DNA from: an uncultured Actinomycetota bacterium | GTDB lineage: Bacteria; Actinomycetota; Humimicrobiia; Humimicrobiales; Humimicrobiaceae | DNA length: 64,000 bases | Direction: 5' to 3' | Assembly: GCA_964415365.1 (NCBI GenBank) | Contig: CAYPYW010000002.1 | Location: 26,264-90,263 of the forward strand | Shown: in pieces, positions 1-64,000 of the stretch | How the letters are laid out: the number at the start of each line of letters is the position of its first letter | Numbering within the stretch: position 1 is the first letter of the stretch | Notes under the pieces: model-generated | Told to the model about the DNA's origin: nothing | Databases searched by the model: none | The model's input: the letters and a program-made list of their open reading frames with translations, nothing else | Made by a program: the position numbers and the translations under genes

Positions 1-1093
1 TCTCTCCCAGTAATTCAGAGAGTTTTGTATTCACGGTGGATTCAACGAAACCTTTCACTTCACTATTCCCCAGCTTTGTTTTGGTTTGTCCTTCAAATTG
101 CGGATTCTTTAATTTGACACTGATAATTGCGGTAAGCCCCTCTCTGATATCTTCACCTAAAAGATTTTCATCTTTTTCTTTAAGTATATTACTGCTGCGG
201 GCATAGTCATTTATAGTCCTGGTAATAGCTCCCTTGAAACCACTCAGGTGTGTTCCACCCTCCGTAGTATTTATATTGTTGGCAAATGAAAAAATACTTT
301 CTGAGTAACCACTGGTATACTGCATTGCAATTTCTACTTCGTGATCATCAACTACATTTTTAAAATATATTACTTTCTTATGCAAAACATCCTTTTTCTC
401 GCACAAATATTTTACAAAGTCCTCCACTCCACCTTCATACTGGTACACTTCTTTCTTTTCCGGCTTTCCTCTTGAATCTACCAGAGTAATCTTTAAACCT
501 TTGTTTAAGAAAGCCATCTCTTTCATCCTGCTGGCCAGTATCTCAAATTTATAATCAATATCTTCAAATATCTCTTTATCAGGGTAAAAAGTAATCGCGG
601 TACCATGAGTCTGAGTTTTTTCACCTTTAACAAGATTGGTAACCGGTTCTCCTCTCTTGAAATCCTGCTTGTAGATGTGACCATCTCTCCTTACTTCAAC
701 ACCCAGTTTTTCCGAAAGAGCATTCACCACAGAAACTCCAACACCGTGCAGCCCACCGGATACTTTATATCCTTCTCCGCCAAACTTCCCGCCGGCATGC
801 AACTTGGTAAGTACTATCTCCACCGCAGGTTTATTAAACTTTTCAACCTTCTTTACTGGTATTCCTCTACCATTATCCACTACAGTTACAGAATTATCCT
901 CATTCAATACAACCAGTATGTTGTCACAAAATCCAGCCATTGCCTCATCTATGCTGTTGTCTATCACCTCATAAATAAGATGGTGCAGGCCTCTGGACCC
1001 TGTGGAACCGATATACATACTTGGCCTTTTTCTGACTGCAGAAAGGCCTTCCAGAACTGTTATATCCTTAGCATCATAACTTGATTTTTTCAA
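1..1093 (-). CDS. gyrB: DNA gyrase subunit B, N-terminal part; the gene runs off the window start. Likely TTG start at 1093
   Basis: Minus-strand translation reads LKKSSYDAKDITVLEGLSAVRKRPSMYIGSTG...HGVGVSVVNALS...YEGG, the GHKL ATPase and transducer motifs of GyrB. GAGGAG lies 6 nt upstream of the TTG. The plus-strand ORF 605..1084 is antisense to it. Confidence 0.9.
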   Translation of the reverse strand, partial: MKKSSYDAKDITVLEGLSAVRKRPSMYIGSTGSRGLHHLIYEVIDNSIDEAMAGFCDNILVVLNEDNSVTVVDNGRGIPVKKVEKFNKPAVEIVLTKLHAGGKFGGEGYKVSGGLHGVGVSVVNALSEKLGVEVRRDGHIYKQDFKRGEPVTNLVKGEKTQTHGTAITFYPDKEIFEDIDYKFEILASRMKEMAFLNKGLKITLVDSRGKPEKKEVYQYEGGVEDFVKYLCEKKDVLHKKVIYFKNVVDDHEVEIAMQYTSGYSESIFSFANNINTTEGGTHLSGFKGAITRTINDYARSSNILKEKDENLLGEDIREGLTAIISVKLKNPQFEGQTKTKLGNSEVKGFVESTVNTKLSELLGE

Positions 1094-1301
1094 AAAAAAC
1101 TCCTCTAAAATTTATAGTTTCTCTTTTTTAAATATAGACAAAGGGCAATAAGTAAGCATTAAAACTACCTCTCTACCCATTACCCTTCCTGGCTTAAATA
1201 TAAATTTTTTTCTAAAATACTCGATAGTTTTATTAACTGACGACACTAAATATTATACCATATTTGACTTAAAATTTGCTTAAGAAATAGAATGGGCAGT
1301 C

Positions 1302-1595
1302 TCAAAGATTTTGCTTAAATCTTATGCTTTTAACTACTTCCTCTCCAATAAACGAATTTATTTTTTCAATCAACTGATTGGACATAAGACTCAGTTCATT
1401 TGCCCAAGTTGAAGTGGTAACAGATATGTATAGTATCCCTCTTGTTATTTTTTCGGGTTTCGCTTTTTTATATATTTCAGAACCCACAATTTCTTCCCAG
1501 CAGTTAAAGATATTGGATATATTTAATCTACTCCCTATATTCAAATCCTTTATAACATCCCCAATTATACTTCCAATGTCTTCAAACTCGCCCAT
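1302..1595 (-). CDS. DUF721-family protein typical of the recF-gyrB interval
   Basis: 97 aa with WEEIVG...TRGILYISVTTSTWANELSLM...IRFK, the DUF721 signature; it sits conserved between recF and gyrB. Confidence 0.7.
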   Translation of the reverse strand: MGEFEDIGSIIGDVIKDLNIGSRLNISNIFNCWEEIVGSEIYKKAKPEKITRGILYISVTTSTWANELSLMSNQLIEKINSFIGEEVVKSIRFKQNL

Positions 1596-1616
1596 GGTTA
1601 TATTATATGATACAGG

Positions 1617-2801
1617 TTACAAATCTGAAACTGCAATTTTATTATCTTTAATTAAAAACTTATTCCCAAATTCCAAATCCAGTTTATCAAGATAACTAAT
1701 ATTTGTAGTAGTTACAAAAGTCTGAAACTTATTACTCACTGCTTTAACAAGTAATTTCTTTCTTTCTATATCAAGTTCTGAAAATACATCATCCAGAAGG
1801 AGAACAGGATCTTTTTTTATTTTTTTTCTCAGGATATCCAGTTCACAGAGTTTCAGACTTATGGAGGCAATACGTTGCTGACCCTGTGAACCAAAAAACC
1901 TTATATTTTTGCCATCAAGCAAAATTACGAAATCATCCCTATGTGGTCCTACTGTGGTGGTCTTATATTGCAGGTCCTTTTCCAGGCTTTCTCTTAATTT
2001 CAAGTAAAATATGCTTTTAAAGTCACCCTCCATAAGACTTTCCTTCCTACAGCTTCCCGCATCCGGACAATCTATAAAATCATCCGGACTGTCTCCTCTG
2101 TCCCAGCTAAATACATAAAATAGATCAACTTTAATTCCTTTAAAGAAATCACTTACGTAACTCTTAAATTCAGAAGTGAATTCAGTCAATAGATTATATC
2201 TTTTTTTAATTATATCGGCCCCATATTTGACAATATTATCATCCCACACTTCCAGTGTAGAACTACCGACTGCATCAGCCTTTCTATTAAAACTTTTAAT
2301 CAAGCTACTTCTCTGAGTAAGTATTTTCTGGTACTGCAAACGCTGCCTGTAATACAGTGGGTCAACTTTTTCAAGTACACTATCGAGGAAACTCCTCCTG
2401 TCCATAGGACCTGCTTTTACAATCTTCAGATCATCAGGAGAAAATATAACTGAGGGGAGTATTGATGTAAAATCAGATTTTTTCCTCCGGGATATTTTGT
2501 CTACCTTTATTTTTATGTCATTGCCTTTCTGCAGCTCTATCTCTATAAAACGATCCGGTTCATCATTTTTCTCGGAACTAATTAAAGCCTTTATTACAGA
2601 ATAATTACTCTCCCAATTAATAATCTCATCCTGGCCGTAAGTTCTGTGAGACCTGCCAGTAGATAAATAATATATGGATTCCAGCAAATTGGTTTTACCA
2701 TTACCATTATTACCCAGAATAAGAATGGTATTTTTATCAAAATTCAAATTGACATGACTGTAATTCCTGTAATTTTTAAGTTCTAACTTTTTTAAATACA
2801 T
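1617..2801 (-). CDS. recF: DNA replication/repair protein RecF
   Basis: N-terminal LELKNYRNY...ILGNNGNGKTNLLESIYYLSTGRSHR (Walker A); C-terminal LLLDDVFSELD signature; position upstream of gyrB. Confidence 0.9.
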   Translation of the reverse strand: MYLKKLELKNYRNYSHVNLNFDKNTILILGNNGNGKTNLLESIYYLSTGRSHRTYGQDEIINWESNYSVIKALISSEKNDEPDRFIEIELQKGNDIKIKVDKISRRKKSDFTSILPSVIFSPDDLKIVKAGPMDRRSFLDSVLEKVDPLYYRQRLQYQKILTQRSSLIKSFNRKADAVGSSTLEVWDDNIVKYGADIIKKRYNLLTEFTSEFKSYVSDFFKGIKVDLFYVFSWDRGDSPDDFIDCPDAGSCRKESLMEGDFKSIFYLKLRESLEKDLQYKTTTVGPHRDDFVILLDGKNIRFFGSQGQQRIASISLKLCELDILRKKIKKDPVLLLDDVFSELDIERKKLLVKAVSNKFQTFVTTTNISYLDKLDLEFGNKFLIKDNKIAVSDL

Positions 2802-3011
2802 TATGCCGTAGTGAATCTCTTAACATTTTTAACGCTTTTTTATAAAACGGTTATGCAATTTTCACAAAAGTGATAACCTGTTTACGTGAGAAATATAATT
2901 TCAAATTTCCCATATTTAATGCTTTAAATAATATCACCTATGAATTAAAACTTGAACTTTATCTCTCCCTGCGACATGCCTGACAAACTGTATTGCGTAA
3001 AGTAAGATTTT

Positions 3012-3042
3012 TTTACAATTATTATAAATATTCTGGTATAAT
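3012..3042 (+). promoter_or_regulatory. Candidate sigma70 promoter for the nuoE-like/nuoF-gltD operon
   Basis: TTTACA, then an 18-19 nt spacer, then TGGTATAAT (extended -10) about 70 nt upstream of the start at 3111. Confidence 0.3.
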
Positions 3043-3110
3043 TTTTGAAATAAATTGAAGTATAGTTTCCCTGAAATATTATTTTTTTGATTTCTCTGGA
3101 AAGGAATACA

Positions 3111-3605
3111 ATGTGGATTGCAGATCTGCCCAAATATAAGTTACAGCCCAAAGAAGTGAAAAGAATTGATGAAATAATAGAAAAATATAAAGGCAAAAAA
3201 GGAGCATTAATTCCAATTCTACAGAAAATTCAGGAACATATTAGTTTCATACCGGTAGAAGCTCAGAGAAGAGTTGCAGAAACATTAGATATCCCTGAAA
3301 AGGATGTTTATGGAGTAGTAACTTTCTATTCATTCTTTTCTATGGTTCCCAGAGGCAAGTATAATATAAGGGTTTGCCTGGGTACTGCATGTTTTGTAAA
3401 GGGTGGTAAAAGGATTTTAGATAAACTGGTTAAGGAATTTGGTATTGAACCAGGACAGACCACTGCCGATAGGAATTATTCATTACAAATTAATAGATGC
3501 CTCGGTGCCTGCGGACTTGCACCGGTAATTGTAGTGAATGATAGATTCTACCAGAAAGTTAACCCTGAAAAAGTTATTGATATCGTTTATTCCTGTAAAA
3601 AATAA
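3111..3605 (+). CDS. NuoE/HndA-like thioredoxin-fold [2Fe-2S] subunit (NADH dehydrogenase 24-kDa family)
   Basis: CLGTACFVKGG...CLGACGLAPV four-Cys motif with the TFYSFF region typical of NuoE/HoxE. The ATG at 3111 has AAAGGAA upstream; the track's longer ORF begins at an upstream TTG. Confidence 0.85.
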   Translation: MWIADLPKYKLQPKEVKRIDEIIEKYKGKKGALIPILQKIQEHISFIPVEAQRRVAETLDIPEKDVYGVVTFYSFFSMVPRGKYNIRVCLGTACFVKGGKRILDKLVKEFGIEPGQTTADRNYSLQINRCLGACGLAPVIVVNDRFYQKVNPEKVIDIVYSCKK

Positions 3606-3655
3606 AATTTTATCCGTTTTTCCATGCCGGAATATTTAAAAAAAGGATTAAGTAA

Positions 3656-6600
3656 TTGAGTAAAAAAACTCTAAAAATAAAAATAAAAGATGACCTTGAC
3701 AATATTAAAAAAGAATTAAACAGAAAAAAAGCTTTAAATCTTAAAGGAAATAAACACAGGATAACTGTACATCTCGGAACCTGCGGCATAGCTTCAGGCG
3801 CAGAAACAATATGCGATCTAGTCAAAAAAGCAATAACTTCTGGAAAACGCCATAAGATTGAGTTTACCACCTCCGGATGCGTAGGATTTTGTGCTCTGGA
3901 GCCTATGTTAACCATTGAATCATATAATTTACCCACAGTTACCTACTATAGTCTTGATAAAGATAAGATAAGAAAAATATTCGAAAGCCATATAGATAAT
4001 AGTGAGATAGCAGAGGAGCTTGAACCGATAACCACAGATTCCAGACTAGCGGACTTTTATAAATATCAGGAATCTAGAGTTTTAAGAAACCGGGGTAAAA
4101 TTGATCCTTTTAAAATTGAGGATTATATCGCAAAAGACGGTTACTTTGGTTTAGCCAAGGCTATTGAGATTGGCGATCCTGATAAGATCATTAAAACTAT
4201 TTCAGAATCAGGCTTAAGGGGACGTGGAGGTGCAGGTTTTCCGACAGGCAAGAAGTGGGAGCTTTGTAAAAATGCCCAATCCAGGAGCGGGGTCAAATAT
4301 GTAGTATGTAATGGTGATGAAGGAGACCCTGGCGCTTTTATGGACAGAAACCTGCTTGAATCCGATCCACATTCCATCCTCGAAGGAATGCTGATATCAG
4401 CTCTGGTGATTGGTTCAAACAAAGGTTACTTATATATAAGGGCAGAATATCCTCTTGCAGTTCGGACTGTGGAACACGCAATAAGACAGGCAAAAGATTA
4501 TGGTCTGATAGGAAAAAATATACTGGGCAGTGATTTTGATTTTGATGTTGAAATATATCAGGGCGCAGGCGCGTTTGTATGTGGTGAAGAAACTGCACTT
4601 ATAAGGTCAATTGAAGGCGGAAGAGGAATGCCAAAACCAAAACCGCCATTTCCTGCCAATGAGGGACTTTACTCGGAACCTACACTTATTAATAATGTTG
4701 AAACATTTTCAAACATTCCGCAGATAATTCTAAACGGGGCAAAATGGTTCAACAGTATTGGAACTTCAACAAGCAAAGGGACAAAGATATTTGCTTTAAC
4801 CGGAGCAGTTAATAACATTGGACTTGTAGAGATACCCATGGGTATGACTGTAAGAGATATCGTTTTTAAAATTGGCGGAGGAATAAGAAAAGGAAAAAAA
4901 TTTAAAGCAGTACAATTAGGAGGCCCATCTGGTGGATGTATTCCTGAAAAATTCCTTGATATTCCCATAGACTATGAGAAAGTAAAAGAAGTTGGCGCAA
5001 TAATGGGTTCAGGGGGGATGATTGTCTTAGATGAAGATACTTGCATGGTAGACCTTTCGAAATATTTTATGAATTTCATCCAGGAAGAATCCTGTGGGCA
5101 GTGTGTACCCTGTAGAATTGGTACTAAAAGGATGTTAGAAATACTGGAAAGAATCACTAGTGGAGAAGGAGAAAAAGGAGATATTGAAAAACTTGAAAAG
5201 CTATCAGCTGTAATCAAAGAAACTTCTCTCTGTGGGCTGGGAAAAACTGCTCCCAATCCTGTGATTAACACCATCTGCTATTTCCGTGAAGAGTATGAAG
5301 CACATGTGAAATATAAAAGATGTCCAGCCGTTGTATGTAAAGAGATAATTTCATCGCCATGCCAGCACGTCTGCCCAATTGATACAGAGGCTTCAGTTTA
5401 TATATCTCTAATTGCTAAAAGACACTTTAGGGAAGCATTTGATATCATTCTTAAAGACAATCCCCTGCCGTCTGTTTGTGCCAGAGTATGTCATCACCCC
5501 TGTGAATCCAAATGTCTGGCTGGTAAATGGGAGAGCCCGATCGCTATAAGGGCACTTAAGAAGTTTGTTTCTGAATATGCGTTAAAGGAAGGAATATACA
5601 CTAAACTAATAAAAGAGCAAAAAACGGATGGAGAAAAAGTTGCAATAATCGGCTCAGGGCCAGCTGGTCTAATGGCTGGTTTTAGACTCGCAGATAAAGG
5701 ATATAATGTTACTATTTTTGAGGAATTGGACGTTCCGGGAGGAGCATTAGTTGCTTGCATACCAGAATACAGATTGCCCAGGAATGTGCTTAATATTGAT
5801 ATAGAAAATATTAAAAATTCAGGTGTGAAAATTAAAACAAATACCAGAATAGGAGTAGATATACTATTCAGTGAACTTTTAAGCAACTATAAAGCTGTAT
5901 TCATAGCTACGGGAGCCCATAAATCACGGAAGTTACGTATTTTAAATGAAAATGCAGAAGGTGTTATAGATGCCATGAAATTTCTAAGAGATATAAACAG
6001 TAACAAGAAAGTCAGTATAGGTAAAAATGTTGGGATTATTGGTGGTGGTAATGCTGCTATAGATGCAGCCAGGACTGCGGCCAGAATCAAAGATTGCAAT
6101 AAAGTCCTTATAATCTATAGGCGGACAAGAAAAGAAATGCCGGCATTTGGTGAAGAAATAACCGCTGCTATTGAAGAAGGAATTGAAATCCAGCTCCTTA
6201 CGGCTCCCACTAAGATAATAGCTAAAAATGGAAAGGTTACAGGGGTTGAATGTATAAAAATGAAGTTGGGAGAAGTAGATGAAAGTGGCAGAAGGAAACC
6301 CATTCCTATCAAAGGTTCGGAGTTTATCATTAACCTGGATACTCTAATTGTAGCGATTGGAGAGGATCCTGATCTTGGTTTTCTTGATGAAAAAAACAAA
6401 ATAGGAGTTTCTAAAAGAGGTACAATAGTAGTGTGCCCGGAAACATTAGCTACAAATATCGATGGAGTTTTCGCAGGTGGAGATGTTGTTACTGGTTCAA
6501 ATACTGTAATAGATGCCATGTCAGCAGGAAAAATTGCTGCAGAGATGATTGATAAATATATTAAAGGGAAAAATTTAGCCAGAGAATATAAACCATCTAG

Positions 6601-6820
6601 ACCTTCAATGTATGTAGTACCCCCCACAGGGTTAGCAGAAAGAGATATTGAAGAAGTAATGAGACCTGAAATACCCTGTCTTCCCGTAAATAAAAGAATA
6701 AATAATTTCAATGAGGTTAATTTAAATATAACAGAAGAAGTAGCAGTAAGAGAAGCCAGACGCTGCCTCAGGTGTGACTTAGAGACTGAAGATGGGAAAA
6801 AAGTAATACTTGAAAAATAG
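3656..6820 (+). CDS. Fusion protein: N-terminal thioredoxin-like [2Fe-2S] + NuoF-like FMN/NADH/[4Fe-4S] domain + GltD/NfnB-like FAD/NAD(P)H oxidoreductase with two N-terminal [4Fe-4S] clusters
   Basis: GLRGRGGAGFPTGKKWE and ESCGQCVPCRIG are NuoF 51-kDa motifs. Downstream come CARVCHHPCESKC, then the VAIIGSGPAGLMAG and GIIGGGNAAIDAARTA dinucleotide folds of the GltD/NfnB family. 1054 aa, TTG start. Confidence 0.85.
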   Translation: MSKKTLKIKIKDDLDNIKKELNRKKALNLKGNKHRITVHLGTCGIASGAETICDLVKKAITSGKRHKIEFTTSGCVGFCALEPMLTIESYNLPTVTYYSLDKDKIRKIFESHIDNSEIAEELEPITTDSRLADFYKYQESRVLRNRGKIDPFKIEDYIAKDGYFGLAKAIEIGDPDKIIKTISESGLRGRGGAGFPTGKKWELCKNAQSRSGVKYVVCNGDEGDPGAFMDRNLLESDPHSILEGMLISALVIGSNKGYLYIRAEYPLAVRTVEHAIRQAKDYGLIGKNILGSDFDFDVEIYQGAGAFVCGEETALIRSIEGGRGMPKPKPPFPANEGLYSEPTLINNVETFSNIPQIILNGAKWFNSIGTSTSKGTKIFALTGAVNNIGLVEIPMGMTVRDIVFKIGGGIRKGKKFKAVQLGGPSGGCIPEKFLDIPIDYEKVKEVGAIMGSGGMIVLDEDTCMVDLSKYFMNFIQEESCGQCVPCRIGTKRMLEILERITSGEGEKGDIEKLEKLSAVIKETSLCGLGKTAPNPVINTICYFREEYEAHVKYKRCPAVVCKEIISSPCQHVCPIDTEASVYISLIAKRHFREAFDIILKDNPLPSVCARVCHHPCESKCLAGKWESPIAIRALKKFVSEYALKEGIYTKLIKEQKTDGEKVAIIGSGPAGLMAGFRLADKGYNVTIFEELDVPGGALVACIPEYRLPRNVLNIDIENIKNSGVKIKTNTRIGVDILFSELLSNYKAVFIATGAHKSRKLRILNENAEGVIDAMKFLRDINSNKKVSIGKNVGIIGGGNAAIDAARTAARIKDCNKVLIIYRRTRKEMPAFGEEITAAIEEGIEIQLLTAPTKIIAKNGKVTGVECIKMKLGEVDESGRRKPIPIKGSEFIINLDTLIVAIGEDPDLGFLDEKNKIGVSKRGTIVVCPETLATNIDGVFAGGDVVTGSNTVIDAMSAGKIAAEMIDKYIKGKNLAREYKPSRPSMYVVPPTGLAERDIEEVMRPEIPCLPVNKRINNFNEVNLNITEEVAVREARRCLRCDLETEDGKKVILEK

Positions 6821-6850
6821 TACAATAGGAAGTTTAAATGGTATGAAAAA

Positions 6851-7678
6851 TTGGAAGACCAAGTCTCAAAATTAGGTAAAAAAATTAAAATTAAAAAAAT
6901 TAAATCCTCTCACGGCAGCACCAATCTAATTGATGTAATTCCCCTTGAATTACTTCTAACTATTTTTCTAAACGGTAAACATATTTCGACAATTTCGTGC
7001 TCGCCCGCTAATCTGATCGAACTTACAATTGGTTATCTAGCAAATAATGGTTATATTGTAAGTTATTCAGATATAGAGCTCTTAAAAATTTGTAGTAATA
7101 ATATAAATAAAGCTACCAGCAGAAATGATCTGACTTCAAGAATTGAAGTTAGCACAGCCGCTGGTAAAAATAATATCATATGCCCGGATAGCTTAAAATT
7201 CATACCTTCAGGATGCGGTAGTATTGATGATTTTGTACTTAAAAAAAGTTTAAAAAAGATAAAGAGCAATATCAGAACTTCATCAGATATTGTGCTTGGC
7301 TTAAATAAAAAAACTACAGACCATCAAAAGTATAAAAGGGAATTTGGAGGTTTACATAGTGCTGCTCTGTTCAATAAAGATGGAAATTTATTAAATCTAT
7401 TAGAGGATATTGGAAGACATAACTGTATAGATAAAATAGCCGGCTATATGCTTATAAAAAAAATACCTGCTCAAGATAAGATTATATTTACCACGGGTAG
7501 ATTAAGCATTGATGTAATCTGTAAAATTTGTAGGATGCAAATTCCAATTATAGTTACCAACTCTTCGGTAACTTTTAGTGCTGCCCAGCTTGCAAAAAAA
7601 ATAAATCTAACCGTTATTGGTTATGCCAGAAGCGGTAGATTTAATATTTACTCAGGATCAAGGAGGATACAGAGGTGA
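6851..7678 (+). CDS. fdhD: Formate dehydrogenase accessory sulfurtransferase FdhD
   Basis: GGLHSAALF...DIGRHNCIDKIAGY motif of the FdhD/NarQ family; TTG start; 4-nt overlap with the next gene. Confidence 0.8.
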   Translation: MEDQVSKLGKKIKIKKIKSSHGSTNLIDVIPLELLLTIFLNGKHISTISCSPANLIELTIGYLANNGYIVSYSDIELLKICSNNINKATSRNDLTSRIEVSTAAGKNNIICPDSLKFIPSGCGSIDDFVLKKSLKKIKSNIRTSSDIVLGLNKKTTDHQKYKREFGGLHSAALFNKDGNLLNLLEDIGRHNCIDKIAGYMLIKKIPAQDKIIFTTGRLSIDVICKICRMQIPIIVTNSSVTFSAAQLAKKINLTVIGYARSGRFNIYSGSRRIQR

Positions 7679-8565
7679 ATCTAACAGGAGTAATATTAGC
7701 AGGTGGTAAAAGCAGCAGATTCGGCTTCAACAAGTTAAAAATCAAAGTAGATTCAGTACCATTATTTATAGACCAGATTTTTAAATTAAGCTTTTTTTGT
7801 GATGAAATAATAATAAGCACCTCAAAAAGCAACTATTCCATTATTTTTTCTGAGTTAAATAAAATCAGAATATATCAAAAAAAATACAACTTCGAAAAAA
7901 TAGGAACTTCTAATCCAAAAATAAGCTTTAAAGATTTCCTTAAAAGAGTCACAAAACCTCTAAATATAAAAATTATTCCAGATGAAAGTAACTGTAGTAG
8001 CTCAACTATAAAAAGTCTTTCAAATGTTACCAACCCTGGAGGATTTAAATCAGATTATGATACAATTGGACCTATAATTGGTATTTATTCAAGTCTTATA
8101 AATGCTGCATATTTTTATTCCATAATCGTTGCATTTGATATGCCTTTTATTTCTTACAATTTGCTAAAACATTTGATTTATGAATCCGGAATAAATATTG
8201 AAAAAACAAGCATAGATAAATCAGTAACAATATCCAATTATCCCGGAAAAAAAGATGCTTGCATAATTAAGAGTGAAAAAGGGTTTGAAGTTCTCTGTGG
8301 ATTATACTCAAAGGGCTGTGTTGATATTTTAAAAGAGAATATTAAAAAACAAAAATATAAAATATCGGATATTTTTACTAACCTGGATATCGAAATCATT
8401 TCAAGCAAAAAATTAGAATCATTTAAAATTGATAATCTCAATTTTTTTAATATAAACCTGGTACCGGATTATTATAAATTTAAAAATATATGGCAAAATA
8501 AAAAGATTGCATCGGGTACTAAAAAATCATTTACGGAAGCATGGAATGATTTTTTCTTCAGGTAA
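7675..8565 (+). CDS. MobA-like molybdenum cofactor guanylyltransferase-family protein (longer than canonical MobA)
   Basis: N-terminal GVILAGGKSSRFG and a later IVAFDMPFIS motif fit the MobA NTP-transferase fold. GTG start 8 nt after AGGAGG; translationally coupled to fdhD. Confidence 0.55.
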   Translation: MNLTGVILAGGKSSRFGFNKLKIKVDSVPLFIDQIFKLSFFCDEIIISTSKSNYSIIFSELNKIRIYQKKYNFEKIGTSNPKISFKDFLKRVTKPLNIKIIPDESNCSSSTIKSLSNVTNPGGFKSDYDTIGPIIGIYSSLINAAYFYSIIVAFDMPFISYNLLKHLIYESGINIEKTSIDKSVTISNYPGKKDACIIKSEKGFEVLCGLYSKGCVDILKENIKKQKYKISDIFTNLDIEIISSKKLESFKIDNLNFFNINLVPDYYKFKNIWQNKKIASGTKKSFTEAWNDFFFR

Positions 8566-8618
8566 ATATAATTTTCAATCACTGATTTTCATATATTTGG
8601 AGAAAATTATGCTTTCAG

Positions 8619-9245
8619 TTAAAGAAGCTCAGAATGAATCTGTGGAATTCTATCTATTCCATAATTGGAAGGGAAAACACCTGTAGGACAAATATCCATA
8701 CATTCCATGCATTTTTCACAATATTTGAAATAGGAAGACTCGGGAATAAATATAACCTTTTTATCTGTTCCTCTTCCTACAAAACCCACAGCATTATTTC
8801 CCTTCACTTCTTTGCAATATCTTACACAAAGTCCGCAGAGAATACAGTAATTATTTTCCTTTTTAAACCTGGTCCCGCTTAACTTATACTTTCTGGCAAG
8901 TTTCTTTATCTCAGGATTAAAGGGAAACAATGCAAGATATAATTCCACCAGATTTTTTCTGATTTTTTCTACCGCAGGACTCTCCGTCTGGACTATGAGA
9001 CCTTCCTCTGCCGGGTAGGCACAGGATGCAACTATCCTTGATCTGCCCTTTCTTTCCACCTCAACAAGACACAGCCTGCAGGCACCGTGAGGTTTTATCT
9101 TTTCGTGATAGCATAAAGTAGGAACATGAATCCCTGCCTTCTTTGCAGCTTGAAGTATGGTATCACCGTGATTTATTTCGACATTTTTGTCATTCATGGT
9201 TAGATTAATTTTTTTCCTACTTGAATCTTCTTTTTTATCATTCAT
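8619..9245 (-). CDS. NuoG/HndD N-terminal-domain-like ferredoxin, [2Fe-2S] plus two [4Fe-4S], with no catalytic domain
   Basis: LCYHEKIKPHGACRLCLVEV (2Fe-2S), CILCGLCVRYC and CEKCMECMDICP (4Fe-4S). Start placed at the internal ATG 9245, which has AGGAGA 8 nt upstream; the track ORF extends to 9293. Confidence 0.7.
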   Translation of the reverse strand: MNDKKEDSSRKKINLTMNDKNVEINHGDTILQAAKKAGIHVPTLCYHEKIKPHGACRLCLVEVERKGRSRIVASCAYPAEEGLIVQTESPAVEKIRKNLVELYLALFPFNPEIKKLARKYKLSGTRFKKENNYCILCGLCVRYCKEVKGNNAVGFVGRGTDKKVIFIPESSYFKYCEKCMECMDICPTGVFPSNYGIDRIPQIHSELL

Positions 9246-9309
9246 AATTATGTTCTCCTGACCTTTATATTCTCTTGATCTTTTATAAATCAACTTTAAG
9301 TCTTTTAAC

Positions 9310-11223
9310 CTACGACTCCCCTTTCTCCAGCACTACTCCCTCTTTAACAAGGCCTGTCTTCTTTTCGATAGCACTGTATTTTTCCGGACAAGCTCCTATA
9401 CAGGATCCACATTTAATACAAATTTCGCTGTCTATAACATGTGGCTTTTTACTCTCACCTTTTATTGCATCCACCGGACATACTTTTACACAACTCCCGC
9501 AACCGACACATTTATTTTTATCAATAACATAATTTATCAGTGGCCTGCACATTTTTGCCGGACACATATTGTAATAAATATGAGCTTCATATTCCTCTTT
9601 AAAATATTTTAGCGTGGTAAGCACAATATTCGGGGCAGTGGTACCCAAAGCACACAGAGAAGCTTCCTTGAGCAACAGCGATAAGTCCGCCAGAAGTGTT
9701 AAATCTTCCTCTCTGCCCTTCCCTTCCATTATTCTCTCATAAATATAAAGCATCTGCCTTAAACCTTCTCTACAGGGAACACACTTTCCACATGACTCGT
9801 CAGCTAAAAATTTCAGGAAGTAATGAGCCACATTTACCATACAGGAAGATTCATCCATAACCACCATACCTCCGGATCCCATCATTGATCCCGCTTTAGT
9901 CAATTCATCAAAGTCCACAGGAAGGTCAAGCAGTTTCTCAGGAATCACTCCACCCGAAGGTCCACCGGTCTGTACCGCTTTAAATTTTTTGCTGTCCTTA
10001 ATTCCACCGCCAATTTTATAAATAATATCCCTTAAGCTTATTCCCATTGGGACTTCGACTAACCCCGTGTTTTTGACTTTACCAACAAGTGAAAATATTT
10101 TTGTCCCGGTACTATCCTTAGTTCCCATGCTCCTGAACCAATCAGCACCATTTTTTATGATTAACGGAACATTTGCAAAGGTTTCTACGTTATTTAGATT
10201 AGTCGGTTTACCCCAGAGCCCGCTTACAGAAGTATGTATATATTTCAACCTGGGCTCTCCTACACTGCCTTCAATAGCAGTAGTAAGTGCGCTTGATTCC
10301 CCGGATACATAAGAGCCAGCACCTTTATGAACTTTAATATCAAAATTAAATCCGGAACCCAAAATATTTTCTCCGATCAATCCACACTCTCTGGCCTGAT
10401 TTATAGCAATATTTAAATTCTCTACCGTTAACGGATACTCCTGTCTGACATAAACAAATCCCATATTAGAGCCAATAGCATATGCCCCAATCATTAAACC
10501 TTCCAGAACGCTGTGGGGATTCCCCTCTAATATTCCTCTATCCATATACGCACCTGGATCCCCTTCATCCGCATTAACGATTATATACTTTGGTTCACCT
10601 TCTGCACTCCTGGTAGTTTCCCATTTCACACCTGTCGGAAAACCGCCTCCTCCCCGGCCCCTTAAGCCAGATTTCTTCACTTCTTCTATAACCCCTTCCG
10701 GACTCATCTGCCCGAGGACCCGAGCAAGAGCCTGATATCCACCCATCCTGATGTAATCATCAATACTTCTTGAATCTATCTTTAAATGGCTATAAAGAAG
10801 AACCCTTTTCTGGAATTTATAAAAAGGAATATCAGATTCCTTAATTATCGGATTTCCATTATCATCCTTATAAAGAAGCCTTTCTACCACTCCCCCCTTT
10901 AAAGCCTCGCCGATTATTTCAGCAACATCTTCTTTCTTCACCCTCAAATAACAAATATCCTTTGGATAAACAACCACAATCGGACCCATCTCACAATACC
11001 CATGGCAGCCTGTCCTGCGGATAATAATTCTACCTTTTTCTTTCATATGATTTCTTTCAATCTCATCAAGCAAAGCAGAATAGATATCCTCCGAACCATA
11101 AGCCTTACAGCCAGGTCCGCTGCATATAGAAAATACTATATCAGCACTATCCAGTCGCTCCTGAAATTCCTTTGCCCTCTTTTGTAAATCCTGTAGAGAA
11201 TTTATTTTGTTATTAACGGTCAT
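9310..11223 (-). CDS. NuoF-like subunit of HndC/HydB type: N-terminal thioredoxin-like [2Fe-2S], FMN/NADH site, C-terminal 2x[4Fe-4S] ferredoxin
   Basis: GLRGRGGGGFPTG, ESCGKCVPCREG, CVGCGSCVKVCP and CIKCGSCIGACP motifs; GAAGGAG sits upstream of the ATG. Confidence 0.85.
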   Translation of the reverse strand: MTVNNKINSLQDLQKRAKEFQERLDSADIVFSICSGPGCKAYGSEDIYSALLDEIERNHMKEKGRIIIRRTGCHGYCEMGPIVVVYPKDICYLRVKKEDVAEIIGEALKGGVVERLLYKDDNGNPIIKESDIPFYKFQKRVLLYSHLKIDSRSIDDYIRMGGYQALARVLGQMSPEGVIEEVKKSGLRGRGGGGFPTGVKWETTRSAEGEPKYIIVNADEGDPGAYMDRGILEGNPHSVLEGLMIGAYAIGSNMGFVYVRQEYPLTVENLNIAINQARECGLIGENILGSGFNFDIKVHKGAGSYVSGESSALTTAIEGSVGEPRLKYIHTSVSGLWGKPTNLNNVETFANVPLIIKNGADWFRSMGTKDSTGTKIFSLVGKVKNTGLVEVPMGISLRDIIYKIGGGIKDSKKFKAVQTGGPSGGVIPEKLLDLPVDFDELTKAGSMMGSGGMVVMDESSCMVNVAHYFLKFLADESCGKCVPCREGLRQMLYIYERIMEGKGREEDLTLLADLSLLLKEASLCALGTTAPNIVLTTLKYFKEEYEAHIYYNMCPAKMCRPLINYVIDKNKCVGCGSCVKVCPVDAIKGESKKPHVIDSEICIKCGSCIGACPEKYSAIEKKTGLVKEGVVLEKGES

Positions 11224-11290
11224 TATTAAAAACTCCTTCTGTGAGCATTAGTATTTTAATTAACATTCATATCTTTTTAGATATTAGAGT

Positions 11291-12268
11291 CTAACTTAAT
11301 TGTTTTAATATTTTCTTTAAATAACTGGCCGAGGGATTACTGTAATACTTATTGTCAACCATAACTACCGGCCCCAACGCACAGCAACCAAGACAATTTA
11401 CAGTTTTAAGAGTAAATCTGTAATCACTGGTTGTATCTCCCGGTTTTACCCCCAGAACACTGGTAATTCTCTGAAGTAAATTCATCGCTCCCCTAACATG
11501 ACATGCCGTACCCATACAAGCTACAATGGAATATTTACCCTGTGGTTCCAAATTAAAATATTTGTAAAAAGTAGTAATACTGTAGATATCTGTAAGAGGA
11601 ATATCCAACTTCTTACCAAGATAAAGCAGAATATGTCTGGGAAGCCAGTTATACTCATTCTGAATATCCAGAAGTATTTGTATCAAATTACTTTTTTCAC
11701 AATTGTGGTGATCAATTACTTTATCTACTTCCCCAAAATCTTCCATTGCTTCTTCCAAAACTAACTCCTTTTCTCTCTTTATTTTATCTAAATCGCCAAG
11801 CCACTCAGTCAGCTGGCTCTGAATCACATTTATTCTCTCCATATCCCTATGACTCTCAAAAGCACTTTCATGACCGGTACCCGATGGGTGGCTAATATCA
11901 CCTCTTATCTTACTTCCAGTATCTACTTCCCTCTTATTTTTATCCGGACTATATTGTTTCGGTTTGGAACCGGCACTCCTCAAACCAAGGCCTGGCCTCT
12001 TCTTTATCTTATATTTTGCTTTTTTGTCCTTATAACCAGTTCTGTCTATCAATCCCTCTTTTTCCAACAGTTTTAAAGTCCGATAAATTGTAGCCTGCCC
12101 TATCCTGGGATGTTTTTTATGAGAGAGAAAGAATAATTCCTCCGCATCCAGTTCACCAGGACTTTTCAGCAAAATATCCAGAATAACCATCCTGGTTCCG
12201 GTAAGTCTGAACCCGCTCCTCTTTATTCTCTGTTTATAGGTATCGATATCTTTTTTATTATTCCCCAT
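11291..12268 (-). CDS. Fusion of a Fur-family winged-helix DNA-binding domain with a NuoE/HndA-like [2Fe-2S] thioredoxin-fold domain
   Basis: N-terminal RLTGTRMVILDILLKSPGELDAEELF...IGQATIYRTLKLLEKEGLI matches the Fur/PerR DNA-binding domain and is missing the Fur metal/dimerisation domain. A K-rich linker follows, then the NuoE motifs CMGTACHVRGA...CLGCCALGPV. Confidence 0.8.
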   Translation of the reverse strand: MGNNKKDIDTYKQRIKRSGFRLTGTRMVILDILLKSPGELDAEELFFLSHKKHPRIGQATIYRTLKLLEKEGLIDRTGYKDKKAKYKIKKRPGLGLRSAGSKPKQYSPDKNKREVDTGSKIRGDISHPSGTGHESAFESHRDMERINVIQSQLTEWLGDLDKIKREKELVLEEAMEDFGEVDKVIDHHNCEKSNLIQILLDIQNEYNWLPRHILLYLGKKLDIPLTDIYSITTFYKYFNLEPQGKYSIVACMGTACHVRGAMNLLQRITSVLGVKPGDTTSDYRFTLKTVNCLGCCALGPVVMVDNKYYSNPSASYLKKILKQLS

Positions 12269-12292
12269 CCTACAGGTTTGGATGATTATTTA

Positions 12293-12315
12293 TTGATAAT
12301 GATAATGATTTTCAA
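12293..12315. promoter_or_regulatory. Fur-box-like operator (GATAAT hexamer repeats) 25-47 bp upstream of the Fur-DBD::NuoE gene
   Basis: TTGATAATGATAATGATTTTCAA resembles the Fur consensus GATAATGATAATCATTATC. Confidence 0.5.
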
Positions 12316-12373
12316 TTTTATCCGTAATTATACTCCGGGGATTTATCCTGTCAACAAATGTATATTACAGTTA

Positions 12374-13189
12374 CTAATATATTCTTACTTTTGCCCCCAG
12401 GGGAAGCATCTCATACAGCCACTTTGCTTCCTCTAATTTTAATCTTATACATCCGTGACTGGCAGGAGTACCCAGTTTATCGTATTCCTCTTGAATCATT
12501 TGACCGTCTTCATCATAGGGAACACTGTGAAAGAGATAATCGCTATAAAACCTTACCCAGTAATAAGCTCCCATCTTATACTTATCATTCCAGAAGTAAT
12601 AACTCTTTTGCGTGGTCGTGAATTCTCCCGGCGGAGTCGGCTTCTCTTCAATACCTCCGGAGCATATCATTTCTTTTATCACATTATCTTTATAAAATAT
12701 AAAAACCTTCTGGAGGGAAAGGTTAACTTCTATTCTAAAATAATCCTTATTGGTAAAATCTATTTCCTCGCCTCCATTTTGCGAGGAATTGTCATTCTCA
12801 TTTTGCATTTCTTCACCGCCAGTCTGTCCCTGGTCCTCTATATTTTCCTCACCGTCAACCTCTTCCTCCACTTCTTCTTCGGTGAGAATATCCGAATCGT
12901 CATTTATGATATTTTCATCAATTTCGTCACTCAATAAATCCCCATTGTTAAATTCCCCGGAACCGGTCTCACCTAAATCATTACCGAAATCATTATTATT
13001 TTCCGGCAGAGAACTTAGATCATCTGTTTCCGCACTTCCTGATAAATCCTCTGTAATTTCCAATGATCCTTCTGAGGCTTCCGAATAATTCCTGCAGGAT
13101 AAAATCATGGTACAGGCAAATACACAAACCAAAAAAATATATACTACAATCATTATTTTGCTGCTAAATTTTTTTAAAAAACCACCCAT
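12374..13189 (-). CDS. L,D-transpeptidase (YkuD domain) with signal/TM segment and a long acidic low-complexity linker
   Basis: C-terminal ...GTPASHGCIRLKLEEAKWLY catalytic His/Cys motif; N-terminal hydrophobic segment; D/E-rich repeats. Confidence 0.75.
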   Translation of the reverse strand: MGGFLKKFSSKIMIVVYIFLVCVFACTMILSCRNYSEASEGSLEITEDLSGSAETDDLSSLPENNNDFGNDLGETGSGEFNNGDLLSDEIDENIINDDSDILTEEEVEEEVDGEENIEDQGQTGGEEMQNENDNSSQNGGEEIDFTNKDYFRIEVNLSLQKVFIFYKDNVIKEMICSGGIEEKPTPPGEFTTTQKSYYFWNDKYKMGAYYWVRFYSDYLFHSVPYDEDGQMIQEEYDKLGTPASHGCIRLKLEEAKWLYEMLPLGAKVRIY

Positions 13190-13353
13190 TTTGAAATACT
13201 GGTAATTCGCTTAACATAATAAAAGTCTTCGGAATTATTATAATGATTATTAAATTTTATAAAAGAAGGGTTCAAAAAATTTTTTTTATTAAATTTTATG
13301 GCATATTTGTTATACAATTATAAAAATTTTGTTATAATTCAATAAACTTGATA

Positions 13354-14319
<966 letters not shown>

Positions 14320-14384
14320 TTATCACAGAGTATAATTATTAGAGCGTATAATCATCAAGTCAAACAATCACAAGACAGATCATA

Positions 14385-15443
14385 ATGAATCTGGGAAAAA
14401 TAGAAAATTTACTGTATGATGAGCCATCTTACCGCCTGAAGCAGGTCGAGAAGGCTCTCTACAAAGATTTAATTGACAGCTGGAATGATGCCACAATCTT
14501 ACCGGTCGGGCTCAGAGAAAAATTGGGAAAAGAAACTCCAATTACTTTCGATTTTAATACAGCTACTTCTCTAAAAGGCAATTCGGTAAAAGTAATTACG
14601 AGATTAAAAGATGGACTGAATGTTGAATCTGTTTTAATGAAGCATACAAGAGGAAGAAACACAGTTTGCGTATCATCACAGGTCGGTTGTCCCCTAAACT
14701 GTATATTCTGCAGAACAGGAAAAGCAGGCTATATCAGGAATTTAAATCACTATGAAATTGTGGAGCAGGTATTACTTTTTTCATATTACTTGAAGAAAAC
14801 CGTTAAATTCGTAAAAAAGGAGGGATCTCTAAGAACCCGTGAAACCATAAAAAACATTGTCTTTATGGGTATGGGTGAACCATTTTTAAACTATGATAAT
14901 GTGACCAGAGCCATAAGATTTTTAAATGATAAGAATAAATTCAATATAGGAGCACGTCATATTTCTGTATCTACTGCAGGGATACCGGAAAAAATTAAAA
15001 AATTTTCATACGAGAATCTGCAGGTCAATCTGGCAGTCTCGTTGAACTCACCGGATGATAAAATCCGCCAGAAAATAATGCCTATCGCACTCAAATATCC
15101 GTTAAAAGAAATTATTGATGCTGTAAAATTTTATATTGAAAAAACCAACAGAAGAGTTATGTTCGAGTATATCATGATTAAAGACTTGAACGATTCGGAT
15201 ATTCTTGCCGGACAGCTTGTAAAACTACTCCACGGTCTTCTATGCTTTGTAAACTTAATTCCTTATAACGGGGAAGATTATAATCTCAGACCCACACCCC
15301 GAAAAAGAATAAATAAATTCAGAAGTATTCTTGAGAATGGCGGTATAACTATAACAGAGCGATTTCGATTCGGGGAAGATATAAACGCAGCATGTGGACA
15401 ATTAGCCTACAGAAAAATTTTTAAAGTGAAAAAAGAAACCTGA
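14385..15443 (+). CDS. rlmN: 23S rRNA m2A2503 methyltransferase RlmN/Cfr-family radical SAM enzyme
   Basis: CPLNCIFCRTG radical-SAM motif with the MGMGEP and GIPEKI family motifs. Confidence 0.85.
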   Translation: MNLGKIENLLYDEPSYRLKQVEKALYKDLIDSWNDATILPVGLREKLGKETPITFDFNTATSLKGNSVKVITRLKDGLNVESVLMKHTRGRNTVCVSSQVGCPLNCIFCRTGKAGYIRNLNHYEIVEQVLLFSYYLKKTVKFVKKEGSLRTRETIKNIVFMGMGEPFLNYDNVTRAIRFLNDKNKFNIGARHISVSTAGIPEKIKKFSYENLQVNLAVSLNSPDDKIRQKIMPIALKYPLKEIIDAVKFYIEKTNRRVMFEYIMIKDLNDSDILAGQLVKLLHGLLCFVNLIPYNGEDYNLRPTPRKRINKFRSILENGGITITERFRFGEDINAACGQLAYRKIFKVKKET

Positions 15444-15537
15444 ATATTTGACTATAATCTATAAATATTACATTATATTGCATATCATTTAATAATATCA
15501 AAGTATAGTGTCATTGCCTGAATATAAGGGGGACAGT

Positions 15538-16404
15538 ATGTCTGACTATGCCATTATCGCCGAGAATCTGACTTACTATTATGGCGATTTGATTGCTGTA
15601 AATCATATTAGCTTCAAAGTGGCCAGAGGGGAAATTCTGGGTTTTCTTGGCCCCAATGGCGCCGGTAAAACGACTACGATTAATATACTAACGGGGCAGA
15701 TGAAACCCAAAAGCGGACGAGCTATTTTACTTGATATAGATGTTGCTGAAGATGTTAAAAAAATAAAAGGAGATATTGGTGTCTGTTTCGAAACTACTAA
15801 TCTGTATGAGCAAATGACAGCTATTGAAAATCTAAACCTCTTTGCACGTCTCTTTGGCATCAAGTCTTTTGATGCCAATACATTGTTAAATCGTGTCGGT
15901 CTTGAGGGACGAGGAAGAGATCGGGTTGAGACTTATTCAAAAGGAATGAAACAGCGCCTCATGATAGCAAGATCGATAGTGAATCAGCCTAAAATTCTAT
16001 TTCTTGATGAACCCACAGCGGGACTTGACCCGACCTCATCCAAAGCTATCCATAATATTATTGCGCAGGAGAGAAACCGGGGGGCCACCGTGTTTCTTAC
16101 TACCCATGATATGGTGGAAGCCGATAAACTTTCCGACCGGGTTGCTTTCATGAACCAGGGCAGAATCGTGGCTCTGGACACACCACTTAATCTTAAACAG
16201 CGATATGGTAAACGTGCTCTTAGAGCAAAGGTAATTACACCAGGCGGTAAATTTGAAGATCGTGAGATTGCACTCGACACAACTAATACACCAGACAGTG
16301 TTAAAGAACTTCTTTCTAATGAAAAAGTTATCACTATTCACAGCAGGGAAGCCACCCTCGAAGATATATTCATTAAGATTACAGGACGGGGTCTTGTAGA
16401 GTGA
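15538..16404 (+). CDS. ABC transporter ATP-binding protein (ABC-2 exporter type)
   Basis: GPNGAGKTT Walker A, LSGGMKQRL-like signature (YSKGMKQRL) and ILFLDEPTAGLD Walker B. ATG at 15538 has AAGGGGG upstream. Confidence 0.85.
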   Translation: MSDYAIIAENLTYYYGDLIAVNHISFKVARGEILGFLGPNGAGKTTTINILTGQMKPKSGRAILLDIDVAEDVKKIKGDIGVCFETTNLYEQMTAIENLNLFARLFGIKSFDANTLLNRVGLEGRGRDRVETYSKGMKQRLMIARSIVNQPKILFLDEPTAGLDPTSSKAIHNIIAQERNRGATVFLTTHDMVEADKLSDRVAFMNQGRIVALDTPLNLKQRYGKRALRAKVITPGGKFEDREIALDTTNTPDSVKELLSNEKVITIHSREATLEDIFIKITGRGLVE

Positions 16405-17456
16405 AAATACGCTTAATAAGTATTTTGATCCATAAAGACTTATCTCTTTTTTTCAGGAAAAGAGCAATCCTAATATTAACTTTTGCCGGTTTTATTTTTT
16501 ACCTGATTATCTATTTTGTTATGCCAGGTTCAGTCGATGAAAACCTAAAAATCGGGTTATATTCTCCGGTATCACTCCCTATTTTTACACAGATAGAGGA
16601 AGAGGGTCTGGAAATCTCATATGTAGAATCTGAGGAGCTACTAAAAGAAGCAGTGCTTGATGGTAGTTATGTGGTAGGTATATCAATCCCGGCAGATGCA
16701 GCAGAAAAGTTTAACTCAAAACAAAAACCTAGTGTAAGTCTGTATTTTACTCCGGATACCCCACAAGAAGTAAAAGATGCTATGGAAATTGTAGTCAGAG
16801 AACTTGCCTTTATACAGACCGGTCAACCTCTGACTTTTGATATATCAGAGGAAATACTGGGGCAGGATTTGACCGGTACACCGATACCTCCGCAAGACCG
16901 GCTTCGTCCGCTGCTGGCCATCTTTATTCTGATGATGGAAATTCTCAGTCTCTCCAACCTTATAAGTGAAGAGATAGAACGGCGCACTGCCCGGGCTCTA
17001 CTGGTCACCCCGGCAACAGTCACCGATATCTTTATAGCTAAAAGTATCTTTGGGATAGGTCTGGCATTTGTTCAGGCTGTACTGATCATGATTATTGTTG
17101 GCGGTATGAATATTCAGCCACTGATTATTTTAATTTCCCTATTATTGGGAGCAGCACTTGCTACAGGAATCAGCTTTTTCATATCAGCCAGGGCAAAGGA
17201 TTTTATGTCAGTGTTAGCCTGGAGTTTTCCTATTCTTATTATCCTTATAATTCCGTCGTTCACAGTAATGTTTCCGGGTGCAGTCACCGGCTGGATTAAA
17301 ATTATTCCCTCCTACTACCTGGTCGATACAGTACACCGTGCAGCGAACTTTGGATCCGGCTGGGGAGATGTCTGGGTTAATCTTTTAATTCTCTTTGGTT
17401 TTACATCGGTTATTTTCTGGGCTGGTATTTACACATTAAGGAGGAAATTTCAATGA
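16401..17456 (+). CDS. ABC-2 family permease with a large extracytoplasmic N-domain
   Basis: N-terminal TM segment, soluble domain, then six C-terminal TM segments; GTG start overlaps the upstream stop. Confidence 0.65.
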   Translation: MKIRLISILIHKDLSLFFRKRAILILTFAGFIFYLIIYFVMPGSVDENLKIGLYSPVSLPIFTQIEEEGLEISYVESEELLKEAVLDGSYVVGISIPADAAEKFNSKQKPSVSLYFTPDTPQEVKDAMEIVVRELAFIQTGQPLTFDISEEILGQDLTGTPIPPQDRLRPLLAIFILMMEILSLSNLISEEIERRTARALLVTPATVTDIFIAKSIFGIGLAFVQAVLIMIIVGGMNIQPLIILISLLLGAALATGISFFISARAKDFMSVLAWSFPILIILIIPSFTVMFPGAVTGWIKIIPSYYLVDTVHRAANFGSGWGDVWVNLLILFGFTSVIFWAGIYTLRRKFQ

Positions 17457-18517
17457 GCATCAGACGTATGGGTGTGTTATTGAGTAAAGAATTTCTCTAT
17501 GGTTCCAAAAGTTACATATTAATTTTTTCTATAGTAGGACCAATTATCATTTCAATTATTGTTTCACTCATATTTGGAACCTGGCTTGCCGAGAAACCGA
17601 GACTTGGTATTCTGGATGAGGACGGATCTCAACTGGCCTCGATGCTTAATGATACTAATTCAATAGACAATATTGAATACAATAATATTACTGAAATAAA
17701 AAAGGCAGTCGAAACAGGCACTGTTGATATAGGAATTATTATACCCTCAGGTTTTGACAACTCCGTTATAAAGGGTGAGAAAACAGAAATCAAAGCTTTT
17801 ATTTGGGGAGAAAGTACAGCAGAAAATCGAAGCATAATAGCAGCGATAATAGCAAATACCGTAAGAGAACTGACCGGTCAGGAAGCTCCTATCGAAATAA
17901 AAACAATCACTCTGGGTGATAAAGTAAGCATTCCATGGGATGATCGGCTGTTTCCTTTTATAGTGCTCATGGCAGTATTTCTGGGCGGTCTTATGCTACC
18001 ATCGACCTCGATAGCCATGGAAAAAGAGAAGAGAACAATAAGGGCATTAATGGTAACCCCGGTATCAATTGAAGATATTTTTTTTGCCAAAGGAATATTT
18101 GGTTTTATTTTAAGCTTCTTTATGGGTATCCTGATTCTGGTATTAAACAAGGCTTTTGGTGCTGAACCTATGCTCCTGACAGTAGTGCTGGCACTTGGTG
18201 CTATAATGGCAGCTGAACTCGGGACATTACTAGGAGTCTATGTAAAGGATTTTGCTACTATATTTACTATCTGGAAATCTGCCGGAATTATACTTTTCGC
18301 CCCTGCAATCATTTATATGTTCCCCAGCATTCCAGAGTGGATCGGTAGAATATTTCCAACCTACTATATTATCCAGCCTATTGTTGAATTAAGCCAGAAA
18401 GGCGGAGGCTGGACTAATATTGCAACAAACACTCTCATTCTGATTGCAATGGATATAGCTCTTATTTTTATCTTATTTCTCACCTTAAGAAGAAAGCAGC
18501 ACGCCGCAGCTGGTTAA
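17453..18517 (+). CDS. ABC-2 family permease, second paralogue
   Basis: Same architecture as the preceding gene; AGGAGG RBS; 4-nt overlap. Confidence 0.65.
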   Translation: MSIRRMGVLLSKEFLYGSKSYILIFSIVGPIIISIIVSLIFGTWLAEKPRLGILDEDGSQLASMLNDTNSIDNIEYNNITEIKKAVETGTVDIGIIIPSGFDNSVIKGEKTEIKAFIWGESTAENRSIIAAIIANTVRELTGQEAPIEIKTITLGDKVSIPWDDRLFPFIVLMAVFLGGLMLPSTSIAMEKEKRTIRALMVTPVSIEDIFFAKGIFGFILSFFMGILILVLNKAFGAEPMLLTVVLALGAIMAAELGTLLGVYVKDFATIFTIWKSAGIILFAPAIIYMFPSIPEWIGRIFPTYYIIQPIVELSQKGGGWTNIATNTLILIAMDIALIFILFLTLRRKQHAAAG

Positions 18518-18573
18518 TAATATAATGCAAAATATTAATAATAATCGTAGAAACAGTCTCAAATTAGAGAAAT

Positions 18574-19710
18574 TTAATACTCCAGAAGTATTCCATCAGT
18601 ATAATCCCAATAGAATAAAAGGTCATCGTTCTCTTTGAAGTCAGGGAAACTGCCATCATTTTTTATTTCAATTCTTATCTCCCCCAGATCATCCGAAACT
18701 ACCCCAAGCCTTATGTCTGGCCCTTCAAATATGATCGACTTCACCTTTCCACTGAAAAAGTTCTTATTTTCCTGCGGCTCTCTGTCTATCTTTATCTTTT
18801 CAGGTCTTATAAAAAACACAGGGGGGGTTATCTCACTTTTAAACTTATAACTTTTAAATCCAGGTGATTTTTTTATACCTGGAATGCCTTCACAGACCTT
18901 TTTAAAATCGTCACTCAGAAATATCCTCCCCCCACTTTTGGTCTCGAGCATAAACATATGATTATCTTTTCCTATAGAAGATACAGGAATGAAATTACCC
19001 GCTCCAATAAAATCAGCAGCAAATATGCTCCCTGGGCAATTATAAATAGAGTCAGGAGTTCCTATCTGGATTATGTTGCCTTCATTCATAACTGCTATAT
19101 TATCTGACATAGTAAGAGCTTCACCCTGGTCATGAGTTACGTACAGAAAAGTAGTCCCAATTCTTCTTTGAATTTCCTTTAGTTCTCCCTCCATAGAAAC
19201 TCTTAATTTTTTATCCAGCGAAGCCAGAGGCTCATCCAGAAGAAGTATTTTGGGCTTTACTATCAAAGACCTTGCCAGAGCCACCCTTTGCTGCTGGCCA
19301 CCAGAAAGTTCGGAGATCCTTCTTGCCTCAAATCCTTTAAGGTTCACTATCTCCAGCATGCTATCCAATTCCTCTTTTATTCTATAGGAGGGAAGTCTTC
19401 TTTTCTTAAGTCCATAGATGATATTTTCCCGGACGTCCATATGAGAAAATAGAGCAAGATTCTGAAAAACCATCGCAGTATCTCTCCGGTTGGGAGGAAT
19501 ACCTTTCATATCCCTGCCGTCGATTACAACTGTTCCTTCATCCTGCTCTATAAATCCTCCCAGGATTCTCAAAATTGTGGTTTTACCGCATCCTGAAGGA
19601 CCGAGAAGAGAAAAGAATTCCCCTTCCCTGACCTCAAAGCTAACCTTATCGACAGCCAGAATATTACCATAGCTTTTTGATATTTCTTCTACACGGACAA
19701 TATGATTCAT
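18574..19710 (-). CDS. potA: Spermidine/putrescine ABC transporter ATP-binding protein
   Basis: GPSGCGKTT and LSGGQQQRVALAR motifs with a C-terminal TOBE-like domain; last gene of a potBCDA-like operon. Confidence 0.85.
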   Translation of the reverse strand: MNHIVRVEEISKSYGNILAVDKVSFEVREGEFFSLLGPSGCGKTTILRILGGFIEQDEGTVVIDGRDMKGIPPNRRDTAMVFQNLALFSHMDVRENIIYGLKKRRLPSYRIKEELDSMLEIVNLKGFEARRISELSGGQQQRVALARSLIVKPKILLLDEPLASLDKKLRVSMEGELKEIQRRIGTTFLYVTHDQGEALTMSDNIAVMNEGNIIQIGTPDSIYNCPGSIFAADFIGAGNFIPVSSIGKDNHMFMLETKSGGRIFLSDDFKKVCEGIPGIKKSPGFKSYKFKSEITPPVFFIRPEKIKIDREPQENKNFFSGKVKSIIFEGPDIRLGVVSDDLGEIRIEIKNDGSFPDFKENDDLLFYWDYTDGILLEY

Positions 19711-19731
19711 CAGATTTAAAAATATTTCTAT

Positions 19732-20835
19732 TTAATCTATAGTTGAAAGCTCTTCCCAGAAACTATTGTAAGCTGATATTACTTCCTCAGGAAAATTCAA
19801 TTGCCACACCAGCTTAGCAAGCTCTTCATCTGTGAATACATAAAGGTTCTTATCTATCCCCTCTGCCAGATCAATTGAACCTCTTACCGTAGTGGTATAA
19901 CCGCCTTCACTCACTACTATAGCCGCGATGTCGGTTCTCAACATAAAATCAATAAATTTATGCGCCCCTTCGAAATTTACTGCACTGGCCGGGATCATAA
20001 AAGTATCCGTCCATCCAAAACCACCGGTCGAAGGAAGTACATACTTGAATTTCGGATCTGAGGACTCAAGATTTCTGCCTCCACCATCCCAGATATGACT
20101 AATCCAGACTTCTTCATTGCTTAAGAGATCCAGGATCTCAGCACCGGTATCGTAAAACTTGAGTACATTATTTTTTAATTCAATGGCCTTGCTTCTTATG
20201 CTTTCAAGTGTTGCCTGGGTATCGGTAAGCAGATTAGCCCTGGGTATTCCCATAAGGTCCAGGCATATCATCAGAGACTCTGCCGAATTTCTGGAAGATA
20301 CCCTATCTTTCAGGGCAGGATCAAATAATATATCCCAGCCAATTCCGTCCAGCGAACCAGCATACTTTGCAGTGTTTACCACAATACCGCTTGTTCCAAA
20401 CACATAGGCAATAACATATGTATCTCCGGATCCCATCTGCTGTCCGTCCCACATACTCCAATCCTTGCCTTTAAAGGATTCGGCCACATTTGCATAATTA
20501 GGAATCTTATCCAGATTGAGAGGCTGCGCCAGATTTTCGGTATAGAACCGGTTTACCTGGTTTTGTGTGGGCATGATGACATCTGCCTGGCCTCCACCTC
20601 TGAGCATGGTAAACATCTCATCATTTCCGGTTATAAGATTGATATTTAAATTTATTCCGCTCTCTTGTTCAAACATATCCGCCACACTATCCGGCAAATA
20701 CCCTTCCCAGACATAGATCGTCAATTCCTGTGGTACCTGTGTCTTTTTACAGGCCGGAATAAACAGAGTAAGTAAAAGAGCAATTACCAGTGAAAACATA
20801 ATAAGTTTCTTGAATTTCATAACATCCTCCCTCAC
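19732..20835 (-). CDS. potD: Spermidine/putrescine-binding periplasmic lipoprotein
   Basis: Signal peptide with lipobox (LFIPAC); PotD/PotF family length and motifs. Confidence 0.8.
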   Translation of the reverse strand: MREDVMKFKKLIMFSLVIALLLTLFIPACKKTQVPQELTIYVWEGYLPDSVADMFEQESGINLNINLITGNDEMFTMLRGGGQADVIMPTQNQVNRFYTENLAQPLNLDKIPNYANVAESFKGKDWSMWDGQQMGSGDTYVIAYVFGTSGIVVNTAKYAGSLDGIGWDILFDPALKDRVSSRNSAESLMICLDLMGIPRANLLTDTQATLESIRSKAIELKNNVLKFYDTGAEILDLLSNEEVWISHIWDGGGRNLESSDPKFKYVLPSTGGFGWTDTFMIPASAVNFEGAHKFIDFMLRTDIAAIVVSEGGYTTTVRGSIDLAEGIDKNLYVFTDEELAKLVWQLNFPEEVISAYNSFWEELSTID

Positions 20836-20922
20836 ATAATAAAATAATAAGTTTCCTTTACCTAACTATTTTGACCATGTTTTTCATTATTATACCCCAC
20901 CGGCGAATTTAAAATAAACTGC

Positions 20923-21723
20923 TTATCCTCTCTCTTTCATTAAAATTTTACTATATATCTTTCTACTGGCCAGAAGAATTGCAATCACACTTAAGGTAAA
21001 TAAAGTAATAAGAACCGATATTACATTCACCTTTGGCGAAATACCAAATCTGAGTTGTGAAAATATATAGACCGGAAGAGTCATACTACCGCCAATCAGG
21101 AAATAAGTTACTATAAATTCATTCCAGCTAATCATAAAAGCAAATAACCATCCAGCTATTATAGCTGGTACCAGGATGGGGAATATTATATCTTTAACAC
21201 TTGAAAACCAGGTTGCCCCAAGATCAACCGACGCCTCCTGCAGAGTCAGGGACATTTCTTCAATTCTACCCATAAGTATTAAAAAAACATAACTCATGCT
21301 TATGGAAACATGAGAAACTATCACAATAGGAATCCCCAGAGGAATACTTATTGTTCTGAAAAATACCAGTGCAGATATACCGATAGTCAGACTGGGCATT
21401 AATACCGGAAGTATGAGCAGAGTTAGAAAAACACTGGTTCTTCTGACCAGCCCTTTTAATAGCCCTACAGATAAAAGAGTTGCCAGTATAGTGGAAATGG
21501 TAGCTGAGGACAGTGCAATAATAACGCTGTTTCTAATTGCCTCTTTAGCCAGCCGGTCACTGGCAAGTTCCGCGAACCATCTCCATGTAAAACCTTTCAG
21601 GGGAAAGCTATAACCCTCACCGCTGTTCCAGGCAAAGATAAAAATAAGTATGATAGGAACAAAAATATAAAGGAAAAAAAGTGCGGTATATATTATTAAA
21701 ATGACAGACTTTTTATTTTTCAT
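20923..21723 (-). CDS. potC: Polyamine ABC transporter permease
   Basis: Six TM segments and an EAS-DLGA-like permease motif. Confidence 0.8.
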   Translation of the reverse strand: MKNKKSVILIIYTALFFLYIFVPIILIFIFAWNSGEGYSFPLKGFTWRWFAELASDRLAKEAIRNSVIIALSSATISTILATLLSVGLLKGLVRRTSVFLTLLILPVLMPSLTIGISALVFFRTISIPLGIPIVIVSHVSISMSYVFLILMGRIEEMSLTLQEASVDLGATWFSSVKDIIFPILVPAIIAGWLFAFMISWNEFIVTYFLIGGSMTLPVYIFSQLRFGISPKVNVISVLITLFTLSVIAILLASRKIYSKILMKERG

Positions 21724-21734
21724 CTCTACTTAAT

Positions 21735-22622
21735 TTAAAGATTGCCTCTATTTTTATAAATTGACTCCAGCCCAAATATCCTCGAATAAAATAACACCAG
21801 AACTATGGAGAGTATCGCCAGGGCAACAGTAAATGCAGAACCAAAGTTCCAGTCACCTACCCTGCTGAACTGATTTTCTATAATATTCCCGATCATTACC
21901 GAATTAGTTCCACCTAGTATTGCAGGTATGGCAAAAGAACCAAGGGCTGGTATGAAAACAAGTAGTGTACCTGCAAAAATTCCGGTAAGACTCAGCTTAA
22001 AAGTTACATCAAAAAAAGCCCTGACCCTTGATGCCCCCAGATCCAGAGATGCTTCTATAAGAGAATCATCAATTCTGAGCAGCGATGCATACAACGGCAA
22101 AACCATCATGGGGGTGTACATATATATAAGTCCAAGCAATACTGAAGTCTGACTGTATAATATTCTTACCGGTTCATCAATAACCTTTAGCCATAGCAAA
22201 AACTGATTCAGAATTCCATTTTCAGAAAGAATTAATTTCCAAGCAAAGGTTCTGATAAGGTAATTAATCCAGAAAGGTATCATGAGAACTACAATAAGTA
22301 CTTTATCTAATCTGGTTCTTTTAGCCAGGAAATATGCGACCGGATAAGAAAATGCTATAGAAAATATGGTGGTAAGAAAACTGATTTTAAGTGACCTTAA
22401 GAGTATTATAAGGTAGTGTTTTTTTTGAAAGATAACCACAAAATTCTTAAAGGTAAATTCTAATGGTCCTCCTGAAAACAAGTTTTCAGTGGTCACAGCA
22501 TAAATCAATATCACCGATAAAGGCAGGAGAAAAAAAACAATGAACCACAGAAATCCCGGATAGATGAGATTTTTATTTTTACTTCTTATAATACTCATGA
22601 ATTTAGATTTAACTACTACCAA
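21735..22622 (-). CDS. potB: Polyamine ABC transporter permease
   Basis: Six TM segments with EASLDLGAS... permease motif. Confidence 0.8.
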   Translation of the reverse strand: MVVVKSKFMSIIRSKNKNLIYPGFLWFIVFFLLPLSVILIYAVTTENLFSGGPLEFTFKNFVVIFQKKHYLIILLRSLKISFLTTIFSIAFSYPVAYFLAKRTRLDKVLIVVLMIPFWINYLIRTFAWKLILSENGILNQFLLWLKVIDEPVRILYSQTSVLLGLIYMYTPMMVLPLYASLLRIDDSLIEASLDLGASRVRAFFDVTFKLSLTGIFAGTLLVFIPALGSFAIPAILGGTNSVMIGNIIENQFSRVGDWNFGSAFTVALAILSIVLVLFYSRIFGLESIYKNRGNL

Positions 22623-22864
22623 AGTTTAAAGCATATTGTCCATATTAAATTTTATCAGATATTATGGTTTCAAACTACAGATTTGATAAACAGCAGCCAG
22701 TTCAATTACTATCGGTATTTTACAGCTTCAATTCATAGTTATTATAGTTTTAGAGTATTTTTTAATCATCGGCAGTAGATACTGAAGAATATTTAACCTG
22801 ATATTTCAATAATCCCCTCAGGAAATGCTATAATATAACTTTAAAAATTTGACCACAAAAACTC

Positions 22865-23698
22865 ATGGGAAAATATATTGTAAAAGCTAATGGCACTAAA
22901 GAACCATACAACGAACAGAAAATAAGTTCCTCTTTCATAAAGGCAGGGGCTCCTCCCGATATAGCTATAAAAGCTACTGGAATAATCAACAAAAAAGTAA
23001 AAGATGATATGAGTACCGATGAGATCTATCATGAAGCCCTGGGTCACCTGAGAGTAATAGAGCCCAGAACAGCTCTCAAATATTCCCTGAAAAGAGCTAT
23101 CATGGATCTGGGACCGGAAGGGTTTGTTTTTGAAAAATATGTAGCAAGAATTTTAAAAGAATATGGTTATACCACAGAAGTGGGACGAATAGTAAGTGGT
23201 TATTGTGTCGAACACGAAGTTGATGTCATCGCGAAAAAGGAAAACAGGATCTGCCTTGTCGAGTGTAAATACCATAACTCACCAGGAATAAAATCCGATA
23301 TAAAAACTGCCCTTTATATCCACAGTAGATTTCTGGATATAGAGAAAGCCTACAGGGAGAAAGATAACAATGACCACACTTATTTTGAAGCCTGGCTGGT
23401 TACCAATACCAAGTGCACATCAGATTCTATAAAATATGCCAATTGTGTTAATTTAAAAATTCTAGCCTGGCAATACCCAAAAGTGGAAAATTTACAATAC
23501 TTTATTGAAACAAAAAAACTTTACCCCATAAGCATTCTTTCTACAATAACTAGGAAACAGAAGGAAAAGTTATTTGATTCTGATATCATATTAATAAAGG
23601 AACTTGGTGGCTATAGGATGGACAATTTAACTAAATTGATATCTGTAAGCCAGCCACAGGCATTAAAAATTCTAAATGAAATAAGTATTATACTGTAA
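22865..23698 (+). CDS. ATP-cone domain fused to an Mrr-type (PD-(D/E)xK) restriction-endonuclease-like domain
   Basis: N-terminal VKANGTKEPYNEQKI is ATP-cone. The central HEVDVIAKKENRICLVECKYH is the Mrr_cat D...ExK core. An extended -10 TGCTATAAT lies about 40 nt upstream. Confidence 0.7.
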   Translation: MGKYIVKANGTKEPYNEQKISSSFIKAGAPPDIAIKATGIINKKVKDDMSTDEIYHEALGHLRVIEPRTALKYSLKRAIMDLGPEGFVFEKYVARILKEYGYTTEVGRIVSGYCVEHEVDVIAKKENRICLVECKYHNSPGIKSDIKTALYIHSRFLDIEKAYREKDNNDHTYFEAWLVTNTKCTSDSIKYANCVNLKILAWQYPKVENLQYFIETKKLYPISILSTITRKQKEKLFDSDIILIKELGGYRMDNLTKLISVSQPQALKILNEISIIL

Positions 23699-23781
23699 AA
23701 CGGCACCTGCCGGATCTAAAAAACACTGGAGTCCCAATATTCACTTCCATTCAAGCCTACCTATTGATAGCAAAACCCGAC

Positions 23782-24552
23782 TTAATCTTGCCTGTTGAAC
23801 AAAATAGAACCCAATACACTCACTACTATAGTTACGGAAATCAATACCACGGCGTCCAGCCACAGTGGATACAGTTGCAAAGCGGGATTATTTAGTATTA
23901 CAGAGCGCATTGCATCAATTCCATAAGAAAGTGGATTAACTTTAGCGACTACATTCATCCATCTCACTGTACTATTCAATGGAAATAGAGCACCGGAAAG
24001 AAAAAACATGGGCATAAGTAAAAAATTGGTGATCACCTGGAATGCCTGCATGGATTTTATTATGGAGGCCAATATAATTCCCATAGCAGAGATGGTCATG
24101 GCAACCAGGAACATAATAGCCAATACTTTAAAGAATATTACAAAAGTAATAGGTATCGCTAGCAGAGGACTGAAAAGCAATATTATTGTGCCCTGGAACA
24201 TGGCAATGGTGGAACCACCGAGTAGTTTTCCAACAACTATAGAAGTCCTTGAAATAGGTGCAACCAGGATTTCTCTAAGAAAACCGAACTCACGGTCCCA
24301 GACTATCGACATAGCACTAAAAAAAGAAGTAAAAAGAACAGTCATACCCACAATTCCAGGAAACATAAAATCAAGAAATTCCTTACCGCCTCCACCTCCA
24401 AAAGTACTAAAGGAACTTGCAATCCCGGTACCCAGAACAAATAGAAAAAGGATGGGCTGTGCAAACGAACCTATTATTCTTGGTTTGTCCCTATAATATC
24501 TCTTAATATCTCTCAACCATACCGTATATACACCAGTTAATTCCTTTTTCAA
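23782..24552 (-). CDS. ABC-2 type transporter permease
   Basis: Six TM segments, ABC-2 family pattern; 4-nt overlap with the upstream ATPase gene. Confidence 0.7.
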   Translation of the reverse strand: MKKELTGVYTVWLRDIKRYYRDKPRIIGSFAQPILFLFVLGTGIASSFSTFGGGGGKEFLDFMFPGIVGMTVLFTSFFSAMSIVWDREFGFLREILVAPISRTSIVVGKLLGGSTIAMFQGTIILLFSPLLAIPITFVIFFKVLAIMFLVAMTISAMGIILASIIKSMQAFQVITNFLLMPMFFLSGALFPLNSTVRWMNVVAKVNPLSYGIDAMRSVILNNPALQLYPLWLDAVVLISVTIVVSVLGSILFNRQD

Positions 24553-25547
24553 TGCCTCATTCTCCCCCTCATTCTCATTCTGATAATATCTTTGGAACTG
24601 GCATTTTCTTCCCTTATTTCCCTGCCGGTAAGGTCCAGAAATACATCGTTTAAAGTCGGTTTTCTGGCGCTTATCGATAAAATCTTTACCGGGCTGTCTT
24701 TGATTAATTTTGGGATAAAAACGGAGCTATCCTTAACTTCGAATCTAATCTTGCCCTCTTTCGCATCATGCACCTCATTACCAGTAATTTCTTTTACATA
24801 CTCTCTTAACTTAATATTATCTTCTGAAAGTATTGTGATTATATCCCCACCGATAGTATTTTTAAGATTATCCGGCGTGTCGAGCGCAATGATTTTCCCC
24901 TTATCTATAATAGCTATCCGGTCACATATTTCTGTTTCTTCCATATAATGTGAGGTTAAGAAGATGGTAATATTTTTACTGTTCTTGAGTTTAATTATAT
25001 AATCCCATATTTTGTTCCTGGTTTGTGGATCCAGTCCAAGGGTAGGTTCATCCAGAAACAGGATTTTTGGATAATGCAGTAGACCCCTCGCAATCTCAAG
25101 CCTCCTTTTCATTCCTCCGGAATAGGTCATGACCAGGCTATTTTTCCGGCTGGTAAGATCTACCATCTCCAGCACTTCTTCGGATCTTTCTTTTAAGGTG
25201 CTGCGAGGGATGTTATAGAGAAGTCCATGAAAGTATAAATTCTCAAGGGCTGTCAATCTGTCATCAAGACTCGGGTCCTGAAAAACCATTCCAATACAAT
25301 TCCTTATTTTATTTCTTTCTCTGGCTGCATCATATCCGCTTAAAGTGACTTCTCCAGATGTCATTGACAGAAGCGTGCATATTATATTTATTGTTGTCGT
25401 TTTACCTGCGCCATTTGGACCCAAAAAACCAAATATTTCATTTTCTTTCACCGAAAATGTAATACCACCAACCGCTCTTAATCCCTTAAATTCTTTTACC
25501 AGATTTTTAACTTCTATAATATTGTCATTTGTGCTTACATTATCCAT
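24549..25547 (-). CDS. ABC transporter ATP-binding protein
   Basis: GPNGAGKTT, YSGGMKRRLEIA and LFLDEPTLGLD motifs. Confidence 0.85.
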   Translation of the reverse strand: MDNVSTNDNIIEVKNLVKEFKGLRAVGGITFSVKENEIFGFLGPNGAGKTTTINIICTLLSMTSGEVTLSGYDAARERNKIRNCIGMVFQDPSLDDRLTALENLYFHGLLYNIPRSTLKERSEEVLEMVDLTSRKNSLVMTYSGGMKRRLEIARGLLHYPKILFLDEPTLGLDPQTRNKIWDYIIKLKNSKNITIFLTSHYMEETEICDRIAIIDKGKIIALDTPDNLKNTIGGDIITILSEDNIKLREYVKEITGNEVHDAKEGKIRFEVKDSSVFIPKLIKDSPVKILSISARKPTLNDVFLDLTGREIREENASSKDIIRMRMRGRMRH

Positions 25548-26861
25548 TTATAGCTCTATCTCTTTCCTATAATCGTATGGAATATAAGAAGGACATTTTT
25601 TTTCTGCATAAATCTCTCTAAACCCACAAAAACGAGGGAGCTCACTGCCAATAAGCGGCATAGCCCATTCTATAAAATCATCCGTGACATCCGTTTTATC
25701 CCTTGCCATCCATTCCCCCGGAAATTCCCTTTCTGAATTTGCAACTGTTTCTAACAGCACTTTATCATACACTACCCTGTAAGTTTTCCCGGGAATCCTT
25801 AAGATTGTTGCCATATATCCATTTTCTCCCTTAAGGGCAACATTTGCTGCGTGTTCACCAACCTTATAGGCTTCCAGCAAATCAACTTCCGATGCATAGG
25901 CAATTTCTCTTCTCTGTCTTGTTCCCGGATTTTCACATCTCGCATTACCTCTTACCAGGAACCTTCTCTTTCTATCCTCTTTATCCAGCCCATTCAGGTA
26001 GTTGATTAGTATTTGTCCTACTGTTGTAGCTGAAGAATTATATTCGATATGACCAAAATTATCTCTTACCACTCCTAAATCACCTAAATTTATCCCTTCA
26101 CTTATTACTACTATACACCTGCCGAACGCAGATATTTTTTCATTTACCTTTCCTGTAATAAACTCCAGGTTGGCCTTGTGATCCTTTTCCGACATATTCT
26201 CAGGCAGAATTATAAGTAATGGAATTTTTCGCTCCGGATCGGTAAGCCTGGCAGAGGCAGGAATAAAGCCTATTTTTCTACCCATAACTGTTATTACTAT
26301 AACCGGGTCAGTGGTATAACTCGCCATACTTTCCTCGTTAGCTTCTAGAACATTAATAGCAGTATTTCTGGCTACACTTCCATATCCGGGATCATGGTCA
26401 CAGATATCAAAAGTCCCATCAGCTTTAAGTTTTCCGCCTACATCATTATCAATAGTTTTTGGTATACCGGTAGCAATAAGATCAAGCCCCTCTTCGTCTG
26501 CAAGTATATTTATTTTGTTCGCAGTATCCATAGAATCTCCGCCGCCGCAATAAAAAAAGTAACCAATATTATGCTTTTTAAATACTTCAACGATTCTCTC
26601 TAAATCTTCATCGCTTTTTATCTTATACCTGCAACTGCCCAAAACACCTGCCGAAGGTGTACTCGAAAGCCAGGAAATTTGTTCTCCTGATTGGCAAGAA
26701 ATATCAAGGAAATTCTCTTCAAGGACTCCAAGTATTCCCATCTTGGCTCCATAGATTTTATTTACTTTATTTGAGGAAACAAGTGCATCGACAGCTCCCC
26801 TAACACTATTATTAATTACCGAAGTTGGTCCTCCCGATTGGGCAATAACTACATTCTTCAC
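25548..26861 (-). CDS. Phosphofructokinase-family enzyme (PPi- or ATP-dependent 6-phosphofructokinase)
   Basis: IAQSGGPTSVINN, GGGDSMDTA, GIPKTIDNDV and MGR motifs of PFK. Confidence 0.75.
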   Translation of the reverse strand: MKNVVIAQSGGPTSVINNSVRGAVDALVSSNKVNKIYGAKMGILGVLEENFLDISCQSGEQISWLSSTPSAGVLGSCRYKIKSDEDLERIVEVFKKHNIGYFFYCGGGDSMDTANKINILADEEGLDLIATGIPKTIDNDVGGKLKADGTFDICDHDPGYGSVARNTAINVLEANEESMASYTTDPVIVITVMGRKIGFIPASARLTDPERKIPLLIILPENMSEKDHKANLEFITGKVNEKISAFGRCIVVISEGINLGDLGVVRDNFGHIEYNSSATTVGQILINYLNGLDKEDRKRRFLVRGNARCENPGTRQRREIAYASEVDLLEAYKVGEHAANVALKGENGYMATILRIPGKTYRVVYDKVLLETVANSEREFPGEWMARDKTDVTDDFIEWAMPLIGSELPRFCGFREIYAEKKCPSYIPYDYRKEIEL

Positions 26862-26934
26862 TGACTTTCCTTTCTATCCGTAGTCTTTAAAAAATTATGA
26901 AATCTTTAGTTTTGGAAGAAATAACAGTATATAG

Positions 26935-27168
26935 CTATCTGTTACCGGAGCAGGTTGCACAGCTTCCACCAGAACAGCTGCTGCAAGATGATGAACCCCC
27001 CGAATCACCGCCATCGTTGTTGGATCTTTTAAAACCCACAGGGGCAAAAACTCTTACCATATTCTTACTTCCGCATTTCTCGCATTTTATATGGAAATTG
27101 TTTTCTCCTCTTATTACTACCTCTGAAACACACCCGCAATCCTTACATTTATAATCTACAAAACGCAA
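26935..27168 (-). CDS. FmdB-family zinc-ribbon protein with a C-terminal Cys/Ser/Gly-rich tail
   Basis: YKCKDCG...CEKCGS paired CxxC motifs. Confidence 0.6.
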   Translation of the reverse strand: MRFVDYKCKDCGCVSEVVIRGENNFHIKCEKCGSKNMVRVFAPVGFKRSNNDGGDSGGSSSCSSCSGGSCATCSGNR

Positions 27169-27421
27169 CTCTCGTCACCTTCAATTATATAAGACCATTT
27201 GTAATATTTACCGGTATAACATAATAATACACTAACCATATTATAATCAAGAAAATATTCTGACTTCAAGTGAATGGTTAATAAATTTATCACTCGGTTT
27301 GTTGACTTTTAAAATTGTATTGATATAAGCTATAAGAAAATTAAGACCCCGTAAAGTAGGGTTCTTATTTTTAAATTGATTTACATTATTTAAGAGTAAA
27401 TATTTATACCAAGGAGAACTA

Positions 27422-28090
27422 ATGACCTTTAAATCAGATATCAAAACTTATATCCCAGGTAAGATAATATGCGTGGGGATGAATTACAAATCTCATGTCA
27501 GAGAGCAGGATGGACGGTTTCCTGAAAAACCCGTACTTTTTTCCAAGGCAAAAAGCTGCATAATAAAAAACGGAGAAAATATTGTATACCCTCCTGAAGT
27601 TAAAGAACTCGATTATGAAGTAGAGCTTGCAGTAATAATAGGAAGAAAGATGAAAAATGTTTCTGAGGATAAGGTATTGGACTATATCTACGGCTATACC
27701 ATAATGAATGATATTACAGCCAGAGATATTCAGCAAAATGAGGGGCAATGGTACCGTGCAAAAAGTTTTGACACCTTCGGGCCTATTGGACCAGTAATTA
27801 TTAGCAAAGATAAAATACCTGACCCTCAAAATCTTAATCTCAAATCTTATGTAAATAATGAACTCAGACAGAATGGTAACACATCAGATATGCTATTCAG
27901 CACTTACGAGCTTATATCTTATATCTCGGGGTCTATTGCCCTGGAAGTCGGAGATCTCATCTCCACAGGAACTCCTGCAGGAGTGGGAATTTTTATGAAA
28001 GAGAAAAAAATGCTCAGACCGGGAGATGTAGTAGTGTGCGAGATTGAAAAAATAGGAAAACTGGAAAATAAAATTGTAGCGGGAGAATAA
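27422..28090 (+). CDS. Fumarylacetoacetate hydrolase (FAH) family protein
   Basis: CVGMNYKSH...PVLFSKA...EVELAVIIG...GTPAGVG family motifs. Confidence 0.8.
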   Translation: MTFKSDIKTYIPGKIICVGMNYKSHVREQDGRFPEKPVLFSKAKSCIIKNGENIVYPPEVKELDYEVELAVIIGRKMKNVSEDKVLDYIYGYTIMNDITARDIQQNEGQWYRAKSFDTFGPIGPVIISKDKIPDPQNLNLKSYVNNELRQNGNTSDMLFSTYELISYISGSIALEVGDLISTGTPAGVGIFMKEKKMLRPGDVVVCEIEKIGKLENKIVAGE

Positions 28091-28740
28091 TGAATGAGGT
28101 TTATCAGATTTTTATTGGGTCGATGGTTGTCGCATTTTCTGGCGCTCTGGTACCTGGCCCCATGCTTACCCTGGTCATCAGCAGTGTTGCCGAGAAAGGT
28201 TTCTGGACTTCCTTTTTTATTGTAGTAGGCCATTCCTTACTGGAGTTAGTGGTGGTAATAGGTTTTTTTCTGGGTATACTGAAATTTCTGGACAACCCTC
28301 TTATAGCAAAGATAATTGGACTGCTGGGAGGTATTTTCCTTTTATACATAGGAATTAATATTATAGTCTCAATCTTCAAGAAGAAATTTACCATAGATTT
28401 CAAGTCAGTATTAAAACAAAGAACCATTACCGGAAAATCAACCGGAACGGTGATACTTAAAGGCATTCTGATAAGTCTTGTGAATCCTTACTGGTTTATC
28501 TGGTGGATCAGTATAGGAGCAGCATTTCTTTTAAAAAGTGTGGAATTTAATATGATAGGCATTTTCTCTTTTTACATAGGCCACATCAGTGCAGATTTCA
28601 TCTGGTATCTATTTATTGGATTTTTAGTAAATACCGGACGCAGATTTTTCAATCAAAAAATATACAACGGCATACTTATTGCCTGTAGTTTATTTTTATT
28701 CTACCTTGGAACAAGGTTTATTATTGAGGCTGTAATTTGA
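28090..28740 (+). CDS. LysE/RhtB-type amino-acid exporter
   Basis: N-terminal GALVPGPM motif with a six-TM profile; start overlaps the FAH stop. Confidence 0.65.
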   Translation: MNEVYQIFIGSMVVAFSGALVPGPMLTLVISSVAEKGFWTSFFIVVGHSLLELVVVIGFFLGILKFLDNPLIAKIIGLLGGIFLLYIGINIIVSIFKKKFTIDFKSVLKQRTITGKSTGTVILKGILISLVNPYWFIWWISIGAAFLLKSVEFNMIGIFSFYIGHISADFIWYLFIGFLVNTGRRFFNQKIYNGILIACSLFLFYLGTRFIIEAVI

Positions 28741-28918
28741 CCTTTTGTCTTTTAAACTTTTTTACTCCTTCATTATCTACCACAACAAACATATTACAAT
28801 GTTGGAAAATATTATTTCTAATGATATTGTTATCTATGGCAATTGCAAAAAATCTTTTTAGAATAGAATACACAGGAGCCATAAATAACAAACATAATTC
28901 AAAGGGGTGATTTATCCA

Positions 28919-29404
28919 ATGATTGATAATAAAGAAAAGAAAAAACTGGCAATGGTTGTTTTCAGCGGAGACCTGGACAAGCTCATGTCTGCCTTCATCA
29001 TAGCAACCGGAGCAGCAGCTTCTAATATTGAAGTCGCTATGTTCTTTACTTTCTGGGGACTCAGGGCCTTAAAGAAAAAAACTTTAACTGGTAGAAGCTT
29101 TATGGGAAGAATGGTGGGTATCATGGAAAGAGGAGATATAAGCAAAGCTTCACCCAGTAAGTACAGCTTTGGCGGTCTGGGCCGCTGGATGTTTGGGAAA
29201 ATGATGAAAGCAAAAAAGGTTGCAACGCTGCCCGAACTCAGACAGATGGCCATAGACCTGGGCGTAAAACTATATGGCTGCCAGATGAGTATGGACATTC
29301 TTGAAATTCCCAGAGAGAAAATGATTGATGAAGTCGAGGCTTATGTAGGAGTAGCATTCTTCATAGAGCAGGCCCAGGAATCCGATATGCAGTTCTTTAT
29401 TTAA
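28919..29404 (+). CDS. DsrE/DsrF-like family protein
   Basis: LAMVVFSGDLDKLMSAFIIATGAAA...MFFTFWGL pattern. Start uncertain: GTG at 28907 or ATG at 28919. Confidence 0.5.
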   Translation: MIDNKEKKKLAMVVFSGDLDKLMSAFIIATGAAASNIEVAMFFTFWGLRALKKKTLTGRSFMGRMVGIMERGDISKASPSKYSFGGLGRWMFGKMMKAKKVATLPELRQMAIDLGVKLYGCQMSMDILEIPREKMIDEVEAYVGVAFFIEQAQESDMQFFI

Positions 29405-29422
29405 AATTACTTTTATTATTTA

Positions 29423-29830
29423 TTACTTCCGAGGCTTTTGAGATATTATAAAATAAGCAACTAGAACTATAATCATATTGGTAGGTATCTGAAAAATCCA
29501 GTTCAAGTAGATATCTCCAAAAGAAGTAAGATAACCCTGTGTAATATAATGCAGCGGTATAAACATTACTGGAATCCAGGCAAGAGAAAATAAAAAAATC
29601 AATAAGAAATGCAGCCAGCCTTCAGGAAAGATTTTTTTGATATTCCTATATTTAATAATCACTATCCAGGTAGTAAAAACTATTATAGAAAACAGAGCAG
29701 CGATAGGAACCTGAATCGCCAGTTGATTATACCGGGTAAAGAAGTGGTAAATCCCAAACCCGAAGATGATCGAAATTATATTTATGACAGCAAGGACAAG
29801 ACTGTGTAAGATAATCTTAAAGACTTTCAT
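29423..29830 (-). CDS. Hypothetical integral membrane protein
   Basis: Four predicted TM helices; no recognisable motif. Confidence 0.4.
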   Translation of the reverse strand: MKVFKIILHSLVLAVINIISIIFGFGIYHFFTRYNQLAIQVPIAALFSIIVFTTWIVIIKYRNIKKIFPEGWLHFLLIFLFSLAWIPVMFIPLHYITQGYLTSFGDIYLNWIFQIPTNMIIVLVAYFIISQKPRK

Positions 29831-30077
29831 ATATTTACAGGATAAGTATTATTTTAAAATAATTTTTAATAATTATATTATATTTAAGGCAAAATACCAA
29901 TTACAGTTTATATTAAAACTCAACTTCCTCAGGAATCGCTTTAAATAGAACCGGTAATTGGTAAATCAGTAAACAGTATTATTTTAATTTAATAATTTAT
30001 TATTTTTTTATTTTATAATCCATTCTATTCTATTATAATTATTATCTATCAATATAAATTCAAATTTACCTTAATTT

Positions 30078-31700
30078 ATGTATTTCAAATTAGTTGTTCA
30101 GGTTTTAGGCGGTTTAGCCTTATTTATCTTTGGCATGACCACCTTAACTAACAGCCTCCAAAAAGTCACTTCAAACGGCCTGAAGTTAATGATCAGTATA
30201 CTCCAAAAAAGGCCATGGGCCTCCGTACTGGTTGGGCTTGTAACAACAATGATAATTCAGAGCAGCAGTGCTACCTCAGTGATGACTATCGGATTTGTCA
30301 ATGCAGGCTTGATGGCTTTAAAAGCATCCATAGGAATTATAATGGGTGCAAATATCGGTACCACCATCACTGCCCAGATAATTTCCTTCAATATTACCGA
30401 TGTGCTTTCTTATCCTTTGATAATCATTGGCTTTCTTTTATTTTTCATCAGTAAAAGACGGAGATACAAAAATATCGGAATGGCACTACTCGGCTTAGGT
30501 TTATTATTTCTGGGAATGAATGTAATGAAACTATCACTTGAGCCATTAAAAAGTAACATAGCCTTTAAAAACTTTCTTTTAACCTTTGGTAAAAACCCGT
30601 TCCTTGGCTTGCTTGCAGGAGTAATTATAACATCGACATTGCAAAGCAGCTCTGCAACAATTGGCTTGCTTATCGCACTCGCAACACAGGGTTTATTACC
30701 AATAAGCGCTGCTGTACCAATTCTGTTCGGTGACAATATTGGAACCTGCACAACTGCTCTGATTGCAAGCACCGGAACTACTGTCACAGCCCGTAGAACC
30801 GCATTTGCCCACTTACTATTTAATATACTCGGAACAGGGCTGTTTCTTATATTACTATATGGATTCAGACTTGGTCCATTACTTTTACCCCATATTGGGA
30901 GTACAGTTCCTCACCAGATAGCCAATATGCATACAATATTTAATATCACCACAACAGTAATTTTATTCCCTATGATCGGTTTATTTGAAAAACTGGTTGT
31001 TAAATTATATCCGGGAAAGGATGTAATAGTTCAAAAAAATGCATTATATCTGGATAGCAGATTGATTAATACTCCATCTGTCTCATTGGAGCAGGTCAAA
31101 AAAGAGTTGCTCCGGGTAACCAAAATAGCCCAGAATATGTTAAATCTTTCATATGACAGACTAAATAAAAAAGATGCTGCTATTGAAAAGAAGGTACTCG
31201 ATAGAGAATACGCCGTTGACAGCATTACAGAAGACATAATAAGATATCTTACCAAAATATCTCAAAAATCTCTGGGTCCAAGACTCTCCAATAAACTCAC
31301 TAACCTACTGCATGTAGCTTATGACGCAGAAAGAGCTGCCGACCATACCGAAAGCATACTCTATCTAATGCTGGTAAAGGAAGAGAATAATATGAGTTTT
31401 AGCAAAATTGCTCTCCAGGATCTGGAATTAGCAGCCAATAAAGTCAATCGTCTATTCAACTCCCTGATATCAGGTATGGAAAAAAACAATTTAAACCAGC
31501 TCAAAAAATGTGAAAAAATTGAACTCGAAATAGATCTACTGGTAAAAAGAATCCGAACCTCCCATCTGAAAAGGCTTCAGAATGGTGACTGTATGCCACT
31601 TTCAGGAGTGGTTTTTGCAGATATCATTCTCCATCTTGAAAGAATAGGAGATCTTCTTTACGGAATATCAAGAAATCTCTTAAATATTGAGGAATACTAA
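30078..31700 (+). CDS. Na+/phosphate cotransporter (NptA family) with C-terminal PhoU-like domain
   Basis: GLALFIFGMT and duplicated SSSAT repeats of the Na/Pi-cotransporter II family; soluble PhoU-like C-terminus. Confidence 0.8.
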   Translation: MYFKLVVQVLGGLALFIFGMTTLTNSLQKVTSNGLKLMISILQKRPWASVLVGLVTTMIIQSSSATSVMTIGFVNAGLMALKASIGIIMGANIGTTITAQIISFNITDVLSYPLIIIGFLLFFISKRRRYKNIGMALLGLGLLFLGMNVMKLSLEPLKSNIAFKNFLLTFGKNPFLGLLAGVIITSTLQSSSATIGLLIALATQGLLPISAAVPILFGDNIGTCTTALIASTGTTVTARRTAFAHLLFNILGTGLFLILLYGFRLGPLLLPHIGSTVPHQIANMHTIFNITTTVILFPMIGLFEKLVVKLYPGKDVIVQKNALYLDSRLINTPSVSLEQVKKELLRVTKIAQNMLNLSYDRLNKKDAAIEKKVLDREYAVDSITEDIIRYLTKISQKSLGPRLSNKLTNLLHVAYDAERAADHTESILYLMLVKEENNMSFSKIALQDLELAANKVNRLFNSLISGMEKNNLNQLKKCEKIELEIDLLVKRIRTSHLKRLQNGDCMPLSGVVFADIILHLERIGDLLYGISRNLLNIEEY

Positions 31701-31731
31701 TCAAGCTAATTGATTATAATAAAAAAGTGTT

Positions 31732-32625
31732 CTAGAAACATTCGCTATCTCTCAATCTACAGAATTCACTCTCATACTCAACCTCTATAGTGGAATGCTG
31801 CAGGTTTAAAGTCTCTGCAATTTCTTTAACTTTCCCTTTTATATTAATTATTTCATCTGAAGTTGTGTTATCTTTTACAACAATATGAGTTGTCAGTACA
31901 TTATTTAAACTGTCTATAGACCATATATGAGTATGATGAATATTAACAACCTTATCTATTTCCCAAAGTTTATTTTCAATCTCTTTGATACTCACTCCCA
32001 TCGGAACAGCCTGTAGAAATACAGAAAATGTCCTTTTTAAATTGACTACAACATTATATAGAATATAAATTGTAATTAATATTGACAGTATAGGATCCAA
32101 TACAGGGATATTTTTAAAAATCATTATAATGCTTATTATAAGAACAGCCGTCCAGCTAAGAATATCATCCAGAAGATGTAATGTTATAATTCTCTCGTTT
32201 AAGGATTTTCCCCTTCTGACACACAGTGCAGCAATTCCATTTACCACAACACCCCCTATTGCGAAAAATAGCATCCCTTTCGCATTGGGCTGTTCGGGAT
32301 TGAATATGCGAGGTATTGCCTGAGATAATACGTAAACTGAACCAAGGATCAATACCAGACCATTTATCAAAGCTGCGAGTAATGAATATCTCCTATATCC
32401 GTATGAATACTTCTCATCCTTCTTCCTCTTCGAATATTTCTCCAGTGCCCAGGACAACCCGAGCGAGAAACTGTCCCCCAGGTCATGCAGTGCATCAGAT
32501 ATAATAGCAAGACTATTTGTCCACAGCCCTCCTATTATTTCAACAATAGTAAACCCAAGATTTAAAAAGAATGCTATCCTTATATTTAAAGTACTATCCT
32601 GTTTACTATTGTAGTGTCTGTTCAT
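31732..32625 (-). CDS. Cation diffusion facilitator (CzcD-like) metal efflux transporter
   Basis: HDLGDSFSLGLSW and C-terminal ...HIW...H... CDF motifs. Confidence 0.85.
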   Translation of the reverse strand: MNRHYNSKQDSTLNIRIAFFLNLGFTIVEIIGGLWTNSLAIISDALHDLGDSFSLGLSWALEKYSKRKKDEKYSYGYRRYSLLAALINGLVLILGSVYVLSQAIPRIFNPEQPNAKGMLFFAIGGVVVNGIAALCVRRGKSLNERIITLHLLDDILSWTAVLIISIIMIFKNIPVLDPILSILITIYILYNVVVNLKRTFSVFLQAVPMGVSIKEIENKLWEIDKVVNIHHTHIWSIDSLNNVLTTHIVVKDNTTSDEIINIKGKVKEIAETLNLQHSTIEVEYESEFCRLRDSECF

Positions 32626-32693
32626 CGTATCCTTTGACTTATTTATTTAGATTAATGATTTGAGCAATTATCTCTTAGAGGTATCTTTTTATC

Positions 32694-33881
32694 CTACTTA
32701 ATTTTCTCAGCCAAGTTTATCAAAGCCTCTTTTAAAGCTTTTTTGCTTCTTTCAGATAAGTCCTTTGAAGCAGATTTACTTTTCCGGGATAAATCTTTTA
32801 TAGCATCTCTCAAGGTTCTTTTACTCCTATCAGATAGATCTTTAGTCATAATTATACTTCTTTCAGATAAGTCCTTTGCGACAATTTTACTCCTCCCGGA
32901 TAAATTATCAAAAATATCCTTACTTTTTTCGGATATGTCATCAAAAATATCCTTACTTTTTTCGGATAAATTCTTAAGAGCATCTTTTAGCTCACTGATA
33001 AAAATGTCTTTATTATTAATCACGGCAGGGCAAGAAGATATTCCCCAGATCCCGGGACCGGTATGGGCACTCATAACTGTAGTCACCTCAGACAGGATTA
33101 TCTCATCAATCTTAATTTTACTATCCTCTCTTATCATTTTCTCAAGTTCAAAAGCTGGCTCAATATCGGAACCATAGAAGATACCAATTTTCCTCTTCCC
33201 GGTATAAAAAGGGTCTTTCCTAATCTGATTGTAAAGTTCAACTATGGAATTCCTTTTATTTTTCACAAATTTCTTTAGCTTTACCTTACCATCACCACCT
33301 ATAGTAAGAATTGGTTTAAGTTTTATTGATCTAGATAAAAACTTCTTTAAAAAAGGTGTTCTGCCTCCTCTAAATATATATTCAAAATTTTCGATAGTAG
33401 CAAACAGCCTGTTCTTTCTTATCATAAAATCTATAATGCTATCTATTCTTTCTTTACTTTCACCTCTTTCAACTGCCCTTGCAACTTCTAAAACAATAAA
33501 ACCCATACTGATGGCAGCAGTTTTTGAATCAATAACTTTTATTTCGGCTTGAGGAAAAAATCTCTTAGCTTGATTAGCTGAATTCGAAGTGGAAGATAGT
33601 TTTGAACTAATATGAATAGAGTAAATTAAAGTCTTTTTCTCATTTTCCACTAAATCCCTGTAAACTTTCACAAAATCACCAACAGAGGGTGTAGAAGTAT
33701 GAACTTTTACCCCGCTCTCAAGTTTTTTATACACCTCATCGCTGGTTATCTCTTTTCCCTCAAGATATAATTCCCCCTCAAATCCAACATATAGAGGGAC
33801 TATTTTTATTTTATATTTATTTGCTAACTGCACAGGAATATCGGATGTAGTATCCGTCACTATCGCAATATCTTTCATCAA
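32694..33881 (-). CDS. DegV-family fatty-acid-binding protein with a C-terminal tandem-repeat tail
   Basis: IAIVTDTTSDIP DegV N-terminus. The C-terminal 90 aa are KDLSERSK-type 11-12-aa repeats. Confidence 0.8.
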   Translation of the reverse strand: MMKDIAIVTDTTSDIPVQLANKYKIKIVPLYVGFEGELYLEGKEITSDEVYKKLESGVKVHTSTPSVGDFVKVYRDLVENEKKTLIYSIHISSKLSSTSNSANQAKRFFPQAEIKVIDSKTAAISMGFIVLEVARAVERGESKERIDSIIDFMIRKNRLFATIENFEYIFRGGRTPFLKKFLSRSIKLKPILTIGGDGKVKLKKFVKNKRNSIVELYNQIRKDPFYTGKRKIGIFYGSDIEPAFELEKMIREDSKIKIDEIILSEVTTVMSAHTGPGIWGISSCPAVINNKDIFISELKDALKNLSEKSKDIFDDISEKSKDIFDNLSGRSKIVAKDLSERSIIMTKDLSDRSKRTLRDAIKDLSRKSKSASKDLSERSKKALKEALINLAEKIK

Positions 33882-34094
33882 CTTATCCTCACTCCTTTTG
33901 AGTCTAATTCCATTTTACAATATTTTATATAAAAAAATAGTATCCGTCTAAGTCTGAATTAATTTATTTACTTTACTTTTTAGTAAAGATGGTAGCATTA
34001 AAGAATTTTTTATTATATCATATGTGACAATTAGTATAAGGCAGTCAAAAAACTAATAATCATTAAAATAAACCAAAGTGGTTGGAGGTTTATA

Positions 34095-35135
34095 ATGAAT
34101 TACAGAAGAAACAAATTCTATTTAACCTTAACTATACTTGCTATAATCATAATTTTCATGATTGTAATTCCTCTTTCGGGGTGGGTAAAACAACCAGACA
34201 CTTATCAAACAGTATCTGACTTACCTTCACCAGCAGCAACAGGTTCAAGACCAGTCGCAATTATGGTTGAAAATAGTTTTGCAGCCAGACCCCAATCCGG
34301 ACTTAACCTTGCAGATGTGGTATTTGAAATTGTTGATGAATACGGAATTACCAGATTTACTGCGATTTATAACTCAAACGATGCTCCACAAGTAGGCCCG
34401 GTAAGAAGTACGAGACCTTATTATGCAGAAATTGCGAGGGGCTTCGACCCCATCTATGCTTTTTTTGGTACTTACCCCGAATGCTATGGAGTGATAGAAG
34501 ACATGGGGATGTATGTTCTAAGTGCAATGACAGATAGATCAGGTAACAGTTCAATTACCGGTCAGGCACCTTACTGGAGAGACTGGAGCAGGAGTTCCAT
34601 TCAGGAACATACAGCTTTCATGTCAGTGGCAAAGTTAAAGGAAAAAGCCTTACAGCTTGGTTATCCTCTCGGAGGTAATGGTATTCCATTCTCATATAAA
34701 ACTGATGCACCAGAATCTTCCAGGGGAAATATCACAAACATTTATGTTGATTTTTCCACTCATGCATATGCTCCCAGTGGTTTTAGTTTAAACTATGTTT
34801 ACAATAAAAGCGGTAATTATTACTTAAGGAATATGGGTGGCAAGGCCCACCTGGATTACAACACCGGCCAACAAATCACCGCAAAAAATGTAGTGGTAAT
34901 AGTTACAGATATTCTGGGACCCCTGGATAAGTACGGGCATATGGATGTAAGAACCACAGGAAATGGCTTTGTATATGTCTTCCAGGATGGTAACGTAATC
35001 CAGGGAAGCTGGCAGCGTGGAAGCATATATGAACCTTACGTATTCAAGGACAGCAGCGGCAGAGTAATTTCACTCAATGGTGGTGCAACCTGGATAGCAG
35101 TGGTTCAGAGTGCGGAAAAGGTTGGATATAATTAG
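34095..35135 (+). CDS. DUF3048-domain membrane-anchored protein (YerB-like)
   Basis: N-terminal TM segment followed by ...VMVENS...RPQSGL...VGPVRSTRPYY pattern. Confidence 0.6.
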   Translation: MNYRRNKFYLTLTILAIIIIFMIVIPLSGWVKQPDTYQTVSDLPSPAATGSRPVAIMVENSFAARPQSGLNLADVVFEIVDEYGITRFTAIYNSNDAPQVGPVRSTRPYYAEIARGFDPIYAFFGTYPECYGVIEDMGMYVLSAMTDRSGNSSITGQAPYWRDWSRSSIQEHTAFMSVAKLKEKALQLGYPLGGNGIPFSYKTDAPESSRGNITNIYVDFSTHAYAPSGFSLNYVYNKSGNYYLRNMGGKAHLDYNTGQQITAKNVVVIVTDILGPLDKYGHMDVRTTGNGFVYVFQDGNVIQGSWQRGSIYEPYVFKDSSGRVISLNGGATWIAVVQSAEKVGYN

Positions 35136-35139
35136 GTAA

Positions 35140-36092
35140 TTATCCCTTGACATCAAGTATAAATAATGCTATCATAAAAATCCATACTTGTCAATAGGGG
35201 ATAAAAATGAAAAAAGAAAAATTTACAATTAAAGACTTTAACAAGATGTATCCAGATGACAATTCTTGTCTTAATGAGATATTTAAAAACCGTTATGGAG
35301 ATTTAAAAGTCTGTCCTGGGTGTAAGAAGAAAACCAATTTCTATAAAGTAAAAGGACGTAAAGCTTATGCTTGCCAGTACTGCGGTTACCAGATTAGCCC
35401 TTTAGCAGATACTATATTCCATAAATCCTCAACGAGTTTGAGAAACTGGTTTTATTCCCTGTATCTATTTTCTGTATCTAAAAATGGAGTATCTGCTAAG
35501 GAACTTGAAAGACAGCTTGGAGTTACCTATAAATGTGCTTGGAGAATTGCAAAACAAATTAGATTGCTATTTAAACAGAATAAGAAACTCTTATCTGATA
35601 TAGTGGAAATTGACGAAACATATATCGGTGGCAAACATAGAGGTAAAAGAGGCAGGGGTTCAGAAAATAAAACTTCTGTTGTGGGACTTGCTCAAAGGAA
35701 GGGAACTATAAAAGCTAAAGTTACCGATAATACAAAATCATCTACAATTAAAGCTATCATAAAGGATAATGTTGAAATTGGAATTAATCTAGTTACAGAT
35801 GAATATAGAAGTTATAACGGATTAGGCAAATTAGGATTTAAGCATTTTACAATCAATCATGGAGATGAAGAATGGGTTAGTGGTATTGCTCACGTAAATA
35901 CTATTGAGGGCTTCTGGTCACAACTAAAGAGGTCAATTAATGGGACTTACCATTGCGTTTCCCCGAAGTATCTGCAACATTACGTTGACGAGTTTGTTTA
36001 CCGCTATAATTATAGGCTTTCTTCTTTCCCGATTTTTTTAGATCTTGTTTTATCGGCTGGGAAGCAAGTTTAATTATGTGCTTAAAATCATC
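35140..36092 (+). mobile_element. Compact IS1595-family insertion sequence; ends approximate
   Basis: A single transposase ORF fills the gap between flanking genes, 71 bp to the left and 20 bp to the right. Inverted repeats were not confidently resolved. Confidence 0.4.
35207..36073 (+). CDS. IS1595-family (ISXO2-like) transposase
   Basis: N-terminal zinc ribbon CPGCKKK...CQYCGY, then YKCAWRIAKQIR and DETYIGG DDE-region motifs. Confidence 0.8.
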   Translation: MKKEKFTIKDFNKMYPDDNSCLNEIFKNRYGDLKVCPGCKKKTNFYKVKGRKAYACQYCGYQISPLADTIFHKSSTSLRNWFYSLYLFSVSKNGVSAKELERQLGVTYKCAWRIAKQIRLLFKQNKKLLSDIVEIDETYIGGKHRGKRGRGSENKTSVVGLAQRKGTIKAKVTDNTKSSTIKAIIKDNVEIGINLVTDEYRSYNGLGKLGFKHFTINHGDEEWVSGIAHVNTIEGFWSQLKRSINGTYHCVSPKYLQHYVDEFVYRYNYRLSSFPIFLDLVLSAGKQV

Positions 36093-36093
36093 T

Positions 36094-36885
36094 TTATTTA
36101 TTTTTTTCTTTTCCATTTACAAATTTTATATTAATATTTGTATCTTTAAAGTTTTCTAAATAATTTTTTAATTCAGCTTCACTTTTAAATCCATCTTTGG
36201 TTAATATAGATAATTGCGTTTTCCCGCCACATTTATTATCAATACTTTTTACTTCCTCGATAGCAAATAGTAGCGGATTAACTATATCTTTTATGCAGGG
36301 TGAATCGTCATTAAAATTCCAAGCCCTCGATAATATATATTCCGCTAATAATTTACCCGTTCCAATAGATTTATGAGTTATTATGGGTACTACTGTTCCA
36401 TTGGAGGAAACATAAAATAAGCCTAATCTTTCATCACTTTTTGAATGAGCTCCTATTATACAAGAAAAATTCATTTTTTCACAAAGCATTAATATATCAA
36501 ATGGATTAATTTTTATATCAAGTTCCTTCAATCTTTTAACTAAATATCTTTCCCCTATTTTATTTGTTGAACTTTCACACAATAATTTAAATTTTTCTAG
36601 CTCCCATGTTTTTAAATATTCTTTTTTGATTTCTTCCAACGCAAATAGAAAATATGCTGGTTCTCCAGCACCAGCAAAACTAAAAATTATATCTTTACTA
36701 TTAATATCAGAATTTTCAAATATCTTGGGTACATTTAATATTTTTGTTCCATTATCTTTTGAAGTAGCCTTACTATCTGACGCAATAATTAATCCATCTT
36801 TACAATAAACTGCTGAAATTATTGTCATTGGATTACTTTCAGTTAGATAATAATCACTTTCATATCTTACATTTTTATTATACAT
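36094..36885 (-). CDS. Proteasome beta-subunit-type Ntn-hydrolase homologue (Anbu/BPH-like) with a 20-aa propeptide
   Basis: After the propeptide, TIISAVYCKDGLIIASDSKATS...K places Thr1, Asp17 and Lys33/34; FAGAGEPAYF and IGTGKLLAEY match the G-x-x-G and GSG segments of the fold. Confidence 0.5.
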   Translation of the reverse strand: MYNKNVRYESDYYLTESNPMTIISAVYCKDGLIIASDSKATSKDNGTKILNVPKIFENSDINSKDIIFSFAGAGEPAYFLFALEEIKKEYLKTWELEKFKLLCESSTNKIGERYLVKRLKELDIKINPFDILMLCEKMNFSCIIGAHSKSDERLGLFYVSSNGTVVPIITHKSIGTGKLLAEYILSRAWNFNDDSPCIKDIVNPLLFAIEEVKSIDNKCGGKTQLSILTKDGFKSEAELKNYLENFKDTNINIKFVNGKEKNK

Positions 36886-36963
36886 ATCTCAACCTCTGAT
36901 TATTAATCCTTATATATTTTGTTATAATATTTATTAATCATAAAAGGATGAAAGGAATTTAAA

Positions 36964-37125
36964 ATGGCAAATTATAGCACGACAAAAGCATTACTTTTAA
37001 GAGGTTATTCTGGTTTGGGTTCATCAACACCCGGAGCTCTTGATGAAATTATAGAAACTATAATTCAACAAGCCTCAGCAATAAAAGAACTGAATGAAAG
37101 GGTTATGAACCTTGAGAGAAAATAA
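36964..37125 (+). CDS. Candidate small protein, 53 aa
   Basis: ATG has AAGGA upstream; a plus-strand terminator hairpin follows about 125 nt downstream. No homology recognised. Confidence 0.25.
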   Translation: MANYSTTKALLLRGYSGLGSSTPGALDEIIETIIQQASAIKELNERVMNLERK

Positions 37126-37250
37126 TTCATCCCCTTCTCTTCATCTGTAAATGCCTAAGTCTAGTCATGGTAATCCTATCAATTTCATCATATAGAAATA
37201 ATGCCAGTTTTCTTTTAATAAAATTTTTGATTATAATAAATGGATTACAT

Positions 37251-37282
37251 GAGGTGTTGCTCATTTATAACACCTCGCTTTT
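37251..37282 (+). terminator. Rho-independent-type terminator hairpin on the plus strand
   Basis: Perfect 8-bp stem GAGGTGTT/AACACCTC with a 10-nt loop, followed by GCTTTTGG. Confidence 0.4.
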
Positions 37283-37340
37283 GGGGAAGTGCCCCCGATG
37301 ATGTACTTGACGTGGAGGTATAATCGCCTATAATTAACTT

Positions 37341-37751
37341 CTAAAGGAGTCTTTTTTCTCCTTCAATCTTCTTTACATCAGTTATATCCTGGCTGACTTC
37401 CAGGCAACCGACATATTCATTCATACTATCATAAACAGGAAAGTATCTTATATATATAAGCCGGTTATTTAAATTAATCCAGAACTCAGCCACTTTCCTT
37501 TTTTTAGCTTTGAAATCATCAAGTACCTGCTGTACTTTATCCAGACTCTTTTTAGGATGACAATTTTGCACCTTTAAGCCAATTATGGATGGAGACCTCT
37601 TGAATATTCTGGTGTTCAGCTTATTAAAATATCTAACCTCATCATCCTTACCAATAAAAGTCACATCAATAGGCAAGGTATCGAATATAAGTTCAATTTC
37701 CTTCGCACTCACATTTCCGGTTTCAAATTTTAAAGTCTCATTCCCGGGCAT
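37341..37751 (-). CDS. PAS-fold domain protein
   Basis: ELIFDTLPIDVTFIGKDDEVRYFN... resembles the PAS-like sensory domain seen in DUF438-type proteins. Confidence 0.45.
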   Translation of the reverse strand: MPGNETLKFETGNVSAKEIELIFDTLPIDVTFIGKDDEVRYFNKLNTRIFKRSPSIIGLKVQNCHPKKSLDKVQQVLDDFKAKKRKVAEFWINLNNRLIYIRYFPVYDSMNEYVGCLEVSQDITDVKKIEGEKRLL

Positions 37752-37785
37752 AGTAAACTCCTTACAAAATAATTTCCCGTAAACT

Positions 37786-38166
37786 TTACTCAGTATCCTT
37801 TGCTTCTAAATTAATGCGCCACATTGCCTGTGCTTTCCTCCAGTGAAATGCAAACAATGGAATCGCTATAATGACAAGAAGCACTCCCCTTAGCAAGTCT
37901 TTAAACGCTATATCTTTTTCACTCTGAATGGAAGCATTTAACTCCTCCTCAGCTAACTGATCTATTTCCTCTCTGGATAAGTTTTGATACTGTTCTGCCG
38001 AATACATACTTATTATGCTGGATTTTGTCATATATGTTGTAGGTCTTACATACTCTGCAGCACCGCCGTAAACCATAACCAACCCCACTATAAAAATTAC
38101 AATAGCAATAATGCAGACAATATATAAGTAAATTTCCCTAAAATAAACTCTCCTTGCCATTTTCAA
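37786..38166 (-). CDS. Hypothetical membrane protein (2 TM)
   Basis: Two hydrophobic helices bracketing an acidic soluble loop; no motif recognised. Confidence 0.4.
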   Translation of the reverse strand: MKMARRVYFREIYLYIVCIIAIVIFIVGLVMVYGGAAEYVRPTTYMTKSSIISMYSAEQYQNLSREEIDQLAEEELNASIQSEKDIAFKDLLRGVLLVIIAIPLFAFHWRKAQAMWRINLEAKDTE

Positions 38167-38349
38167 CCTCCTTGATTATAAAAACTTATTATAAATTATA
38201 GCTTTAAATTTGATAGATTCCAATTTAAAGATGATTTTGATGATTTAAAATAAAAAGCTTAATAAAATTTTTACCCACGTATTTCTTTAAAATAACTTAA
38301 AATAGTCTTTTTGACTTAAACTTCAGTGCTCTGGTAAAATTAAAGACAT

Positions 38350-38427
38350 GGGCGGTTAGCTCAGACTGGTTAGAGCGCTGCGTTGACATCGCAGAGGTCA
38401 TTGGTTCAAATCCAATACCACCCACCA
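38350..38427 (+). tRNA. tRNA-Val (anticodon GAC), CCA encoded
   Basis: Cloverleaf: acceptor GGGCGGT/ACCACCC with one mismatch, D-arm GCTC..GAGC, anticodon stem CTGCG/CGCAG, loop TTGACAT, T-arm ATTGG-TTCAAAT-CCAAT, 3' CCA. Confidence 0.85.
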
Positions 38428-38470
38428 TACTTCACTCCTGACAACAATAATATATTAAAGAATGTTTCAT

Positions 38471-39220
38471 TTAAATGCCCTTGCTAAAAGTGAATTTAAT
38501 AACGCCTCTTTTACAGTTATCCACGCATGTCCCGCACAGTATGCACTCGGAATTTTCCATTCTGTCACTCTTCACCATATCATTGACGTCAAGACTCATA
38601 GGGCAATTCTTTGTACAGGTCATGCAATCAGTACATTTTTCCTTATTTGTCTTAAGTCTCAGTGAGGGCCACTTAAATAGATTTCTAAATTTTCTTCCTC
38701 CAATCATAAAAGGAGACATCCAGCATACATAATGACATACAGCACGCTTCCCCACAGCAAATGAAAGAATTATTACGGTAATGACTACAATGAGATACAT
38801 AAATAGTCCATATACATCAGATATGGAGAATCCATAAGTGGTCTGATAGAAGAAGTCAACTTTTCTAAACCCTCCTGCTGTTACTGCCATATATGTTATT
38901 ATTGCAATCCACGGTATCCATATGATATATCTTATCCAGTTATATTTGTTATTTACCGGTTTGTTTCTTGCTACAAAACTCGCTTCCTGTATTCCCGCAA
39001 GAGGGCAGAACCAGGCACAGAAACCCCTGCCGAGAAATAGTGCGGATAAAAAAAGTACAGCAAAAACAATAAAACTGCCCGTTATTACTCCTTCTGAAGC
39101 ACCCATGATGATAAGATAAGGCGAGAAGTAATAGAAGATTGCCGGCAGCAGTAAAAAAGTAACAAGAATTATCCCTTTTCTTATGTTTTGTCTTTTACTC
39201 ATTTTTTCCCTCTTCCACAA
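38471..39220 (-). CDS. Membrane-bound polyferredoxin (NapH/MauN-like 4Fe-4S binding protein)
   Basis: CAWFCPLAGIQE, then C-terminal CTDCMTCTKNCP and CILCGTCVDNC ferredoxin motifs, with TM helices. Confidence 0.7.
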   Translation of the reverse strand: MWKREKMSKRQNIRKGIILVTFLLLPAIFYYFSPYLIIMGASEGVITGSFIVFAVLFLSALFLGRGFCAWFCPLAGIQEASFVARNKPVNNKYNWIRYIIWIPWIAIITYMAVTAGGFRKVDFFYQTTYGFSISDVYGLFMYLIVVITVIILSFAVGKRAVCHYVCWMSPFMIGGRKFRNLFKWPSLRLKTNKEKCTDCMTCTKNCPMSLDVNDMVKSDRMENSECILCGTCVDNCKRGVIKFTFSKGI

Positions 39221-39407
39221 TTTTTTTTATTTGCTTATTTGATTTTAGACCCAACCTGAGACCCTCCCAGGGAAGTTCAAGATTATAACAGTTAGAATTT
39301 TAAAACAAATTGAAAAAAAATCTATTATTTTATAAGTTGCAATAATTAAAGTTAAAGATGTAAAATCAATAGTATATTCTTAAGTTCATAAGTAGACTAA
39401 AGGGAAT

Positions 39408-40235
39408 ATGATAGAATTACCCGAAGCTATTGTGATTTCCCGGCAACTCAATGAAACTATAAGCGGGAAGAAAATTAAAAACGTCATTGCTGCACAAAGC
39501 CCCCATAAATTCGCCTGGTATCATGGCGACCCTCACAAGTATCATGATTTACTTGTCACCAAAGAGATTGGCATAGCAAATGCTTACGGCAGCTGGATTG
39601 AAATAAGTGCCGGAGATGTAATGATTTCCTTTTGCGAAGGAGCAAGCCCCCGTTTCCATGCAGAAAATGAAAAACGTCCTCAAAAACACCAACTTCTTAT
39701 AGAATTTAAAGATTTAACAGCCATCAGTGCATCAATCCAGATGTATGGTGGACTTTTCTGCTACAGAGAAGGGGAACTTAAAAATGAATGCTACCTTCAG
39801 GCAAAAGAAAAACCTTCACCGCTGTCAGATCAATTCAATAAGGCATACTTTCTTAAGATTCTCTCTTTGCCCGGAGTAAACGGACTCAGTGCTAAGGCTC
39901 TTCTTGCAACCAACCAGAGGATCCCCGGTCTTGGTAATGGTGTACTTCAGGATATCCTCTTTAATGCAAAAATCCATCCAAAGAGAAAAGTAGACACCCT
40001 TACAGAAAGTGACAGAGAAATTCTATTCAACTCAATAAAATCCACCCTTTCAGAAATGGTTTCTTCAGGAGGAAGAGATACAGAAAAAGACTTATTTGGC
40101 AATCCGGGTGGATATAAGACCAGAGTCAGTAAAAATACCGCAGGTAAGTACTGCCCCAGATGTGCCAGCATAATTAAAAAAGAGGCCTACATGGGTGGAA
40201 GTATATACTATTGCACAGGCTGCCAGAAATTTTAA
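39408..40235 (+). CDS. fpg: Formamidopyrimidine-DNA glycosylase / Nei family (Fpg/MutM)
   Basis: N-terminal MIELPEA for PELPEV catalytic Pro2/Glu3; C-terminal zinc finger CPRC...CTGC. Confidence 0.75.
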   Translation: MIELPEAIVISRQLNETISGKKIKNVIAAQSPHKFAWYHGDPHKYHDLLVTKEIGIANAYGSWIEISAGDVMISFCEGASPRFHAENEKRPQKHQLLIEFKDLTAISASIQMYGGLFCYREGELKNECYLQAKEKPSPLSDQFNKAYFLKILSLPGVNGLSAKALLATNQRIPGLGNGVLQDILFNAKIHPKRKVDTLTESDREILFNSIKSTLSEMVSSGGRDTEKDLFGNPGGYKTRVSKNTAGKYCPRCASIIKKEAYMGGSIYYCTGCQKF

Positions 40236-41944
40236 CCTATCTTCAATCCCCTTAGACGATTAACAGCAAAAGCTAACTCAAGACCTCTAAAACCCGCAAA
40301 ATATCCGGATGCTTTGCTACTTAGAATATCCAGACCACCTTTTTCTATGTGGTACATTAAATCATGAATAATTTCCTTTAGAGAAGCTTTCCCATCAATA
40401 TATTTACTGATATACAATATAGCTTCACTGATTGCTTTCGTCTGCGACAGCTCAATAAGTTGCTCTAGATCAGTAAGATCGATAACATTTTTCCCAAAAT
40501 GTATTCTATTTATTTCTGTAGAATAAACACTTTTCTTATTGTAATAATTATACGGATTAATACATTCTTTGACCGGAACTCTTTTATTTGGACTAATCCG
40601 ATGTTCTTTTCCTTCATGTAAGCGTTTGTCAGATGTGGAACCGGAAATTTCATGTGCTTTATTAGTTACATCTATTGGATTATAATTTTTCATTTGAATT
40701 ACTATATTTGATACATCAAAGTAATCACCAATTCCTCCCAAAACAAGAATTGTGGAAATCCCTCTGTTTAAGTAAAGGCTCTCTACTTTATCAATAAAGG
40801 TGGTTATTGGTTCATCATCTTTCTTAACAAGTTTTTGCATTTTTTGATCGCGGATCATAAAGTTCGTAGCACATGTATCTTCATCCATCAATAATACATT
40901 TGTATCCATCTCAATTGCTTCCATGATGCTGGCTGCCTGAGATGTACTCCCACTTGCATTTTCTGTTGAAAACTGAGTGGTATCTTTTTGCAGCGGAAGA
41001 TTGTTAATAAACATTGAAATATCCACTTTTTCAATATATCTGCCGCTGTAAGCGCGTATTTTAATGGTACTGAAATCGGATATACAAATTTCCCTGCCGT
41101 CACCGGGTATATGATTGTAAATGCCCATTGAAATTGCATCCAGTAGAGTGGATTTTCCATGGTATCCGCCGCCTACAATCAGTGTTATTCCCTCCGGGAT
41201 ACCCATTCCTCTTGTTTTCCCTGAATGAGGTAAATCAATTTCCACCAGTAGACTTTCCGGTGACTTAAATGGGATTGCTATACTTCTATCCAGGGGCTCG
41301 TCGCTTGTACCGCTCCTGCGGGGTAAAATCGAGCCATCTGCAATAAATGCCACTAAATTTAACGACTTGAGCCTGGACCTTACGCATTCTGCGTCCTCTG
41401 CTGTTTTAATATGTTTCTCAAGGTTACCCATATCTAAATTTTCCGGAAATAAAGCAAGTTCAATAATTTCGGGTAATTCTTCAAAAAGCATCACTCTACA
41501 AATCTGAGAATTAATTTTTCGCCCATTAGCAGGCAGACCTATAAAAAACCGCACTTCAATGATTTCTTCATTTACTATAACAGAATTTCTCTCCAGTATA
41601 ACCTGGCCAGGTCTGGCAATTGTAATAATACCACTATTGCCTGTTCCCCTTCTTCCCTTTGATTTATTTACAACAGCATTATAAAAACTACGGGCCAGAA
41701 AATCACGAAAAGCTATTTCGCTTACTTTCGTATTGAAGATAATATTGAATTGACTGGAAAAATTGTTTTTAACTACTGCCCGGTATATTCCAGTGTGCGG
41801 CGGGGCATAGGGATCTTTTGGAATCTGGTCAATTAGTAACTTGAATCGGGAATAATTATATTCTCCTTTGAGTGATTGGTAAGCACCATAATCCCTTTCA
41901 TTAATAGACTCAATTTTATGCCTTAAAACATTGATAGTTTCCAT
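40232..41944 (-). CDS. ABC-class ATPase of unknown function (predicted-ATPase-of-the-ABC-class family)
   Basis: LIVGGGYHGKSTLLDAI Walker A and LLMDEDTCATNFMIRD Walker B-like motifs in a 570-aa soluble protein. Confidence 0.65.
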   Translation of the reverse strand: METINVLRHKIESINERDYGAYQSLKGEYNYSRFKLLIDQIPKDPYAPPHTGIYRAVVKNNFSSQFNIIFNTKVSEIAFRDFLARSFYNAVVNKSKGRRGTGNSGIITIARPGQVILERNSVIVNEEIIEVRFFIGLPANGRKINSQICRVMLFEELPEIIELALFPENLDMGNLEKHIKTAEDAECVRSRLKSLNLVAFIADGSILPRRSGTSDEPLDRSIAIPFKSPESLLVEIDLPHSGKTRGMGIPEGITLIVGGGYHGKSTLLDAISMGIYNHIPGDGREICISDFSTIKIRAYSGRYIEKVDISMFINNLPLQKDTTQFSTENASGSTSQAASIMEAIEMDTNVLLMDEDTCATNFMIRDQKMQKLVKKDDEPITTFIDKVESLYLNRGISTILVLGGIGDYFDVSNIVIQMKNYNPIDVTNKAHEISGSTSDKRLHEGKEHRISPNKRVPVKECINPYNYYNKKSVYSTEINRIHFGKNVIDLTDLEQLIELSQTKAISEAILYISKYIDGKASLKEIIHDLMYHIEKGGLDILSSKASGYFAGFRGLELAFAVNRLRGLKIG

Positions 41945-41954
41945 TTTTTAACTC

Positions 41955-42173
41955 TTAAAATTTAAATATCCTTGATCCAGGATCTTTAAAACTATTTTTA
42001 CAATCTTCAATCTCCTGCTCCACAGCCTTCCATATTTTTTCCAGTTGTCCGGTTTCCCATTCATACACCTTCTTATTCGATAATCCGGACAGGCTTCTAA
42101 TAGCATTAATGATATTTTGCACTCTTTTCTCGGCAACCCGCTTGAAACGTTCCTTTTTTGTTTCTCCTGCCAT
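41955..42173 (-). CDS. Small hypothetical protein (72 aa) immediately upstream of the ABC-class ATPase
   Basis: Helical, charged composition; 10-nt gap to the ATPase start. It competes with an overlapping 88-aa ORF in another frame that looks less protein-like. Confidence 0.35.
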   Translation of the reverse strand: MAGETKKERFKRVAEKRVQNIINAIRSLSGLSNKKVYEWETGQLEKIWKAVEQEIEDCKNSFKDPGSRIFKF

Positions 42174-42284
42174 AATAATTCCATCCTCGTTAATTGGTAA
42201 TTAATTATGTACAAAAAATATACAATATTATGGAAATATTATCAATATATTTTTGATATATTTTTATATTGCATCCAAAAAATA

Positions 42285-42638
42285 TTATTTAAATTGCTTC
42301 TTGTGTTTTTTTATCCAAACCCGATAAAGGAGTACAGCAGATATGGATAACACTGTACTAATAGAAAAAGGGATCAAAAATTCCTTTGATAAGGGATTCG
42401 CTATAGCATCGCCGATCAAAACAATGGGAATCATTCCAGGTATCAACCCTAGCAAAGATCCTGTTAAAAACTGATAATATTTTGTATTTGTTGCGCCAAA
42501 AAACATGCTCATCAAATCTGTTGGAAAACCAGGAACAAGTAAATCTTTTAAAGTGGTTAGAACTTCCCCAATATCCAGAAAGCCATTTACTACTTCTGGA
42601 TTATAGTAGTCCTCTCTTCTTGATATCATCTCTATCAT
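42285..42638 (-). pseudogene. DedA/TVP38-family C-terminal fragment (117 aa), probably a truncated gene
   Basis: VPGFPTDLMSMFFGATNTKYYQFLTGSLLGLIPGMIPIVLIGDAI matches the DedA C-terminal half. The N-terminal half is absent and the 5' end overlaps the upstream sensor gene. Confidence 0.4.
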
Positions 42639-44706
42639 TTAGAACTCTATCTATGAAAACTTTGACCAGATTTGGATCAAATTGAGTTCCCGAGCATCTC
42701 CTAAGTTCCTCTAGGGCCTCTTCCTCACTAACTGCCTTTTTATATGGTCTGTCATTAGTCATAGCATCATAAGCATCAACTATTGATATTATACGGGATA
42801 TAAGTGGTATTTCATTCTTCCTTAAGCCATTAGGGTATCCAGAACCATCCCAATTTTCATGATGAGACAATATCGCCCTGGCTATTGGAGCTAACTGTAA
42901 AGATGACTGTGAAATACGATATCCTATTTCAGGGTGTTTTTTAACAAGCTCCCATTCTTTATCATTTAACTTTCCAGGTTTCAAAATAATACTATCCGCA
43001 ATAGCTATTTTTCCTATATCATGCAGGGTAGCCAAAAGGTTTAGCTCGTCCAATTGCCCATCAGTTAATTTAAGTTTCTCACCCATTTTTTGCACATAAT
43101 TTCTCATTCTTGCCATGTGCTCTTTTGTCTCATAATCTCTTTCCTCCAGAGCTTTTTCTAGAGAAGATATTATTGAGCTACGGGTACTTTGCTGCTCTAT
43201 TAATTTGTGTCTACACATCATATCTTCAGCTTCCTTAATAATATTTTTTATGTCTTGGGAAGGATTTTCCTTTGTAGAAACTCCTATAGAAATACTTAAA
43301 GGTATCATTTCGGAAGTGGTTTTATTACAATATCCTTTCATTCGCTCAATAATTTTTAAAGTGTTTTTTTCATCAATATTCGGTAAAATTATTATGAATC
43401 CACCCCCGCCCCATCTGGCAATAATATCTTCCTTTCTAAAGCACCCCTTTAAAAGTTTCGACATTTCCTTTATTATTTCATCCCCTTTAATATAGCCAAA
43501 AGCATCATTTATTAACTTGAGTCCATTAATGTCTCCAACTACAATACTGAAGGGTAGATGCCTTTTAGTATCTAATCTCCCCAATTCTTCTTCAAAATAG
43601 GCTCGATTATAAAGGCCTGTCAAATCATCATGAAAACCCATGTATTTTACTTTGTCCTGGGCTTCTTCCAGATCATCGAGCATATTATTTATATCAGCAG
43701 CAAGAACAGAAATTTCATCATTGCCACTGGTGGCTACTCGTTTAGATATATCCTTTTCCTGTCCAATGCGTTTAATATCATTTTTTACTTCCAGTAACCT
43801 CCTTAAAAATAGCTTATTCAATAATATCAACGTCAGGACACCTAAAATTATACATGCTACAAAAATTATAGATGTATAAGTTGCTAAGGTAGTTATACTC
43901 TGTCTGTAAATACTTCTGGGCATATTGATTCTCAATAATATAGCCGGGCTGCCAAAAATATCTTCCAATACTGTATAACCAGCAACATTCTCTCTATCTA
44001 AGGCTGCAATATAAAAAGGATTTTCGTCATTTATCTTAGATAATACATCATCCAATCCACTAAATTCATCAGGGTGGTCTAACCGGAAAACATCAATGGA
44101 TAACTCTGTTCTTTCGGCTAAATTACTAGTTACGGATTCATCTAAATACCTGCCAAAAATTAGTGCCCCTCTTACGGGACCCCCATCATTGCTTTTTATA
44201 ATTGGCTCTGATGTCACCAACATTGGATTATCTGGCGATAATATAATTCCGGAAACACTGCTATCTGTTTCAATATGATTAACAAGAATACTGCCATAAG
44301 ATACAAACTCATATATATCCTCAGGAACTGATATTTCTTCCTCACTCTCAAGATCAAAAGCCTTCTCATAAATTATATCCCCTGATAGGTTCACAAACAT
44401 CATTAAATTAAGATCTAGATTAGTAAAAGTCTCATCGACCAGATTAGAATCAATATAGTCCTTATCACTATTATTGATAAATTCATAGGTATCGTCCCAT
44501 GCAGACCAATCCGCATTTAAACAAGACAGTTCATATATATCATTGGATAATGTGTTTACAACCCTATTAATGTTTTCGTTAACAGTTTGCTTTTCTATTT
44601 CTAAAAATCTTTCTTGTATTACTGAATGGGAAATTGCCAGAGTGACTACTATCGTTCCAATAAAGAATACACTTAATATAATGGTTATCCTTTTATTAAT
44701 GGTCAT
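42601..44706 (-). CDS. Membrane sensor with periplasmic domain, degenerate GGDEF domain (GGGGF) and HD-GYP phosphodiesterase domain
   Basis: Two TM segments flank a roughly 260-aa extracytoplasmic domain. GGDEF fold is present with signature RWGGGGF. HD-GYP: HDIGKI...HHENWDGSGYP. Confidence 0.8.
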   Translation of the reverse strand: MTINKRITIILSVFFIGTIVVTLAISHSVIQERFLEIEKQTVNENINRVVNTLSNDIYELSCLNADWSAWDDTYEFINNSDKDYIDSNLVDETFTNLDLNLMMFVNLSGDIIYEKAFDLESEEEISVPEDIYEFVSYGSILVNHIETDSSVSGIILSPDNPMLVTSEPIIKSNDGGPVRGALIFGRYLDESVTSNLAERTELSIDVFRLDHPDEFSGLDDVLSKINDENPFYIAALDRENVAGYTVLEDIFGSPAILLRINMPRSIYRQSITTLATYTSIIFVACIILGVLTLILLNKLFLRRLLEVKNDIKRIGQEKDISKRVATSGNDEISVLAADINNMLDDLEEAQDKVKYMGFHDDLTGLYNRAYFEEELGRLDTKRHLPFSIVVGDINGLKLINDAFGYIKGDEIIKEMSKLLKGCFRKEDIIARWGGGGFIIILPNIDEKNTLKIIERMKGYCNKTTSEMIPLSISIGVSTKENPSQDIKNIIKEAEDMMCRHKLIEQQSTRSSIISSLEKALEERDYETKEHMARMRNYVQKMGEKLKLTDGQLDELNLLATLHDIGKIAIADSIILKPGKLNDKEWELVKKHPEIGYRISQSSLQLAPIARAILSHHENWDGSGYPNGLRKNEIPLISRIISIVDAYDAMTNDRPYKKAVSEEEALEELRRCSGTQFDPNLVKVFIDRVLNDRDDIKKRGLL

Positions 44707-45232
44707 AATTTTTAACTACTTATTAAATCCTAAATGAAACAAATGAATAAATAACTTATCTAAGTTGAAAGATTCTTTAAAAAACCAAAACTTATAATAT
44801 ATAATAAGCTTTTATTTCAAAATATTAATTAATTGATGGTTATCCAACAAATTAAGAAAATATATTATATTAATATAAGTAACATGTCAATTTTTATATA
44901 AACTAATTTATATAACTAGATATAAAAAAATTATTATATAATTTATTAATAGTATTGGCGCTTCTATTTGCGGAATGCTTCAAGCGCTTTAGGTAATGAA
45001 ATTTCAAACCCTTTTTAGTTGAACTAATCAGTCTACACAGTATACCAGAACATAATCAGGATTTATGAAATAAAAAATCTATTCTTGTGATTTTTTTTAT
45101 TTTCAAGCGACTAATATTTACAGAGAATAAAATTATGCGAAAAGATAAAAATAAGTTCACGGAGATAGTCAACGAAAATCAGGCTATAATAAATAAGGTC
45201 TCTGGCTTGATCTCTTTAAATATTTATTAAAT

Positions 45233-45919
45233 TTAGATAATAAAAACTATCCCGATAGATACTGCACATTTTATGGATTCGGTATCTGCATATTTTGAGC
45301 CAATTGGATATGCTTCCCATCCGACTCTTGAGATTATATCGAAAGCATCAATTCCTACTCCTTCCACCGAAGGCCTGGCCTTAAGTGGGAACCTACATCT
45401 GCCGCTGTCCAAAAACTGGCAAAACATGCCTGAACATAGAGCAGTTTTACAGCCTCCGGCTGAAAAACCTACTGCAAAATAATATCCATCATTGAATGCT
45501 ATCAATTCAAGGGCACTAACAATATCATGTATTTTTCTCTGATGCCTCTCATGGCTCTTGAGCCATTTCTTCTGATCCACAAAATCCTCTAGTGTGGGAA
45601 CATCATATTTTACAAGAACAGCCCACCTGTATTTTTTCATTGTCTTTCTCATAAAATCGATGTCGGGAGTATACGGAGGGCAGTTTGGTGAACTTCCATA
45701 TAAATGACAACCGGGAATTTTGCACTTCATCCTTACCCTCTCGTCGAATTTTACCCACCTGGAGGGAATAATGATGCAATCAGAAGCTCCGAGCTCTAGT
45801 GCACTGCTTTTATATTTTTCCAGATCAGATCTTATGGCTCTTTTCTTTTTTTTACTCAATTGCTCTAATCTTTTTGTGGTATATTTATGGTCTTTAATCA
45901 TATCTTTAAAGTTGAACAA
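45233..45919 (-). CDS. DUF2284-type predicted metal-binding protein
   Basis: Cys-rich pattern CKIPGCHLYGSSPNCPP...GGCKTALCSGMFC typical of that family. Confidence 0.55.
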   Translation of the reverse strand: MFNFKDMIKDHKYTTKRLEQLSKKKKRAIRSDLEKYKSSALELGASDCIIIPSRWVKFDERVRMKCKIPGCHLYGSSPNCPPYTPDIDFMRKTMKKYRWAVLVKYDVPTLEDFVDQKKWLKSHERHQRKIHDIVSALELIAFNDGYYFAVGFSAGGCKTALCSGMFCQFLDSGRCRFPLKARPSVEGVGIDAFDIISRVGWEAYPIGSKYADTESIKCAVSIGIVFII

Positions 45920-45948
45920 AAAACTAATTATTTACTTAGTGCACAAGA

Positions 45949-46022
45949 TGGCTGGGGAGGAAGGATTTGAACCTTCGATCACGGGTCCAAAACCCGTTGC
46001 CTTACCGCTTGGCTACTCCCCA
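45949..46022 (-). tRNA. tRNA-Gln (anticodon UUG), CCA encoded
   Basis: Reverse complement folds as acceptor TGGGGAG/CTCCCCA, 3-bp D-stem, anticodon stem ACGGG/CCCGT, loop TTTTGGA, T-arm GAAGG-TTCAAAT-CCTTC, G discriminator + CCA. The plus-strand ORF 45720..46070 overlapping it is spurious. Confidence 0.85.
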
Positions 46023-46128
46023 ACAAGGTTAATAAATTTTATATCAGAATCATTCAAAATTCAAACTTAAAAGGGTACTTGTTATATTGAAGATATTCCG
46101 TTAATTGCTTACTGATTGTTTCTAGATT

Positions 46129-47070
46129 TTAACTATGAATGGTTAAACTATTAGGTGTGGTATGAGATAAAAAGACTTTTGAGGATAATGGCTTAAGACC
46201 TTCACATATATCAACTGCTGTTTTTAGATCATCGCAAAATGCAAATACAGTAGGACCACTTCCGGTCATCTGGGTAGCAATGGCTCCCAGCTCGGACGCT
46301 TTTTCTTTTATAGCCAGTATTTCTTTATCTTCAATTACTACTACATCTTCCAGATCATTTCGCAGCTTCCCAAAGAAAATACCGAATTCCCCCTTTGCTA
46401 TATTATTTACCAGCTCACTATGTATTGATTTTCTCTCCACTCCAACTAAATCAAATTTTCCGTATACTTCTCCTGACAGAAACTTCCCTCCATTAGTAGC
46501 AAGCACAATCCAGTAAAAAGGCAAATGGGGCAACTGTGAAAGCTTTTCTCCCCTACCTTCCGCAAGAGTAGTTCCACCCTTAATACAAAAAGGAACATCC
46601 GATCCCACTTCACCCGCCAGACTCATTATATCAACCAATCCTATATTGAGATTAAATAATTTATCCAGCGCGACCAGGGTTGCTGCTGCATTGGTGCTGC
46701 CTCCGGCAAGTCCTGCACACACTGGAATATGTTTGCCTATATTAATTTTTACCGAATATTTGCCTCTTAGATTATAATTATCCAGAATTAATGCTGCTGC
46801 TTTGTGAACCAAATTTTTCTCATCAAGGGGAATATCTTCATTATCGCAGGTAATATAAATCCCATTTTTATTCTGTGACCTGTAACTTCCACTCTCTCCT
46901 AAAATCTCAAAAGTAAGCTCATCCGAAAGACTTATACTCTGCATTATTGATTTTATTTCATGGTAGCCGTCAGTTCTTCCATTTTTTGCAACATTCAGGT
47001 ACAGGTTTATTTTTCCCGAAGCTCTGAGCTTTAAAATATTTCTCGTTTCCATTCTGCTATATGATAGCAC
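46129..47070 (-). CDS. ispE: 4-diphosphocytidyl-2-C-methyl-D-erythritol kinase
   Basis: ASGKINLYLNV N-terminus and PVCAGLAGGSTNAAA GHMP-kinase motif. Confidence 0.85.
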   Translation of the reverse strand: MLSYSRMETRNILKLRASGKINLYLNVAKNGRTDGYHEIKSIMQSISLSDELTFEILGESGSYRSQNKNGIYITCDNEDIPLDEKNLVHKAAALILDNYNLRGKYSVKINIGKHIPVCAGLAGGSTNAAATLVALDKLFNLNIGLVDIMSLAGEVGSDVPFCIKGGTTLAEGRGEKLSQLPHLPFYWIVLATNGGKFLSGEVYGKFDLVGVERKSIHSELVNNIAKGEFGIFFGKLRNDLEDVVVIEDKEILAIKEKASELGAIATQMTGSGPTVFAFCDDLKTAVDICEGLKPLSSKVFLSHTTPNSLTIHS

Positions 47071-47082
47071 AAATGCCCTATA

Positions 47083-47952
47083 TTAGATATTAAGTTTTTT
47101 ATATAAGAAAATATAATCTTCCAACCTAAGTTCCTCTGCTCTTACATTTTCATTTTTACCGATTTCGGATAGCAATTTTATAGCAAGTTCCGATTTATGA
47201 CAATACCTGCTATTGCTTTGAGACAGCGAATTAACCAACTTTTTCCTTCTATGCAAAAAACAGCCATTTATAAAATCAAAGAAGTCATCGATCTCGAAAC
47301 CCTGGTCTATTAAAAATCTATTATCCTTCCTGTCTACTTTTATGACTACCGAATCAACAAAGGGCCTGGGTAAAAAACAATTACGCGAAATCCGGAAACA
47401 AAAATTAAAATCAGCCAAAAAATTGGCTTTCACTGTATAAGAACTGTAATTTTTATCTCCTGCTGAGGCAAGTAATCTCTCGGCTATATCCTTTTGCATA
47501 GTTACAAATAACTTTCTTATACCCTCTGCCTCCATAAGAATTTTCATCAGCAGAGGTGCCGCAATGCTATAAGGAAGATTTGAAACTACCTTAGTTATTC
47601 TATACTTGCCGGCAATATATGCATAATCAAGCTTCAGGGCATCCACCTGTATTAATTGTATTTTTTCTTTAGAAACTTCATCAAAGATATCCTTAAATGC
47701 TTTAATCAGCAGATTATCTATTTCAATACAGACCACCCTTTTTGCCTTATTAATTAAAATCTCAGTAAGGCTGCCGATCCCACTTCCAATTTCAAGAATT
47801 ACATCGCGAGAATCAACACCGGCATACTTAACTATTTTCTTCGCACTGTTGGTATCAACCAAAAAGTTTTGGCCCAGACTTTTTTTAAGTCTTATTCCAT
47901 AACCACTTAAAATCCGGGCTGTCTCTCCAGGAGAGCTTATAAAGGGGCTCAT
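47083..47952 (-). CDS. rsmA: 16S rRNA (adenine1518/1519-N6)-dimethyltransferase
   Basis: KSLGQNFLVD and EIGSGIGSLT SAM-binding motifs; VSNLPY. Confidence 0.85.
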   Translation of the reverse strand: MSPFISSPGETARILSGYGIRLKKSLGQNFLVDTNSAKKIVKYAGVDSRDVILEIGSGIGSLTEILINKAKRVVCIEIDNLLIKAFKDIFDEVSKEKIQLIQVDALKLDYAYIAGKYRITKVVSNLPYSIAAPLLMKILMEAEGIRKLFVTMQKDIAERLLASAGDKNYSSYTVKANFLADFNFCFRISRNCFLPRPFVDSVVIKVDRKDNRFLIDQGFEIDDFFDFINGCFLHRRKKLVNSLSQSNSRYCHKSELAIKLLSEIGKNENVRAEELRLEDYIFLYKKLNI

Positions 47953-47971
47953 TTTATTTAAAGATCAAATT

Positions 47972-48787
47972 TTAATTTAAAGAAAAAAAACTTTCTGCAT
48001 TTTTTGAAGTAATATCTGCAACTTCCTCAACATTCAAATCCTTAACTTCAGCAATCTTCTCAGCAACATATCTCACATATCCAGGATAATTCTCTTTACC
48101 TCTCATTGCCTGTGGCGCCAGAAAAGGTGCGTCAGTTTCTATAAACAGACGTTCAATAGGAACTTTTTCTACAGCTTTCAATACACCTCTGGCATTGGGA
48201 AAGGTGATTACACCAGTAAAAGAAATATACAACCCTAAATCAAGACACTGCATTGCAAAATTGGTATCCCCTGAAAAACAGTGAACAACAGCTCTAAAAT
48301 TCCTGTGACTAGTATACCTCTTTACCACTTCCAGAGTCTGGCGGTGTGCCTCCCTATCATGAATTATTACCGGTACATCATATTTTAGAGCCAGTTCTAT
48401 ATGAGATGCAAAAGCTCTTTCCATATCTATCCTCGGGCTGAGATTTCTGTAAAAATCGAAACCGGTCTCACCCACTGCCACGACCTTACCGTATTTTTCA
48501 CTTTCATCTTTACTCCCACCTTCAGCATCCAAACAACCCTGTAATAGCAATTCAAGGATTTTAATTTCTTTACTGCCAAAGTCTTTAACATAATGGGGAT
48601 GGACACCAACACTGGCAAATACATTGCTGAATTTTCCGGCAAACTCCACTGACCTCTTGCTCCCTTCCAGACTTGAACCCACATTTATTATATATTCAAC
48701 ACCTTCATTCTCAGACCTTGTTACCGCCTCCTCAGGAGTAAGGTTTTTCAACATATCCAGATGAGCATGTGTGTCTATAAAATACAT
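47972..48787 (-). CDS. tatD: TatD-family metal-dependent hydrolase
   Basis: YFIDTHAHLD N-terminus and the conserved His/Asp/Glu framework. Confidence 0.85.
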   Translation of the reverse strand: MYFIDTHAHLDMLKNLTPEEAVTRSENEGVEYIINVGSSLEGSKRSVEFAGKFSNVFASVGVHPHYVKDFGSKEIKILELLLQGCLDAEGGSKDESEKYGKVVAVGETGFDFYRNLSPRIDMERAFASHIELALKYDVPVIIHDREAHRQTLEVVKRYTSHRNFRAVVHCFSGDTNFAMQCLDLGLYISFTGVITFPNARGVLKAVEKVPIERLFIETDAPFLAPQAMRGKENYPGYVRYVAEKIAEVKDLNVEEVADITSKNAESFFSLN

Positions 48788-48818
48788 AGCATCACTTTCT
48801 CATTATATTCTCAAACTA

Positions 48819-50354
48819 CTAACTTTCATCTATCCTTGGAAACAATATTTCTCTCTGGCCGATCTTCGTTCCACCCTCGTATTTACCCCAGACTCCCTCT
48901 TCTTCAATGACCACTCCGCTAATGTCGACATTTACCCCTATCTGAGAAAATACTTTCTGACAGGTCGATGGCATAAAGGGTGCAAGCAGGATAGTCGACA
49001 GTCTTATTACTTCTATTACTTCATATAGCACTGTATCCAGTTTTTTACGGTCCTCTTCATCCTCACTCTTTGCGAGGCTCCAGGGCTGGCTGTCCTCGAT
49101 ATATTTATTAGCCATATTTATAAATTCCCAGACCTTGGCAAGATAGTCAGAAAACTTAAAATCCTGCATATATCCAAATGCTTCTTCCCTCACCTCATCC
49201 CATTTTTTTTCAAAAGCCGTATTAGAAACTTTTTCAGGAATTATGCCACCTCTGTATTTTGCAAGCATTGCCAGAGCCCTTGAAACCAGATTCCCAATAT
49301 CATTGCTTAGATCCGAATTATATCTTCTGGTAAAAGCCTTATGGGTAAAAGAACCATCTTGACCGAATGAAATTTCCCTTGTAAGGAAATACCTTATACC
49401 ATCCACCCCGTATTTATCCGACATATCATCAGGATCCAGGGTAATACCTTTGGATTTCGATAATTTCTCCTCTCCCATCAGAAGCCAGCCGTGAACCACA
49501 ATATGCTTTGGAAGCTCTATGCCCAGAGACATAAGCATAGCAGGCCAGATTATGGCGTGGAATTTTAAAATATCCTTTCCTATATGATGTTGCTCTGCCG
49601 GCCAATACCGATTAAACAAATCCTGATCTCCGGAACTATAACCTAAAGCAGAAATATAGTTTATAAGAGCATCCACCCATACATATGTATAATGGTTGGA
49701 GTCAAAAGGTATAGGAATTCCCCACTTGACTGCAGTTCTGGAAACACTTATGTCCTTAAGCCCCTGCTTTAAAATTCCCAGTACTTCGTTTTTTCTCGTC
49801 TCAGGAATTATAAAATCCGGATTGGATTCAATGTGTTTTACTAACCTATCTTCATATTTCGATAGTTTAAAAAAATAATTCTCTTCCTTTACAGACTCCA
49901 CATCTCTATTGCACTGAGGGCACTTTCCTTCTACCAGTTGAGAGTCCAAAAAAAATGTTTCACATGGTACACAATATTTACCTTCATAAATGCCCTTATA
50001 AAGATCACCATTATCTTTTAACTTTATAAGTATATTCTGGACTATTTTTTCATGTTTCTTGTCTGTAGTCCTTATATAACTATCATTACTGATGCTGTAC
50101 AATTTCAGGAGCCTTTTCATATCCTTGACTATTCCATCAACATACTCCTGTGGGGAGACACCCTTCTCTTCCGCAATTTTATTTATCTTCTGTCCATGCT
50201 CATCAGCACCGGTCAGAAAAAAAGTATTCTTCCCTGTAAGCCTGTTAAACCTGGCAACCACATCCGCCAGTATAAATTCATATATTTGACCAAGATGCAG
50301 CTTTGCATTCATATACGGAATCGCAGTGGTGATGTAAAATTTTTCACTATTCAT
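48819..50354 (-). CDS. metG: Methionyl-tRNA synthetase (short form)
   Basis: HLGQ for HIGH, KLSKSKG for KMSKS, and zinc knuckle CVPCE...CPQC. Confidence 0.9.
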   Translation of the reverse strand: MNSEKFYITTAIPYMNAKLHLGQIYEFILADVVARFNRLTGKNTFFLTGADEHGQKINKIAEEKGVSPQEYVDGIVKDMKRLLKLYSISNDSYIRTTDKKHEKIVQNILIKLKDNGDLYKGIYEGKYCVPCETFFLDSQLVEGKCPQCNRDVESVKEENYFFKLSKYEDRLVKHIESNPDFIIPETRKNEVLGILKQGLKDISVSRTAVKWGIPIPFDSNHYTYVWVDALINYISALGYSSGDQDLFNRYWPAEQHHIGKDILKFHAIIWPAMLMSLGIELPKHIVVHGWLLMGEEKLSKSKGITLDPDDMSDKYGVDGIRYFLTREISFGQDGSFTHKAFTRRYNSDLSNDIGNLVSRALAMLAKYRGGIIPEKVSNTAFEKKWDEVREEAFGYMQDFKFSDYLAKVWEFINMANKYIEDSQPWSLAKSEDEEDRKKLDTVLYEVIEVIRLSTILLAPFMPSTCQKVFSQIGVNVDISGVVIEEEGVWGKYEGGTKIGQREILFPRIDES

Positions 50355-50402
50355 AATACCCTTTTCCCAGTTATTTTTTGAGTGGATAATGACGACTTTA
50401 CC

Positions 50403-51233
50403 TTAAATTTTCGTTGCAATATTATACAATTTTTGTTTATCTATGTCATACCTGGATAATACAATTTTTAAGGCACTTTTCTTAGAAATACCCTGTTTGA
50501 GCAGGCTAACAAGCTCTCTGGTTATATCTTCTTCAGAAAAACTCTCTATAAGCTCTTTCTTATATCCTTCAACAACCAGTACTATTTCCCCCTTCACTCT
50601 TTTCTGATTTATTTCGGACAATATATCGCTTAAGCCTCCTCTTATGGTCTCTTCGTATATTTTTGTAATCTCCCTTACCAGACATGCCTTACGATTGCCA
50701 AATCTTTCCACAAGTTCTTCCATTAGAGTTTTAACCCTGTTGGGTGATTCGTAGAATATAAGAGTATAAGGAAATACAGCCAGCTCCAGGAGCTTGTTTT
50801 TTCTTTTTGCCTTCGCTTTCGGCAGAAAACCAATAAATAAAAAGTTATCTGCCGGCAGGCCTGAAAGAACGAGAGCACTAATTGCAGCACTGGGGCCAGG
50901 TATTATAGTTATGGGGATGCTTTTTTCAATACACTGACTTATTATCTTAAATCCAGGGTCCTGAATAGCTGGTGTACCTGATTCTGAAACCAGGGCAATA
51001 TTTTTACCTGCTTCCAGTTCACTGATTATATGATTGATTCTGCTTTCTTTGCTAAAATCATGATAGCTTATTATATCTCTTTTAAAAATATCATACTTTT
51101 GAAGCAGTTTCTTTGTGGTCCTCGTGTCCTCCGCAGCAATCAAGTCTACTTCCCTTAGAATTCTTATAAGCCTTAAACTAACATCTTCAAGATTACCAAT
51201 CGGCGTTGCACAAATAAAAAGAGTACCTTTAAT
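50403..51233 (-). CDS. rsmI: 16S rRNA (cytidine1402-2'-O)-methyltransferase RsmI; start re-placed at a probable ATT (AUU) codon
   Basis: The conserved N-terminus KGTLFICATPIGNLEDVSLR lies upstream of the track's TTG start. The only start-like codon in frame after the preceding TAG is ATT, 5 nt downstream of GGAGGAG. Confidence 0.75.
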   Translation of the reverse strand: MKGTLFICATPIGNLEDVSLRLIRILREVDLIAAEDTRTTKKLLQKYDIFKRDIISYHDFSKESRINHIISELEAGKNIALVSESGTPAIQDPGFKIISQCIEKSIPITIIPGPSAAISALVLSGLPADNFLFIGFLPKAKAKRKNKLLELAVFPYTLIFYESPNRVKTLMEELVERFGNRKACLVREITKIYEETIRGGLSDILSEINQKRVKGEIVLVVEGYKKELIESFSEEDITRELVSLLKQGISKKSALKIVLSRYDIDKQKLYNIATKI

Positions 51234-51264
51234 TTTTTCTCCTCCACTCTATCGCTCTTGAATC

Positions 51265-51765
51265 CTATTTTATTTCTTTAAACATCTCTTTTGGATTTCC
51301 ACAGATAGGACACCTGTCCGGTGCAGCGCCCTCTACAGTATTTCCACAGACCTGGCATACAAAAATAGGAGTATCTTCATTGTTCCCTATATTGTCCAGA
51401 TATTTCTTATATAACTCAGCATGCACCTGTTCGACCTTATTGGCAAAAACAAAACTTTCCCTTGCTTTTTCCGCATTTTCACTTTTTGCCTCCTCAATCA
51501 TTCTAGGATACATTTCCTTAAACTCAAAAGTTTCTCCACTTACCGCAGCTTTTAGATTTTCCTCTGTGGATTTAATCCCATCCATTGCTTTTAGATGGTT
51601 GAGCGCATGCACAGTTTCTGCTCCTGCCGCAGCTCTAAAGAGTTTCGCTATCTGGGGATAGCCATCCAGGTCAGCTTTTCTTGCAAAAGCTAGATATTTT
51701 CTATTTGCCTGTGATTCCCCTGCAAAGGCATCTGCCAGATTTTTTAAAGTTTTATCACCCGTCAT
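51265..51765 (-). CDS. rbr: Rubrerythrin
   Basis: Ferritin-like diiron motifs ...AGESQA...ETVHA...E.KEM.., and the C-terminal rubredoxin-like CQVCG...CPICG. ATG at 51765 has GGAGAGGAG upstream; the track ORF is over-extended. Confidence 0.85.
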   Translation of the reverse strand: MTGDKTLKNLADAFAGESQANRKYLAFARKADLDGYPQIAKLFRAAAGAETVHALNHLKAMDGIKSTEENLKAAVSGETFEFKEMYPRMIEEAKSENAEKARESFVFANKVEQVHAELYKKYLDNIGNNEDTPIFVCQVCGNTVEGAAPDRCPICGNPKEMFKEIK

Positions 51766-51796
51766 CTTTTTTCTCCTCTCCTCCATTAAATTTATA

Positions 51797-52210
51797 TTAT
51801 TTATCTCTTTTACATTTATCACATATACCCTCAAAAATAATCTTTGAGTTTAATATATTAAACTTCCTGCTTATGCTTTCCGGTACTTCTATACAGTAGG
51901 AATCATCGTGGATATCTATAATATTATCACACTTCATGCACCTGAAATGATAATGTCTGTTTCTATCACCATCGAATCTCTTCGGTTCACCGGGAAGCGT
52001 CAGAATATCGGCAACACCTATTCTAGAGAAAGTCATAAGCGTTCTATAAACTGTATCGAAAGAAATGGTGGGAAATATTTTTTTTACTTTTTTATAAAGA
52101 ATTTCTGCACTGGGATGGTCCTTTGACTCCACCAACTCTTTATAAATTAAACTCCTTTGGGGTGTGACTTTTAAATTATTCTCTTTACATAATTTAATAA
52201 AAGATTCCAT
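51797..52210 (-). CDS. perR: Fur-family regulator, PerR-like
   Basis: KVTPQRSLIYKEL...HPSAEILYKKV...ISFDTVYRTL DNA-binding domain, plus HYHFRC..C...C..C metal sites. Confidence 0.75.
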   Translation of the reverse strand: MESFIKLCKENNLKVTPQRSLIYKELVESKDHPSAEILYKKVKKIFPTISFDTVYRTLMTFSRIGVADILTLPGEPKRFDGDRNRHYHFRCMKCDNIIDIHDDSYCIEVPESISRKFNILNSKIIFEGICDKCKRDK

Positions 52211-52240
52211 AGCAATTCCCTGGACTCTAAATAGTTAAAA

Positions 52241-52264
52241 TTATTATATAATAACAATTATTAT
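52241..52264. promoter_or_regulatory. Per/Fur-box-like palindrome upstream of perR
   Basis: TTATTATATAATAACAATTATTAT: TTATTAT/ATAATAA half-sites arranged as abutting and 3-nt-spaced inverted repeats, 30-55 bp upstream of the perR start. Confidence 0.4.
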
Positions 52265-52326
52265 CCGTCAATTAATAGGCCAACCCGAACTTGAAAAAAA
52301 ACTGATATTAAGTCAGAATTTAAAAT

Positions 52327-53346
52327 ATGAAACTTAAAAATTTACCCAGGTTTCCCAAAAGAATCATAATTTCAGCTATTATTCTGATTTTCATCTATTT
52401 CCTTGGTTCTCTGGGGTATATGATAATTGAGGATATGACCTTTCTGGATTCACTTTTTATGACTACCATAACCATAACCACAGTTGGTTATGGGGTAGTA
52501 AAAGAACTTTCAAAAATTGGAACTATTTTCACTATTTTGCTAATTATAACTGGTACCGGAACAGCAGCTTATATTCTAATCAACTTAACAGATTTTGTCC
52601 TGAGTGAATTTTTACTAGGAAGAATTGAAAAGAGAAGGAAAATAAAAATGATATCAAAACTAAAAAACCATTATATAATTTGTGGGCTGGGAAGGGTAGG
52701 ACTTGAAATTGCGAATGAATTGGCTAGCAAGAAAATCGAATTCATAATAGTAGATAACGCTGACGGTCCTATCGAAACAGCCAGACAAAATAACTGGCTG
52801 TACATTCAGGGTGACGCATCCAATGACGAAATACTACTGGAAACACAGATAACCAGAGCTAAGGGTTTGTTTGCGGCATTAGATACCGATTCGGAGAATG
52901 TCTATATTACCCTCTCCGCTAAATCCTTAAATCCATCTATCTTCGTTGTAGCCAGAGCAACCGTACATGAAACTATAAACAAATTAGAAAAAGCAGGAGC
53001 AGATAGAGTAGTTTCCCCTCAGATAATCGGGGGTAGAAGAATGGCCTCTATGGCTCTCCAGCCCTCAATATGTGACTTTTTGGATACCATAATGCAAACA
53101 GAAGAAGACGAAATCGGACTGGCAGAGATTGAGATCACACCAAACAGCAGGATAGACGACACAACCATAAGTGAAGCTGGAAAGAAATATGGAATTGAAG
53201 CTCTGATAATATCTGTAATTGAAAAAGGAGAAAAAATTTCAGTTAAAAAAGCAAGCGGAAATACGAATATGAAATCCGGCCATAAAATAATCGCTATTGG
53301 AACCAGTAGCCAGATCAGATACCTGACAGATTTAGCATCCAGGTAA
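52327..53346 (+). CDS. Two-TM K+ channel with RCK (TrkA-N/TrkA-C) gating domains (MthK-like)
   Basis: TVGYG selectivity filter, then IICGLGRVG Rossmann motif of RCK/TrkA-N and a C-terminal TrkA-C-like segment. Confidence 0.8.
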   Translation: MKLKNLPRFPKRIIISAIILIFIYFLGSLGYMIIEDMTFLDSLFMTTITITTVGYGVVKELSKIGTIFTILLIITGTGTAAYILINLTDFVLSEFLLGRIEKRRKIKMISKLKNHYIICGLGRVGLEIANELASKKIEFIIVDNADGPIETARQNNWLYIQGDASNDEILLETQITRAKGLFAALDTDSENVYITLSAKSLNPSIFVVARATVHETINKLEKAGADRVVSPQIIGGRRMASMALQPSICDFLDTIMQTEEDEIGLAEIEITPNSRIDDTTISEAGKKYGIEALIISVIEKGEKISVKKASGNTNMKSGHKIIAIGTSSQIRYLTDLASR

Positions 53347-53572
53347 TTACAGTGCACAACAACTGCTTCATCCTCCATTAAATCTGCCAGATTCTACCCT
53401 GAAGAAGTAGTTTGTATCAGATATAACCAGAGTTCTACAAAAGAACACGATGATAAAAAAACCTGTTTAATGGAGACAATTATGAATCTTGAAGAACTAA
53501 GAGAATACCGATTTGAAATAGAACAGGAAAATATATCTATATATAATAATTGACAAGTAAGGGAGGCAGGCA

Positions 53573-54565
53573 ATGAACAAGTCCAGGCAAACAATTGTAG
53601 GTTCTGCATTACCAAATATGCCCTGGGAGGAAAAACCTAAAGGTTACAAGTACGTAGTATGGCGTTATGAGAAAAATCCTATCATACCCAGGGATCTCAT
53701 ACCTTCTTCAAATAGTATCTTCAACAGTGCTGTTGTGCCATTTAAAGGTGAATTCGCAGGAGTCTTTCGCTGTGATGACAGGCGACGCAATCAGCAGCTT
53801 CACAACGGCAAAAGTAAGGATGGCATTAACTGGAAGATAGAGAACGAACGCATCGTATTTACCTGTGATGACCCTGAAGTAGGTAACTTCGTTTATGGTT
53901 ATGACCCTCGCATATGCTGGATTGAGGACAGGTATTACGTTACCTGGTGCAACTGGTATTATGGTCCCACAATAGGTGTTGGGTATACGTATGATTTTAA
54001 AAAATTCTATCAGCTTGAAAACGCATACCTGCCTTTTAACAGGAACGGGGTATTATTCCCCAGGAAAATAAAGGGTAAATATGCCATGTTGAACCGCCCA
54101 AGCGACAGCGGTCATACACCTTTTGGAGATATCTTCTACAGTGAAAGCCCTGATATGTGCCACTGGGGCAAGCACCGCCACGTTATGTCTCCTACTTACG
54201 GATGGCAGGCCACCAAGGTAGGAGCAGGCCCAACACCTATCGAAACCAAAGAGGGATGGCTGCTAATATATCACGGCGTTTTAACCTCATGTAATGGGTT
54301 TGTGTACAGTATGGGTGCCGCACTACTTGATATTGATGAGCCCTGGAAGGTTTTGTACAGGACCGAGCCTTATTTACTTTCACCACAAAAAATATATGAG
54401 TGTGTTGGAGATGTGCCTAATGTAGCATTTCCATGTGCTGCACTTTGTGATGCACCAACCGGGCGCATAGCAATCTATTACGGAGGTGCTGACACAGTTA
54501 CCTGCCTTGCCTTTACACAGGTGGATGAGCTTATTGATTTTATCAAATCAAATTCAAAGGTGTAG
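53573..54565 (+). CDS. Glycoside hydrolase family 130 (beta-mannoside phosphorylase-like)
   Basis: [21 protein letters not shown]...YGYDPRI...WLLIYHGV motifs; GGAGG RBS. Confidence 0.8.
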
Positions 54566-54639
54566 TCACAGTTAACTTCAATAGTTTGAAAACCAACTAC
54601 ATCACTGTACAGTCAAATCCTTATGAACTCTGGAATATT

Positions 54640-55311
54640 CTATAAGTCATCATGAAAAACTTTATAATCACCGCTCAGGAAGTACAAAACTCTCTCTCCT
54701 ATATTTACGGACTGATCTCCTATCCTTTCCAGGTATCTACTTGCCAGCACAATATTTGTTATAAACTTAATATCCTCCTCGCTGCACTTACGGGAGGTAA
54801 ATAATCTTCTGAAAATCATTTTCTGAATCTCATCTACCATATCGTCAGATTTCCCTAACTTTGAGGCCAATTTTATATCCTTGTTCTTAAAAGATTCAAG
54901 AGCCCTGTTCAACTCTGGTTTAACTAAATTTCCCATCTCAATCAGCAGATCCATAATCTCCTTATCAAGATACTTCTTTTTCTCTTTTGCCAGCCTTCTT
55001 ACAATTTTAGAAATATTCACTGCAAGATCACCGATTCTTTCCAGATACTTGATAATTATACTGACAGAATGTAAGTATCTTAAGTCTCTGGCCACTGGTT
55101 GATGTTCAGCTTGCAGAACAATACATTTTTCCTCTATTAAAATATCACTTTCGTCAATTTTTTCGTCTCTATCTATAACCTTCTGAGCTAGATCTGTATT
55201 CATTCCTACGAAAGCCTCTATCGAATTATATACTGCTTCCTGTACCAGACTTCCCATTAATACAACATCCTCACTAATCTCTTCTAGCTTATGGTAGAAA
55301 GTTTTTCTCAT
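54640..55311 (-). CDS. phoU: Phosphate signalling complex protein PhoU
   Basis: Duplicated PhoU helical repeats (...ERIGD...). Confidence 0.85.
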   Translation of the reverse strand: MRKTFYHKLEEISEDVVLMGSLVQEAVYNSIEAFVGMNTDLAQKVIDRDEKIDESDILIEEKCIVLQAEHQPVARDLRYLHSVSIIIKYLERIGDLAVNISKIVRRLAKEKKKYLDKEIMDLLIEMGNLVKPELNRALESFKNKDIKLASKLGKSDDMVDEIQKMIFRRLFTSRKCSEEDIKFITNIVLASRYLERIGDQSVNIGERVLYFLSGDYKVFHDDL

Positions 55312-55312
55312 C

Positions 55313-56185
55313 TTATTCCTTCCTTCCCAGTCTGAACCGGGCTCTTATAATAGCGCCGGAAGCAGCAAAAATCAATACCAGTATTAACAGCACCAGCGCA
55401 GTGCCCCATTGCATATCTTCCGGAGTATCTGTTAACTGTGTTGCAAGAACATACAAGTGATAGGGTAATGCCATAACCTGGCTAAAAATGGAATTGGGCA
55501 GATTTGGCTGTGAAAATGCAGCAACCGTAAATATTATGGGAGCAGTTTCTCCTGCTGCTCTGCCGATTCCAATAACCGAACCTGTTATTATTCCAGGCAT
55601 AGCTTGCGGTAATACTACTTTCACTATTGTCTGCCATTTAGTAGCTCCCAGAGCCAGTGAGGCGTGGCGGTAAGAATCAGGAACCGTTTTTAACGCTTCT
55701 TCAGTGGCTGTTATTACCACCGGTAAAATAAGAAATGCGAGAGTTAAAGAACCAGCAAGAATTGACCTGCCGAACCTAAGCAAAATAACAAAAAATCCCA
55801 GACCAAATAAACCAAAAACTACTGAAGGCACCCCGGACATATTTATAATGGACAGCCTTATTATCCTGGTCAGTCGGTTCCTTGAAGCATACTCATTTAG
55901 ATAAATTGCTGCCAGGACTCCAATTGGTAGTGAAAATATGAGGGTTCCTATTACCAAATACAAAGTTCCTAAAATTGCCGGGAAAATACCACCTTCTCTC
56001 ATCCCCGCCCTGGGCTTTTGTGATAGGAATTCCCAGCTTATTGCACCGCTTCCTTTAACTATCAAATATATTATTATACCCAGAACAAAAGCTATAACTA
56101 CCAGAGTTAAGAAAAGTAGAAAAGTATAGGAAATCTTCTCTGTAACCATTTTTCTTCTCTTACTTATTTCTATGCCTTCTCCCAC
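55313..56185 (-). CDS. pstA: Phosphate ABC transporter permease PstA
   Basis: PstA-type six-TM permease with EAALALGATKWQT motif. Confidence 0.85.
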   Translation of the reverse strand: MGEGIEISKRRKMVTEKISYTFLLFLTLVVIAFVLGIIIYLIVKGSGAISWEFLSQKPRAGMREGGIFPAILGTLYLVIGTLIFSLPIGVLAAIYLNEYASRNRLTRIIRLSIINMSGVPSVVFGLFGLGFFVILLRFGRSILAGSLTLAFLILPVVITATEEALKTVPDSYRHASLALGATKWQTIVKVVLPQAMPGIITGSVIGIGRAAGETAPIIFTVAAFSQPNLPNSIFSQVMALPYHLYVLATQLTDTPEDMQWGTALVLLILVLIFAASGAIIRARFRLGRKE

Positions 56186-56192
56186 TATTTAC

Positions 56193-57080
56193 CTAACTTT
56201 CCCTTATTTTGCTTATAAATCTGTCGGATACAAAGTTTATCAAAAAAGTAATCAAAAACAGAATAAGGCCAATAGCAAATAAAGACGAATAATGAAGCCC
56301 GCCTTGAACAGTTTCCCCCATTTCTGCAGCAATAGTAGCAGTAATGGTCCTGACCGGCTGGAGCCATGAAAACACAATTCGGGGTGAGTTACCGGTTACC
56401 ATAAGAACCGTCATTGTCTCACCCACAATTCTACCCAGGCCCAACATCACAGCTGCAACCATACCCGATGATGCTGAGGGTATTACGGTCTTATGGGTCG
56501 TTTCCCACCTTGTTGCACCAAGAGCAATAGAAGCATACCTGTACCTATTCGGTACAGCATTTATTGCGTCCTCAGAAATAGATATGATAGTAGGCAAACT
56601 CATAAAAGCCAGCATTACTGAGCCAGTAAGCGCAGTAAGTCCTATACTAAGATTGAAGAGGTCTTTTATTATGGGAGCAAGAAGTTTAATGCCAATAAAC
56701 CCAATGACAACAGAGGGAATAGTAGCCAGTATCTCAATTATTGGCTTTAGTATTTCTCTCACCACTCTGGGAGCCAGTTCTCCGATATAAATGGCACTTC
56801 CTATGCCAAGAGGCACAGCAATTACAATGGCACCAAATGTTACCAGCAGTGAGCCGGTCAACAGGGGAAGAAACCCAAATTTTTCAAGTACTGTGGGAGA
56901 CCATTTCTGGCCAGTCAAAAATTCTAATATTGGATAAGATGAAAAAAATCTTATAGAATTTGCAATCAAGAAAGCAAGTATTAAACCCAGGACTATAATA
57001 GAAATTATTCCATTTAAGAAAACAAATCTGTAGATTATAAAGTTTTTAATATTTCTCAGTCTGATCTTTAACCGAGCCAT
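56193..57080 (-). CDS. pstC: Phosphate ABC transporter permease PstC
   Basis: PstC-type permease with ASIALGATRWETT motif. Confidence 0.85.
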   Translation of the reverse strand: MARLKIRLRNIKNFIIYRFVFLNGIISIIVLGLILAFLIANSIRFFSSYPILEFLTGQKWSPTVLEKFGFLPLLTGSLLVTFGAIVIAVPLGIGSAIYIGELAPRVVREILKPIIEILATIPSVVIGFIGIKLLAPIIKDLFNLSIGLTALTGSVMLAFMSLPTIISISEDAINAVPNRYRYASIALGATRWETTHKTVIPSASSGMVAAVMLGLGRIVGETMTVLMVTGNSPRIVFSWLQPVRTITATIAAEMGETVQGGLHYSSLFAIGLILFLITFLINFVSDRFISKIRES

Positions 57081-57141
57081 AAATTAATTTTAAAAGAAAT
57101 ATAATTATTTTTCTATTTAAACTTTCAAATCAAAGCTACTG

Positions 57142-57181
57142 GAGCTGCGGGAGAGATTTTGTAAGCCTTTCCCCGCAGCTC
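57142..57181 (-). promoter_or_regulatory. GC-rich intercistronic hairpin between pstS and pstC (attenuator or mRNA-stabiliser candidate)
   Basis: Perfect 10-bp stem GAGCTGCGGG/CCCGCAGCTC with a 20-nt loop, in an otherwise AT-rich spacer. Confidence 0.45.
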
Positions 57182-57229
57182 TTCTTATCCTGCTTGCTGT
57201 AGCGTAACCGGCCAAAAGGAGTGCAAACT

Positions 57230-58249
57230 TTAATTAAGTGGAACAAATCCTTCTTCCAGCCCTATATCCTGACCTTCATCGCTGAGCACAAAATTTATAT
57301 ATGCCTGACCTATTTCAGTCAGATCCTTCCCTGGTGCATAGATATACAGTCCTCTCGATATGGGATAAGAGTTGTCCTTCACTGTATCTATCGAAGGCTC
57401 AATGCCCTCAACTTTTACACTTTTTAAAGATTCTTCAAGATACCCTAATCCTATATAGCCTATAGCATTATCAATTTCCTTTATCTGGTTCACAACATCG
57501 GCATTCGACTGAAGCCTTATAGCAGTTTCAGAATAGTCATTATCTTCCATAGTTTTGCCCAGTTGAACTACTTCCTCTAGGAAATATTCGCCGGTACCTG
57601 AACTGGAATCCCTGGCAATTATAACTATTTCTGCATCATTTCCACCAACATCCTGCCAGTTCGTAATTTCCCCGGTATATATTCCGGAAAGCTGCTCTAT
57701 AGTAATATTCTCTACGGGAACATCATTACTTACTATAACGGCAATCCCATCATAAAGAACCATGTATTCCTGAACATCAAGGCCAGCATCCTTTGCTGAT
57801 TCCAGTTCCCCATCCTTTATCTTTCTTGAGGAATTGGCAAGATCGTTAATGCCGTTAATCATATCAGCAATACCACCTCCGGAACCTCCACCATTTATAG
57901 TAATTGTTCCCCCATATTTTTCCATAAATGCAGATGCCCATGCTTCCGAAACCTGAAGCAGTGTAGTTGAGCCTGATATCACCAGTTCCTGGCCTTCATA
58001 AGTAAGGCTCCCATTTTCTTCTTCCTTACTTGCCTCTTCCTGAGTAGTTCCCTCTTCATTAACTTCTTCAGCTTCCGCCGTTGTTTCTTCGGCTGTTGTT
58101 GCTTCCTCAGAAGCTTTCTCAATGTCTTTACAACCTGGCAGTATCATACTGCTTATAAGTAAAACTGGCACAATCAAACTGATTAATAATAAAAGCTTAC
58201 TTCTTTTCAACTTTCTATCCTCCTTACACATAATCGATTTCAAAAACAT
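57230..58249 (-). CDS. pstS: Phosphate-binding lipoprotein PstS
   Basis: Lipobox LPGCKD, a Thr/Glu-rich linker, then the PstS fold with ...GSTT..SGSGGG... motifs. Confidence 0.85.
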   Translation of the reverse strand: MFLKSIMCKEDRKLKRSKLLLLISLIVPVLLISSMILPGCKDIEKASEEATTAEETTAEAEEVNEEGTTQEEASKEEENGSLTYEGQELVISGSTTLLQVSEAWASAFMEKYGGTITINGGGSGGGIADMINGINDLANSSRKIKDGELESAKDAGLDVQEYMVLYDGIAVIVSNDVPVENITIEQLSGIYTGEITNWQDVGGNDAEIVIIARDSSSGTGEYFLEEVVQLGKTMEDNDYSETAIRLQSNADVVNQIKEIDNAIGYIGLGYLEESLKSVKVEGIEPSIDTVKDNSYPISRGLYIYAPGKDLTEIGQAYINFVLSDEGQDIGLEEGFVPLN

Positions 58250-58314
58250 GAAAAGATTAACATATAAAGATGGATCTTTGGTTAAAAAAGAATTAAATAA
58301 ATATTAAAAAAATA

Positions 58315-59025
58315 TTAAATACTATCCGTAATCTTGTAGCCGTACCCGTGAACTGTTTTTATGAATCTCTTACCGAATTCCTTGTATGCCATTTTCCCTC
58401 TTATTCTCCTTATATGAACATCAAGGGTTCTCGTATCCCCGTAATAATCGTCACCCCATACCGTTTTTACTAATTCCATACGGGGAATCAACCTATTTAG
58501 ATTCTTCAATAAAAGTAAAACAATCTGGAACTCTTTGGGATTTAAATGGATTTTTTCAGAATCAAGGAACACTTCATGTCTGGTTTCATCAATTGCCAGC
58601 TTCACTTCCTTAAAAATAAATTCTCTTTTGGCAGTCCCGTCCGAACCCTTATCCGTACTATCCTTAACTCTCCTGAACACATTCTTTACCCTTGCTATTA
58701 GCTCCCTTACTCCAAATGGCTTGACTATATAATCATCAGCGCCCAGTTCCAATCCCAAAACTTTATCAAGCTCCTCACTTCTGGCACTTAAAATAATTAC
58801 CGGTACATCAGACTTTTTCTTAATATCCCTACATACATCAAAACCATCCAGATCAGGAAGCATTAAATCAAGTATAACCAGGCTCGGTTTTATCCTGGTA
58901 AAAGACTCCAAAAAGCTCTTGCCATCCCTGAAACTTTTAACTTTATAACCATTCTTTATTAAATTATATTCCAGAATCTCACAGATGTTTTCCTCATCAT
59001 CTACAACATAGATTAATTTTTCCAT
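58315..59025 (-). CDS. phoB: OmpR-family response regulator of the phosphate regulon (PhoB/PhoP)
   Basis: Receiver domain (DDE...D...K) with a winged-helix C-terminus; sits next to phoR and pst. Confidence 0.85.
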   Translation of the reverse strand: MEKLIYVVDDEENICEILEYNLIKNGYKVKSFRDGKSFLESFTRIKPSLVILDLMLPDLDGFDVCRDIKKKSDVPVIILSARSEELDKVLGLELGADDYIVKPFGVRELIARVKNVFRRVKDSTDKGSDGTAKREFIFKEVKLAIDETRHEVFLDSEKIHLNPKEFQIVLLLLKNLNRLIPRMELVKTVWGDDYYGDTRTLDVHIRRIRGKMAYKEFGKRFIKTVHGYGYKITDSI

Positions 59026-59101
59026 AGACTACTTGATATAATATATTTAATCTTTCATGTGCCACATAGATAATAATAGAATAACATTATATTCTTAATT
59101 A

Positions 59102-60430
59102 TCACAAATCAAGTATTTTGGTTGGTTTTTTTGGTAAGACTATATTGAACACCGTTTCCTTATTGGGGATACTATGCACGCTTATCTTTCCATTGTGAAG
59201 CCCAACAGTATGTTTCACAATAGAAAGACCCAGACCCGATCCAATCTGTTTTGAAGACTCTAGATTTTTGCCTCTATAAAACCTCTGAAAAATATAGGGC
59301 AACTCATCCTTTTCTATTCCAGCACCATTATCTCTAAAGGCAAGCAGTATATTATTCTTGTCCTCTTTGATATCTATATTTACTTCTGTTCCCCTCCCGG
59401 CATAAAATATGGAATTCTCAATTATATTCCTGACCATTTGTCTGAAAAGTTCTTCATCCGTTTGATAATTAATCTGATCATTATCATATTTAAAATCGAT
59501 CTTGATATCATTCTTCTCCGCAAGAAAGATAAGAGATTTGATTGTATCCTTTATTATATCAACCAGATTATACTCTTTCTCAAATAAGACATTTCGTTTA
59601 TACTCTATATTTGACAAATTCAAAACATCCTTAATCAAATAATTAAGTCTCTCCACTTCTTTTAAACTTCTGGACAAATAGTCTTTTATTCTACTTTGAT
59701 CTATTGATTTATCCTCCACAACAGTCTCAAGATACCCCTTTATAGAAGTAAGAGGGGTTCTCATCTCGTGAGATATATTAGCCACAAACTGGCTTCTCAA
59801 CCTGGAGAACTCTACTTCCTGGGTAATATTTCTAAATAATACTAACAAGCCAATTTGCTTATTTTTCATAACTTTATTTCTTTCTTCATCCACAACAATA
59901 GGAATAGCTTCTACCTGAAGATATTTTTCTTCATCCCCGTAAAATATAATATTTTTTCTGTGGGGTACCACTTCACTGAATACACTATCGATCAGATTTT
60001 CAAATTTTCTATTCTTAAAAATAAATATAGTTTTTTTATATAAAACCTCTTCTTTTTTAAGATAGAAAAGATTTAAAAGACTTTCATTAATCCTTATGAT
60101 TTTTCTATCACTACTAATTACTAATACACCCTGCATAATACTATCAAGAATTGAATCTACCAACTTTAATTCTTGCTTGATACTATCCCTGAAATAACCT
60201 ACTGTTTTATCCATATCAGAGATATCTAAATCTACTCTAAAATCTTCTTTATCAGAGTGCAGGAGTAGAGATTTCTTTTTTATATAATCCACGACTGACA
60301 ATATTAGCTTACGAGCTCTCGATAATTCATTATTAATATTCCTGATCCTTATCACATTCACAATAAGGATTATGATCAGTATCAGAATTATTGCTAAAGA
60401 TATATATAATAATACTTGATAAAGTAACAT
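59102..60430 (-). CDS. phoR: Phosphate regulon sensor histidine kinase PhoR
   Basis: TM segment, PAS-like region, HisKA H-box ANISHEMRTPL, and HATPase N, G1 (DNGAGI) and G2 (GSGLGL) boxes. Confidence 0.85.
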   Translation of the reverse strand: MLLYQVLLYISLAIILILIIILIVNVIRIRNINNELSRARKLILSVVDYIKKKSLLLHSDKEDFRVDLDISDMDKTVGYFRDSIKQELKLVDSILDSIMQGVLVISSDRKIIRINESLLNLFYLKKEEVLYKKTIFIFKNRKFENLIDSVFSEVVPHRKNIIFYGDEEKYLQVEAIPIVVDEERNKVMKNKQIGLLVLFRNITQEVEFSRLRSQFVANISHEMRTPLTSIKGYLETVVEDKSIDQSRIKDYLSRSLKEVERLNYLIKDVLNLSNIEYKRNVLFEKEYNLVDIIKDTIKSLIFLAEKNDIKIDFKYDNDQINYQTDEELFRQMVRNIIENSIFYAGRGTEVNIDIKEDKNNILLAFRDNGAGIEKDELPYIFQRFYRGKNLESSKQIGSGLGLSIVKHTVGLHNGKISVHSIPNKETVFNIVLPKKPTKILDL

Positions 60431-60566
60431 CCTATTTATACTTCCGACCTTTCACAAATTTTTTAAAGATTATAACACATGTTGCTTTTCATAAGTATTT
60501 AATAGACACCAGCCGCTATCTATTATATAGAGAATTTATCCTAATAAGTAAAGTATATTGTTAGAG

Positions 60567-62302
60567 CGGGTTGCCCCGTTTGTGGGCTTGTTGCCTAAGC
60601 CATCTGAAATAAAAGTTCCTGTTTAGAATTTCTAAAAATATCCTTTAAAATCCAAATAATATCCAAAAATAATTTAGAAAATGAGGATATTGCCATCCTT
60701 TTATCCCACATCTTTACCATTTTCTTTAGATTTAATGCTGATGCAGTCATTAGAAACTGCATTTCCACTTTTACAAGACCCCTGAATCTTGCCCTTGCCA
60801 TACCATGATAATTTTTAGCTTCTCCCATCAGTCCTTCAAGTATTGTATGCCTGAGTTTCTGCAAATATCTTCCTTTCTTGGAATAATACCATTCTTTGGT
60901 TTTGTCATAACAGAGGCTATTATATTGGGAGGTCGTCTTAAAATCTTCTTTTCCTGATATGCATCCGGCTTTTAGCGGACATATTCTGCAATCCTTTACG
61001 CTGGATTTATATATTATGCGGTTACTGCGATTATCCCTGGCCCTTCTTTTTAAAATCTTTCCATTAGGACAAATATATAAATCTCTCTGCCTGTCATAAG
61101 TAAAATCATTTTTAAAAAAGTATCCAGGCCTATTTGTACCGCTTTCGTATATTATGGCAGTCTTTATGTTTTTATCGTGAAGGTAAGCAAGACATTCTTG
61201 CGCACCATACTTACTATCAGCAGCAATCCAGGACGGCTTTCCTACAATCTTCTCATGTGAATCTATCAAATCAGGGATTTTAGAAATATCATGAGTCACA
61301 CTTGAGGATGCAGCAACTGCAGTTATTATTCCATTTACATCTGTTGCAATATGAGCTTTATAGGAAAGACCTGTCTTTATTCCTGCTTTGTAAAAAAAGA
61401 GTGGCATCAGGGTCAGTTTTAGATTTTTTCCTAATGCTTGTCCTATTTATATCCCTTCTTCTTTTACCCATCATATCTTTGTCGACTTTACCGGTAAAAC
61501 CTCTGCCACCTCTCTTCTTCTCAGGTCTTTTCTCATATATATCAAGTTTTTTCCAGTAATCCTCAGGAGTTAGATTTACTCTAATCATGGAACCCACTGA
61601 TGCATCCGCTTTTACTATTGTGGAATCAACAAGTATATCCTCTTTTGATACAAGTCCCAGCTTGATGCATTTTATCAGTATCTTCTCAAAGATATCCAAA
61701 AAGAGTTTCTTGCCAAATCTTAGCCTTGCTTTGAAAAATATACTGTGGTCTGGCACTACTTCATCAAGGTCATATCCTATATACCAGCGATATGCAAGAT
61801 TGAGGGAAACTTCCTCGGTGAGTTTTCTTTCTGATCTTATATCAAATAGATAACCAATAAGCAGCATTTTTACGAGAACTACAGGATCGATTGAGGGTTT
61901 GCCTGTATGTGAGTAATATTCTTTCGTAATTTCCCTTACAAAATCAAAAGAGATAAGACTTTCCAGCCTCTTTAAAAAATGATCACTTGGAACAAGTGAA
62001 TCTAAATCCATGTTGTAATATATCCTCTTATTAAATTCTTTTTTACCCTGCACTTTTAACCTTCTTTCTCTTTAGGATTAGAGTATCTTTGTCCACTATT
62101 TCCCATTCTACGGGATCAGACTTTTCAAAGTTCATGGCCATGGCAATTGCTCTGGGAAAGTTAATGTAGTATTGGTTAAAATCTTTACGTGTGATTTGTT
62201 GAATCTTTGCAAGATAGCCCATTATTCGCTCCTAGATATATAAATAGTTAATTGACTATTATTATACATGATTATCAGGGGTTTGGCAACAGGCAGGCCC
62301 GT
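60567..62302 (-). mobile_element. IS1182-like (IS5 superfamily) insertion sequence copy with an inactivated transposase; ends approximate
   Basis: Transposase ORFs are flanked by GC-rich imperfect inverted segments: GGGTTGCCCCGTTTGTGGGCTTGTTGCC at about 60570 and GGCAACAGGCAGGCCCGTTGTTGG at about 62290. Confidence 0.4.
60595..62053 (-). pseudogene. IS1182-family transposase split into two overlapping ORFs by a 1-nt homopolymer frameshift
   Basis: The N-terminal ORF ends ...TDPDATLFLQ... and the C-terminal ORF begins ...LFFYKAGIKTGLSYKAHIATD (DDE domain). Removing one T from the T7 run (plus-strand A7 at 61392-61398) restores a continuous ...DPDATLFYKAG... reading frame. Confidence 0.7.
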
Positions 62303-62879
62303 TGTTGGTGAAGAGCCGGGATATATTAACTGCAATTGTAATGGTGCTCAAACTAAACAATTTCAAACTTTCTCTATTATTTTACCTAATCTGATTCATC
62401 AATCAAAGAAGAGATATCTATAATTCTTATTTCTCCCACCCTTGTTTTTCGAAAAACTATACCCAAATAGTTTTACTAGCCGAAAATTTCATTATTTTCA
62501 AGCCTTTTTTAGCTAGTATCTGTCTGTAAAAAGAATATCCCTACCCCCACACCTGCTTTGCGCCTTCGCTTCTATTTCCCCCTTATACCTCCTTTTAAGC
62601 TCAGGCGCTTCTCGCCTTATAGTTCTGTGTTATTATTGTCTTCCTTTAACCAGGCGATGTTAGAAAAAAGGTATTTGTGTGGAAGAAAACTTAAAAAAGC
62701 CCACTATATAAGCTTTAACTGTCAAAGTTGGGTTTAAATAAAAAGTATTGATCTTAAATAAGAAAAGAGAGTATTCTTGATAAGAATTAGTCGGATTATA
62801 TTCCGAAAATGAAATTTGTAATTATTTCAACCTGTTTTTGACATGGGCCTTACATAGAGAAGTTTAAAACTTTTCTAAC

Positions 62880-63083
62880 TTAAAAATCTGTATAATCAAA
62901 ACCAGCATAGTCATCAAATAAGTCTGCAACAGCAAGTGCCTTAGGTGGAGGCCTGTCCCTTTTAAACCCATCTATTCCAAGCCAATTAAGAATCTTTCTT
63001 ATAACCTTATAATCCTCTATAAAAGCAATTATCCTCATATTGCCTCCACATTTTGGACATATTAAGGGATCAACCTCATATAA
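62880..63083 (-). pseudogene. IS91-family (HUH Y2) transposase C-terminal remnant, about 65 codons
   Basis: Translation ...DPLICPKCGGNMRIIAFIEDYKVIRKILNWLGIDGFKRDRPPPKA matches the characteristic C-terminal tail (CPxCGG.M.IIA.I....VI.KIL.HLGL...PP) of IS91/ISCR transposases. An in-frame stop lies immediately upstream, so only the tail remains. Confidence 0.5.
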
Positions 63084-63193
63084 TTACGTTCCTAAGCAAT
63101 AAGTTTGACATTTTTGACCCCTTATGTTTGGTTATTGTTTGTTATAGGTTCTCTTTTCCGTACTGTAATACATATTGTATGGACTAAGATTTT

Positions 63194-64000
63194 TCATAAT
63201 AAATGCCATACCTTCTTTGCATATTCAATAATCGTTCGATCAGATGAAAAAACACCAGCAGAAGCTATGTTGAACAAACACTTTCTTCCAAAAAGCATTC
63301 TGTCCCTATAGTTTGCATTTGCCCGTTCCTTGGTTTCAAAGTAAGACATCATATCAAGCAGCAAATAGAAATGGTCAGGTTTATGCCAACTGGTCCCCTT
63401 CAGCAAAGCGTTATGCAGTTCTTTGAACATGACAGTGTTGCTTGCACTTAGCGTACCGTCAATCAATGTATCAACTACACGCCGTATGCGTGCGTTGCTC
63501 TCATATATGGCCGAAGGATCATACGATGTTTTAATTCGATTAATATCCTCTATGCGAGCGCCGAATATATAATTGTTTTCTTCGCCTGCCTGTTCTGCGA
63601 TCTCAATATTTGCGCCATCATACGTCCCAAGCGTGACGGCTCCGTTAAGTATCAGCTTCATATTTCCCGTTCCGCTCGCTTCTGTGCCTGCAGGTGAGAT
63701 CTGCTCAGAAATATCTGCAGCCGGTATAATGTGCTCTGCATATGTGCAATCATAATTACGCACGAAAACGATCTGCATTAATTCTTTCATGCTCGGGTCT
63801 GTATTGATTATCTTCGCAATCTCGTTGATATACCTTATAATGGCCTTTGCTCTCGAATAGCCCGGCGCCGCTTTGGCGCCAAAAATAAAAACTGTGGGAT
63901 AGAAATCCTTAAGCGTCCCGTCTTTCAAACCAAAATAGATGTCTAAAATTGAAAATGCGTTCAGCAATTGGCGCTTATATTCATGCATCCGCTTGATTTG
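63194..64000 (-). CDS. glgP: Glycogen/alpha-glucan phosphorylase, C-terminal part; the gene continues beyond the window end
   Basis: ...TEASGTGNMKLILNGAVTLGTYDGANIEI... region around the pyridoxal-phosphate Lys (...GTGNMK...), and ...FVRNYDCTYAEHIIPAAD... Confidence 0.85.
   Translation of the reverse strand, partial: QIKRMHEYKRQLLNAFSILDIYFGLKDGTLKDFYPTVFIFGAKAAPGYSRAKAIIRYINEIAKIINTDPSMKELMQIVFVRNYDCTYAEHIIPAADISEQISPAGTEASGTGNMKLILNGAVTLGTYDGANIEIAEQAGEENNYIFGARIEDINRIKTSYDPSAIYESNARIRRVVDTLIDGTLSASNTVMFKELHNALLKGTSWHKPDHFYLLLDMMSYFETKERANANYRDRMLFGRKCLFNIASAGVFSSDRTIIEYAKKVWHLL

Follow-up and report, generated by a model that had tools for sequence, protein, structure and literature searches.

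Several described enzymes are built from the blocks found in the locus analysed here. Bifurcating formate dehydrogenases (Fdh-Bfu; e.g. HylABC-FdhF2 of Gottschalkia acidurici and the Type 1 enzyme of Carboxydothermus hydrogenoformans) connect NuoE-type and NuoF-type parts and a NuoG-like Fe-S domain to a Mo/W-bisPGD formate site (PMC9304861), and a histidine (H525 of Acetomicrobium mobile HydB) is conserved in bifurcating BfuB subunits and absent in their non-bifurcating homologues (PMC9304861). NuoE, NuoF and a GltD-like NADPH domain are also the blocks of Stn from Sporomusa ovata and of NfnABC/Nfn-Bfu from Caldicellulosiruptor and Thermococcus (PMC7483475, PMC11829005; PDB 8OH5, 9BOV, 9N5U). 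Three genes (C, B and A) make up the WorABC core of WorABCSL, a tungsten aldehyde oxidoreductase of A. mobile and a Type 2 Bfu enzyme (PDB 9MQX; PMC12318220), and the NAD-dependent formate dehydrogenase FdsABG of Rhodobacter capsulatus and Cupriavidus necator (PDB 6TGA, 6VW7) shares the NuoE/NuoF/NuoG-FdhA subunit logic and the maturation by FdhD. We compared these systems with two gene groups, module 1 on the plus strand and module 2 on the minus strand, that lie tail to tail (convergent) in a 64-kb stretch of actinomycetotal DNA (the window; all positions refer to it).

Module 1 and the fdh operon of its relatives

The features of module 1 are as follows:

3111..3605, plus strand: NuoE-type [2Fe-2S] subunit (PF01257 at 1.9e-51)
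3656..6820, plus strand: nuoF::gltD fusion, 1054 aa (Pfam; NCBIfam nuoF_fam and PRK12771)
6821..6850, plus strand: deletion scar, former site of a ~2.7-kb fdhA (junction alignments against relatives)
6851..7678, plus strand: fdhD, formate dehydrogenase sulfurtransferase, intact (PF02634 at 1e-61; TIGR00129 171 bits, cut-off 140.9)
7675..8565, plus strand: mobA-like guanylyltransferase gene, 296 aa, intact (PF12804 at aa 5-54)

The gene content and domain calls of an earlier, sequence-only reading of this DNA were confirmed by Pfam and NCBIfam for every gene. The nuoE gene encodes 164 aa from the ATG at 3111, the start used by the relatives (the ORF itself opens with a TTG at 3087), and is 82-95% identical to the gene 5' of the fusion in the relatives, called there as 164 aa. 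The fusion, which has more than 8000 homologues, contains in order a thioredoxin-like N-domain, an FMN/NADH site, a [4Fe-4S] cluster, 2x[4Fe-4S] (Fer4_20) and an FAD and NADP(H) domain (Pyr_redox_2, GltD/NfnB type). PDB searches relate its residues 36-566 to bifurcating BfuB chains (7T2R_B, 656 bits) and its residues 567-1041 to the GltD-like domain of NfnA/StnC (9BOV_A, 394 bits). The B2-site residues C, T, H, C and C are retained in the alignment; the C-terminus consists of Fer4_20 and Pyr_redox_2, and Pfam finds there no C-terminal 4Fe-4S ferredoxin-type domain (B3/B4) of BfuB.

FdhD retains every column that is invariant among seven relatives and has four private changes, versus one each in the two closest relatives; its lack of decay is also compatible with continued use. 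MobA profiles match the mobA-like protein in two pieces (aa 2-58 and 127-270) split by a ~70-aa S/N-rich insertion, and the highest score with any NCBIfam MobA model is 78 bits (cut-off 164). This gene, 57-88% identical over its full length, is always 3' of fdhD in the relatives that have it.

The sequence-only reading had reported no catalytic subunit in the locus, and we found no Mo-bisPGD or H-cluster domain across the 64-kb window. Pfam detected neither a Molybdopterin nor an Fe-hydrogenase domain in ORFs of at least 120 aa between 1 and 55 kb, a catalytic FdhA (Molybdop_Fe4S4, Molybdopterin, Molydop_binding, Cys/Sec-His site) is absent from the whole window, and a tblastn search of all 64 kb with the FdhA of a relative gave as its sole match the Fe-S part of the small ferredoxin of module 2 (31% identity). 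Neither a tRNA-Sec nor a Moco riboswitch was found in the window.

The missing gene is present in eight related loci, all from Ca. Humimicrobiia-type Actinomycetota (fusion 66-93% identical, or FdhD 88%). A Cys-type fdhA was found in 8 out of 8 such loci that reach the slot by nuoF::gltD, with a length of 900-922 aa where complete. It adjoins the fusion in L001/L009 (fusion 82% identical), L003/L005 (93%), L006 (84%), L007 (85%), L027 (78%) and L011 (66%), and lies directly upstream of fdhD in L050 (FdhD 88% identical); in L049 the last fdhA codons are present upstream of fdhD. The ancestral-type operon reads nuoE-nuoF::gltD-fdhA-fdhD-mobA, and this conserved five-gene arrangement is typical of Ca. 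Humimicrobiia-type Actinomycetota. It bears out the earlier suggestion that fdhD and mobA indicate a formate dehydrogenase of the Mo/W-bisPGD type. There is no need to assume a selenoprotein, as had been considered, because the active site of the relatives' FdhA has a cysteine (the CH in 'DHCARICHAPTV').

The relatives' FdhA joins a NuoG-like Fe-S N-terminus, the only BfuA equivalent of module 1, to a Mo/W-bisPGD domain (the L001 protein scores 882 bits with TIGR01591, cut-off 666). FdhA is the catalytic subunit; NuoE and NuoF::GltD bring two nucleotide sites, one for NAD(H) at FMN and one for NADP(H) at FAD. Conceivably, NuoE-NuoF::GltD-FdhA has three ports and divides the electrons of NADPH between NAD+ and CO2, Nfn-like with CO2 replacing ferredoxin. 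No biochemical description of a formate dehydrogenase with a GltD-bearing NuoF turned up in the literature searched.

Deletion of fdhA and alternative explanations

Only 30 nt separate nuoF::gltD from fdhD in the window. We aligned this junction to the fusion end and fdhA start of L003 and L007 and to the fdhA end and fdhD start of L049 and L050: the missing segment runs from codon 2 of fdhA through 14 nt beyond its stop. The ribosome-binding site of fdhA (AGGAAG, 6827-6832) persists directly ahead of fdhD, as does the fdhA ATG (6838-6840), and the sole surviving copy of an 8-bp direct repeat, TTTAAATG, occupies 6833-6840. A second assembly has the same junction: a Logan contig (L008; SRR14802574, 1060 nt) is 100% identical over it, with the caveat that both junction-bearing assemblies may come from one project's reads.

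We consider it probable (about 0.75) that a clean deletion between two copies of TTTAAATG removed fdhA, that module 1 is the remnant of the operon and that module 2 is an unrelated unit. The sequence comparisons show the gene identities, the deletion and how it arose, the independence of the modules, the constant length of BfuA and the Fur box; every enzymatic activity and the regulator acting at the box are inferred. One copy of the repeat shared bases with the start codon of fdhA and its partner sat 14 nt past the fdhA stop; slippage or illegitimate recombination between them excised fdhA precisely, so that the diaphorase, FdhD and MobA were left without a local client. A complete electron-transfer kit without its enzyme would then be a gene loss caught in the act, and it fits a known pattern, the loss of formate dehydrogenase in formate-rich niches (PMC9751293, PMC10103890). 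The remnant, if it does anything, would only shuttle electrons between NADH and NADPH. That its genes are still intact would be explained either by a recent loss or by continued service to something encoded elsewhere.

The latter could be a second fdhA or fdhF that works with NuoE/NuoF::GltD, or that depends at least on FdhD and MobA, which would make module 1 a working formate dehydrogenase in trans. The full-length fdhD and mobA-like genes with all conserved residues speak for this, the ribosome-binding site retained before fdhD is consistent with it, and there are known cases of a separate FdhF subunit docking to a Bfu core (e.g. HylABC-FdhF2, PMC9304861). We nevertheless find it rather unlikely: there is no Mo-bisPGD domain in the 64 kb and no second copy in any of the related loci examined, and since the relatives' FdhA itself supplies the NuoG-like Fe-S bridge to NuoF, a replacement would need the same N-terminus.

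It is more doubtful still that NuoE and NuoF::GltD now form a stand-alone NADH:NADP(H) transhydrogenase (Stn/Nfn-like), perhaps with module 2 lending its short BfuA as the ferredoxin port, and with the loss of fdhA selected. In favour of this, every cofactor motif is preserved, the GltD part most resembles the NADPH-binding domain of NfnA/StnC, and other phyla have a short BfuA after the fusion (42-46% identical to that of module 2). But those clusters run on into a conserved 526-aa Glu_synthase-domain protein, so there, too, the fusion is not a stand-alone unit; a catalytic partner (FdhA or the 526-aa protein) lies beside it in all other lineages examined, which leaves this role, raised for module 1 in the sequence-only reading, poorly supported. 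Moreover, nuoE-nuoF::gltD alone was not found in any related locus examined, the fusion lacks the C-terminal 2x[4Fe-4S] domain that is the electron route to ferredoxin in Bfu enzymes (PMC9304861), and the short BfuA is part of a convergent operon with a promoter of its own.

An 8-bp repeat is far shorter than assembler k-mers, and is therefore too short to have misled an assembler into a false join at TTTAAATG. An assembly or binning artefact, in which the organism has fdhA and the contig is mis-joined, is very improbable: the contig is metagenome-assembled, an fdhA-carrying relative is present in a sibling run (L002) and the Logan contig spanning the junction is short, but two assemblers gave the identical junction, and the join falls exactly on a direct repeat, correctly flanked on either side, which is the hallmark of a biological deletion.

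The BfuABC cassette of module 2

The features of module 2 are as follows:

11291..12268, minus strand: BfuC, a Fur-head::NuoE protein (PF01475 and PF01257)
9310..11223, minus strand: BfuB, 637 aa (Pfam: PF01512, PF10531 (SLBB), PF10589, Fer4 x2)
8619..9245, minus strand: short BfuA, 208 aa (ATG 9245) or 224 aa (TTG 9293) (Fer2_4 and Fer4_Nqo3/Fer4_7)
12295..12313, minus strand: Fur box, reading GATAATGATAATGATTTTC on the plus strand, 27-45 nt ahead of the start codon of BfuC
12327..12354, minus strand: sigma-70-type promoter, TTGACA-16 nt-TATAAT (the only 12/12 match in 2700-12500)

The fdh operon occurs without module 2 in L006, L007 and L049, and module 2 without the fdh operon in L046, L047 and L048. 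The two modules had been read as one system present twice; module 2 is instead a separable three-gene cassette (Fur-head::NuoE, BfuB and BfuA), not a second copy of module 1. Its contexts touch C1 metabolism in five out of six loci (fdh operon in three, a FocA-like transporter and CODH/ACS in one each).

In BfuC, a low-complexity, basic linker of ~90 aa connects the Fur-type DNA-binding head (aa ~10-90) to a NuoE [2Fe-2S] domain (aa 182-324). The winged helix (PF01475, aa 18-90) aligns to aa 7-83 of the Fur structure 4RAZ and retains the recognition helix ATIYRTL; the dimerisation/metal domain is absent (positions 76-121 of the PF01475 profile are unmatched). Out of 2139 homologues, the best 120 all have both domains. 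BfuB contains an N-terminal [2Fe-2S] domain, an FMN/NADH site, a [4Fe-4S] cluster and a C-terminal 2x[4Fe-4S] domain, and matches 7T2R_B and 9MQX_B in the PDB with 734 bits each. Aligned to 7T2R_B, it retains the B2-site ligands H525, C531, C536 and C438, and the position of C476 is an unusual methionine.

The short BfuA carries the [2Fe-2S] cluster A1 and two [4Fe-4S] clusters, A2 and A4, whereas clusters A3 and A5 and a docking tail are absent; its best PDB match is WorA (9MQX_A, residues 4-183 of 247). This ferredoxin had been taken for an HndD/NuoG N-terminus that stops at the catalytic domain, but by Pfam it also lacks the His-ligated [4Fe-4S] domain PF10588 (present in NuoG, HndD and FdhA), and therefore it is not simply such an N-terminus. 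A recent truncation is ruled out: BfuA in five other loci is 205-209 aa long and 70-79% identical to that of the window.

Module 2 shows these features of the BfuABC family (Schut et al. 2022, PMC9304861): the BfuB domains, a NuoE-type BfuC, a BfuA with 2Fe-2S and 4Fe-4S ferredoxin-type domains, and the histidine. It is a self-contained BfuABC-type core with bifurcating-type hallmarks in BfuB, whose minimal, WorA-like BfuA ends in an exposed [4Fe-4S] cluster. No domain or subunit that could feed a third substrate to BfuA lies beside the cassette in six loci (the window, L001, L027, L046, L047 and L048). Most likely, module 2 links NADH and ferredoxin or flavodoxin, and electrons would enter or leave through BfuA from a partner not encoded beside the cassette; it may be a stand-alone transhydrogenase or have its partner encoded elsewhere, and a functional link to formate or CO may exist.

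The Fur box matches GATAATGATAATCATTATC at 17 out of 19 positions and is the single best site in the 64 kb; sites with 17-19 matches out of 19 lie upstream of the BfuC orthologue in all five other loci, and the cassette is preceded by a perfect sigma-70 promoter and a canonical Fur box in 6 out of 6 loci. Transcription would start from a strong promoter overlapped by a conserved box, to which a regulator presumably binds. We tentatively suggest that BfuC is a trigger-enzyme subunit: its Fur-type head would bind the conserved box in its own promoter and report the assembly, iron-sulfur or redox state of the complex to transcription, making the BfuABC core a regulated NADH:ferredoxin/flavodoxin link.

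Comparison with known systems

FdsB is a much weaker match to the fusion (334-402 bits versus 656 for bifurcating BfuB) and has no GltD module. Stn and Nfn carry the GltD domain as an insertion in the A subunit, next to a dead molybdopterin domain; here it is fused to the B subunit at the C-terminal end, and the relatives have a genuine FdhA as their A-type subunit. Module 1 is like Fdh-Bfu in that its NuoF part retains the His/Cys typical of bifurcating BfuB, and like the Type 1 enzymes in that the FdhA of the relatives carries a NuoG-like N-terminus; it differs in having a GltD-type 2x[4Fe-4S]/FAD/NADP(H) module instead of the C-terminal 2x[4Fe-4S] domain of BfuB, thereby gaining a second pyridine-nucleotide site with no obvious ferredoxin port, and in the window FdhA is gone. 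The comparison defines the intact ancestral enzyme as a formate dehydrogenase whose NuoF carries a GltD-type NADP(H) module, and shows that the NuoE/NuoF::GltD input unit also pairs with a glutamate-synthase-domain protein in other phyla.

Module 2 shares with WorABC the three genes C, B and A, the short BfuA with only A1, A2 and A4, and a BfuB that matches WorB. Unlike WorABCSL, it has no WorS/WorL or other catalytic genes beside it in the six loci; its BfuA is without the C-terminal zinc finger and adaptor helix of WorA, and its BfuC bears an N-terminal Fur head. This head shares the winged helix and the conserved recognition helix with the Fur family (e.g. Magnetospirillum Fur, PDB 4RAZ), but a linker and the NuoE [2Fe-2S] domain stand where the dimerisation/metal-sensing domain would be. 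What also emerges from the comparison is a widespread Bfu core of three genes, marked by a Fur head and a conserved Fur box and a concrete, testable candidate for a Bfu clade lacking an assigned third substrate.

Genes of the locus

Gene identities were taken from an ORF listing combined with Pfam/NCBIfam scans, and all seven genes proposed by the sequence-only reading, in which two NuoE/NuoF modules surround fdhD and a mobA-like gene, were recovered.

Genes of modules 1 and 2 (window positions)
3087/3111-3605, plus strand: NuoE-type [2Fe-2S] protein, module 1 (Pfam/NCBIfam)
3656-6820, plus strand: nuoF::gltD fusion, 1054 aa, module 1 (Pfam/NCBIfam)
6851-7678, plus strand: FdhD, module 1 (scores over the TIGR00129 cut-off)
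7675-8565, plus strand: MobA-like protein, 296 aa, module 1 (MobA profiles match in two pieces around an insertion, below cut-offs)
12268-11291, minus strand: Fur DNA-binding head, basic linker of ~90 aa and NuoE domain (BfuC), module 2 (Pfam/NCBIfam)
11223-9310, minus strand: HydB/HndC-type NuoF, 637 aa (BfuB), module 2 (Pfam/NCBIfam)
9245/9293-8619, minus strand: small ferredoxin, 208 aa (224 aa from an upstream TTG), with one [2Fe-2S] and two CxxCxxCxxxC motifs (BfuA), module 2

Residues ~30-566 of the fusion are NuoF (thioredoxin-like N-domain, FMN site, SLBB and [4Fe-4S]), and residues 546-1040 are a GltD/NfnB-type module (Fer4_20 and Pyr_redox_2). The two halves of the MobA fold are split by an S/N-rich insertion of ~70 aa (window 7930-8050, aa ~85-125), whose length is kept in relatives (proteins of 295-301 aa). 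The catalytic subunit is indeed absent from the locus, as had been noticed: none of the ORFs of at least 120 aa in the first 55 kb carries a molybdopterin or hydrogenase domain, and a tblastn search of the whole 64 kb with a relative's FdhA gave a single match (31%), between the Fe-S N-terminal part of that FdhA and the small ferredoxin. Rfam detected no Moco or other riboswitch, and ARAGORN no tRNA-Sec.

The closest named homologues come from MAGs of Ca. Humimicrobiaceae, 'Actinobacteria bacterium' and Ca. Hydromicrobium. Ca. Humimicrobiaceae belongs to the Actinomycetota, class Ca. Humimicrobiia (of which we take UBA1414 to be the older name). In relatives, dciA-gyrB-gyrA precede the recF gene, which is found here at 1617-2801 (minus strand). 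This places the locus within the conserved recF-gyrBA neighbourhood, usually near the replication origin. GC skew is below zero across most of the window, and an IS1595-family transposase gene (DDE_Tnp_IS1595 and zinc ribbon) is found at 35207-36073.

The fdhA slot and the deletion junction

A large gene adjoins nuoF::gltD in every related locus that reaches this slot (see table); in the window, 30 nt separate the fusion stop from the fdhD start. The FdhA of L001 scores over the cut-off of the Fdh-alpha equivalog model (882 versus 666 bits), and its active site is Cys-His, so selenocysteine is not involved.

The fdhA slot in related loci (% identity to the window protein)
L001/L009; fusion 82%; nuoE, nuoF::gltD, FdhA (900 aa), fdhD, mobA; convergent small ferredoxin, NuoF, Fur::NuoE; then YkuD
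L027; fusion 78%; full architecture as in L001/L009
L006; fusion 84%; nuoE, fusion, fdhA (919 aa), fdhD
L007; fusion 85%; nuoE, fusion, fdhA (922 aa), fdhD
L003/L005; fusion 93%; fdhA begins 18 nt past the fusion and continues off the contig end
L011; fusion 66%; nuoE-fdhA-fdhD-mobA divergent, adjoining the fusion
L050 (FdhD 88%), L049 (FdhD 85%); fdhA 3' end directly upstream of fdhD

The junction (6821-6850) was aligned with L003 and L007 for the fdhA start and with L049 and L050 for the fdhA end. To the left of the join, the window follows its relatives through the fusion stop, the fdhA ribosome-binding site and the fdhA ATG (...GAAAAATAGTACAATAGGAAGTTTAAATG); to the right, it follows the stretch after the fdhA stop in L049/L050 (GTATGAAAAATTGGAAG...). 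In fdhA-bearing relatives TTTAAATG is present at both ends of the deletion, at the fdhA start (L003, L007) and 14 nt past the fdhA stop (L050; L049 has TTTGAATG at this position), and the window retains exactly one copy, at 6833-6840. Both copies lie within a longer imperfect repeat made by the similar 3' ends of the two genes. Such a junction is what slippage or illegitimate recombination at short direct repeats classically leaves behind, and fdhA was removed by it from codon 2 through 14 nt beyond its stop. We treat this deletion as real because a contig from an independent assembly (Logan contig L008, SRA run SRR14802574) reproduces the window sequence over the junction at 100% identity, and because an 8-bp repeat cannot mislead a k-mer assembler. 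The junction was found in no other metagenome of the JGI collection (27 chance matches, none with genes of the locus). An ordinary repeat-mediated loss of fdhA accounts for the missing enzyme, the central puzzle of the sequence-only reading.

The deletion has left a mini-ORF of three codons (ATG GTA TGA) at 6838-6846, which begins with the fdhA ATG behind the fdhA ribosome-binding site and ends 5 nt short of the TTG start of fdhD. Because L049 and L050 have the same ATGGTATGA ahead of fdhD, translation of fdhD may now be driven from the fdhA ribosome-binding site. The genes left after the loss appear free of decay: FdhD keeps all columns invariant in seven relatives (its private changes at otherwise conserved positions, four versus one and one in the two closest relatives, are too few to tell whether selection has relaxed), and the MobA-like protein aligns over its full length, with identity up to 88%. 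[quoted passage not shown]

Module 2 and its Fur head

The two modules are not paralogous duplicates, as their NuoF parts share only 47% identity; module 2 is nearer to NuoF::GltD clusters of other phyla (54-55%). Fdh operons are also found without module 2, followed by moeA and a Mo/W transporter (L049), unrelated genes (L006) or a transposase (L007). Conversely, L046 has the Fur::NuoE-BfuB-BfuA cassette alone, adjoining a Fur gene and a flavodoxin; in L047 (1344-6879) the cassette is directly downstream of CODH/ACS genes (CdhC, CdhD, a pterin-binding protein and a CooC-like ATPase), from which a stand-alone, divergent Fur gene separates it; and in L048 the place of the fdh operon, flanked by module 2 and recF, is taken by a FocA-type formate/nitrite transporter (12030-12920). 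The interval from the fdh operon to ykuD reads as a rearrangement hot spot. At 13700-17000 of L007, a Y2-type transposase and unrelated genes take the place of module 2, and mobA of this locus is shortened (tblastn covers aa 1-225 of 296).

Upstream of Fur::NuoE the region has its single perfect TTGACA-16-TATAAT promoter. It is followed, 14 nt after the -10, by a predicted Fur box (12295-12313), a 19-mer that agrees with the classical Fur box in 17 of its 19 positions and is the best such match in the 64-kb window. Promoters of the orthologous genes in the other five loci (L001, L027, L046, L047 and L048) have Fur-box sites of 17-19/19, one of them perfect. The second-best site in the window (15/19, at 52247) is just upstream of a Fur/PerR-rubrerythrin operon (51265-52260, minus strand), in which a stand-alone gene of the Fur family (137 aa) overlaps a rubrerythrin gene head to tail by 38 nt, an arrangement that looks PerR-like. 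In alignment, the BfuC head matches the DNA-binding domain of a Fur solved in complex with DNA; the head retains the recognition helix and has neither a dimerisation nor a metal domain. The Fur::NuoE fusion forms a large family of 2139 homologues, and both domains are present in the best 120 of the 2139. Both a canonical Fur and the enzyme subunit itself are candidate readers of the predicted box.

Recent truncation of the 208-aa ferredoxin, an event that the sequence-only reading had named against itself, is not what we find, because the small subunit is 205-209 aa long and 70-79% identical across related module 2 loci. A truncated HndD, NuoG or FdhA is likewise ruled out by this conserved length and the absence of the PF10588 domain. 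A gene for a third substrate was found beside the cassette in none of six loci; module 2 would be a minimal NADH:ferredoxin/flavodoxin enzyme, or else a core with its partner gene at another place.

Enzyme types and comparison with known systems

The NuoF part of module 1 is far closer to bifurcating BfuB (647-656 bits versus 7T2R_B, StnB and HydB) than to non-bifurcating FdsB (334-402 bits), and its 'B2' site has kept the His and Cys that mark bifurcating enzymes (Schut et al. 2022, PMC9304861). The nearest solved relatives of the GltD module are the NADPH domains of NfnA/StnC (9BOV_A, 9N5U_A and 8OH5_C), and the fusion carries a GGGNAA motif of the GxGxxA kind, assigned to NADP(H) by Kremp et al. 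These features suggest that the complex of the relatives has a port for each of three substrates: FMN for NAD(H), FAD for NADP(H) and the pterin, probably reached via the NuoG-like clusters of FdhA, for CO2/formate. On the simplest reading this complex would serve the Wood-Ljungdahl pathway as a CO2 reductase that is NAD(P)-linked and reversible. For the pathway neighbourhoods that Merino et al. (2020) drew for clade UBA1414 and clades next to it, the genes named in the figure legends include fdh, gltD and nuo. It is also conceivable on thermodynamic grounds that the relatives' enzyme splits electrons from NADPH, as Nfn would, between NAD+ and CO2.

In the window, where FdhA has been lost, nothing but an NADH-NADPH shuttle could remain of module 1. 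That this module is a stand-alone transhydrogenase, as had been suggested, is unlikely and has little comparative support, since a catalytic partner is always found beside the fusion in the other lineages examined. In WOR-3, Eubacteriales, Acidobacteriota and one unclassified MAG (L012, L013, L015 and L032), nuoE, nuoF::gltD and a short BfuA are followed by a conserved 526-aa protein with a Glu_synthase domain (PF01645; cluster region about 13.1-15.5 kb in L013 and L032). The neighbour is FdhA or the Glu_synthase-domain protein, which makes the fusion a general unit for electron input, always adjoining a catalytic partner. The second type of cluster looks like an NADH-fed glutamate-synthase-like complex. 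L013 also has a glutamate dehydrogenase gene upstream of the cluster, and L032 an asparaginase gene downstream of it.

We found no description in the searchable literature of a NuoF::GltD-FdhA enzyme, nor of a Fur::NuoE fusion or Fur-headed Bfu core. Compared with Bfu enzymes, the module 1 fusion lacks the C-terminal 2x[4Fe-4S] ferredoxin domain and has the GltD-type module instead; what is new here is a formate dehydrogenase whose NuoF carries such a module. Module 2 has the domains by which BfuABC was defined; among solved structures, WorA and WorB of the tungsten aldehyde oxidoreductase WorABCSL of Acetomicrobium mobile (9MQX) and HydB of NiFe-Bfu match it best. Like WorA, its BfuA has clusters A1, A2 and A4 alone, but unlike WorA it has neither the zinc finger nor the adaptor helix that dock catalytic subunits; new in this case is a minimal Bfu core that is Fur-headed and probably Fur-box-controlled.

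Follow-up and report, generated by a model that had tools for sequence, protein, structure and literature searches.

A predicted NuoF::GltD fusion subunit, probably of an NAD(H)/NADP(H)-linked formate dehydrogenase, in an operon that has lost fdhA

Results

The NuoF::GltD fusion protein described here probably serves as the pyridine-nucleotide (beta) subunit of a soluble formate dehydrogenase of the HydABC/Bfu type linked to NAD(H) and NADP(H), orphaned in this genome because fdhA has been deleted. It is encoded in the window, the whole 64-kb stretch of DNA that was analysed, and the features of the gene and of its neighbours are collected in Table 1.

Table 1. Features of the fusion gene and its operon in the window, with predicted functions
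Feature	Coordinates	Strand	Evidence or remark
NuoE/HydC/BfuC-like [2Fe-2S] subunit, 164 aa, predicted partner of the fusion protein	3111..3605	+	Pfam 2Fe-2S_thioredx, 1.6e-51
NuoF::GltD fusion gene, BfuB-type NADH/FMN unit and Stn-type NADP(H)/FAD unit (predicted)	3656..6820	+	1054 aa
N-terminal thioredoxin-like domain, putative BfuB "B5" site, residues 32-115	3749..4000	+	Weak Pfam match; alignment to N-terminus of solved BfuB
NuoF core, residues 140-562	4073..5341	+	Pfam; alignment to A. mobile BfuB
GltD-type Fe-S domain, residues 567-646	5354..5593	+	Fer4_20; alignment to StnC 102-172
FAD (GSGPAG) and NADP(H) (GGGNAA ... YRR) dinucleotide folds, residues 658-972	5627..6571	+	Pyr_redox_2
C-terminal permuted segment, residues 1006-1043, C1037-x2-C1040	6671..6784	+	HMMER domain matches
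fdhA deletion scar: ribosome-binding site and start codon, now ATG GTA TGA	6821..6846	+	Alignment with relatives
fdhD, formate dehydrogenase sulfurtransferase, intact	6851..7678	+	Pfam FdhD-NarQ, 1e-61; TIGR00129
mobA-like molybdenum cofactor guanylyltransferase, insertion of ~70 aa	7675..8565	+	NTP_transf_3 in two stretches

Domain architecture of the fusion protein

The gene begins with a TTG codon, with an AGGA motif located 7-8 nt upstream. Pfam matches to 2Fe-2S_thioredx, Complex1_51K, SLBB, NADH_4Fe-4S, Fer4_20 and Pyr_redox_2 follow one another in that order along the uninterrupted reading frame, in agreement with the preliminary description of one polypeptide with this sequence of domains. 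The 2Fe-2S_thioredx match at residues 32-110 is weak (E = 5.9e-4; 20.2 bits, under the 24.8-bit cut-off), but the homology is confirmed because alignments to solved BfuB chains begin at residues 35-37 of the fusion protein. This domain, previously regarded as an extra one, is the standard N-terminal domain of bifurcating-type BfuB/HydB/StnB. Its candidate ligands are H39, C43, C75 and C79. In an alignment of 41 sequences C75 and C79 do not vary; position 39 holds His in 23 and Cys in 15, and position 43 is Cys in 26, while a Cys is otherwise found at position 44 (14 sequences). The B5 ligand set is predicted to consist of one His and three Cys in the fusion protein and of four Cys in 15 of the 41 relatives.

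Judging from the sequence, the N-terminal 565 residues are a NuoF homologue of the bifurcating type (BfuB) in which the H-x5-C-x4-C hallmark site is kept. The core is matched by Complex1_51K (residues 182-355, 2.2e-47), weakly by SLBB (379-427) and by NADH_4Fe-4S (467-550, 3.6e-34), and holds the predicted FMN/NAD(H) site, SLBB, the N3/B1 [4Fe-4S] site and the Bfu hallmark site; NAD(H) rather than NADP(H) is assumed to bind at FMN. The residues of the N3/B1 cluster (C480, C483, C486 and C526) and the glycine-rich loop are invariant in the 41-sequence alignment. The hallmark residues C463, T501, H550, C556 and C561 are likewise invariant (41/41) and correspond, residue by residue, to C438, C476, H525, C531 and C536 of A. 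mobile BfuB, for which C438, C476 (or Thr), H525, C531 and C536 have been given as ligands of a His/Cys site that is missing from non-bifurcating homologues such as HydB/FdsB homologues (PMC9304861). Most bifurcating HydB/StnB/NfnB chains are matched by segment 413-566 with 215-239 bits, T. maritima HydB and the tungsten aldehyde oxidoreductase subunit with 172-176 bits, and the non-bifurcating FdsB with just 84-104 bits.

The second half is a GltD module of the Stn/Nfn-Bfu kind, which is circularly permuted relative to NfnB/GltD and carries Lys in place of Glu at the proximal-cluster position. The Fer4_20 match (residues 546-646, 4.3e-24) covers C569-x3-C573-P, C608/C612/C616/C620 and K635, the last of which aligns with K170 of StnC and with the Glu of NfnL, at the position of the proximal-cluster ligand. 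The Lys at the K170 position is part of the signature of the permuted module, and the Stn-type FAD site is regarded as non-bifurcating (PMC10482914). The dinucleotide folds (Pyr_redox_2, residues 661-958, 8.4e-33) align with StnC, NfnA and NfnL, with R706, G796, A801, Y821, R822 and R823 invariant in the 41-sequence alignment. They are followed by an 80-residue C-terminal tail (975-1054), absent from the preliminary description, with a conserved CxxC (C1037 and C1040, kept in 40 of 41 sequences). Within it, segment 1006-1043 resembles the N-terminus of canonical NfnL/NfnB, aligning as separate HMMER domains with residues 11-48 of P. furiosus NfnI-L and 15-43 of T. maritima NfnB, whereas its alignment with StnC and NfnA-Bfu is contiguous.

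At the junction, the C-terminal ferredoxin-like 2x[4Fe-4S] (B3/B4) domain of BfuB is replaced by the GltD/NfnL module. None of the ferredoxin-type Fer4 families (such as Fer4, Fer4_7 or Fer4_10) matches the fusion protein in Pfam, while such domains match a paralogue encoded in the window at residues 564-613. The CxxCxxCxxxCP ferredoxin-like motif of the paralogue occupies the position of the GltD Fe-S domain; in the alignment of the two proteins an 11-residue gap deletes the first CxxC, and the remaining CxxxCP is the PCxxxCP of GltD. The junction falls within a cluster-binding motif, which the C-terminal tail completes. In canonical BfuB the B3/B4 domain is the route to ferredoxin (PMC9304861, PMC12018979).

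Integrity of the fusion gene

At 48-93% identity, the fusion protein has at least 120 full-length homologues in the database, and the proteins of relatives have the same length. Nearly all of the best 120 matches are about 1011-1090 residues long with a query coverage of 94-100%, three shorter or partial entries covering 79-82%. Residues H550, C556, C561, C569, C573 and P574 are invariant across the junction in the 41-sequence alignment. Compared with a relative of 91.5% nucleotide identity, the NuoF half has a dN/dS of 0.10 and the GltD half one of 0.15, and both halves are under purifying selection, the ratio being an average over the whole divergence in which constraint since the fdhA deletion is not resolvable. 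Continuity at nt 5300-5450 is borne out by the full-length homologues, the invariant junction residues and the low dN/dS of both halves. The AF2 model (mean pLDDT 86.5, pTM 0.77) matched BfuB chains with a TM-score per target of 0.96 in Foldseek, as well as the GltD parts of NfnA and StnC; Foldseek returned no solved chain spanning both halves, the highest TM-score per query being 0.51.

A frameshift that splits the gene in two is rejected by these homologues, by 54 fused loci and by the junction residues. It is highly improbable that nuoF and gltD were joined by a sequencing or assembly frameshift, or that fdhA was lost by mis-assembly: the homologues are independent, the loci lie in species-representative genomes, the junction sits inside a cluster-binding motif completed by the C-terminal tail, and a contig assembled separately repeats the deletion junction at 100% identity. 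Identity with NuoF of respiratory complex I was also rejected, the TIGR01959 equivalog score being below its cut-off (491.6 vs 558.65) and the gene lying outside any nuo operon here. The NF010120 model is passed marginally (389.7 vs 389), which accounts for the database label "NuoF" of the relatives.

Operon and loss of fdhA

In all six closest relatives the gene order is nuoE-nuoF::gltD-fdhA-fdhD-mobA, with fdhA immediately 3' of the fusion gene, and their FdhA carries the catalytic motifs HCAR[LI](C/U)H and PLRGQNNVQG (Sec/Cys-His and Arg). In the window, fdhA has been precisely deleted. The sequence follows that of relatives L086/L092 at 91.5% until position 6840, the ATG of fdhA, and subsequently continues with the fdhA-fdhD intergenic sequence, so that the fdhD start and its upstream signals are preserved. 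The separately assembled contig with the identical junction is a Logan contig, L091. No FdhA or other Mo-bisPGD enzyme was detected anywhere in the 64-kb window.

The remaining genes, nuoE, nuoF::gltD, fdhD and mobA, all have intact reading frames with dN/dS of 0.07-0.27. HoxE/NuoE are the best NCBIfam matches of the NuoE-like subunit, which carries CLGTAC and CLGAC motifs, and its gene directly precedes the fusion gene in nearly all those related loci where the contig extends far enough. FdhD scores 171 bits with TIGR00129 (cut-off 140.9 bits; dN/dS 0.15 vs relative L090), and the mobA-like product falls under the cut-offs of the NCBIfam MobA models. Among the ORFs scanned near the operon (605-18517) there is no PyrK-like (NfnS) gene. 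Downstream, at 8619-9293, lies the gene for a 224-aa NuoG-like protein, in a separate operon that includes a BfuB and a NuoE of its own and that relative L081, which contains fdhA, possesses as well.

Across the 54 surveyed loci the third subunit is FdhA in 18, an [FeFe] HydA carrying Fe_hyd_lg_C in 17, a short NuoG-like protein (short BfuA) in 10 and an HdrA-like protein in 1. The family extends over many bacterial lineages and Asgard archaea, labelled merely "NuoF" in the database. No paper describing the NuoE + NuoF::GltD architecture was found in the literature, and the widespread family is apparently undescribed.

Discussion

In the complete enzyme, the FdhA clusters and B1 would carry electrons between the Mo/W centre of FdhA and FMN, while the [2Fe-2S] cluster of NuoE and the two [4Fe-4S] clusters of the GltD module would carry them between FMN and FAD. 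By virtue of these two proposed paths, CO2/formate would be coupled to NAD(H) as well as NADP(H), the latter at the position held by ferredoxin in HydABC/StnABC. In the organism studied here, the NuoE + NuoF::GltD pair could at most transfer electrons between NADPH and NAD+, possibly via another partner, and would otherwise be a recently orphaned remnant. The absent B3/B4 domain may mean that bifurcation has been lost or that ferredoxin docks elsewhere. Against the formate dehydrogenase reading, formate (-420 mV) can reduce NAD+ and NADP+ without energetic coupling, which leaves the architecture with no evident advantage under standard conditions.

A more far-reaching proposal, possible but put forward tentatively, is that NuoE + NuoF::GltD form an unrecognised Bfu branch, in which NADP(H) would replace ferredoxin as the low-potential partner via GltD clusters at the place of B3/B4, and whose formate dehydrogenases and [FeFe]-hydrogenases would confurcate NADH and NADPH. 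In the reverse direction, electrons from formate or H2 would be split between NAD+ and NADP+. Computed from physiological potentials of -280 mV for NADH and -380 mV for NADPH (PMC9304861), co-oxidation of both is estimated to sustain an H2/formate level approximately 50-fold above that reached with NADH alone (~150 Pa vs ~3 Pa H2).

The four retained genes are perhaps, although not very likely, functionless after the loss of fdhA, with lesions not yet accumulated. The catalytic subunit is deleted and a Mo-bisPGD enzyme went undetected in the window; moreover, FdhD is not known to have a role without a formate dehydrogenase. All four reading frames are nevertheless intact with the low dN/dS given above, the deletion kept the signals of fdhD, and the genome could carry another fdhA beyond the window.

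It is unlikely that the family represents a formate dehydrogenase or hydrogenase with two uncoupled entries, for NADH at FMN and NADPH at FAD, that neither bifurcates nor confurcates. Such a diaphorase would fit the missing B3/B4 domain and the Stn-type FAD site, held to be non-bifurcating, and at standard potential formate or H2 reduces both nucleotides exergonically (PMC9304861 Table 1). However, the bifurcating-type His and Cys hallmark and the N-terminal domain are strictly conserved, whereas non-bifurcating HydB/FdsB homologues are without them, and the GltD module is joined to the NuoE-gated side, where Stn has it on the BfuA side.

A dedicated transhydrogenase, as favoured in the preliminary description, is opposed by gene context. 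In this reading, which we consider rather improbable, NuoE + NuoF::GltD would act as a stand-alone bifurcating NADH/NADPH/ferredoxin transhydrogenase of the Stn/Nfn type that might recruit the 224-aa NuoG-like protein. The domain content does equal a StnB core with the NADPH module of StnC, ten related loci have the short NuoG-like partner alone, lacking a catalytic domain, and these partners are 41-44% identical to the 224-aa protein vs 30-33% to the FdhA N-terminus; the genes have also stayed intact and under purifying selection though fdhA is missing at this locus. Yet fdhA stands in the operon of 6/6 closest relatives, fdhD and mobA still lie 3' of the fusion gene here, and the third subunit of the family is FdhA, HydA or a short NuoG-like protein. 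Furthermore, the fusion protein lacks the ferredoxin-binding B3/B4 domain, the 224-aa protein is part of a different operon that the fdhA-containing L081 has as well, and dN/dS, as an average over the divergence, cannot show post-deletion constraint.

Descriptions of Bfu enzymes hold the BfuBC core to be invariant, including the ferredoxin-like B3/B4 domain, with ferredoxin on that branch (PMC9304861, PMC12018979), a rule that the NuoF::GltD family breaks. HydDB defines its A2 class by a GltD domain "but not NuoF" (PMC5037454), a rule by which hydrogenase-linked fusion members would be classed among the ordinary A3 enzymes that bifurcate. If NADP(H) does occupy the ferredoxin arm, metabolic reconstructions of these lineages, which now assume "NADH + ferredoxin" for such hydrogenases and formate dehydrogenases, would need revision, and the family would offer a natural experiment on the Bfu gate. 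If confurcation is true, fermenters and syntrophs would gain a ferredoxin-independent disposal of both nucleotide pools. The operon, intact apart from the clean removal of fdhA, makes this genome a concrete example of a Ca. Humimicrobiia-like actinomycete variant without formate dehydrogenase at this locus.

Comparison with known systems

The closest solved relatives of both halves are the electron-bifurcating Stn/Nfn-Bfu transhydrogenases StnABC/NfnABC (S. ovata 8oh5, C. saccharolyticus 9bov and T. sibiricus 9n5u). StnB/NfnB share 50-52% identity with the NuoF half, at a TM-score per target of up to 0.96, and the GltD half is closest to the GltD module of NfnA (396 bits for C. saccharolyticus, 367 bits for T. 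sibiricus), while StnC scores 334 bits, about equal to P. furiosus NfnI-L (338 bits). The circular permutation with CxxC after the dinucleotide folds, the Lys at the StnC K170 position, the GxGxxA/YRR NADP(H) site and a NuoE-like partner are also shared. In Stn/Nfn-Bfu, however, the GltD module is inserted in BfuA (NuoG-like), on the mid-potential branch, and BfuB keeps B3/B4, whereas in the fusion protein the module sits on BfuB in the place of B3/B4, and Pfam places no NuoG-like or molybdopterin domain in the polypeptide. StnC has a catalytically dead FdhF-like domain, while the FdhA partners of the fusion family keep their catalytic residues. The earlier view of the protein as a concatenation of StnB and StnC, or of NfnB and NuoF, holds for the StnB/HydB-like NuoF unit joined to a StnC-type GltD/NfnL-like NADP(H) module, but B3/B4 and the NuoG-like and FdhF-like parts of StnC are missing and the GltD module is permuted.

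With the electron-bifurcating [FeFe]/[NiFe] hydrogenases HydABC/HydABCSL (T. maritima 7p5h, A. woodii 7q4v, T. kivui 8a6t and A. mobile 7t2r), the fusion protein has in common the BfuB core with FMN, B1, the hallmark His/Cys and the N-terminal domain, as well as a NuoE-like subunit and, in 17 loci of its family, HydA. It differs in lacking the C-terminal ferredoxin-like domain and in having an added FAD/NADP(H) module. The operons of its relatives resemble those of the NAD+-dependent and bifurcating formate dehydrogenases FdsABG (R. capsulatus/C. necator), HylABC-FdhF2 (G. acidurici) and "Fdh-Bfu" in encoding NuoE-like and NuoF-like subunits, FdhA with a NuoG-like N-terminus and FdhD. FdsB also has an N-terminal thioredoxin-like domain, but its score is far lower, as given above for the C-terminal NuoF region, and it is without the hallmark His site; none of these three systems has a GltD module.

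NfnSL/NfnAB (P. furiosus 5jca and T. maritima 4ylf) share the FAD and NADP(H) folds and two [4Fe-4S] clusters, with the GltD half 42-44% identical to NfnL/NfnB. In NfnL, the CxxC is N-terminal and Glu occupies the proximal-cluster position, in contrast to the C-terminal CxxC and Lys of the fusion protein, near whose gene no NfnS/PyrK-like partner is encoded among the scanned ORFs (605-18517). Finally, the NADP-dependent FdhAB of Moorella thermoacetica and SfrAB of Geobacter likewise combine a metal-dependent FdhA-like subunit with an NADP-binding Fe-S flavoprotein subunit (PMC5736913, PMC7483475), and it is the NuoF/FMN unit, absent from their beta subunits as described, that sets the fusion protein apart.

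Architecture and Genuineness of the Fusion Gene

A Pfam search of the ORF encoding the NuoF::GltD fusion protein bore out the single reading frame and the domain order proposed in the preliminary description. The N-terminal domain is real although weakly scored, since alignments to the solved HydB, StnB, and NfnB chains start at residue 35-37 and the AF2 model (mean pLDDT 86.5, pTM 0.77) is confident in this region. When the AF2 model was submitted to Foldseek, two separate pieces were matched, one to BfuB chains and the other to the GltD parts of NfnA/StnC, and among the solved chains none covered both halves. The exact-sequence look-up gave no record of the fusion protein. Promoter and terminator hits within 2750-8700 were no commoner than in shuffled sequence and are therefore uninformative. 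The tRNA and Rfam scans returned nothing bearing on the locus.

Features of the fusion locus and its neighbourhood (domain positions are residues of the fusion protein)
Feature	Position	Strand	Remarks
recF	1617-2801 and upstream	-	
NuoE-like gene	3111-3605	+	Pfam and NCBIfam; upstream of the fusion ORF
Fusion gene nuoF::gltD	3656-6820	+	1054 codons, uninterrupted; TTG start, AGGA ahead
Thioredoxin-like 2Fe-2S domain	residues 32-110		Pfam E 5.9e-4, under the curated cut-off
Complex1_51K	residues 182-355		Pfam 2.2e-47
SLBB	between Complex1_51K and NADH_4Fe-4S		Pfam
NADH_4Fe-4S	residues 467-550		Pfam 3.6e-34
Fer4_20	residues 546-646		Pfam 4.3e-24
Pyr_redox_2	residues 661-958		Pfam 8.4e-33
fdhA remnant	6821-6850		two codons, ATG GTA TGA; fdhA ribosome-binding site and ATG kept
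fdhD	start 6851		TTG start
MobA-like protein	7675-8565		NTP_transf_3 at 5-54 and 127-266
Second Bfu-like set	8619-11223	-	divergent transcription
Canonical BfuB-like paralogue	9310-11223	-	47% identity to the fusion protein
Fur::NuoE-like protein	11291-12268	-	325 aa; Fur-family DNA-binding domain 17-89, NuoE-like domain 181-323

The 120 best database matches to the fusion protein are nearly all 1011-1090 aa long, with 48-93% identity and query coverage of 94-100%; three shorter or partial entries among them reach 79-82%. The same fusion is found in 54 of the 80 best loci from species-representative genomes. Residues H550, C556, C561, C569, C573, and P574, which straddle the junction, are invariant in a 41-sequence alignment. 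Compared with a relative at 91.5% nucleotide identity, the NuoF half has a dN/dS of 0.10 and the GltD half one of 0.15. A sequencing frameshift that splits the gene in two, the refutation envisaged at the outset, is excluded by the full-length homologues, the fused loci, the invariant junction residues, and the dN/dS values; together with the alignment of the paralogue at the junction, these observations also dispose of an assembly artefact.

The NuoF Half

The nearest solved proteins are B subunits of bifurcating HydABC-type (Bfu) enzymes, namely A. mobile NiFe-HydB, S. ovata StnB, A. woodii and T. kivui HydB, and NfnB of Nfn-Bfu. These score approximately 620-656 bits, whereas FdsB and complex I NuoF do not exceed about 400 bits. 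When the comparison is restricted to the C-terminal part of the NuoF fold, most bifurcating chains reach 215-239 bits, T. maritima HydB and the subunit of the tungsten aldehyde oxidoreductase 172-176 bits, and the non-bifurcating FdsB 84-104 bits. Virtually all bifurcating BfuB contain a His/Cys site that is missing from non-bifurcating homologues, composed in A. mobile of C438, C476 (Thr in FeFe enzymes), H525, C531, and C536 (Schut et al., PMC9304861). It can be observed from the alignment that C463, T501, H550, C556, and C561 of the fusion protein match this site one to one, and all five are invariant across the 41 aligned sequences. The N-terminal 2Fe-2S domain, initially regarded as extra, is the ordinary “B5” domain of BfuB according to alignments with solved chains; its candidate ligands are H39, C43, C75, and C79, and a four-Cys ligand set occurs in a minority of the 41 relatives. 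Identity as complex I NuoF is ruled out because the equivalog cut-off is not reached; a surrounding nuo operon is also missing.

The Junction and the GltD Module

In the paralogue, the C-x2-C-x2-C-x3-CP of the ferredoxin-like domain comes after the common EYEAH..CPA..C motif, whereas in the fusion protein an 11-residue gap takes out the first CxxC and only C569-x3-C573-P is kept. The C-terminal tail supplies the missing CxxC. Its residues 1006-1043 (..EARRCLRCDLE) align as a domain of their own with the N-terminal ends of P. furiosus NfnI-L (11-48) and T. maritima NfnB (15-43), and residues 567-1041 align contiguously to StnC 102-566 and likewise to NfnA-Bfu. These two alignments indicate that the GltD module is circularly permuted with respect to NfnL/GltD, in the same way as StnC. 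Two predicted [4Fe-4S] clusters are accounted for by eight conserved Cys, C1037, C1040, C569, C573, C608, C612, C616, and C620. The ligand position of the proximal cluster is Glu in NfnL, K170 in StnC, and an invariant Lys, K635, in the fusion family, where the FAD motif GSGPAG, the NADP(H) signature GxGxxA/YRR, and the Arg of IPEYRLP are also conserved. Canonical NfnSL is ruled out by topology, ligand, and partner.

Operon Partners and Distribution

The order nuoE-nuoF::gltD-fdhA-fdhD-mobA is present in all six of the closest relatives (73-93% identity, plus one more distant complete genome). Their FdhA have a NuoG-like N-terminus, the motif HCAR[LI](C/U)H with Cys or TGA-encoded Sec, and the Arg of PLRGQNNVQG. 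They look catalytically competent, since the Cys/Sec-His and Arg motifs are kept, in contrast with the dead FdhF-like domain of StnC. One relative with a 2.59-Mb genome (L085) has an additional 126-aa thioredoxin-like 2Fe-2S gene (9609-9989) that separates nuoE from the fusion gene, and a probable Sec TGA divides its fdhA into 351 + 539 aa.

The NuoG-like gene neighbouring the fusion gene was classed across 54 fused loci. The partner is FdhA in 18 and [FeFe] HydA in 17 (Pfam-verified in two), followed by a short cluster-only protein of 223-408 aa (10 loci) and an HdrA-like fusion (one locus); eight loci are left unclassed. At locus L002, the gene after the fusion gene (11248-14859) combines a NuoG-like N-terminus with HdrA-like Pyr_redox_2/Fer4 regions and contains a TGA in frame, possibly a selenocysteine codon. 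According to record titles, the hosts comprise Desulfobacterota, Chloroflexota, Acidobacteriota, Armatimonadota, Verrucomicrobiota, Nitrospirota, Omnitrophota, Planctomycetota, Bacteroidota, Spirochaetota, Gemmatimonadota, Alphaproteobacteria, Bacillota, and Actinomycetota, as well as one Asgard archaeon and one other archaeon. The window's own relatives belong to Ca. Hydromicrobium / Ca. Humimicrobiaceae of the class Ca. Humimicrobiia, Actinomycetota. The two archaea, Promethearchaeota Loki_b31 (L029, 9568-13803) and an uncultured archaeon MAG (L049), have a short NuoG-like gene after nuoE-nuoF::gltD, so that the architecture is not confined to one domain of life. In a rough neighbour-joining tree of the NuoF core, without bootstrap, fused and unfused BfuB are intermixed and partner types cluster, which supports neither claiming nor excluding one origin of the fusion.

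Loss of fdhA from the Window

Alignment of the window with its relatives L086 and L092 gives 91.5% identity as far as 6840, a stretch that includes the fdhA ribosome-binding site and ATG. Beyond this point the match resumes at 91%, now in the fdhA-fdhD intergenic sequence, and the window lacks approximately 2.79 kb that L092 has. This comparison shows that fdhA has been cleanly deleted from between the fusion gene and fdhD; fdhD and mobA are intact. The fusion gene and fdhA end in similar short sequences, plausibly the substrate for deletion. A separately assembled Logan contig (L091, 1060 bp), found via an FdhD look-up, has a deletion junction identical to that of the window. No FdhA was detected in the whole 64 kb by tblastn with three FdhA queries, the sole hit being a 224-aa NuoG-like ORF (31% identity). 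With its catalytic partner gone, the NuoE + NuoF::GltD pair of this genome might either still serve for electron transfer from NADPH to NAD+ or the reverse, or represent a recent remnant. This orphaned state is secondary beside the family itself.

Neighbouring Genes

The second Bfu-like set consists of a 637-aa canonical HydB/BfuB-like protein, with its 2x[4Fe-4S] C-terminal domain present, and a 224-aa NuoG-N-terminal-only protein with 2Fe-2S + 2x[4Fe-4S]; the set contains no catalytic domain. The 224-aa protein shares 41-44% identity with the short fusion partners of other lineages. In the protein encoded at 11291-12268, a Fur-family domain is joined with a NuoE-like thioredoxin-type 2Fe-2S domain that is complete. 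This protein is conserved in relative L081 (328 aa) and may act either as a redox-sensing regulator or as a moonlighting subunit. The NTP_transf_3 match of the MobA-like protein falls in two stretches, implying an insertion of about 70 residues, and every NCBIfam MobA model stays under its cut-off. Since recF lies in the window and dciA, gyrB, and gyrA are also alongside in relatives, the operon adjoins a replication-associated gene cluster. Strand composition changes near 2800-3000, in step with gene orientation.

Proposed Electron Routes

In solved Bfu enzymes, mid-potential electrons pass through BfuA and B1 to FMN, where NAD+ is reduced, and low-potential electrons pass through the mobile NuoE-type cluster C1 and B3/B4 to ferredoxin (PMC12018979). 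In the fusion family, the alignments show the two predicted GltD clusters, FAD, and the NADP(H) site replacing the B3/B4 domain in situ. If, as we infer, NADP(H) is located on the ferredoxin branch, CO2/formate would be linked to both NAD(H) and NADP(H) in the relatives, whose enzyme is complete. Using the physiological nucleotide potentials tabulated in PMC9304861, we estimate that co-oxidation of NADH + NADPH (mean about -330 mV) would sustain approximately 150 Pa H2, compared with approximately 3 Pa for NADH alone. Given this difference, such energetic coupling, if present, would be useful to fermenters.

Comparison with Known Systems

A NuoF/HydB::GltD fusion was not found described in the searchable literature on Bfu, Stn, Nfn, HydB, HydDB, and formate dehydrogenases, subscription-only papers lying outside this search. 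Judging from the rule “GltD but not NuoF” in HydDB (PMC5037454), such proteins seem to have been met earlier and classed as ordinary bifurcating enzymes. The earlier reading of the protein as a StnB and StnC-type fusion stands in that it works like a hybrid of StnB and the StnC NADPH module; two features set it apart. The ferredoxin-like domain present in BfuB is missing from the fusion protein, and GltD is not placed inside the NuoG-like subunit, as it is in Stn.

Follow-up and report, generated by a model that had tools for sequence, protein, structure and literature searches.

A Fur-type DNA-binding domain joined to the BfuC subunit of a predicted electron-bifurcating enzyme, with a putative operator in its own promoter

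A single polypeptide of Ca. Humimicrobiia (Actinomycetota) starts with a Fur winged-helix DNA-binding domain (DBD) and ends with a complete NuoE/HydC-type [2Fe-2S] domain, the two being separated by a disordered linker and then a long amphipathic helix. The promoter of its gene contains a Fur-box hexamer array. We propose that the protein is probably both the BfuC structural subunit of an oxidoreductase complex and an autorepressor of its own operon, in the manner of a trigger enzyme. The analysis started from a stretch of 64 kb of DNA, hereafter called the window, and was extended to the loci of relatives.

Results

The Fur-NuoE fusion is encoded in a single frame across Humimicrobiia

The gene and the segments of its product are located as follows.

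11291..12268, minus strand: bfuC fusion ORF, 325 aa, ATG start, first of the three-gene bfuC-bfuB-bfuA operon
11999..12268, minus strand: Fur-type winged-helix DBD, residues 1-90 (Pfam FUR, match to MgFur 4raz, AF2 model)
11867..11998, minus strand: Lys/Ser/Asn-rich linker, residues 91-134, predicted to be disordered, of variable length
11708..11866, minus strand: long conserved amphipathic helix, residues 135-187 (ERIxxIQxQLxxWLxDLNKIKREKExxLED...)
11291..11707, minus strand: NuoE/HydC/BfuC domain, residues 188-325 and the stop codon, with a helical bundle and a thioredoxin-like fold

A preliminary description, made from the window's sequence, had read this gene as a chimera of a Fur-type N-terminus, devoid of the Fur metal/dimerisation domain, and a complete NuoE [2Fe-2S] domain. 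Profile searches and structure prediction on the two halves (Pfam, PDB matches and AF2) bore out each of these assignments, and NCBIfam agreed with Pfam, Fur models and HoxE/NuoE models both matching the protein. The chimera proved to be real: both Pfam domains were present in one frame in all of the best 120 database clusters, which were built at 90% identity and spanned 46-100% identity. More than 120 clusters from independent assemblies of Ca. Humimicrobiia (NCBI, JGI, ENA and Logan) had the same architecture, and 54 further fusion ORFs were seen in independently fetched loci. The length of the linker differed among homologues with the frame always kept. Public annotations label such fusions plain NuoE or "hydrogenase", and the DBD is sometimes lost by truncation. 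Literature searches on fusions of NuoE/HydC with Fur (PF01257 with PF01475) or with a winged helix, and on Humimicrobiia, returned no description of the fusion, and no DBD on described Bfu subunits was found in the literature searched. One "winged helix" match was discarded, as it concerned BamF of benzoyl-CoA reductase and not a DBD on BamG.

The N-terminus retains the DNA-reading residues of Fur without its dimerisation domain

PF01475 (FUR) matched residues 18-90 (E 5e-15) and covered only profile positions 2-75 of 121; the fusion therefore has the DBD alone, without the remainder of Fur. MgFur (4raz) matched the same domain at E 2.7e-14, and the AF2 model consisted of four helices and a beta-hairpin wing with a pLDDT of 83-90; the recognition helix has the ATVYR motif of Fur proteins. 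In MgFur-DNA structures, K15 enters the minor groove, Y56 contacts thymines, R57 contacts the conserved G, and T17, R20 and T54 contact the backbone. The MgFur residues K15, T17, R20, T54, Y56 and R57 correspond to R21, T23, R26, T60, Y62 and R63 of the fusion. The last five were invariant among 91 homologues and residue 21 was R or K in all 19 homologues displayed in full. Mean pairwise identity was 49% for the DBD versus 14% for the linker. With its DNA-reading residues intact, the fused DBD is, as the alignments indicate, under purifying selection.

The C-terminal alpha/beta dimerisation domain of Fur was absent, the Pfam match being followed by disorder (residues 92-138), the helix and the NuoE domain. 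Missing along with this domain were the regulatory metal site (His/Glu/Asp) and the structural Cys4 zinc site that many Fur proteins have, and the sole cysteine cluster of the fusion was the NuoE CX4CX35CX3C motif. Dimerisation and signal input must therefore come from elsewhere. A word-indexed search with the DBD alone returned five candidates and was uninformative. An exhaustive search of representatives identified ordinary full-length Fur proteins as the closest relatives of the DBD (35-47% identity). The few long matches, considered as further DBD-only fusions, were rejected as tandem Fur duplications or a SecDF-Fur run-on.

The AF2 pLDDT fell below 50 over residues 92-138, whereas residues 135-187 were modelled as one helix. 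Heptad a/d positions of this helix were 64% hydrophobic, as compared with 22% at other positions, and its mean pairwise identity was 53%. The helix is homologous in two sister BfuC families, with a ribbon-helix-helix (RHH)-like and a receiver (REC-type) N-terminus respectively, and is a candidate coiled-coil or dimerisation element. The 45-residue linker, disordered and unconserved, argues against rigid allosteric coupling between the DBD and the cluster.

The fusion is the only BfuC of a predicted bifurcating-type operon

PF01257 (2Fe-2S_thioredx) matched residues 182-324 over profile positions 2-144 of 145 (E 5.6e-46), and the [2Fe-2S] ligands C251-x4-C256-x35-C292-x3-C296 were invariant among the 91 homologues. 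The best PDB match was 7p5h_C (E 5.5e-52), the HydC/BfuC of a bifurcating enzyme, and the top Foldseek matches (7p5h_C, 9mqx_C, 9n5u_C and 8a6t_C) were all HydC/BfuC, with a probability of 1.00; the best matches in sequence and in fold were thus subunits of solved bifurcating complexes. This domain had an AF2 pLDDT above 90 and was the best conserved part of the fusion (71% mean pairwise identity). The C-terminal 145 residues of the fusion have the same full PF01257 domain with four cluster cysteines as the 24-kDa HydC/BfuC/NuoE subunit (PMC9304861), from which the fusion differs by about 185 extra N-terminal residues that make up the Fur DBD, the linker and the long helix.

Two genes complete the operon.

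9310..11223, minus strand: bfuB, NuoF/HydB-like flavoprotein, 637 aa; thioredoxin-like 2Fe-2S domain at the N-terminus, ferredoxin domain with 2x[4Fe-4S] at the C-terminus
8619..9293, minus strand: bfuA, small HoxU-like ferredoxin, 224 aa (Fer2_4, Fer4_Nqo3, HoxU model; 2Fe-2S and 4Fe-4S clusters)

The Pfam domains of bfuB were Complex1_51K, SLBB, NADH_4Fe-4S, two Fer4 and, at residues 27-106, 2Fe-2S_thioredx. Subunits of the NuoE/HydC/BfuC type have a NuoF-type FMN flavoprotein as partner and genetic neighbour; accordingly, bfuB lies directly downstream of the fusion gene in the window and in 31 of the 32 loci with room for it; bfuA, which has no catalytic domain, was present in 29 of 30 such loci. 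The cluster had been described as NuoE/NuoF/NuoG-like; the first two assignments hold, while the third gene encodes the HoxU/BfuA-like ferredoxin and not a full NuoG. The Bfu family is defined by a BfuB with Complex1_51K, SLBB, NADH_4Fe-4S and 4Fe-4S ferredoxin-type domains including extra clusters, a BfuC with an IPR002023-type domain, and a BfuA with at least 2Fe-2S and 4Fe-4S ferredoxin domains (PMC9304861). Such enzymes bifurcate electrons between NAD(H), ferredoxin and a third substrate. Compared at the level of Pfam domain content, the three window proteins have this composition and, as in Bfu operons, the BfuC gene precedes genes for a flavoprotein of the BfuB type, with its extra N-terminal 2Fe-2S and C-terminal 2x4Fe-4S, and for a small BfuA. 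The operon is predicted to encode a stand-alone BfuCBA, a HydABC-like core of the electron-bifurcating type with a small BfuA. No FdhA or hydrogenase catalytic partner was found within the 64-kb window. In contrast to HydABC/Bfu operons, no linked catalytic module was found in the window or in the related loci L164 and L165.

The preliminary description had weighed a sensor-regulator against a structural subunit that also autoregulates. The second reading fits better because the fusion is the sole BfuC of its bfuCBA operon, bfuB and bfuA are adjacent, and the NuoE domain is the most conserved part of the protein.

A Fur-box array lies at the promoter of every fusion gene examined

The control region upstream of the fusion contains the following elements.

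12349..12354, minus strand: -35 hexamer TTGACA of the sigma-70 promoter of the operon
12327..12332, minus strand: -10 hexamer TATAAT of the same promoter
12293..12315, minus strand: Fur-box hexamer array, putative operator, box TTGATAATGATAATGATTTTCAA; the gene strand reads TTGAAAATCATTATCATTATCAA
12300-12314, minus strand: 7-1-7 core TGAAAATCATTATCA, with an overlapping second site at 12294-12308

The promoter (12354..12327; TTGACA, 16 nt, TATAAT) is a perfect 12/12 match to the consensus, and a TTGACA-N16-18-TAnnnT promoter was found in 46/46 orthologous upstream regions. The Fur box lies 12 nt downstream of the promoter. The close Fur-box match noticed earlier at this place was confirmed: its core has one mismatch to the 7-1-7 consensus TGATAATNATTATCA, and the site is kept at all orthologous promoters. 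A search of the 64-kb window for further copies of the family 21-mer consensus gave this single match, with one mismatch, where 0.03 would be expected by chance. Near-matches at 13238, 13349, 30033 and 3013 were rejected as further operators, as they had T for G/C at positions read by Arg or lay inside a coding region; their number was at chance level for a window of 36% GC.

All 44 non-redundant fusion promoters had a 7-1-7 Fur site with at most two mismatches (18 perfect, 14 with one and 12 with two, hence 32 with at most one). Among the other upstream regions of the same loci, 0/182 had a site with at most one mismatch and 7/182 had one with two. The fusion loci, 336 kb in total, contained 44 sites with at most one mismatch. 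Of these, 41 were at a fusion promoter: 39 lay no more than 200 nt upstream of the called start and two were at mis-called starts. By comparison, loci with ordinary NuoE genes (920 kb) had only two such sites, one of which came from a broken fusion.

The position of the array was also conserved. Relative to the end of the -10 hexamer, it started between -8 and +9 nt, with five exceptions among the 46 regions. Three of these outliers came from a mis-called start or from the choice of array; in the other two, L005 and L101, promoter and box lay together as an entire unit about 120 nt upstream of the start. In 44/44 non-redundant orthologous promoters the array lay just after the -10 element or overlapped it, which is a repressor position. 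The putative operator resembles those of the Fur family in its GATAAT hexamers, its 7-1-7 site and this predicted repressor position.

Sister BfuC families have other N-terminal modules and other upstream elements

A profile search of genome contigs with the full-length alignment returned mostly ordinary NuoE genes; two full fusions were among the matches listed, and relatives with a receiver domain surfaced. In the Chloroflexota sister family, the N-terminus appears to be RHH-like, as the AF2 topology consists of an extended segment and two helices. For this assignment, neither Pfam (full proteins and N-terminal peptides) nor a PDB profile search produced a significant match, the best one being NikA-like (E 0.11). 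GTWAAAC-N1-GTWAAAC was found at -18 to -33 of all 14 genes of this family and nowhere else in 1.32 Mb; the candidate target element at the RHH-like Chloroflexota gene is GTTAAACGGTAAAAC. The receiver-domain BfuC family occurs in Acidobacteriota and others. Among its upstream regions of sufficient length for assessment, most had sigma-54-like elements, as judged by eye, three of these matched the strict TGG-N-A-N-N5-TTGC pattern, and none had Fur-like sites. Across the sister BfuC families, the type of cis-element co-varies with the type of N-terminal domain. At the level of sequence, the autoregulation suggested in the preliminary description is supported by the conserved, specific Fur box and by the sister-family operators that track the N-terminal domain.

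Discussion

A BfuC subunit that probably represses its own operon

We propose that the [2Fe-2S] HydC/NuoE-like BfuC of a stand-alone BfuCBA NADH/ferredoxin oxidoreductase core would have gained an N-terminal Fur DBD. At least two DBDs would be brought together by the conserved long helix, by the oligomeric enzyme or by both, and would bind the GATAAT/ATCATT hexamer array that begins just after the -10 of the operon's own strong sigma-70 promoter. Occupancy of the array would block transcription, and the level of the Fe-S-rich complex would therefore feed back on its own synthesis, in a trigger-enzyme arrangement like that of PutA. We infer that the box is occupied by the fused DBD rather than by another Fur-family protein, that binding represses transcription, and that dimerisation is supplied by the helix or by the complex. 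Additional gating of DNA binding by the redox state of the cluster, by NADH-driven movement of BfuC or by the assembly state is speculative.

Against this proposal, the Fur DBD alone lacks a dimerisation surface, and the long disordered linker does not fix how two DBDs would be arranged on a 7-1-7 site.

A stand-alone Fur-family protein as a possible occupant of the box

The box could instead be the ordinary operator of a stand-alone Fur-family regulator, so that an Fe-S-rich operon would be controlled by iron or peroxide. In that case the fused DBD would be of secondary importance, as a competitor for the site, an enzyme tether or a relic. We consider this plausible but rather improbable. The candidates are an iron Fur encoded elsewhere, a linked 162-aa paralogue and the product of one gene of the window.

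51800-52234: PerR-like stand-alone Fur-family gene, next to rubrerythrin

Stand-alone Fur-family genes whose products have the ATVYRTL recognition-helix motif of the fusion do exist in these genomes, roughly half of the loci have a Fur paralogue of 161-167 aa, also with this motif, beside the operon, and the box fits the generic Fur consensus. The operator scans covered about 64 kb of this genome and the local neighbourhoods of relatives, a small share of any one genome, and a genome-wide Fur regulon sharing the same box is possible. However, the box tracks the fusion, being found at every fusion promoter and essentially nowhere in the 920 kb of unfused NuoE loci, and the window's subclade keeps it though it has no linked paralogue. 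The promoter of the linked paralogue has a different conserved palindrome, TTGATAAT-aGTAACAATTATTAC-TATCAA, which speaks against reading the hexamer array simply as the paralogue's operator. This reading also has to contend with the purifying selection on the fused DBD and with the different, equally specific element of the sister families that have another N-terminal domain. Furthermore, from general knowledge of Fur regulons, repression of an Fe-S enzyme by holo-Fur under plentiful iron would be physiologically odd.

A possible redox or iron-sulfur-status sensor

Alternatively, the fusion could be mainly a sensor-regulator, in which the redox state or occupancy of the [2Fe-2S] cluster, or a domain movement driven by NADH, switches DNA binding. 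It would then be a repressor that senses redox or iron-sulfur status and not a constitutive feedback device. A DBD and a redox cluster do reside in a single polypeptide, the conserved long helix directly connects the linker to the thioredoxin-like domain, and a signalling use of the N-terminal position is suggested by the receiver-domain form of this subunit. For solved Bfu/HydABC-type complexes, NAD(H) binding has been proposed to move the thioredoxin-like domain of BfuC between a closed and an open state (PMC9304861; bioRxiv 10.64898/2026.04.10.717634). The variable linker would nevertheless be a poor transmitter of a conformational signal to the DBD, and no residue pattern connected the cluster with the DBD. 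We regard this explanation as quite unlikely. As for an artefact (a frameshift, a mis-assembly or neighbouring genes joined by the ORF caller), its probability is negligible because the single-frame architecture, including a linker of variable length, is conserved in more than 120 clusters of independent assemblies and in the separately fetched loci.

A broader reading, which we put forward as a doubtful but conceivable conjecture, is that of a BfuC subfamily with interchangeable N-terminal modules. These modules, each joined via a linker and the shared long helix, are a Fur winged helix (Humimicrobiia), an RHH-like domain (Chloroflexota) and a receiver domain (Acidobacteriota and others). Where the module is DNA-binding, the open/closed movement of the enzyme, driven by NADH or by reduction, or its oligomeric state would gate the operator. 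If this were true, the bifurcating complex would itself act as the redox sensor controlling its own transcription, and would represent a new class of Fe-S/flavin trigger enzyme in which a Fur DBD has a wholly different signal input.

Relation to other regulators

Like Fur, PerR and Zur (PF01475), which bind Fur boxes as dimers and act as repressors, the fusion has a winged-helix DBD with equivalents of MgFur K15, Y56 and R57; it differs from the family by the absence of the C-terminal dimerisation/metal-sensing domain and of the regulatory-site residues. PutA is a proline dehydrogenase whose N-terminal RHH domain represses the put genes, and the redox state of its flavin sets the choice between DNA and membrane. 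Similarly to PutA and trigger enzymes, the fusion is, at the level of sequence, a predicted redox enzyme with an N-terminal DBD and a putative operator in its own promoter. PutA uses an RHH DBD, as the sister BfuC family appears to do; its enzyme is unrelated to BfuC and the DBD of the fusion is of the Fur type. Whereas flavin redox switches DNA binding in PutA, the disordered linker argues against direct allostery in the fusion.

IscR, SoxR, NsrR/RsrR and FNR also combine a DBD and an Fe-S cluster in one protein and, by analogy, a cluster-dependent switch is conceivable for the fusion. In these regulators the cluster is within or right beside the scaffold of the DBD dimer. They have no homology with the fusion, whose cluster lies in a separate enzyme domain past a disordered linker and would serve electron transfer in a complex. 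Rex is an NADH/NAD+-sensing repressor of hydrogenase and fermentation operons in anaerobes, a stand-alone protein made of a winged helix-turn-helix and a Rossmann fold. A functional analogy is possible, in that a redox-enzyme operon may be repressed according to the reducing state of the cell. Unlike the fusion, Rex is not an enzyme subunit and it has another operator.

Implications

In the energy metabolism of anaerobes, electron-bifurcating HydABC/Bfu enzymes have a central place and, to our knowledge, little is known about how their synthesis is controlled. Here, a core bifurcating subunit itself has a transcription-factor domain and a matching putative operator on its own promoter. The two sister versions, which have an apparently different DNA-binding fold and a receiver domain respectively, point to a general and so far undescribed wiring of these complexes into regulation. 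The fusion also indicates that a Fur DBD can work, or at least stay under selection, without the metal-sensing/dimerisation domain of Fur, which bears on the evolution of specificity and activation in the Fur family.

Results

A Fur-type DNA-binding domain is fused to a complete NuoE-type subunit

Pfam analysis of the 325-aa product of the first gene of the cluster (ORF 11291..12268, minus strand, ATG start) placed FUR (PF01475) on residues 18-90 (E 5e-15) and 2Fe-2S_thioredx (PF01257) on residues 182-324 (E 5.6e-46). NCBIfam was concordant, with Fur models at the N-terminus and HoxE/NuoE models at the C-terminus, bearing out the two-domain chimera proposed in the preliminary description. The PF01475 match covered profile positions 2-75 of 121 only, corresponding to the DNA-binding half; the Fur dimerisation and metal domain, tested for in the fusion, was absent, as previously proposed. 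Alignments of 19 and of 91 fusions and an AlphaFold2 model agreed on four parts:

Residues 2-88: Fur-type DNA-binding domain (DBD), four helices and a hairpin, pLDDT 83-90, mean pairwise identity 49%
Residues about 91-134: linker of variable length, pLDDT <50 over 92-138, mean pairwise identity 14%
Residues 135-187: long helix, modelled as a single helix, mean pairwise identity 53%
Residues 188-325: NuoE domain, pLDDT >90, mean pairwise identity 71%

The long helix carries a hydrophobic heptad stripe, 64% of a/d positions being hydrophobic versus 22% elsewhere. The motif C251-x4-C256-x35-C292-x3-C296 of the NuoE domain is invariant in the 91 fusions, and the nearest solved structures by sequence and fold are HydC/BfuC of bifurcating hydrogenases, Nfn and aldehyde oxidoreductase complexes. 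Fold, cluster ligands and partner gene all identify the fusion as a member of the NuoE/HydC/BfuC family with the complete 2Fe-2S domain described earlier.

The DBD aligned without gaps with Magnetospirillum Fur (4raz, E 2.7e-14). In Magnetospirillum Fur-DNA complexes, K15 reaches the minor groove, Y56 the thymines and R57 a conserved guanine, whilst T17, R20 and T54 make backbone contacts (PMC4506495). The counterparts of K15, Y56, R57, T17, R20 and T54 are R21, Y62, R63, T23, R26 and T60; the last five are invariant in the 91 fusions, and position 21 is R or K throughout the 19 fusions shown in full. Conservation of these residues therefore suggests that the DBD has been kept competent for Fur-box-type DNA.

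Both Pfam domains were found on one protein in all of the 120 best database clusters (46-100% identity), drawn from independent NCBI, JGI, ENA and Logan assemblies, and 54 more fusion ORFs were present in the fetched loci of homologues, which rules out an artefact. Named sources (Ca. Hydromicrobium americanum, Ca. Humimicrobiaceae and "Actinobacteria/Actinomycetota bacterium") place the fusions in class Ca. Humimicrobiia. The family is compact, with few representatives left at 50% clustering, and the closest relatives of its DBD are ordinary full-length Fur proteins.

The fusion gene heads a putative electron-bifurcating operon

Two genes follow the fusion gene:

9310..11223, minus strand: bfuB, NuoF-like flavoprotein, 637 aa, with an additional thioredoxin-like 2Fe-2S domain at the N-terminus and a 2x[4Fe-4S] ferredoxin domain at the C-terminus
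8619..9293, minus strand: bfuA, HoxU-like ferredoxin, 224 aa

Judged by the domains that define the Bfu family (PMC9304861), the three genes are a predicted bfuC-bfuB-bfuA operon, encoding what is, on the same grounds, a putative HydABC-like electron-bifurcating core with a small BfuA devoid of a catalytic domain. Small-BfuA modules such as BamGHI of benzoyl-CoA reductase serve larger complexes as NADH/ferredoxin input (PMC9304861; bioRxiv 10.64898/2026.04.10.717634). No catalytic subunit (hydrogenase, formate dehydrogenase or other) was linked to the operon in the window or in the fetched loci L164 and L165; the operon stands alone, with neighbours that differ between the three. Its neighbour in the window and in Ca. 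Hydromicrobium is an FdhD/MobA cluster that includes another NuoE-NuoF pair, this one unfused. The window contains the following genes and no formate dehydrogenase catalytic subunit:

3087-3605: unfused NuoE, 172 aa
3656-6820: NuoF-GltD/NfnB-like fusion, 1054 aa, after the unfused NuoE
6851-7678: FdhD
7675-8565: MobA-like gene

The unfused NuoE gene is preceded by a PerR-box-like TTACAATTATTATAA at 3013-3027.

A conserved hexamer array marks the fusion promoters

Upstream of the fusion gene, we found:

12354..12327: perfect promoter, TTGACA-16-TATAAT
12315..12293: hexamer array TTGAAAATCATTATCATTATCAA, 12 nt past the promoter

The core of this array has one mismatch to the 7-1-7 Fur consensus. 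The 21-mer family consensus matched the window once, with one mismatch, versus 0.03 matches expected by chance. All 46 non-identical upstream regions of fusion genes contained a TTGACA-N16-18-TAnnnT promoter, followed or overlapped by two to five hexamers in an array TGATAATCATTATCA(TTATCA)n, the flanks of which were not conserved. The Fur-box reported earlier upstream of the fusion gene is conserved and specific: at 44 non-redundant fusion promoters the 7-1-7 site was perfect (18), or had one (14) or two mismatches (12). Regions upstream of the other genes of the fusion loci contained no site with one mismatch or fewer (0/182), and seven had a site with two (7/182). Sites with at most one mismatch numbered 44 in the 336 kb of fusion loci, 41 of them at the fusion promoter, and 920 kb of ordinary-NuoE-operon loci from other phyla held two such sites, one of them from a broken fusion. 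Running from the -10 element into the early transcribed region, the array is placed as a predicted repressor site.

An (AAT)n run at 14172-14204, coding for poly-Asn in the C-terminal extension of a ParA/Soj-like ATPase (ORF 13348-14319), was a source of spurious AT-rich box matches. The window also encodes a 701-aa CHASE4-HAMP-GGDEF-HD-GYP signalling protein (42601-44706) with no relation to the fusion.

The cis-element changes with the N-terminal domain of BfuC

The most informative result of the analysis is that the same BfuC subfamily, marked by a homologous long helix, occurs with two other N-termini in the fetched loci:

Receiver-helix-NuoE/BfuC fusions, 355-381 aa: L007, L012, L015 (5509-6612, example), L018, L138, L139; further loci L143, L145, L147, L149, L153, L158
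Ribbon-helix-helix (RHH)-like BfuC/NuoE, about 240-256 aa: L137, L140 (2689-3441, example), L142, L144, L146, L148, L151, L152; further loci L154, L155, L156, L161, L162, L006, L165

The first group carries a response-regulator receiver domain (Pfam E about 1e-28) and was found in Acidobacteriota, a Chitinispirillaceae MAG and metagenome contigs. In L018, where this was checked, the gene again stands at the head of NuoF-like and HoxU-like genes, and the C-terminus of an NtrC-type activator lies upstream. Among upstream regions long enough to judge, most displayed by eye a sigma-54-like TGGCA-N6-TTGC and none a Fur-like site; three upstream regions matched the strict sigma-54-like pattern.

The second group, from Dehalococcoidia/Chloroflexota (Chloroflexota/Dehalococcoidales wherever a source was named), has a 50-residue N-terminal module (MAKRKTKSTFIGLKVTSEQAETLARLQ...TKTEVLLRGLELLA) that was not recognised by Pfam or PDB profile searches. 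AlphaFold2 modelled an extended segment and two helices, a disordered linker, the long helix and the NuoE domain; the modelled extended-segment and two-helix topology looks like a ribbon-helix-helix DBD. All 14 genes scanned had a sigma-70 promoter and, downstream of it at -18 to -33, GTWAAAC-N1-GTWAAAC (typical form GTTAAACGGTAAAAC), a motif confined to these promoters within 1.32 Mb scanned; L165, outside the 14, had a single GTTAAAC upstream.

The N-terminal domain is swapped on a constant enzyme part, and the cis-element changes with it. As a sequence-based argument, this co-variation is the strongest available that the fused domain, rather than an unrelated global regulator, would be the operator's partner.

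Annotated names for these proteins in public records are NADH-quinone oxidoreductase subunit E, NAD(P)H-dependent oxidoreductase subunit E or hydrogenase. In both DBD-BfuC families some records start at an internal codon and miss the DNA-binding module, including P0394 (OFW64947.1, 151 aa, 'hydrogenase') and P0343 (155 aa, Dehalococcoidales). Two NuoE-like proteins (L072:1210-2043 and L073:3463-4488) have a Cys-rich, zinc-ribbon-like C-terminal extension (CPRCNHSL...CPYCH...CPxC), another uncharacterised elaboration of this subunit.

Stand-alone Fur proteins as possible alternative binders of the array

The array could instead be bound by a stand-alone Fur-family protein; the window encodes one and a 161-167-aa Fur paralogue adjoins the operon in roughly half of the fusion loci:

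51800..52234, minus strand: full-length Fur-family gene, best match PerR
51265-51834: rubrerythrin gene, directly downstream of the PerR-like gene
Fur paralogue divergent upstream of the operon: L103, L113, L114, L117, L118, L121, L129, L134
Fur paralogue directly downstream of the operon: L106, L111, L112, L116, L123, L124, L126, L128, L164 (13906-14394, example)

Two CxxC motifs are retained in the linked paralogue, whereas the His-rich regulatory site that is usually present is missing. It shares the ATVYRTL recognition helix with the fusion, so cross-recognition of TGATAAT half-sites is plausible. However, the promoter of the paralogue itself contains another conserved palindrome, TTGATAAT-aGTAACAATTATTAC-TATCAA, whichever of the two arrangements the genes have, and the window's subclade, which has a YkuD gene upstream of the operon, keeps the array although it has no linked paralogue. 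A stand-alone Fur protein is therefore a real but less likely binder. Fusions of the subclade with the paralogue are about 50% identical to the window protein.

In L103, L117, L118, L121, L125, L129, L131 and L134, mostly loci with the divergent paralogue, the -35 element of the bfuC promoter is overlapped or immediately preceded by extra TTGATAATCA half-sites. A PerR-box-like TTAAAATTATTATAT (52235-52249) abuts the start of the PerR-like gene.

Discussion

We consider it fairly probable that the BfuC subunit doubles as a repressor of its own operon. Dimerisation through the long helix as a coiled coil, and/or assembly of an oligomeric complex, would present two or more DBDs; these would bind the multi-hexamer array through avidity, and DNA binding would scale repression of a very strong promoter with the amount of subunit made.

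Binding of a [2Fe-2S] cluster has been reported for E. coli Fur, an interesting comparison for a Fur DBD carried on a true [2Fe-2S] domain. That cluster redox or assembly state controls DNA binding by the fusion seems unlikely. A movement of the BfuC thioredoxin-like domain that depends on NAD(H), proposed for Bfu-type complexes (PMC9304861; bioRxiv 10.64898/2026.04.10.717634), offers a conceivable input, but the long, disordered and unconserved linker speaks against direct allostery to the DBD. The observations of the preliminary description were confirmed, and its interpretation, a redox-sensing autoregulator or an autoregulating structural subunit, is supported in part, for autoregulation rather than redox sensing.

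The literature yielded no description of a DBD attached to a NuoE/HydC/BfuC subunit. Unlike Fur-family metalloregulators, the fusion has no dimerisation and metal domain and is not one in the full sense; by analogy, its mode of working would be most like that of PutA-type trigger enzymes. We regard it as a probable enzyme-repressor fusion with an unusually clean comparative-genomic case.
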